Shown one piece after another: positions 1-20,320 of a DNA stretch of 20,320 nucleotides (positions are counted from its first letter, which is position 1; every line of letters starts with the position of its first letter). Under the pieces are notes generated by a model that was given only the letters and a program-made list of their open reading frames with translations, did not search any database and had not been told where the DNA came from. Location: the NCBI GenBank assembly GCA_038217285.1, contig JBBQPO010000088.1, forward strand, positions 1 to 20,320, read 5' to 3'. The stretch is from Chthonomonadales bacterium. GTDB lineage: Bacteria > Armatimonadota > Chthonomonadetes > Chthonomonadales > Chthonomonadaceae. The position numbers and the translations under genes were made by a program.

Positions 1-125
1 GAATTAATGGCAGGTTGGGTATAGCCCGTTCGCTGATCCAAAGCGCCATTAATTCCTGGCAAAACTTTCGGGAAATGCTTTTTGATCTCATTTGCCTGCG
101 ATGAGGCTCTGTTTGAAGGTTCCAT
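1..125 (-). CDS. 5' part of a hypothetical protein running off the left edge
   Basis: ATG at 125 (minus), 5 nt after the stop of the 131..517 gene, open to the edge: MEPSNRASSQANEIKKHFPKVLPGINGALDQRTGYTQPAIN. No motif recognised. Confidence 0.35.
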   Translation of the reverse strand, partial: MEPSNRASSQANEIKKHFPKVLPGINGALDQRTGYTQPAIN

Positions 126-130
126 TTAGT

Positions 131-517
131 CTAAACGTCAACTAAGAAATAGACATAAGCCTCCTCGGGCGATAGACTGAAACGCCGAATATGGGCTCGA
201 GTGAAGTCTATTTTGCCGTATCGTCGTCTTAATGCGTTCACCTGATTGGCATGAGGGCCGATTAGGCTTATATTCATCACAGAGAATTCTTCTGCGATTT
301 CAGGCGACATATCATTTATTAACGCTTGTAGACGCGAATACGCAGCGATAGACCCTTCTTTATCTACCAGTTTAGTGGCAATAAACAGACGCCATGTTTC
401 GTCCTCCGAGAGATATTGCCAGAAGGCGGCACTCATTGAGAAATCTTTCCTTTTAAGTTCCTCCAGCAAATTCCAGGCACCTTCCCTGTCAGTCTTTACC
501 AATACTGCTGTATCCAC
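131..517 (-). CDS. Conserved hypothetical protein of the family usually encoded directly after small HEPN genes (putative antitoxin / MNT-like partner)
   Basis: 128 aa, GTG start with GGAG upstream. Pattern MDTAVLV..D.EG...LLEEL....F...AAFWQYLSE.E.WRLFIAT.LVDKEG..AAY..LQ matches my recollection of this family. Its start overlaps the end of the upstream HEPN-like remnant. Confidence 0.65.
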   Translation of the reverse strand: MDTAVLVKTDREGAWNLLEELKRKDFSMSAAFWQYLSEDETWRLFIATKLVDKEGSIAAYSRLQALINDMSPEIAEEFSVMNISLIGPHANQVNALRRRYGKIDFTRAHIRRFSLSPEEAYVYFLVDV

Positions 518-614
518 GGTAACACTCCATCCTTTGTATCTGTTATCGCTATGATAAGCGTCTCAGCCTGAAGCTGGGTACATTTGCTAACTTTTGAAAA
601 TCGCTTCGATTCAT
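496..614 (-). pseudogene. HEPN-type gene remnant with a large frameshifting internal deletion
   Basis: ATG at 614 reads MNRSDFQKLANV and then soon stops. A different frame from about 579 reads TQLQAETLIIAITDTKDGVLPWIQQYW* to 496. These resemble the N- and C-termini of small HEPN proteins (MNRxDFQxLA...; ...AIxDxxxGVLxWIxxxW); the middle is missing. Confidence 0.65.
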
Positions 615-737
615 TCGATTCACTGTTCTTCATCCAAATCCTTCGAGTTATAGCTTTTCTGCCTGTATGTAAGTACACGTAGACGCTCAGTCCCATCACG
701 ACCGCCAACCGGGCTAGCACACCTAGTGATATTCAGG

Positions 738-2210
738 TCAGACGCCCTTTAGGAAGCGGATGGCTTCTTTTTCATAGGTGTTGAAGGGATTTTTCAGGTC
801 GAGTTGGCGGTTGCGTTCGATGTAGACGGCGTCCCAGTCGATGACGTAGCGCGTGCCCTGTTTGGCGAGAAGCTGGGAGACGATGTAGCCCCGGCCCAGA
901 GCGCGGGTGTTCTGGGGCGGGATGGTGATGGCTGCCTCCACCTCGGCGTCTGTGACGAGGCGGCGCATCGCTCCGGCGGCTTCCAGGCCGTAGAACAGGC
1001 CGGCATTCGGATTGACGTTGTGGTACTCAAGGTCGAGGCTCTGCAGAATGTCGTCTTTCCAGGATACGCCCGTCTCCTCGATATACTGCTGATAGAGCAC
1101 CTTTTTGGCCGACCAGTCGAGGCGGTCGGCGGTGCTGAGCGGATCGGTTTCCAGATCGTCCAGAGTCCGCTCCCACTCCACCAGCACCATATCGGTCTGC
1201 GCGTCGCGGTGGCGCCGGTGGCGCTGGGCCGCTTCCAGGTAACGCCGCTGCAGGTCGATGGCCGAGATCGTCTTGCCGTTCCGCAGTCGCACGAGCCACT
1301 TCATCGTCGGGTCGCGGGAGACGGAGCGCAGCGTCTCCAGCGGGTCGGCCACTTCGACATCGGCGGGAACCGTTCCTTCCTCGATGAGGTCGAGCACCAG
1401 GCTCGTCGTGCCGACCTTGAGCATCGCGGCGTACTCGCTCATGTTACTCTCGCCGAACAGGATATGCAGCCGGTGCAGATTGCTGTAGGAGTAATAAGAA
1501 TCCCACTTGGGATTGATGATGGCGCGGTTGAAACGGACACGGCTGGAGATCGTCTTCACGATATGGTCGGCGCGCTGCGAGAGCTGGAAATCGACCGTGT
1601 TGTCGATCTCCACGCCATAGAAGTTGGAGACCCAGACGTAGTCCACCTCATGTTCGCCGAGCGTCATGATGTTGTTTTTGCTGCTGGGCCGGGCCAGACG
1701 GTGGCCGCCGACGCGCCCGATCCCGGCATAGATCTGGCGGGTGACCAGAAACGGCAGCAGGAAGGAGAGCGCGTCGGTAAAGAACTTGTCTTCGATCTGA
1801 ACCAGGTAGTTCTCATGGCAGCCGAAGGTGTGGCCGCCGAAATGGTCGATGCTGTTGTTGTGGAAACTGACCGCATCGTCGAGTCCGAGTTCGGACACCA
1901 GTTGGGCGAGCAGCATGCGGCCGGCCCGGTCGTGGCGCACAAGATCCAGCAGGTCGCAGCACTCGGCCGTGGCGTACTCCTCATGGCTGCCGACGGCATC
2001 GATGTAGAGACGCCCGCCGTTTTTCAGGAAGCCACCCGCCCGTGCCGGTTCAAACGCGTAATCACGCGCATGCAGGTCGATCACGCCCAGCTTGCGATCA
2101 TAGAAAGCGTAGTCTTTGACGCGCTCGACAACCTCCTCCGCCGTCCCGACCGAAGGGTCACGCACCATACAGCCAAATTCCGTCTCAATCCCGTAGATAC
2201 GTCTTTCCAT
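738..2210 (-). CDS. pafA: Pup/UBact-protein ligase (PafA family)
   Basis: 490 aa. Motifs RRIYGIETEFG, FLKNGGRLYIDAVGSHEEYATAEC, GCHENYL, FQLSQRADH, RLHILFGESNMSE, LKVGTT, LDWSAK, DLEYHN, PPQNTRA, IDW. Lacks the Dop-type DHxHPEY motif. Confidence 0.9.
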   Translation of the reverse strand: MERRIYGIETEFGCMVRDPSVGTAEEVVERVKDYAFYDRKLGVIDLHARDYAFEPARAGGFLKNGGRLYIDAVGSHEEYATAECCDLLDLVRHDRAGRMLLAQLVSELGLDDAVSFHNNSIDHFGGHTFGCHENYLVQIEDKFFTDALSFLLPFLVTRQIYAGIGRVGGHRLARPSSKNNIMTLGEHEVDYVWVSNFYGVEIDNTVDFQLSQRADHIVKTISSRVRFNRAIINPKWDSYYSYSNLHRLHILFGESNMSEYAAMLKVGTTSLVLDLIEEGTVPADVEVADPLETLRSVSRDPTMKWLVRLRNGKTISAIDLQRRYLEAAQRHRRHRDAQTDMVLVEWERTLDDLETDPLSTADRLDWSAKKVLYQQYIEETGVSWKDDILQSLDLEYHNVNPNAGLFYGLEAAGAMRRLVTDAEVEAAITIPPQNTRALGRGYIVSQLLAKQGTRYVIDWDAVYIERNRQLDLKNPFNTYEKEAIRFLKGV

Positions 2211-2563
2211 CAGTAATTGGCCTCTATTCCGTTTGACCGCCTATCCCGACGTGGGGAGCCGTCTGATATGATTCTACTTCGGCGCATCCCCTTTCCGTTC
2301 CTCCTAAACGATCTGAACTATCCTGGGAACATTTGCGTACCTCGGTCCGACTATTACTTGAGAGACGGGTTCGATAGTGTGTTCTGACTGCATTCTATTT
2401 TTGCTGCCCCGAACACAGTCTTTCTATCCCCCTCCCACCGTTTATTATCATCAACCTATTGGGTACCCGACGATGTCGCTTCTCTCTCTAATATATGGAG
2501 GGTACGATGCAGGTGCGTTCGGGACCGCGTAACACACAGTAATGGTTTCCCGGAGGATATGTT

Positions 2564-3517
2564 ATGGCTACCGCAATTCTTTCACGCGTTATGGTGCTCT
2601 CCGCCTGCGTCGGCCTCCTGGCCGGAGCGCAGTCCGCCCAGGCAGGCGAAAGCATGCCGCCCGGCGCTTTTCTGCATCAGCCTGCTCCCGATATCGCCAC
2701 GCTGAACCGTCAGATCGCAAAAAACCCGTTGGTCGCCGAGCGCTATGCGCGACTTTACAATATATCCCCCGAGATGGTGCGCAGCGCCTTCTCTAAAATG
2801 CACCTCAGCACGCTGGCCGAAGATCATATCTACGAAGTGCATTACGTACACCCAGGCGAACGAATCGGTTACAAGGTTCGCCGCGTCCGCAAAGGGACGG
2901 CGATCTACCGGATGCCGGACGGCACCCCGGCGCTTGTCCGCGTCTGCGGCAACCCGATCCGCGCCACCCAGCCGAAAGCGGTACGCGGCGCATTCCGCCG
3001 TGCTCCTGAACTCGGTCAGCCCGAAAGCACCCTCGACTTTCAGCCTTACGAGCCCTTAGACGCGTCCATGACTCCCTCCCCTGTTCCGGCCGAAGGGTTG
3101 CGAGAAGGGGAGTTTTCCAGCGAGTTCGTCGAATCACCGGGTCTGGCGGGACCGATGGAGATACCGGTCGATCTCGGGCCTGTCGCCGCAGCCGCGACCG
3201 CCGTCCATACCGTCAGCGCTTTTGCCAACGCCGTGCCGATCCTGGGTGCCCTCGGCGCGTTGGGGGGCCTTGGCGCCCTGGCTTCTGGCTCCGGCGGTGG
3301 CACACCCGGCGGCATCGTCCCGATCATCCCTCCGATCACAAACCCGGGCGGCGGTCCGCCTGTCATCGTTGTACCGCCCACGACCGGCGGCGGAGGCGTC
3401 GGTCCGACCATACCAAGTACGACCCCGGAACCTAATGCGGTCTTTCTCGCTCTCGCACTGCTCTCGTCCGGCGGTGTCAGCCTGATTCGCCACCGCCGCA
3501 AAGCGAAACGAGCCTGA
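2564..3517 (+). CDS. Secreted PEP-CTERM sorting-domain protein with a DUF6777-like N-terminal domain
   Basis: 317 aa, GGAGG RBS, signal peptide ending AQA. Motif KGTAIYRMPDGTPALVRVCGNPI, Gly/Pro/Thr-rich linker, and C-terminal TPEP + hydrophobic helix + RHRRKAKRA. Confidence 0.85.
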   Translation: MATAILSRVMVLSACVGLLAGAQSAQAGESMPPGAFLHQPAPDIATLNRQIAKNPLVAERYARLYNISPEMVRSAFSKMHLSTLAEDHIYEVHYVHPGERIGYKVRRVRKGTAIYRMPDGTPALVRVCGNPIRATQPKAVRGAFRRAPELGQPESTLDFQPYEPLDASMTPSPVPAEGLREGEFSSEFVESPGLAGPMEIPVDLGPVAAAATAVHTVSAFANAVPILGALGALGGLGALASGSGGGTPGGIVPIIPPITNPGGGPPVIVVPPTTGGGGVGPTIPSTTPEPNAVFLALALLSSGGVSLIRHRRKAKRA

Positions 3518-3539
3518 CATAGCCTTCCGGTCAGTCAGG

Positions 3540-3571
3540 GAAAAGCCGAAGCAGTGTTGCTTCGGCTTTTC
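3540..3571. terminator. Bidirectional intrinsic terminator between the convergent PEP-CTERM gene and prcA
   Basis: Perfect inverted repeat GAAAAGCCGAAGCA-gtgt-TGCTTCGGCTTTTC with T tracts available on both strands. Confidence 0.85.
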
Positions 3572-3598
3572 TTATTCTTTCATTGCTTGGTATCGGGT

Positions 3599-4393
3599 TC
3601 AGGCGTGACCTTGGACCAGAGCCGCGAGTTCAGAGGGCGTAAGCAGGCGGAAACGGCTGTCGCGACTGCCGCGCCGCTCCAACAGCCCCACCTCCAGCTT
3701 GCCGGTCTTCAGTTCGTCCCGCAGAAAGACCGAGTCGGCTTCCGATTCATCGATGTCGCGCAGCGGGTTGTGCTCGTCGTTGTCGTCCCGCCCGATAGCA
3801 AGGCGGCGTTTGATCGCCTCTCGCGCTCCTATCGACCAGGCGGAGAGCGCCTTCTGCAGCGCCTCTTCCCGCGAAAAGGCCGGATTCGGCTCTCCGATCC
3901 GCTCCAGCATCGCGTCCTCCGCACCCTGTGTCCCCGCGATGACCGCGACTCCCGTATGCTGACGGAACTCCCCATCGTAGTTCAGGGTGAAAAAGGTGTC
4001 GCCGCCCGGATGACGACCAAGCTCGGCGAAGAGGGCACGTATGACGAACGGAGCCGCGAACTGCTCTCCGAACGCCTTCTTCAGGGCCGGACTGAGGGAG
4101 AATCCGACCAGACGCTGCACCGAGACATCGTCCGGACTGCGCTCAAACCCCTCCTGGTGCATCATCTGAATGGAGGCCAGACGGATATTCTCAATGTCGG
4201 CCTGGCGGCCGATGGCAGAGAACATCTGTCGATCATAGATCTCATAGATCTTGCGCTGACTGCGCTGCACCGACAGCAGGACAATACCGCCGTCGTAGGC
4301 GATCCCGACGGCAGGGCTGCCCCCTCGGAGCGCCTCTTCGACGAACTCCTTGCGGTGGCCCATCGCCTCGTTGAAGTCAAAAGGACTATACAT
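3599..4393 (-). CDS. prcA: 20S proteasome alpha subunit
   Basis: 264 aa. MYSPFD...RKEFVEEALRGGSPAVG, RKIYEIYDR, AIGRQADIENIR, GFERSPDDVS, LEVGLLER...RFRLL, all of the bacterial PrcA type. Directly follows prcB. Confidence 0.92.
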   Translation of the reverse strand: MYSPFDFNEAMGHRKEFVEEALRGGSPAVGIAYDGGIVLLSVQRSQRKIYEIYDRQMFSAIGRQADIENIRLASIQMMHQEGFERSPDDVSVQRLVGFSLSPALKKAFGEQFAAPFVIRALFAELGRHPGGDTFFTLNYDGEFRQHTGVAVIAGTQGAEDAMLERIGEPNPAFSREEALQKALSAWSIGAREAIKRRLAIGRDDNDEHNPLRDIDESEADSVFLRDELKTGKLEVGLLERRGSRDSRFRLLTPSELAALVQGHA

Positions 4394-4414
4394 GAATTTG
4401 CTCTCTATCCGACG

Positions 4415-5254
4415 TTAGCGCCGGGGGGCGATTCGTTCGCCGCCCTCGCGATCGATGTCCGCTACGAGGCGGCGCAGCTCTTCTTCCGGCACATCCTCGA
4501 TCCCGTTCTCCGTGATGGTGGTCGCCAGTGGCAGCACTTTCGCCCAGCCTCCGGTCGCGGCGTCCAGGTCCGCGGCGATGTCGAGGAGCAGCAGGGCCTC
4601 CTTCAACGCCTCTTCCCGGTTCATGGAGTGGAACGGCTTCTTGGTCTTGACGATGTAGTCGAAGACGCCGCGTATCTGCATCGAGCCGCTTCCGGCCGCG
4701 CCGAACTCTGCACTCTCGAAGCGCGCGCCCATGCCGTCGTAGAAGAAGATGCGGCCCTCGTTGCTCTCACGGTCGAAGGTCGTCAGGATCGGGATGAAGC
4801 CGCCGATGCCCTGAAGTGCGTCCGGAATCCCGGCCCGCACCACTTTCGCCAGTTCGGCCAGTTTTCCGTCCAGGCTCATGGACTGGAGATAGGTGCGCTC
4901 GAACAGCTTGAACGTCGTCCGCAGGTAGCGCACCGCTTCCATGGCGCGTGCGAACGAGCCGGAGATGGCGAGCAGCGTATAGTCGTCGATCGGCAGGACC
5001 TTTTCGGACTTGTCGAACATGACGGCGAAATTCGCCGTCGCCCGCCGGTCACCGACGTTGATCACACCCTTGTCGTACTTGACCGCGATGACGGTCGTGC
5101 CGTGTGTATCCACCACTCCCGCTCCGGCCCCTATCCCGCGTCCCGTGTGGCTGTCGTTGGGACGGGGAAAAGACATAGGGGTAGCTTCGGGTCGTGTGAG
5201 GGGATGCCCGCGCTTTTCCAGCAGGCTCCACAGATCACCCGCAACCTCAATCAT
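4415..5254 (-). CDS. prcB: 20S proteasome beta subunit with an approximately 52-aa propeptide
   Basis: ATG at 5254 with GGAG RBS preferred over GTG at 5278. Autocleavage site HG/TT (Thr1 codon 5098-5096). Asp17 (GDRRAT) and Lys33 in correct register; GSGS and DLDAATGG motifs present. Confidence 0.95.
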   Translation of the reverse strand: MIEVAGDLWSLLEKRGHPLTRPEATPMSFPRPNDSHTGRGIGAGAGVVDTHGTTVIAVKYDKGVINVGDRRATANFAVMFDKSEKVLPIDDYTLLAISGSFARAMEAVRYLRTTFKLFERTYLQSMSLDGKLAELAKVVRAGIPDALQGIGGFIPILTTFDRESNEGRIFFYDGMGARFESAEFGAAGSGSMQIRGVFDYIVKTKKPFHSMNREEALKEALLLLDIAADLDAATGGWAKVLPLATTITENGIEDVPEEELRRLVADIDREGGERIAPRR

Positions 5255-5293
5255 ATCGTCACTCCGTTGCCTCGTCACGAGGCGATTCTTTGA

Positions 5294-5482
5294 TTATTGA
5301 CCGCTGCGCTGGCGGTAGCGGCGCGCGGCGTCCGGATCGACCCGCTTCATGCGTTTGAGCAGATCGCTGGTATCGGGCCGCTTGACATCGGGCTTGCCGG
5401 GACCATCACCGTCGCCGCTTTTGCGCAGCGGATCGGCAGGGGTGGTCGGCATCTGGCGTCGCTCTTCTCCTTGGAAGATCAT
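5294..5482 (-). CDS. ubact: Ubiquitin-like protein modifier UBact (Pup analogue)
   Basis: 62 aa from ATG 5482 behind AAGGAG: MIFQGEERRQ...DLLKRMKRVDPDAARRYRQRSGQ. The C-terminal R[ST]G[EQ] is the UBact signature. Sits between dop and prcB. Confidence 0.92.
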   Translation of the reverse strand: MIFQGEERRQMPTTPADPLRKSGDGDGPGKPDVKRPDTSDLLKRMKRVDPDAARRYRQRSGQ

Positions 5483-5511
5483 GGTCGTTGCTCCTTTTGG
5501 GTATCGATGCA

Positions 5512-7029
5512 TCAAAGCCAGTCGCTCGGGCGGCGCTGAATGGCGGCGACAACCGCGTCCAGCGTCTCCAGGGAACCGAACTCCTCGTTGAGAACTTTCA
5601 CGTTCTCTTCGACAAGGGTATTCATATCGAACAGGAAATCCGCGCCGTTGTGTTTGAACGCGACTCCGTTCCAGCCGATGCTGCGCACCGCACCGCTGAA
5701 CCGCTCCACGAAGAGCCCTCGCAAGAAGGCCCGTGTGTCGGCGGGAGGGCAGGACATCGCGGCCTGCACATGGCCGTCGGTGACCAGGCGGCGCATCTCA
5801 CCGGCCTGCTCCAGTCCATAGTAGAGCCCCTGTTCAGGGTCGATGTTATGATAAGCCAGATCGAGGCTCTGCATATAGCTGTCGTTCCACTGCAGATCCT
5901 CTTCCTGCCGGAAGGCGTCGAGCAGTTTGAACTTTGCGACCCAGTCCAGACGGTCGGCCAGCAGCATCGGATCGGTCTCCAGTGCGTCGAGAACCGTCGC
6001 CCACTCGGTCAGGGTCCAGTCGGTGTCGTCGTCACGGCCTCGCAGCCGCCGCTCCGCCTCGTCCAGATAGATACGCTGCACTTCGACCGGCGTGAGCGCC
6101 GGTCCACCCTGCCGCTCCAGCAGCGTCTTCAGCGTGCGATCCCGCGACACCTTCTTGACGGCACGCACGGGGTCCAACAGTTTCACCGGCGCGGACAGCC
6201 CCTCTTCCAACAGCGACAGCACGAGACTGGTCGTGCCGACTTTTAGCGCCGTCGTATACTCGCTCATGTTGGCATCGCCGCAGATCACATGCAGTCGCCG
6301 GTAACGCCGGGCCGCCGCATGAGGCTCGTCCCGCGTGTTGACCAGCGGGCGATTGTGCAGAGTGTCCACGCTCGCCTCGACACTGAAGTAGTCGGCCCGC
6401 TGCGAGAGCTGAAAGGTGGTCGCGGAGGGCGCCGCGCCGTCGTTTTCAATGCCGCATTTGCCCGCGCCCGCATAGATCTGACGCGTCGCGAAAAAGGGCA
6501 GCAGCGTCTGGATCAGCGTCTCTGTGGGCACGTCGCGCTTCATCAGGTAGCCTTCGTGCGTCCCATAGCTCGCGCCGTGAAAGTCGGTGTTGTTCTTGTA
6601 GAGCGTCACCTCGAGTCCGCGCTGTTCGGCCCGCTTGTGGGCGGAGGCCAAGGCGATACGCTCCCCTGCTCTGTCGTGCGCGACCAGATCGCGCAGGCTG
6701 CGGCACTCGGGCGTGGCATACTCCGGGTGGCCGTGATCGTTGTACCACCGCGCTCCGTTGGTCAGCACCCGGTCGCTGCGCTCCTCTTCACGGCTCATGG
6801 AGTTGGTGCCGGGCGTATCGAACTGGGCGTCGTCGGGGTTGGTCGAGAGGGCATGCACTGTGAAACCCCGCATGTCCCTCCGCGGATCTTCGCCCCGGTA
6901 GTTCCAGCCGCCGACAGCCTTGCCGGGATGAGCGCGAACGACCGCGATGCTCTCCGCGATCCAGTCGTTCGCGCCCAGGCCCTCCACGACGATCCCATAT
7001 TCCGTTTCAATCCCAAATAACCGTGTCAT
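5512..7029 (-). CDS. dop: Pup/UBact deamidase-depupylase (Dop family)
   Basis: 505 aa. GIETEYG, Dop-loop-like WNYRGEDPRRDMRGF, VLTNGARWYNDHGHPEYATPEC, KNNTDFHGASYGTHEGY, NRPLVNTRDEPHA, RRLHVICGDANMSE. Confidence 0.92.
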   Translation of the reverse strand: MTRLFGIETEYGIVVEGLGANDWIAESIAVVRAHPGKAVGGWNYRGEDPRRDMRGFTVHALSTNPDDAQFDTPGTNSMSREEERSDRVLTNGARWYNDHGHPEYATPECRSLRDLVAHDRAGERIALASAHKRAEQRGLEVTLYKNNTDFHGASYGTHEGYLMKRDVPTETLIQTLLPFFATRQIYAGAGKCGIENDGAAPSATTFQLSQRADYFSVEASVDTLHNRPLVNTRDEPHAAARRYRRLHVICGDANMSEYTTALKVGTTSLVLSLLEEGLSAPVKLLDPVRAVKKVSRDRTLKTLLERQGGPALTPVEVQRIYLDEAERRLRGRDDDTDWTLTEWATVLDALETDPMLLADRLDWVAKFKLLDAFRQEEDLQWNDSYMQSLDLAYHNIDPEQGLYYGLEQAGEMRRLVTDGHVQAAMSCPPADTRAFLRGLFVERFSGAVRSIGWNGVAFKHNGADFLFDMNTLVEENVKVLNEEFGSLETLDAVVAAIQRRPSDWL

Positions 7030-7086
7030 AAGCGACCAAACAACTTTCGTCCTGGCAGGTTTTGTTGGCCGGGAGATTTTCAGGGT

Positions 7087-8898
7087 TTAGATGACGTTGC
7101 GGCGCGGGTTGGCGGCCTGCTTTTTGGCTTTGACCGGCTTCACCGTGGCGACATTGTCCGGCTCGTAGTCGAGCAGCTTCAGCCAGTCCTCAATCGAGTC
7201 GCCCTTGGGGAAGATCTCGTTCTCCTTAAACTCGACGCGAACCGCCTGTTTCAGGTCTTCGATATTGAGCCCTTCGATATCGGAGCGCTTCTCGATGCTG
7301 CGCTTGATGGCGAAGTCCTTGGCCCGCTCTACGACCGACTTGAGAAGCGCGCCGGAGACAAGGTCTTTCCAGTGCAGGATCTCCGTGCTGCCGTTGCGGA
7401 GATAGACCTCCAGGAACTCGGTGTCGTCGTCGCGGCGGAAGGTGTATTCGGTCGTCAGGTCGAGCAGTTCGTCCAGCGCACTGCACTCGTTGCCCTTGTG
7501 GTCGCGGATCAGAGTGGGATCGAGCGGCACATCGGACAGGTAGATCTTGTAGATGTCGCGGGAGGCGCGGCGATCCGGGCGCACGATCTTCACCTTGCGG
7601 TCGATGCGTTCCGGGCGCAGCACAGCCGGGTCGATGTAGTCCGGGCGGTTGGAGGTCAGCATCACGACAACGTTCTCCAGACTGACCAGGCCGTCCATCT
7701 CCGCGCAGAACTGCGGCACAAGCGTATTGGAGATGTTCATGTAGCGTCCGGAAGAGCGAGTGCGCAGCAGCGATTCGGCCTCATCGATGAAGATGAAGAC
7801 GAGATTGCCCTCCCGCGACCGTTCGCGGGCCTGTGCGAAGATATCGCGCACCATGCGCTCCGACTCGCCCAGCCACATATTCAGGATCTTGGGGCCGTTG
7901 ATGTACATGAAGTACTCTTTGACATCGAGGCCGGTGCGTTCGCGATACTCCTGCGTCAGGTTGTAGGCGGTGGCTTTGCCGATGAGGGTCTTGCCGCAAC
8001 CGGGAGGGCCGTAGAGCAGGATGCCTTTGAGCGGACGCTTGCCGAACCGCGCGAAAAGCTCCGGGTGCAGCAGCGGCAGTTCGATCGCGTCTTTGATAAC
8101 CCCGATGGCCTCTTCCTGGCCCCCGATCTTGTTCCAGGGCAGAATCGGCACCTCTTCGAGATAGTAGTCCATCGACTCTTTGGCGGAGAAATACTCCAGA
8201 GCACACTTGAAGTTCGGCTCCATGCGGACTTCGGAGCCTTGTTTCAGGGTCTCTTCGAGCAGTGGCTCGCCGCGATAGACGACCCGAGACGACATCCCCT
8301 GGGCGTCCATCGAGACGCGCAGCCGTCCATTCTCCAGCACTTCGGCTATCTTGACGATCGGGCCTTCGAGGGAGAAGCCGAGATCCCCGATGACGGCGAA
8401 CGCCTCGTTGACCTTGACCTGGGTGCCGACCTTGAACTCGGGGTTTTCCAGTTTGGGATCGACATTGGCGATATACTCTTTTTCACCCAGAGCGATGCGA
8501 ACGGTCTGCGGTGGCTTTTCCGGCTCCTGATCCAGGGGCTGCCCAAAGCGGCGGCGCGGTTTGGATCTCTTTTCGGGCTCGACCTTGCCGAGGAACACCC
8601 CGATGCTGTTGGCAGGCGATGTCAATTTGGCGTAGGCGTCTTCGAACTCGGCGATGGCTTTCTTGGCCTCGTCCATCATAGCCTCGTCGGTTTCGATCTG
8701 TTCGCGCAGGGCAGTAAGGTAGCCGAGACGCCCATCGTTGCGGGGCGTCATGCGAATAATTTCGTCAAGCAGCCACAAAGCCCGGAGTTGCATCTCCGAA
8801 GATGCAGATGGTCCGTCACCGGGCGGAAGGTTGTTATTATTGTCGCGGTCGCCGCCAAGGTCGTCGGCGTTGTCGCGTCGCTCACGGTCTCGTCGCAT
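7087..8898 (-). CDS. arc: Proteasome-associated AAA+ ATPase (ARC/Mpa family)
   Basis: 603 aa, AAGGAG RBS. N-terminal coiled coil ending KLTSPAN, OB-like region, Walker A GPPGCGKT, pore loop NMWLGE, Walker B FIFIDEAE, SNRPDYIDPAVLRPERID, DLVSGA. Confidence 0.93.
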   Translation of the reverse strand: MRRDRERRDNADDLGGDRDNNNNLPPGDGPSASSEMQLRALWLLDEIIRMTPRNDGRLGYLTALREQIETDEAMMDEAKKAIAEFEDAYAKLTSPANSIGVFLGKVEPEKRSKPRRRFGQPLDQEPEKPPQTVRIALGEKEYIANVDPKLENPEFKVGTQVKVNEAFAVIGDLGFSLEGPIVKIAEVLENGRLRVSMDAQGMSSRVVYRGEPLLEETLKQGSEVRMEPNFKCALEYFSAKESMDYYLEEVPILPWNKIGGQEEAIGVIKDAIELPLLHPELFARFGKRPLKGILLYGPPGCGKTLIGKATAYNLTQEYRERTGLDVKEYFMYINGPKILNMWLGESERMVRDIFAQARERSREGNLVFIFIDEAESLLRTRSSGRYMNISNTLVPQFCAEMDGLVSLENVVVMLTSNRPDYIDPAVLRPERIDRKVKIVRPDRRASRDIYKIYLSDVPLDPTLIRDHKGNECSALDELLDLTTEYTFRRDDDTEFLEVYLRNGSTEILHWKDLVSGALLKSVVERAKDFAIKRSIEKRSDIEGLNIEDLKQAVRVEFKENEIFPKGDSIEDWLKLLDYEPDNVATVKPVKAKKQAANPRRNVI

Positions 8899-8974
8899 CG
8901 GAATCTCCTTGCAGTGCGGGGTGCCGGCGAGAAATCGTTCCCGAAGGAAAAAGGGAGAACGGGTTTCTCACGCC

Positions 8975-8983
8975 AGTATATCA
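8975..8983 (-). promoter_or_regulatory. Candidate extended -10 promoter for the arc-dop-ubact-prcBA operon
   Basis: Minus strand TGaTATACT about 77 nt upstream of the arc start; no good -35 element. Confidence 0.4.
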
Positions 8984-9101
8984 TAAACTACGCGCATTGA
9001 ATAGCAGAAGTTTCTGACAGCGCGTAACATCCGTCTACTGAAATGGGTCGTACAAATGGGCAGTCCCGTCCCTGCTCGAATGGTCAGGCAACCCCTCGCA
9101 A

Positions 9102-9130
9102 TTGACCGGAAGCCCTGCCTGTGCTATGCT
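9102..9130 (+). promoter_or_regulatory. Candidate sigma70-type promoter for the HEAT-repeat gene
   Basis: TTGACC (9102-9107), 17-bp spacer ending TGc, then TATGCT (9125-9130), 46 nt before the ATG at 9177. Confidence 0.55.
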
Positions 9131-9176
9131 TTACGCAAGAAGGGCCACAGATTAAGTAAGAGAAGGGTCATCGGGC

Positions 9177-10166
9177 ATGGCTTCCAACAACAAGACACAG
9201 CAGAAAATCGAGGGGCTGCAATCGGACGACGTGAAAGTACGCAAGAAAGCTGCGCGCTGGCTGGGCCGCAAAGGAACTTATGACGCCCTGGCTTACCTGC
9301 TGGCCGCACTGAACGACAGCAGTTGGAGCGTCCGCCGCAACGCTGTCGTGGCCCTCGGCAAAATCGGCGAGGCCGAGGTCGTCGAGCCCTTGATCGTAAA
9401 GTTGTCGGACCGCACCGTCAGCGTCAGGCGCGCGGCCATTCAAGCGCTTGGCCGTATACGCGATCCCAGGGCGACCGAAGGTCTGGTCCGCTTGCACGCA
9501 CACGCCCAACTGGGCGCGGACGCGATACAGGCTCTGATCCAGATCGGGGCCTCCGCCCTGCTGATCTGCTGTGATCGGATGCTGAGGGAGAGGACCGGAT
9601 CTGAACCGATGGCAGGCATGGAACCGCCGTCTCGACTCATCCAGGTTGGACCCTCGACCCTACTCATCCGCAGGGATCGGATTCAGTTGCACGATACGGA
9701 ACCACCGTCTCCCTGGATGGCGGCGGCACGTCAGATGATACTGCGGGGAGCGGATCGACTGCTGATCGAGGTGTTGAGCGCGGAGGGCTGGAGTGGGCAG
9801 CAACGCTGGCAGGTTCTGGACTATGTACGCAAAATTCAGGGTTCTCTCCCGTTCTTCGAAGTGTGGAGTCTGACGAAGTTCAGTCGTATCACCGACATAC
9901 CAAGTTGGTGTGAACGGGCGTCTCGCGAGTTGGAACAGCCCGCAGTCCGTTCCGGAAGCAAGCAGATCCTGGACTATATCATGTTGGGTCGTGCCAGCCA
10001 GCGCGACTACGCCACAGAGGGCGAAGAGCTGCTTCGCGCCGCTGGAGGAACGAAAGAATGCGACACGGGCGAGACTCTCTTGCGCGCGGCTGACCGAACG
10101 ATCGAGGCCCCAGGAAATCTTTCGTTCCTCGGTCGCCTACGCCGCTGGTTAAAACAGGAAGATTGA
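9177..10166 (+). CDS. HEAT-repeat (PBS-lyase-like) protein
   Basis: 329 aa. Three repeats: VKVRKKAARWLGRKG, LNDSSWSVRRNAVVALGKIG, LSDRTVSVRRAAIQALGRIRD. C-terminal ELLRAA/TLLRAA motifs. Confidence 0.8.
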   Translation: MASNNKTQQKIEGLQSDDVKVRKKAARWLGRKGTYDALAYLLAALNDSSWSVRRNAVVALGKIGEAEVVEPLIVKLSDRTVSVRRAAIQALGRIRDPRATEGLVRLHAHAQLGADAIQALIQIGASALLICCDRMLRERTGSEPMAGMEPPSRLIQVGPSTLLIRRDRIQLHDTEPPSPWMAAARQMILRGADRLLIEVLSAEGWSGQQRWQVLDYVRKIQGSLPFFEVWSLTKFSRITDIPSWCERASRELEQPAVRSGSKQILDYIMLGRASQRDYATEGEELLRAAGGTKECDTGETLLRAADRTIEAPGNLSFLGRLRRWLKQED

Positions 10167-10175
10167 GAGAGCGCT

Positions 10176-10592
10176 ATGAATATTTCGGAGGAAGCCATCA
10201 TCTGGCGGACACGAGTGCGGTACGCGGAGACCGACCAGATGGGCGTGGTGCATCATGCCAACTATGCCATCTGGTTCGAGGCCGCCCGCAGCGAGTTCTG
10301 CCGCCTCCGGGGCATCGACTACGGACAGATCGAGCGCGAAGGGATGCTGCTCCCCGTCCTGGAACTGCGGGTACGCTACCTGCAACCGGCCCACTACGAG
10401 GACGAGTTGGATGTTCGCACCTGGGTCGTCGAGATTAGGCGCAGCCTTCTGCGCATCCAATACGAGGTCTGGCGCTCTGAAACCAAACTGGCTGAAGGCG
10501 AAACGCTCCAGATGCTCGTGGCGAAGGCCACTTTCAAACCGGTTCGGTTCCCGGCAGAGATGGCCGCCCTGTTCCTGCCACAACCGCGGTGA
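10176..10592 (+). CDS. Acyl-CoA thioesterase, 4HBT/YbgC hot-dog family
   Basis: 138 aa. RVRYAETDQMGVVHHANYAIWFEAAR signature, RYLQPAHYEDEL. Confidence 0.9.
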   Translation: MNISEEAIIWRTRVRYAETDQMGVVHHANYAIWFEAARSEFCRLRGIDYGQIEREGMLLPVLELRVRYLQPAHYEDELDVRTWVVEIRRSLLRIQYEVWRSETKLAEGETLQMLVAKATFKPVRFPAEMAALFLPQPR

Positions 10593-10710
10593 TTATCGAC
10601 TATTCGTGCCCGTCGGTTCAGAGGGCGCAGGCGATGGAGAGACGGGCTGTCTGCCTTCGTTTTCCGCAAAGAGATCTATCGTCATGGCCCTTGTCCTGGA
10701 AGGTAAGAGA

Positions 10711-11481
10711 ATGAAACTGAAATACCTGCCGCTGCTGATTGCCGCCCTGCTGCTGACCGTCCAGGGTGCCGGGGCGGACGAGGTTCTGGTTTCTGCGGCC
10801 TCCTCTCTAACGGACGCGCTCACGGAGGTAGGTGCCGCCTATACACACCTTCATCCGCGCACCACTGTACGGTTCAACTTCGGGGCGTCGGGCCTCCTGC
10901 AGCATCAGATCGCTCAGGGCGCACCGGTGGACGTCTTCTGCCCGGCCTCTCCGAAGGAGATGGATGCGCTGCAAAAGGAGGGCCGTATCGAGACGGCTGG
11001 CCGCATGGACTTTGCCGGGAACCGACTTGTCCTTATCGCTCCGCTCCGGGGTCGATTGCGCGGTTGGAGCGATCTTACCTCCCCGACGATACGGCGAGTC
11101 GCCCTTTCCGATCCCGGCTCGGTTCCTTCGGGCCGTTATGCGCAGGCGACCCTGACGAAGCGCGGACTCTGGGAGGCGGTGAGAGCGAAAGCCGTGTTCG
11201 GCACGAACGTCCGCCAGACGTTGACGTATGTCGCCAATGGCGACGCAGACGCAGGGTTTGTATTCAAGACAGACGCGCTGCACGATGCGGGCAAGGTGCG
11301 GGTCGTGTCGGAAGCGACGCCGGGCAAGGATCACACGCCTATCGTCTACCCGGTCGCAGTCGTTTCCCATGCGCCGAACCGTGTAGTGGCGCAGGACTTC
11401 GTGCTGTTTTTGAAGAGTGCCGCGGCCCGTAAAATTCTGGTGCGTTACGGCTTTACGCTGCCGGTGTCCGGCAAACACTGA
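10711..11481 (+). CDS. modA: Molybdate ABC transporter substrate-binding protein
   Basis: ATG 10711 gives a signal peptide (MKLKYLPLLIAALLL...AGA). Motifs VSAASSLTDA, FNFGASGLL..QI..GAPVDVF, GNRLVL, DPGSVPSGRYA, NVRQTL..V..GDADAGFVFKTDA, PIVYP. Confidence 0.92.
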   Translation: MKLKYLPLLIAALLLTVQGAGADEVLVSAASSLTDALTEVGAAYTHLHPRTTVRFNFGASGLLQHQIAQGAPVDVFCPASPKEMDALQKEGRIETAGRMDFAGNRLVLIAPLRGRLRGWSDLTSPTIRRVALSDPGSVPSGRYAQATLTKRGLWEAVRAKAVFGTNVRQTLTYVANGDADAGFVFKTDALHDAGKVRVVSEATPGKDHTPIVYPVAVVSHAPNRVVAQDFVLFLKSAAARKILVRYGFTLPVSGKH

Positions 11482-12164
11482 TGCCGACCGATCTCTCCCC
11501 CCTGTGGCTCTCGCTCCAGGTCGCCTGCCTCGGGACGGCGCTGATGTTGCCCTTTGGCCTGCTGGCGGCGTGGTGGCTCGGGCAGGGACGCTGGTTCCGG
11601 GGGAAATCGTTGATCGAGACGCTGTTCACGCTGCCCCTGGTCCTGCCGCCGACTGTAGTCGGTTATGGGCTGCTACTGCTGCTCGGACACGGAACCTCTG
11701 TCGGGCGCTGGCTGAACGACAGCGCCGGGCTGCGCCTGCTGTTTACGTGGCAGGGTGCGGCAGTGGCGGCGGCGGTGATGGCGTTTCCGCTATTCGTGCG
11801 CACCGCGACGGCGGCGTTCGCTTCTGTGGACCGGGAGCTGCTGGAAGCCGGGCGAACACTGGGCGCCGGCGAGTTCGACCTCTGGCGGAGCGTGACGATT
11901 CCCCTCGCATATCGCGGGTTGTTGGCTGCTCTGGCGCTCGGTTTTGCGCGGGCCCTCGGCGAGTTCGGCGCGACCCTGATGGTCGCCGGATCGATTCCCG
12001 GACGTACCCAGACCCTCCCGCTCGCCCTCTACGCCTCGGTTCAGGAAGGCCGCGATCACGAGGCGCTGGTCTACACCCTGCTCCTGACCGCGATGGCCTG
12101 CGTCCTGCTGGGAAGCCTCGGGGCCTGGCAGGGTCGCATCGCCACGGCGCGCGGAGAGCGCTGA
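11481..12164 (+). CDS. modB: Molybdate ABC transporter permease
   Basis: 227 aa, TGATG overlap with modA. PLWLSLQVA, LPLVLPPTVVGYGLL, EAA-loop ELLEAGRTLGA, FARALGEFGATLMVAGSIPGRTQTLPLA. Confidence 0.93.
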   Translation: MPTDLSPLWLSLQVACLGTALMLPFGLLAAWWLGQGRWFRGKSLIETLFTLPLVLPPTVVGYGLLLLLGHGTSVGRWLNDSAGLRLLFTWQGAAVAAAVMAFPLFVRTATAAFASVDRELLEAGRTLGAGEFDLWRSVTIPLAYRGLLAALALGFARALGEFGATLMVAGSIPGRTQTLPLALYASVQEGRDHEALVYTLLLTAMACVLLGSLGAWQGRIATARGER

Positions 12165-12171
12165 CAGCCTT

Positions 12172-13875
12172 TCAGAGCGGCACGGCGACGATGATCCTCT
12201 CGCGGGCCGCCCACATCTTCAGGACGACGGGCGCCTGTTTGAGCCAGAATCCAGACTGCCGCGACGACGCCGTTTTGTTGCATCGGCCCCGTGCCTGCAC
12301 GATCGCGCGGCGCTGGTTTTGCACCTCGATGGTCATGACGCGGCGTGACTGATCCTCTAAAGGCGTCCGTACCCGTAACGACCAGATGGAGATGCTGCCG
12401 CGCGCACAGGAGCGATCGTACGAGGCGACACAGTGCCGCATGGCCTTGCCCTCCTCCTGGAGTTGCCGTCGGGAGGTGAGCTCCTGCACCGTCCAGTGGA
12501 GAGCAGGACCGTCCTCCGAATCACCTTGCGTGTAGTCGAGCGGGACGATGTCGGGGCGCGGCTCCCACTCCAGCACGGCTTTGCGAATTTCACGTTGAAG
12601 CTCCTTGTGCCACTCATCGACCCTGCGCAGCAGCGCGGGAACGGTGCGCCCCTTCATGCAGAAACCTGGCTCCGGAATGGCCTGGATCGGAACGCCGTCC
12701 GGCCCCACAATCGGCTGCACGACGAATCGGCGATGGTTCAGAAAATCGATGATCGGGCCGACCTGATCGGGATCGAGCATGGGGTTGTTGACGAAGAAGT
12801 GCAATACGCTCGTCCAGAACTCCTCGTTCTGTTGGGAGGTTCCGAGGCGAGTCGCGATGAGCGCGCGGCACAGGCGCTCATCGGCGCCCAGCGCCTGCGC
12901 CTGTCCCCACCGTAGAGCCGCCTCGACGGGCAGGTCGGCTGGCGCCTGCAGAAAGAGGTGCGCCGCCCGACTGGTCAACGAGATCGGCAGGCCAGCCGTG
13001 CGGATGTTCTTGCCGATGCCGATGTGCCGGAACCACGCCTGATGACGGCGAGCCTCCGATGTCGTTCCTTCGAACCAGGCGGCATCGAGAAACGTGGGAA
13101 CCGGATAGTACGCCAGCAGATGGCGAGCGAGCGAGCCGAACTGACGGTGGGCGTTGTGCGTAGTAGGCTGCCAGTCATCCAGGGACCGCAGCCAGACGGT
13201 ATGATGCCGGGCAAGAGCGAGGAGAGCACCGAGGTAGGTGTTGCCATCCTGGGCTCCGAGGGTCGCCATGACGGGGTCGCAAGCGATCAGGTCTGTACTA
13301 TGCCTCTGCACGGTCAGGAGAAGCTGTAAGAAAGCGCGCCGTGCGGGGCCATCCTTGTCCAGAACGGAAAAGGCGGTATGGATCGCCCGTAGTACCGGAG
13401 AGTGAAGTTCCGAACCTGGGAGGCGTCCCTGATAGATCGCCTGCAGAGTCTCCTCGGGCTTGCGGACGTGACGCCGCCCCTTCTGGAAAGCCTCGGCGGC
13501 GCGTTCCTGCTCGCGCCGCACCGCTTCCTGCTTTCGCTGGTGCGCCGACTTGACTCCCGCCTGCGGGAACCCGTTGCTATCACACCAGGCCACATACTTT
13601 TCCTGGCTTGTAAAGCGCAGATCACGGATATGCTGTCGGAGGGCCGACCCGTCTTTGGCGTCCTCAGCAAGTTTTTGGGCACGCTGGATTTCGCGGCGAC
13701 GCTCCTGCCACGCCTTGTCGAGGGCGCTGCCGAATCCCTGCTCCCGACACCAGACCCGATACGCCGCGACCGACTCTATACCGAGGGCGCAGAGGTGCTT
13801 TTGAAGCTCTCCTTGTGGGGTCGAGGCAGTCGCAGTCAATTTCGTAACGTTCTGTTTGGCGGATTTTGCGGACAT
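12172..13875 (-). CDS. PcfJ-like domain protein with a duplicated N-terminal module
   Basis: 567 aa. C-terminal ELTSRRQLQEEGKAMRHCVASY...SIWSLR...MTIEV...IVQARGRCN is the PcfJ pattern. Central LARHLLAYYPVP.FLD.AW and GRT..ALLR.V.EWH motifs. Confidence 0.8.
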   Translation of the reverse strand: MSAKSAKQNVTKLTATASTPQGELQKHLCALGIESVAAYRVWCREQGFGSALDKAWQERRREIQRAQKLAEDAKDGSALRQHIRDLRFTSQEKYVAWCDSNGFPQAGVKSAHQRKQEAVRREQERAAEAFQKGRRHVRKPEETLQAIYQGRLPGSELHSPVLRAIHTAFSVLDKDGPARRAFLQLLLTVQRHSTDLIACDPVMATLGAQDGNTYLGALLALARHHTVWLRSLDDWQPTTHNAHRQFGSLARHLLAYYPVPTFLDAAWFEGTTSEARRHQAWFRHIGIGKNIRTAGLPISLTSRAAHLFLQAPADLPVEAALRWGQAQALGADERLCRALIATRLGTSQQNEEFWTSVLHFFVNNPMLDPDQVGPIIDFLNHRRFVVQPIVGPDGVPIQAIPEPGFCMKGRTVPALLRRVDEWHKELQREIRKAVLEWEPRPDIVPLDYTQGDSEDGPALHWTVQELTSRRQLQEEGKAMRHCVASYDRSCARGSISIWSLRVRTPLEDQSRRVMTIEVQNQRRAIVQARGRCNKTASSRQSGFWLKQAPVVLKMWAARERIIVAVPL

Positions 13876-14117
13876 AAATGGCTCTCAAGGGAAACGTTTC
13901 CTCTGTATCGTTCCAGAATCTGCGGACACTAAACACGATTAATCCTGTTTGCACCCGGCTCCTATGATACGGTGTGTATACGGTGGCATCGCATAATGAA
14001 GGTAAGTTGAGAAGGTCGTGCCGTTCACAAGCGTCTGCCTGATAGAGGAGCGCGGCTGTAAGGGTGACACTGCACGGGCCATTCCAACCCAATTTGTTCT
14101 TCAGGAGAAGCCCGATT

Positions 14118-14738
14118 ATGTTTCCCGTACAGTTCGTAACGTTCGCGCGGAGTTCACGCCGCGCCGCCAAGGGGTTGAGGGCTGCCGTGCGCCAGGCTGC
14201 GTCGGCTCGCCCGGTGAGCCTCCTCGCCGTGCCCGCAGCGCTCTGGACGCTGACGCTCTTCGGATGTGGCTCCGGCACCAGCGGCACTCCGGCAGGCGCT
14301 CCCGGCGGCGCCCCCCCCAGCGATAGCCTTATCATTAGCGGCCTGACGGCGAACACCACCATAGCGAAGAACGGCGCGTTCGTCGGCACGGCGCACGCCG
14401 ACAACTTCGGAGGGCAGTACTCCTTCGCCATCATTAAGGATCCGAAGGCATCCCCAGTGACCGAATTCTCCGGTGATATCTTTGTGACCTCCCCAAAAGT
14501 GGGTCAGACAATTGATCTGGCGAACGCCGCGCAAGGCAACCTGGCCTACCAGGAGAGCGGCAGTCTGTTCTACCTGGCGACCAGCGGCACGGAATCAATC
14601 GATGCCGTGAGCAGCACCTCCATTTCGATCACGTTCCATAACGCGCGGTTCCAGCCGCAGGCGGGTGGTACGGGTCCAGGAGCAACCGGTGAATTCACAC
14701 TCAACGGTACCGTCACTGCCCCCGTCACCAATCACTAA
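14118..14738 (+). CDS. Hypothetical lipoprotein
   Basis: ATG 14118 after AGGAG. Long basic n-region, hydrophobic stretch, lipobox LFG-C, Gly/Pro linker, then a beta-rich domain ending GATGEFTLNGTV. Confidence 0.7.
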   Translation: MFPVQFVTFARSSRRAAKGLRAAVRQAASARPVSLLAVPAALWTLTLFGCGSGTSGTPAGAPGGAPPSDSLIISGLTANTTIAKNGAFVGTAHADNFGGQYSFAIIKDPKASPVTEFSGDIFVTSPKVGQTIDLANAAQGNLAYQESGSLFYLATSGTESIDAVSSTSISITFHNARFQPQAGGTGPGATGEFTLNGTVTAPVTNH

Positions 14739-14833
14739 GGCAACTCCCAAGAATTACCGCTCCACATTCGAGCCCCTTCTGAACTCAACCGAGGCGAAAT
14801 TGTGGAGCGATAATAGTTTGGCGGTTCCTAACT

Positions 14834-14860
14834 TAAGAGAAGGGCCGGCGCGCTGGCCCT
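14834..14860 (-). terminator. Probable intrinsic terminator after the PilT-like gene
   Basis: Minus strand AGGGCCAGC-GC-GCCGGCCCT hairpin (one mismatch) followed by TCTCTT, immediately after the stop codon. Confidence 0.45.
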
Positions 14861-15940
14861 CTACTCTGATTTCAGGGCTGTCTCTGCGTACGGTCCCAGC
14901 CGCTCATGGTCCTCGATATACGTCCAGGCGGTTTCATAGCTGAGAATGCCCTGCCGGTAGCAACGGAGGATCGAATCGTCCATGGTCTGCATTCCCGCGT
15001 CACGGCCCGCCTCGATCCCCAGTGTCAGGTCGGCGGCGTTCTCCGCGATCATCCGGCGCATCTGCGGGGTGCCGAGCAGCACCTCGTTGACGGGGCACCG
15101 CCCCGACTGATCCGCGCGGGGCAGCAGACGCTGCGCGATCACCGCCGCCAGATTCCGGGCTACGGTGCGGCGAATCAGGTCGCGGGGCTCCGGGAAAACT
15201 TCGATGATCCGCCGCACGGCATCCGTCGCCCGCTCCAGATGCAGCGTGGACAGGACGAGGTGCCCCGATTCGGCCAGCGCCAGAGCGTACTGGATGGTCT
15301 CCAGGTCGCGCATTTCGCTGATGAGCACGACGTCCACATCCTCGCGAAAGGCGGAAAGCGCGCCCAACCGGAAGCTCGACACATCCTGGCCGATACTGCG
15401 CTGGGTGATGAGGCTCCGTTTGCTGACCATCTCGTACTCGATGGGATCCTCCAGCGTCAGAATACGCCGCGGCATCAACCGATTGATCCTCTCCAACAGG
15501 GCAGCGCAGGTGGTATTTCTGCCGCTGCCGGTCGGCCCCGTCAGCAGCACCAGCCCGCGCGGCAGTTCCGTCAGGGCTTCCAGAGTGCCGCGGATCCCGT
15601 TCGAATCGGGATAGAGTTGCTCTAGCGATGGCGGGTTCTGCGGCACGGGCCGGATGGCGCAGGCCAGTCGCCCCCGCTCGTAGTAGAGATGGTAGCGATA
15701 AGAGCGCCCCTCGCGCCGCACAGAGACCTCGACGTCCTGTCGATCCGACACCAGGCGCGACTTCTGGTCCTCCGAGAGCGGCGAGAGCAGGAGCGCGCTA
15801 AGCGCCTCCTCTTCCATCGCCTCCCCCTCTCTCCGCACTAGCGCGCCGTCGATCCGAAAGACCGGAGTCTGGCCCGCGACCAGGTGCAGATCCGATCCAT
15901 GCCGCTCCGCCAGTTCCGTTAACAGCGTATTCAGTTCCAT
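14861..15940 (-). CDS. PilT/PilU-family ATPase with a degenerate Walker A motif
   Basis: ATG 15940 behind AAGGAG. GSDLHLVAG..PVFRIDG, GLVLLTGPTGSGRNTT, Asp box ILTLEDPIEY, REDVDVVLISEMRD, His box GHLVLSTLH, GMQTMD. Confidence 0.88.
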   Translation of the reverse strand: MELNTLLTELAERHGSDLHLVAGQTPVFRIDGALVRREGEAMEEEALSALLLSPLSEDQKSRLVSDRQDVEVSVRREGRSYRYHLYYERGRLACAIRPVPQNPPSLEQLYPDSNGIRGTLEALTELPRGLVLLTGPTGSGRNTTCAALLERINRLMPRRILTLEDPIEYEMVSKRSLITQRSIGQDVSSFRLGALSAFREDVDVVLISEMRDLETIQYALALAESGHLVLSTLHLERATDAVRRIIEVFPEPRDLIRRTVARNLAAVIAQRLLPRADQSGRCPVNEVLLGTPQMRRMIAENAADLTLGIEAGRDAGMQTMDDSILRCYRQGILSYETAWTYIEDHERLGPYAETALKSE

Positions 15941-16027
15941 CTCCAGACTCCTTCTCTCTTGCAGAATGTGGGGCGTGCCCACGCATCATGAAAGGCGCGT
16001 ACTACCCAGGGATCTCCTCCCTGCGAA

Positions 16028-16429
16028 TCACACCAGAACGGACGTCGAGCGGCCAGCGGACGCGTAAGGCAGCAGCGGGGAAGGGCCGGATGGCCCTTCC
16101 TGTCGGCGCACCGACAGTTGGGCGCGCAGAGAGGCGACCTCACCGTGCAGCGATCGGACTTCGGCCTGCAGCCGACGCATCTCCGTGAGGATCTCCGCAA
16201 GGGCCTCGTGGTCGCTCTGCGCCCGGATCTCCTCCCGCACCCCTTCCCATACATCCCCGACCTCGACCAACCAGACGGCGGCCTGCCCACGGAGGAGGCG
16301 CTCCTCCTCCAGCGCCTGGGTGCAGTCCGGGCAGGTTTCCAGATGCGTCCGCACCTGGGTGGCAACGTGCGCGGAAAGCTCCGCGTCCAGCAGGGCAGTA
16401 AGCCGGGTTCGTATTGTCGAGCAGTTCAC
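16028..16429 (-). CDS. Zinc-binding (zf-HC2/ZAS) anti-sigma factor with a coiled-coil tail
   Basis: GTG start overlapping the sigma stop (GTGA). MNC...LTALLDAEL......VRTHLETCPDC (C...HxxxCxxC). Heptad LAEILTEMRRLQAEVRSLHGEVASLRAQL; no transmembrane helix seen. Confidence 0.85.
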   Translation of the reverse strand: MNCSTIRTRLTALLDAELSAHVATQVRTHLETCPDCTQALEEERLLRGQAAVWLVEVGDVWEGVREEIRAQSDHEALAEILTEMRRLQAEVRSLHGEVASLRAQLSVRRQEGPSGPSPLLPYASAGRSTSVLV

Positions 16430-16980
16430 CTCTGTTTGTCCCCTCCTTCGTTCCAAGCGCCGAGTCGCCGCCGCAGCGCCTCCACAGCAAGCCGCTTCCG
16501 GGACGCGACGGTCCCAACCGGGCACTCCAGCGTCCTCGCGATATCCGCATACGAAAGCCCCTCATAGTGGCTCAGCACAAACACGCTGCGCTGCAGCTCC
16601 GGCAGTTCTTGGACCGCGCGGCGCACCGCGTTCGCCAGGGCTCTGGCTTCTGCCTGTTGGTGGAGGCTGCCGCCAGGGGCGGGCAGATCCTCCGCCGTCT
16701 CCAGCGAGAGCGCCGGGGGCGCATCGCGGACGGCATCCAGACAGAGATTGCGTACAACTCGGAGCAGGAAGCAGCCGAGTTGGCCCTCCGGCCGATAGCG
16801 ACTGCGGGCGCGCCAGAGGCGCACAAAGGCCTCCTGGACCACATCCTCGGCAAACGTCCTGTCTGTCGGCAGCATGCGGCGGGCGAACCGCAGCAGGCGC
16901 GGCTGATAGGCGACCACCAGGCATCGAAACGCCTGCATGTCTCCTTCCGCCACGCGCTGCATCAGAATATCCTCGTCCAT
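16426..16980 (-). CDS. ECF RNA polymerase sigma factor
   Basis: DEDILMQRVAEGDMQAF, AEDVVQEAFVRLW, VRNLCLD (region 2); LPELQRSVFVLSHYEGLSYADIARTLECPVGTVASR (region 4). Confidence 0.92.
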   Translation of the reverse strand: MDEDILMQRVAEGDMQAFRCLVVAYQPRLLRFARRMLPTDRTFAEDVVQEAFVRLWRARSRYRPEGQLGCFLLRVVRNLCLDAVRDAPPALSLETAEDLPAPGGSLHQQAEARALANAVRRAVQELPELQRSVFVLSHYEGLSYADIARTLECPVGTVASRKRLAVEALRRRLGAWNEGGDKQR

Positions 16981-17076
16981 CTCCGCCCCCTTCACCCCAT
17001 TAAACGCGCGGAACGCCGCCGCGAATCACTCTATTTTGTAATCTACTCCTTATTTTGCTATCCGTCCTCCTGTCGT

Positions 17077-17250
17077 CACACCGATGGGCATATCTATATG
17101 TTCGTCCTGACTCCCGATAACATCCCCGACCATATCTGTGGGAAGGGGTGCACCTTGATCTCCGGCGCCTGTGCGACAGGCGAGGAGACGCTTGTGCAGG
17201 CATTCTTCACGGCGGGGTACGAGGCTTACATTGCGTCCATGGCCCCCGGA
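17077..17250 (+). pseudogene. Fragment of a caspase/CHAT-fold-like gene
   Basis: Protein-like stretch VLTPDNIPDHICGKGCTLISGACATGEETLVQAFFTAGYEAYIAS resembles the CHAT-type SACxTG...LAxAFLxAGxxAxxA pattern. No convincing start, and it runs into AT-rich non-coding-looking DNA. Confidence 0.35.
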
Positions 17251-17536
17251 TGTGTAAAAAACGCCTTAACCTATTCGTCTGTTCCACGTTTGGGGCATCA
17301 GAAGCCAAAAAAAAAACTGAAAAATTATTCCAATTCGATATTTAGAGAAGGATTCATCTCTATCCCTGTTGAATTTTCGCACGACGGACGGATTTACGAG
17401 CTTTGCGTCGGCTATATATTCCTGATTGCTGAAACCGACAACACGACAGAGTATCCTGATAGAGGGTGCGAGTCAATACTGCTTCCAGTCTTCACACGAA
17501 CTCTACAACGTCCAACAAAAACAAAGGAGAACGAGG

Positions 17537-17836
17537 ATGGTTACCCCTGAAGGTGAGCGATTACGGCATGCCGCTGAAGTTTATCGCAACAAAGGCGACA
17601 TAAACAGTGCTGCAGAGGCCGAGCAGGCTGCGTCGCTGGCAGATGCATTCTCGGATCAAGCTCATCAAACTGAAGTTAACTTTAATAAAGGTCACAACCC
17701 TATCCCTGGTCCCGACGCGCCTCCTGGCCCCGACGCGCCTCCTGGCCCCGACGGTCCAGACGGTCATTCTGGCCCCGACGGCCCAGGTGGGCATGATGGT
17801 CCTGACGGCCCGGACGGCGGTCGGGACGGAGCATGA
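17537..17836 (+). CDS. 99-aa peptide: Ala/Glu-rich N-terminal half plus Gly-Pro-Asp (collagen-like) repeat half; candidate precursor peptide
   Basis: AAAGGAG RBS before ATG 17537. Sequence MVTPEGERLRHAAEVYRNKGDINSAAEAEQAASLADAFSDQAHQTEVNFNKGHNPIP-GPD-APP-GPD-APP-GPD-GPD-GHS-GPD-GPG-GHD-GPD-GPD-GGR-DGA. Repeat codons vary at synonymous positions. Confidence 0.8.
   Translation: MVTPEGERLRHAAEVYRNKGDINSAAEAEQAASLADAFSDQAHQTEVNFNKGHNPIPGPDAPPGPDAPPGPDGPDGHSGPDGPGGHDGPDGPDGGRDGA
17705..17824 (+). repeat. Coding tandem repeat (18-bp unit CCTGGCCCCGACGCGCCT, about 2.7 copies, continuing as degenerate 9-bp GGNCCNGAC units)
   Basis: Read directly from 17705-17752 and 17753-17824; encodes seven GPD triplets. 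Confidence 0.85.
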
Positions 17837-17872
17837 TTTTCTCGGTACGCAGAAAGTTCAAGAAAATACAGA

Positions 17873-20242
17873 ATGCAACATTCATTCCATTCTGAACAAG
17901 AAAACGCCTGGGAGCGATTGCGTCAATTGCTTCGCTCTCAGGCTATACTTCGTAACAGCGCAGAAACGCCCCTCGTCGATTTTCATGGCCGCCCGATGCC
18001 CTGGATCTATTATCAGTGGGCAACCAGCCTTACTCACGAAGGCGCGACGCTGGCTGCCGACTGTCTTCTGCACAGATTACAGCAGTTCGAGAGTACACAG
18101 ATCGCCAGTTATGGCATGACAGGCATTCCGCTGGTGACGTCTGTGCTTGTTCAAGGAGAGGGGCGCTACTCCGGATTGTGCCTTCGCCCGAAACCCGAAC
18201 CACACGGGACACGACGTCAAATCGAAGGAACGGGCGATAAAACCAAACCCGTCGTCTTGATTGACGACTGTATCTGTTCGGGGGCGTCGCTGCATAAAGC
18301 GTTCACAATCCTCGAAACCGAGGGATATCGAGTAGAAGGCGCGCTCTGTGTGGCTGAGTTTCCCTGGCAGGGGGGCATGGATTGGGCGCGGGCGCTCGGC
18401 TATCGCGTGGAGGCATTGTTCAATGTCTGGACTGACCTGGAAGCTCCTGAATCAAATCCCCCAGCCGGACATCGCAGAATCTCCCCGGAGTGGGACACCA
18501 GTTATCGCATTGCAGACGGCCTACCCCCCGCCGCTGTGGCACGCCATGTCATCCAACATTTCTTTGCAACGGGCGCTGCTCCCCTGCCACCCTTTCGGTT
18601 TGATCGCGAGTACAATGCGAGCGGGGGAGTCATCGTCAGCCTGCGCAATTGTTCCACCGACCGGCGGCTGGCTCGCGATGGCTTTTACCATCTCGTTCCA
18701 GGGGACGCCGATATGGGACGTGATGTTGTGCTGGCAACTCTGTTGGCAGTTCGATCCGCTAAACTGGATGCCTCCAGTTACGATATGGACCATGTTAAAA
18801 TCGGTGTAACTCTATTTGAGGACCATGAAGAGATAACACCTACCAAACTTGACTACGCGCGTTATGGTATCCTCGTCCGGAGCAAAGTGCATCCGTGGAA
18901 AAGCTCGGGTGCTTTGCCCAACACACAATTTTTTAACAGCGAGATCGAACAGTTACATCATGCCTGTCGTACCAATGCACGAATCTCCAGCACAGAACCC
19001 TATTCCCTTTATCGGCATACGGTCACCAAATCCGTTGAAAACGGTCAGGATTGGCCCCCTTATGGAGTTAGTCAGCAAGAAAACAGCCTTGCGGATATCC
19101 CTCCTTTCGGAGATGCACTGGTACAGCGTGTACGGGAGGCGATTTCCGCATTTTGCGCCTGTGAACCGATCTCGGGCGCCCCATTGCCGGAGAACTTGCT
19201 GCAACAGACGATCTATGGCGCGGCCGTCTCACTTTACCATCATGGGAAACTGGTTGGTTGCTGGACGTCCGCACAAGGCACTCTCGATACAATGCTGATC
19301 GATGCTGCGGAGAAGGCGTGGAAGGATGAGCGTTATGCGGAGTCTAAATCTGCCCTGTCTCTGTCGTCGCTTGAGGAAATGGCTGTCCTTGTCTCGGTCT
19401 TCGTCGGGCGTGAGCGCCTGGGACCAATCACTCAAGAACAGGCATCCCAACGGCTGCGGTTGGGGCGTGACACCCTCCTGGCTTACCAGGGGAAGCAGTC
19501 TGCCATTATGCTCTCTTTCATCCCATGTCAGTATGACTGGTCGAAACAGAAAATGGCACAGTCCGTACTTGCCAAATCCTCGCTCTCGGATCCTCCTGAC
19601 GGCTGGATCTTCTATAATACCAGATGTTGGCTTGCACATGCCGGTCAGGTGGGTCCATTGGATTTTGGCTATCTTGTCCGAAACTCCGGGGCAATGCCAA
19701 ATATTGAGAGTGACATTCGCCTGCTCAGCGACTATCTGCGGGACAAAATCGGTGACGATGGGCTCCCTGCCTATGTCTACTATCCTGTCTTCAATACGGA
19801 AACCGCAAAAGGCACTGCCGCGCGTATCATTCTCGCCTTGGATGCAATGATTTCGGCGGGACGCCTGTTGAATGCGCCGGAACTCTGCGAGGCAGGTATA
19901 AACGGGCTAGCATTCTGTTGTGATCATATTAGCGAACGAAGCAGTCCCCTTACTTTGAACATTCCCGAGATGGAATGCGGCATCGCCGCGGACGTGATGC
20001 TGGTATCCGCCCTGTATCGGGCGCAAGCCGAGGACATCCTGCACAGACCTCAGGTTAAGGGACTGGTCGCGAGATTAGGAACAATCTTCCATGCGGATGG
20101 TGCGATTACCTGGCAAAAACCCGGCCAACGCATCGGCGCCGACCACGACTTGTTTCCGGGGGCAGCACTCTATATGGCTGTGCAAAATCGCGTTCAAAAT
20201 GAACGGCGATTCCGTTTCAAAATGAACACTGATTCCGTTTGA
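17873..20242 (+). CDS. Multidomain protein: OPRT-like type I phosphoribosyltransferase + two AMMECR1 domains + helical (alpha/alpha-toroid-like) domain; probably truncated by an IS at about 20181
   Basis: PRT: GMTGIPLVT, LRPKPEPHGTRRQIEG, VVLIDDCICSGAS. AMMECR1 no.1 (about aa 219-389): GGVIVSLR, KLDYARYGILVR, GALPN, EQL, LYRH.V. AMMECR1 no.2 (about aa 416-586): GAAVSLYHHGKLVGCW, A.KDERY, LRLGRD. Then LSDYL...DDGLPAYVYYP...DLFPGAAL. The last 19 aa are read from repeat DNA. Confidence 0.75.
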   Translation: MQHSFHSEQENAWERLRQLLRSQAILRNSAETPLVDFHGRPMPWIYYQWATSLTHEGATLAADCLLHRLQQFESTQIASYGMTGIPLVTSVLVQGEGRYSGLCLRPKPEPHGTRRQIEGTGDKTKPVVLIDDCICSGASLHKAFTILETEGYRVEGALCVAEFPWQGGMDWARALGYRVEALFNVWTDLEAPESNPPAGHRRISPEWDTSYRIADGLPPAAVARHVIQHFFATGAAPLPPFRFDREYNASGGVIVSLRNCSTDRRLARDGFYHLVPGDADMGRDVVLATLLAVRSAKLDASSYDMDHVKIGVTLFEDHEEITPTKLDYARYGILVRSKVHPWKSSGALPNTQFFNSEIEQLHHACRTNARISSTEPYSLYRHTVTKSVENGQDWPPYGVSQQENSLADIPPFGDALVQRVREAISAFCACEPISGAPLPENLLQQTIYGAAVSLYHHGKLVGCWTSAQGTLDTMLIDAAEKAWKDERYAESKSALSLSSLEEMAVLVSVFVGRERLGPITQEQASQRLRLGRDTLLAYQGKQSAIMLSFIPCQYDWSKQKMAQSVLAKSSLSDPPDGWIFYNTRCWLAHAGQVGPLDFGYLVRNSGAMPNIESDIRLLSDYLRDKIGDDGLPAYVYYPVFNTETAKGTAARIILALDAMISAGRLLNAPELCEAGINGLAFCCDHISERSSPLTLNIPEMECGIAADVMLVSALYRAQAEDILHRPQVKGLVARLGTIFHADGAITWQKPGQRIGADHDLFPGAALYMAVQNRVQNERRFRFKMNTDSV

Positions 20243-20320
20243 ATTTGAACACCGATTCCGTTTGAATTTGAACACCATCGGAAACCTCTTCTGAGCAGAC
20301 TAGCGAGCAACGCGGGATAA
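20181..20320. mobile_element. Terminus of an IS21-family-like insertion sequence
   Basis: Starts 5'-TGC and carries four head-to-tail 22-23-bp repeats (20191-20212, 20213-20235, 20236-20258, partial 20259-20276), consensus CGTTTSAAWWTGAACACCGATTC. This is the multiple-terminal-repeat style of IS21-type ends. No transposase inside the window. Confidence 0.7.

Follow-up and report, generated by a model that had tools for sequence, protein, structure and literature searches.

The window analyzed here, a 20,320-nt stretch of a Chthonomonadales bacterium contig, carries near its end two co-oriented genes, a small acidic repeat ORF and a large ORF for a multidomain enzyme. The small ORF (17537..17836, + strand; ATG at 17537, stop at 17834-17836) encodes 99 aa with a net charge of -12. 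As an earlier note on this DNA had described, it has a strong ribosome binding site, read from the sequence as a Shine-Dalgarno-like AAGGAG (17524..17529, +) 7 nt 5' of the ATG, and it lies 36 nt upstream of the large ORF, which starts with an ATG at 17873. The translation also falls into the two halves described: residues 1-53 are Ala/Glu-rich, helical, and free of repeats, and residues 54-99 are made of Pro/Gly/Asp repeats with seven GPD triplets and seven DG dipeptides. Part of the repeat half is underlain by an in-frame 18-bp tandem repeat (17705..17753, +; 2.7 copies) that encodes PGPDAP units. One 73-nt contig from a single DNA run (depth 3.5) gives a weak indication of a variant with one extra in-frame 18-bp unit, differing at third codon positions only. 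A scan of the 36-nt gap found no terminator-like site between the ORFs, and a promoter scan returned one site that was no better than shuffled expectation. The peptide has no significant family match in Pfam or NCBIfam; against Pfam Collagen it scores 16.9 bits, below the gathering score of 27.2. Its N-terminal half matches an ORF (L086:530-982; BLASTP E 7e-9) upstream of the enzyme gene in a metagenomic relative, L086, whose enzyme is 49% identical to that of the window.

The large ORF is open from 17873 to 20242 (+; 789 aa), whereas members of the enzyme family usually have a length of about 940-960 aa. This agrees with the fusion of more than 770 aa proposed earlier as far as size and multidomain build are concerned, but the gene is not intact. 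Enzyme homology reaches only as far as codon 769 (nt 20180). From there on, the listed ORF, which is a truncated gene, runs into the left end of a multicopy transposon of the TG...CA type (20181..20320, +), from which codons 770-789 and the stop are read. This end starts with TGCAAAATCG and includes 23-bp subterminal repeats (20193-20276). A search with these repeats gave 21 matches in 15 contigs, 14 of which have the copy within ~150 bases of a stated contig end. Identical transposon ends occur on nine other contig ends, and the 6-nt string TGGCTG is common to the flanks. In one DNA run, read depth is 125-145 at the transposon end vs ~5-7 over the enzyme gene, and the contigs of one run include none that spans the insertion and no uninterrupted allele. 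The missing C-terminus (190 aa) is encoded on another contig (G000:C97:18666-19220, - strand). In this genome, the insertion into the barrel domain has inactivated the enzyme gene or, at the minimum, split it. The neighbors of the C-terminal fragment, a 689-aa ORF without a family and an M28/N-acetyltransferase protein, were considered as module genes and rejected; neither has a homologue at other loci.

Both genes lie in a segment of lower GC, as the earlier note had observed (0.52-0.56 from 17001 onward vs 0.57-0.675 over 1001-17000). We found no full-length enzyme in 60 related genomes (four of the same genus, 32 of the same family, and 24 of the same order), one of which gave a weak partial match to the barrel (E 2.6e-7). 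The module probably entered this genome by horizontal transfer.

Domain architecture of the enzyme

The native part of the enzyme (codons 1-769; 17873..20180, +) matches database protein P0001 at 100% and is 46-48% identical to full-length homologues of 925-963 aa. The fusion of a PRTase, two AMMECR1 modules, and a helical domain predicted in the earlier note was recovered by TIGR00336, PF01871, an OPRTase fold, and an (alpha/alpha)6 barrel, with a divergent first AMMECR1 copy.

The OPRTase-like type I PRTase domain (17942..18454, +; approximate limits, transferred from the model of homologue P0007) matches TIGR00336 (E 5.5e-14, residues 52-162 of the window protein) and contains the PRPP loop VVLIDDCICSGAS plus the flexible loop R-x-K..G..R-x-I-E-G. 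The P0007 structure model (pLDDT 94) has the OPRTase fold, a Rossmann-like PRTase core with a hood (Foldseek to 5hki_B, E 5.5e-10, target TM 0.91, rmsd 1.9). The PRPP loop of type I PRTases is characterized by an acidic pair, then small residues, then S/T-G-x-S/T, and that of the enzyme conforms. Both loops align with solved PRTases, the PRPP loop with that of 2p1z and 2wns. Residues D131, D132, and G137 of the PRPP loop are invariant in 31 sequences; the PRPP and catalytic-loop motifs are intact.

The first AMMECR1-like module (18482..19069, +; approximately residues 200-405) is divergent, with R-D-G in place of the AMMECR1 R-G-C. Taken alone, this copy matches PF01871 in two of four proteins (L053, 26 bits; L017, 19 bits) and in neither the window protein nor L001. 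The second module (19100..19666, +; approximate limits) is above the PF01871 gathering score (44.7 bits, cut-off 25, residues 421-573) and matches 1zq7, 1vaj, and 1wsc. The conserved AMMECR1 motifs, as given in PMC2034487, are RGChG and DxRa; the second copy has G-x-x-G-C and D-x-R-[FYW] in most, not all, of 31 sequences, with Cys conservation below 90%.

The C-terminal domain is an (alpha/alpha)6 barrel, the first half of which (19694..20180, +) precedes the insertion, with the rest on the second contig. Its fold matches 6shm_A (VIA-align Z 25.4, rmsd 3.1, 298 residues), 5zig_A (Z 25.4), and 1gsz_A (Z 24.1), and its invariant residues are W199, Q231, E256, D297, R312, R321, D323, and H327 (L001-fragment numbering). 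The barrel has no significant Pfam match, the best being GH76 in one homologue (E 0.057). In the ESM Atlas, the barrel gave unnamed clusters at 0.93, a first cluster with a GH127 member at 0.92, and GH127, GH88, and C5-epimerase clusters at no more than 0.88, all of which we treat as leads only. Because the top structural matches tie, the barrel fold does not choose between a sugar, isoprenoid, or peptide ligand.

With a charge close to neutral, the domains of the enzyme offer no obvious electrostatic complement to acidic partners. We found no Rosetta-stone fusion of enzyme and repeats in four long homologues; P0120 has a C-terminal extension that is kinase-like, not repeats. An apparent enzyme-repeat fusion at L007 was rejected, since the repeats there belong to an ORF of their own that overlaps the enzyme gene in a different frame. 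A complex prediction that paired residues 13-942 of the L053 enzyme with the N-terminal 68 residues of its partner, both supplied as alignments, gave no verdict (score 0.00) and weighs neither way.

The enzyme and its partners in other genomes

The earlier note had proposed collecting homologues of the fusion enzyme and scanning upstream of them for repeat ORFs, and the outcome was clearly positive. Our census comprises 59 genome loci with an enzyme homologue, the window being counted additionally. A co-oriented ORF with Pro plus Glu/Asp repeats lies within ~2.1 kb of the enzyme gene in 53 of these loci: directly upstream in 38, directly downstream in 11, and upstream but separated by a gene or gap in four; 49 of the 53 partner genes directly adjoin the enzyme gene. 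Two loci have a partner on the opposite strand only, and four have none, two of these being limited by contig ends. As a control, the motif density reached by 15 of the 59 upstream ORFs was reached by only five of 452 distant genes. The pairing of the small ORF with the enzyme is confirmed as exceeding chance, given the L086 match to its N-terminal half and the recurrence at 53 loci.

The enzyme family has 693 representatives at 50% clustering (E <= 1e-30, fragments included), and hosts include Acidobacteriota, Actinomycetota, Pseudomonadota, Eremiobacterota, Chloroflexota, Myxococcota, and Desulfobacterota. Most partners are 79-625 aa long with dozens of repeats each, and composition and short motifs are the only sequence likeness between partner classes. 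For partner family A (E-L-P, poly-Gly, coiled coil), an HMM from seven seeds, searched against 10,041 stop-to-stop ORFs, found 18 matching ORFs at 17 loci, each of them in the upstream position. This family matches no recognized family in Pfam or NCBIfam; within it, the invariant positions are the E and P of E-x-P motifs. The corresponding enzyme clade has a support of 100 and draws its hosts from Acidobacteriota, Alpha-, Beta-, and Gammaproteobacteria, and Actinomycetota. Across host phyla, the enzyme tree tracks partner class: the 12 partner classes require 15 changes on the tree (minimum 11; shuffled mean 35.8; none of 200 shuffles as low), a statistic that is inflated by kinship among loci.

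Several subfamilies have RiPP-type partners or neighbors. The L032 partner matches the microviridin-type core model NF033738 (32.5 bits vs cut-off 26), and both L032 and L038 encode an MvdD-like ATP-grasp; in L032 the partner adjoins this MvdC/D-like ATP-grasp. rSAM genes occur in four loci only; the one run against NCBIfam, which lies between partner and enzyme in L042, is a RiPP rSAM C-methyltransferase (TIGR03975, above cut-off). Lant_dehydr_N (LanB-like) proteins are encoded nearby in L004, L005, and L047, 2OG oxygenases in seven loci, TTL-family genes in two, and an M14 carboxypeptidase in one. The L011 and L055 partners match NHLP models (E 4e-4 to 1e-3) under their cut-offs, the L004 partner matches Pfam LigA (28 bits vs 25.3), and the L002 partner scores 19.7 bits against Pfam Collagen. 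Other partner matches in Pfam and NCBIfam are compositional only (collagen, formin FH1, procyclin, MSCRAMM SD-repeats, TonB). Among the 211 neighbor ORFs of the 59 loci, we found no Memo domain, one Macro domain gene, and no other ester-ribose hydrolase. The neighbor ORFs also include no regular RRE domain, protease, or exporter; most loci are without a protease or exporter, and transporters are sporadic.

The interpretation in the earlier note is partly supported. The link of AMMECR1 to Memo and radical-SAM genes that it had brought in does not apply here; none of the 211 neighbor ORFs has a Memo domain. The arrangement also differs from the classic RiPP layout of a leader with a short core, given the length and repeat number of the partners, their downstream position in 11 loci, and the lack of a regular protease. 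The chemistry suggested for the peptide in the earlier note, such as phosphoribosylation or ligation at Asp/His, is still hypothetical. Its central proposal, a precursor-like peptide with a dedicated modifying enzyme in an uncharacterized pairing, stands, because the homologue scan is positive and several subfamilies carry RiPP hallmarks.

Candidate functions and relation to known systems

The two-gene unit is probably an undescribed protein-modification system. We found no published description of the enzyme-repeat-protein pairing; PRTase fusions might be mentioned by Burroughs et al. 2019 or in the supplementary lists of AMMECR1 contexts and fusions that accompany PMC2034487 and PMC4075521. 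We give about an even chance to the small and large ORFs forming a two-gene module in which the four-domain enzyme has the acidic repeat protein as its dedicated substrate (precursor). The partner would dock via non-repeat helices, which, depending on subfamily, may be an NHLP-like leader, a coiled coil, or the helical N-terminal half of the window peptide. The OPRTase-like domain would bind PRPP and transfer, or otherwise use, its 5-phosphoribosyl group on a nucleophile present in every repeat unit, the likeliest being the side-chain carboxylate of a Glu or Asp beside Pro. Holding the chain, or processing the ribosyl adduct, could then fall to the paired AMMECR1 clefts and to the (alpha/alpha)6 barrel with its likeness to sugar enzymes, and in some lineages the same protein may be tailored further by a 2OG oxygenase, SDR, ATP-grasp/TTL, RiPP rSAM methyltransferase, or LanB-like enzyme. 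The analysis establishes that the pairing is conserved, which folds the domains have, and that the PRPP and catalytic-loop motifs are intact; we infer the covalent modification of the partner, PRPP as its donor, and the residue that is hit. The specific version of this proposal, a PRPP-dependent post-translational modification (phosphoribosylation or PRPP activation) of Glu/Asp beside Pro with the AMMECR1 modules as the peptide-handling part, is tentative, and we consider it possible though doubtful. We know of no PRTase directed at carboxylates. Other points that speak against the partner as a substrate are the loci that have no partner or have it on the other strand only, the sparse sequence likeness between partner classes, the near-neutral enzyme domains, the single Macro domain gene as sole candidate ester-ribose hydrolase among the 211 neighbor ORFs, and the usual lack of a protease or exporter.

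The enzyme could instead act on a small molecule (nucleotide, sugar-phosphate, or isoprenoid-linked), leaving the repeat protein as an unmodified scaffold, regulator, or acidic-mimic inhibitor. Small nucleophiles are the normal acceptors of PRTases, the barrel matches sugar hydrolases/epimerases and terpene cyclases equally (Z 24-25), many loci consist of just two genes, and PMC2034487 and PMC4075521 predict RNA-base modification for AMMECR1. We nonetheless judge this unlikely, since some partners have RiPP leader-like N-termini, a microviridin-type core, and RiPP maturases alongside, and since the invariant E and P of family A are more readily explained as sites of recognition or modification than by mimicry through bulk acidity.

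The neighboring genes bear on another reading as well, a conflict, defense, or toxin-antitoxin-like pair in which the enzyme would use up or change PRPP or nucleotides and the fast-evolving acidic repeat protein would neutralize it or serve as a decoy. These neighbors are biosynthetic tailoring enzymes, not defense genes; the module is retained in cultured free-living Actinomycetota and Proteobacteria amid ordinary metabolic genes; and no PADLOC-DB 2.0 family was matched at E <= 0.01 by either product of the window pair or by two homologues. Such a pair is therefore quite improbable in our view, even though it would fit the patchy distribution (0 of 60 related genomes with a full-length copy), the low-GC island, the hypervariable partner, the transposon strike on the enzyme gene in this genome, and the patatin genes near three loci and group II intron reverse transcriptase near one. 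That the small ORF of the window arose by chance from a tandem repeat and stands beside the enzyme gene by coincidence might be argued from its short length, low complexity, and lack of a significant family match, including its subthreshold Collagen score. The strong ribosome binding site, the non-repetitive N-terminal half conserved in L086, a position matching the partners of 53 of the 59 loci, and, weakly, the in-frame repeat variant with synonymous differences make such a coincidence very improbable.

We return to the reading of the partner as the substrate of the enzyme and to what it would mean. AMMECR1 is an orphan domain, conserved from archaea to humans, and the human gene is a disease gene. 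To our knowledge, none of its published function predictions has been experimentally tested. Here, a PRPP-type transferase, two AMMECR1 modules, and a sugar-enzyme-like barrel make up a single polypeptide, which is tied to an encoded partner class in more than 50 loci. This turns the orphan domain into part of a directly testable candidate enzyme-substrate pair. Cultured hosts with an intact pair include Hamadaea tsunoensis DSM 44101 (L017), Microbacterium deminutum JCM 14901 (L014, L018), Paraburkholderia humisilvae (L035), Dyella subtropica (L023), and Cellulomonas alba (L026), all of them non-pathogenic. Modification of the partner with PRPP, if it occurs, would be a novel chemistry for protein and RiPP maturation and would yield a new class of repeat-protein product. 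As far as we know, PRPP-dependent modification would then be the first described, and would be the first biochemical role for AMMECR1.

The enzyme resembles PyrE and other type I PRTases in fold (TM 0.91 to the Mycobacterium tuberculosis OPRTase, 5hki), PRPP loop, and Arg/Lys-rich flexible loop. However, it carries three more domains in the same chain and has a repeat protein as its partner, and its TIGR00336 score (52.3 bits) is far under the equivalog cut-off of 106.8, so it is not PyrE, which does not imply inactivity. Likewise, its second AMMECR1 module resembles AmmeMemoRadiSam protein A in passing PF01871 and matching solved AMMECR1 proteins but scores 33.6 against TIGR04335 (cut-off 99). 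Unlike in AMMECR1, the Cys of RGChG is not invariant in the enzyme family, and the module occurs twice, in one chain with a PRTase and a barrel. Memo-AMMECR1 systems are reportedly covered by Burroughs et al. in J Biol Chem; the loci here differ from the AmmeMemoRadiSam system in having no Memo gene and no regular radical-SAM partner among 211 neighbor ORFs. The barrel has the full-length fold of GH76 mannanases, cellobiose/GlcNAc 2-epimerases, GH88/GH105, and class II terpene cyclases, but is only 10-16% identical to them. The catalytic residues specific to these families are Asp-Asp in GH76, a pair of His in the AGE epimerases, and DxDD in the cyclases.

Modifications directed at Glu/Asp, such as ADP-ribosylation, the SidE-type phosphoribosyl linkage, and TTL tubulin polyglutamylation, place ribose-phosphate or amino acids onto acidic or disordered tails. 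These systems serve as a working analogy only, as they use NAD+ or ATP, not PRPP, and have no sequence relationship to the pair described here. Compared with RiPP precursor-maturase pairs (NHLP/Nif11-type; microviridin/graspetide with MvdC/MvdD), the partners here are long, highly repetitive, and sometimes downstream, the core enzyme is outside the known RiPP maturase classes, and RRE, protease, and exporter are not regular. The two share a ribosomal precursor gene, here a putative one, that adjoins a dedicated large enzyme, and a precursor that combines non-repeat leader-like ends with a variable repeated core.

The gene pair and its interruption by a transposon

The peptide gene (17537-17836, plus strand) encodes 99 aa and has an AAGGAG 7 nt ahead of its ATG. 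Its translation consists of a non-repetitive, Ala/Glu-rich half (residues 1-53) and a repeat half (residues 54-99) with seven GPD triplets and seven DG dipeptides, part of which comes from an 18-bp unit repeated in tandem at 17705-17753. The enzyme ORF, listed at 789 aa, begins at 17873, and the 36-nt gap between the two ORFs contains no terminator-like site. From 17001 onward, GC is 0.52-0.56, versus 0.57-0.675 across 1001-17000. The earlier note had described just such a pair (99-aa ORF, ribosome-binding site, GPD and DG repeats, short gap, lower GC), and since coordinates and all of these features match, its description is accurate. X1, the only DNA run covering the region, has a 73-nt contig (depth 3.5) with one additional in-frame repeat unit, which differs from the window's units at third codon positions only; this single contig suggests that repeat number varies in the population, with selection at the protein level.

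Homology to the enzyme family stops at codon 769, beyond which the listed ORF runs for 20 codons within a mobile element. The left end of this element (20181-20320) begins TGCAAAATCG and contains 23-bp subterminal repeats. The missing 190 residues are encoded at the end of C97, another contig of the assembly, where the opposite end of the element, closing GGAATGTACA, stands ahead of them. The 6-nt TGGCTG is common to both flanks, as expected of a target-site duplication. Based on the homology stop, the remainder on C97, and the flank duplication, the enzyme gene is split by a clean transposon insertion, which is probably recent. The element, known here from its ends, is multicopy; its termini are TG...CA, and each end holds several of the 23-bp subterminal repeats. 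This repeat occurs in 21 copies across 15 contigs of the assembly, in 14 of them within about 150 bases of the contig end, and the element end reaches a depth of 125-145 in X1 versus about 5-7 for the enzyme gene (about 20-fold). A search of 60 related genomes turned up no full-length enzyme and, in one of them, a weak match to part of the barrel; this absence and the low GC point to horizontal acquisition of the module.

Elsewhere, the window includes a complete UBact-proteasome locus (738-8898, minus strand): a Mpa/ARC ATPase (7087-8898), a Dop-like Pup-ligase-family gene (5512-7029), UBact (5294-5515; PF20513, E 8.8e-23), proteasome beta (4415-5278) and alpha (3599-4393), and a PafA-like ligase (738-2210). 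The long plus-strand ORFs at 2564-3517 and 3554-5293 are probably shadows because they are family-less and overlap these genes. Beyond lie genes for a HEAT-repeat protein (9177-10166), an ABC-type binding protein and permease (10255-12164), and, all on the minus strand, a PcfJ-like protein (12172-13875), a T2SSE/PilT-type ATPase (14861-15982), a zf-HC2 anti-sigma (16028-16525), and an ECF sigma factor (16426-16995). Neither the T2SSE ATPase nor the PcfJ-like protein was found adjoining the enzyme at other loci.

Domain architecture of the enzyme

A word-indexed search yielded 109 homologues, nearly all 900-990 aa, with sources named as Armatimonadota, Bryobacteraceae, Gemmatimonadota, Polyangiaceae, Eremiobacterota, and Hamadaea. 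Of 1.84 billion representatives searched by profile, 693 matched at E <= 1e-30, including fragments. In the window enzyme, Pfam AMMECR1 scores over threshold at residues 421-573 (44.7 bits), while an OPRTase-like stretch at residues 52-162 matches NCBIfam TIGR00336 (E 5.5e-14), far under the equivalog cut-off. Identities as PyrE and as AmmeMemoRadiSam both failed the equivalog test, and for the latter the Memo context is absent as well.

AlphaFold predicts four domains for P0007, a homologue of 941 aa (88-sequence alignment; pLDDT 94, pTM 0.92): a PRTase domain (about 25-195; Foldseek 5hki_B, E 5.5e-10, target TM 0.91), a divergent AMMECR1 module (about 205-400), a second AMMECR1 module (about 405-590) matching 1vaj, 1zq7, and 1wsc (E about 1e-8), and an all-alpha (alpha/alpha)6 barrel (about 600-941). 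The family profile alignment to solved PRTases covers the PRPP loop, whose two Asp are invariant in the family, as well as the Arg/Lys flexible loop. Taken alone, module 1 matches PF01871 in two of four proteins, the window enzyme being among those with no match.

Modelled by itself, the C-terminal domain is again predicted to be an (alpha/alpha)6 barrel (pLDDT 95.5). It matches GH76 mannanase 6shm_A and cellobiose 2-epimerase 5zig_A (both Z 25.4), glucose 2-epimerase (24.8), YteR (24.5), squalene cyclase (24.1), and GH88 (23.9), and on such modelled similarity the ligand cannot be named from fold alone. At locus L055, a second operon (3987-9333, minus strand) beside the full enzyme encodes a 410-aa protein that is a barrel domain by itself, sharing 49% identity with the C-terminal piece from the window's genome, and a GPEGPE/Pro-rich protein of 295 aa whose N-terminus is NHLP-like; TP_methylase-like and TTL-like genes complete it. 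The 1370-aa family member P0120 is extended at its C-terminus by about 430 aa with an H-G-D-x-x-x-x-N motif, which we take to resemble aminoglycoside/choline-kinase-type phosphotransferases.

Repeat partners and neighbouring genes across loci

For a partner census, we fetched 59 genome loci encoding an enzyme homologue and flagged ORFs with any one of a partner-family HMM match, at least six acid-x(0-2)-Pro motifs per 40 residues, at least three VVEFAGP-like units, or at least two GGEGGGG runs. A co-oriented flagged ORF lies directly upstream at 38 loci (L020, one of these, rests on separate analyses) and directly downstream at 11 (L001, L003, L006-L009, L012-L014, L026, L050); separate start codons were checked at L001, L006, L007, L013, and L014, plus L028. 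At four more, the upstream partner is separated from the enzyme by an ATP-grasp gene (L032, L038), an rSAM gene (L042), or an 825-nt gap (L011). Two loci have a flagged ORF on the other strand only (L010, L055) and four have none (L034, L039, L045, L052), L045 offering just 371 nt upstream and L052 having its enzyme cut by the contig end. Five motifs per 40 residues are reached by 15 of the 59 upstream ORFs, versus 5 of 452 control genes well away from the enzyme.

The best-defined partners, family A (about 140-170 aa), are laid out as E-L-P, poly-Gly, E-L-P, and helix, then repeated once more; in the E-x-P motifs, E and P are invariant, as are three helix residues. Among 10,041 stop-to-stop ORFs, the family A HMM (7 seeds) finds 17 loci, in the upstream position only. 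The remaining classes are pure repeats of up to 625 aa: PE[LF]PER, PE[VI]G, PE[IVT]PE, ERPERP with DIVEVVE, EVPDHS, IEAPEP, EVAPEIRP, PEPEPE, GPEGPE, and PDGPDG. Common to the classes is short-period Pro plus Glu/Asp, and 27 of 28 listed partners have net negative charge.

We also fetched ten metagenome loci from the window's enzyme clade. The earlier note had predicted upstream ORFs with a conserved N-terminal half and variable repeats, and this pattern is found in L086, whose enzyme is 49% identical to that of the window. Its upstream ORF matches the window peptide (E 7e-9, 38% across 85 residues) in a region that takes in the non-repetitive N-half and a common Q-x-E-x-x-F-N-K stretch, followed by different acidic G/Q/P/D/E/S repeats. 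That the window's small ORF is spurious we regard as highly improbable. L078 and L079 have the partner downstream, with PEPEPE and then DS and GK runs.

On a FastTree of 55 enzymes, which adds the window, L078, and L086 and leaves out L012, L037, L043, L047, L052, L056, and L058 (frames broken or cut), the 12 partner classes require 15 changes (minimum 11, shuffled mean 35.8, 0 of 200 shuffles as low), which is clustering, not co-evolution, since related sequences share labels. The window enzyme groups with L002, L086, L001, and L078 (support 100). Enzymes with family A partners (n=14) form a single clade (support 100) hosted by Acidobacteriota, Alpha-, Beta-, and Gammaproteobacteria, and Actinomycetota, and this spread over several phyla is consistent with the two genes having been transferred together.

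Among 211 neighbouring ORFs, called by our own GC3-GC2 heuristic and searched with Pfam, there is neither a universally conserved neighbour gene nor a Memo domain. Tailoring enzymes recur in subsets of loci: 2OG-Fe(II) oxygenase and SDR (seven each), B12/radical-SAM of about 615-640 aa (four), Lant_dehydr_N proteins of about 880 aa (three), MvdD-type ATP-grasp, TTL, and TP_methylase (two each, the ATP-grasp directly upstream of the enzyme), M14 carboxypeptidase (one), and MFS transporters (several). By NCBIfam, the L032 partner is over the cut-off of a microviridin/marinostatin RiPP model (32.5 bits vs 26) and its ATP-grasp neighbour resembles MvdC/MvdD maturases (E 1e-48, under cut-offs); the L042 rSAM is over that of TIGR03975, a RiPP maturation C-methyltransferase (560 bits vs 282), and the L011 and L055 partners have NHLP-like N-termini, under cut-offs. 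The L004 partner is over the Pfam LigA cut-off (28 bits vs 25.3). At L032 (4386-5992), a hybrid precursor has two microviridin-like Y-P-S-D cores set among G-I-E-A-P-E-P repeats and comes before, in this order, the MvdC/D-like ATP-grasp and the PRTase-AMMECR1 enzyme; L038 (1-1288, cut by the contig start) has repeats only, then ATP-grasp and enzyme in the same order. At one Terriglobia locus, L041, the enzyme is closely followed by a gene for a group II intron reverse transcriptase/maturase (9566-10939).

Possible roles of the pair

The observed features are a dedicated repeat protein and an enzyme whose PRPP-binding domain is catalytically plausible and which also carries two AMMECR1 clefts and a sugar-enzyme-like barrel. 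The repeat protein may be the enzyme's substrate: the recurring Glu/Asp would receive a phosphoribosyl group from PRPP, or be activated by it, and the remaining domains would hold the chain or process the adduct. We put the chances about even that the partner serves as covalent substrate in a PRPP-dependent step; Glu/Asp phosphoribosylation specifically is a tentative and less likely proposal. The same features could belong to a small-molecule enzyme with the repeat protein as its non-covalent partner, which we consider unlikely. A conflict module is a rather improbable reading, and PADLOC gave no match.

We found no published description of this architecture or pairing in full-text searches of the literature on AMMECR1, RAGNYA, and AmmeMemoRadiSam. 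An RNA-base role has been predicted for AMMECR1 (PMC2034487, PMC4075521). The enzyme's component domains are members of known superfamilies. Judged from sequence, the pair would belong to the general kind of a precursor with a dedicated maturase, and there is a real chance that its chemistry is new.
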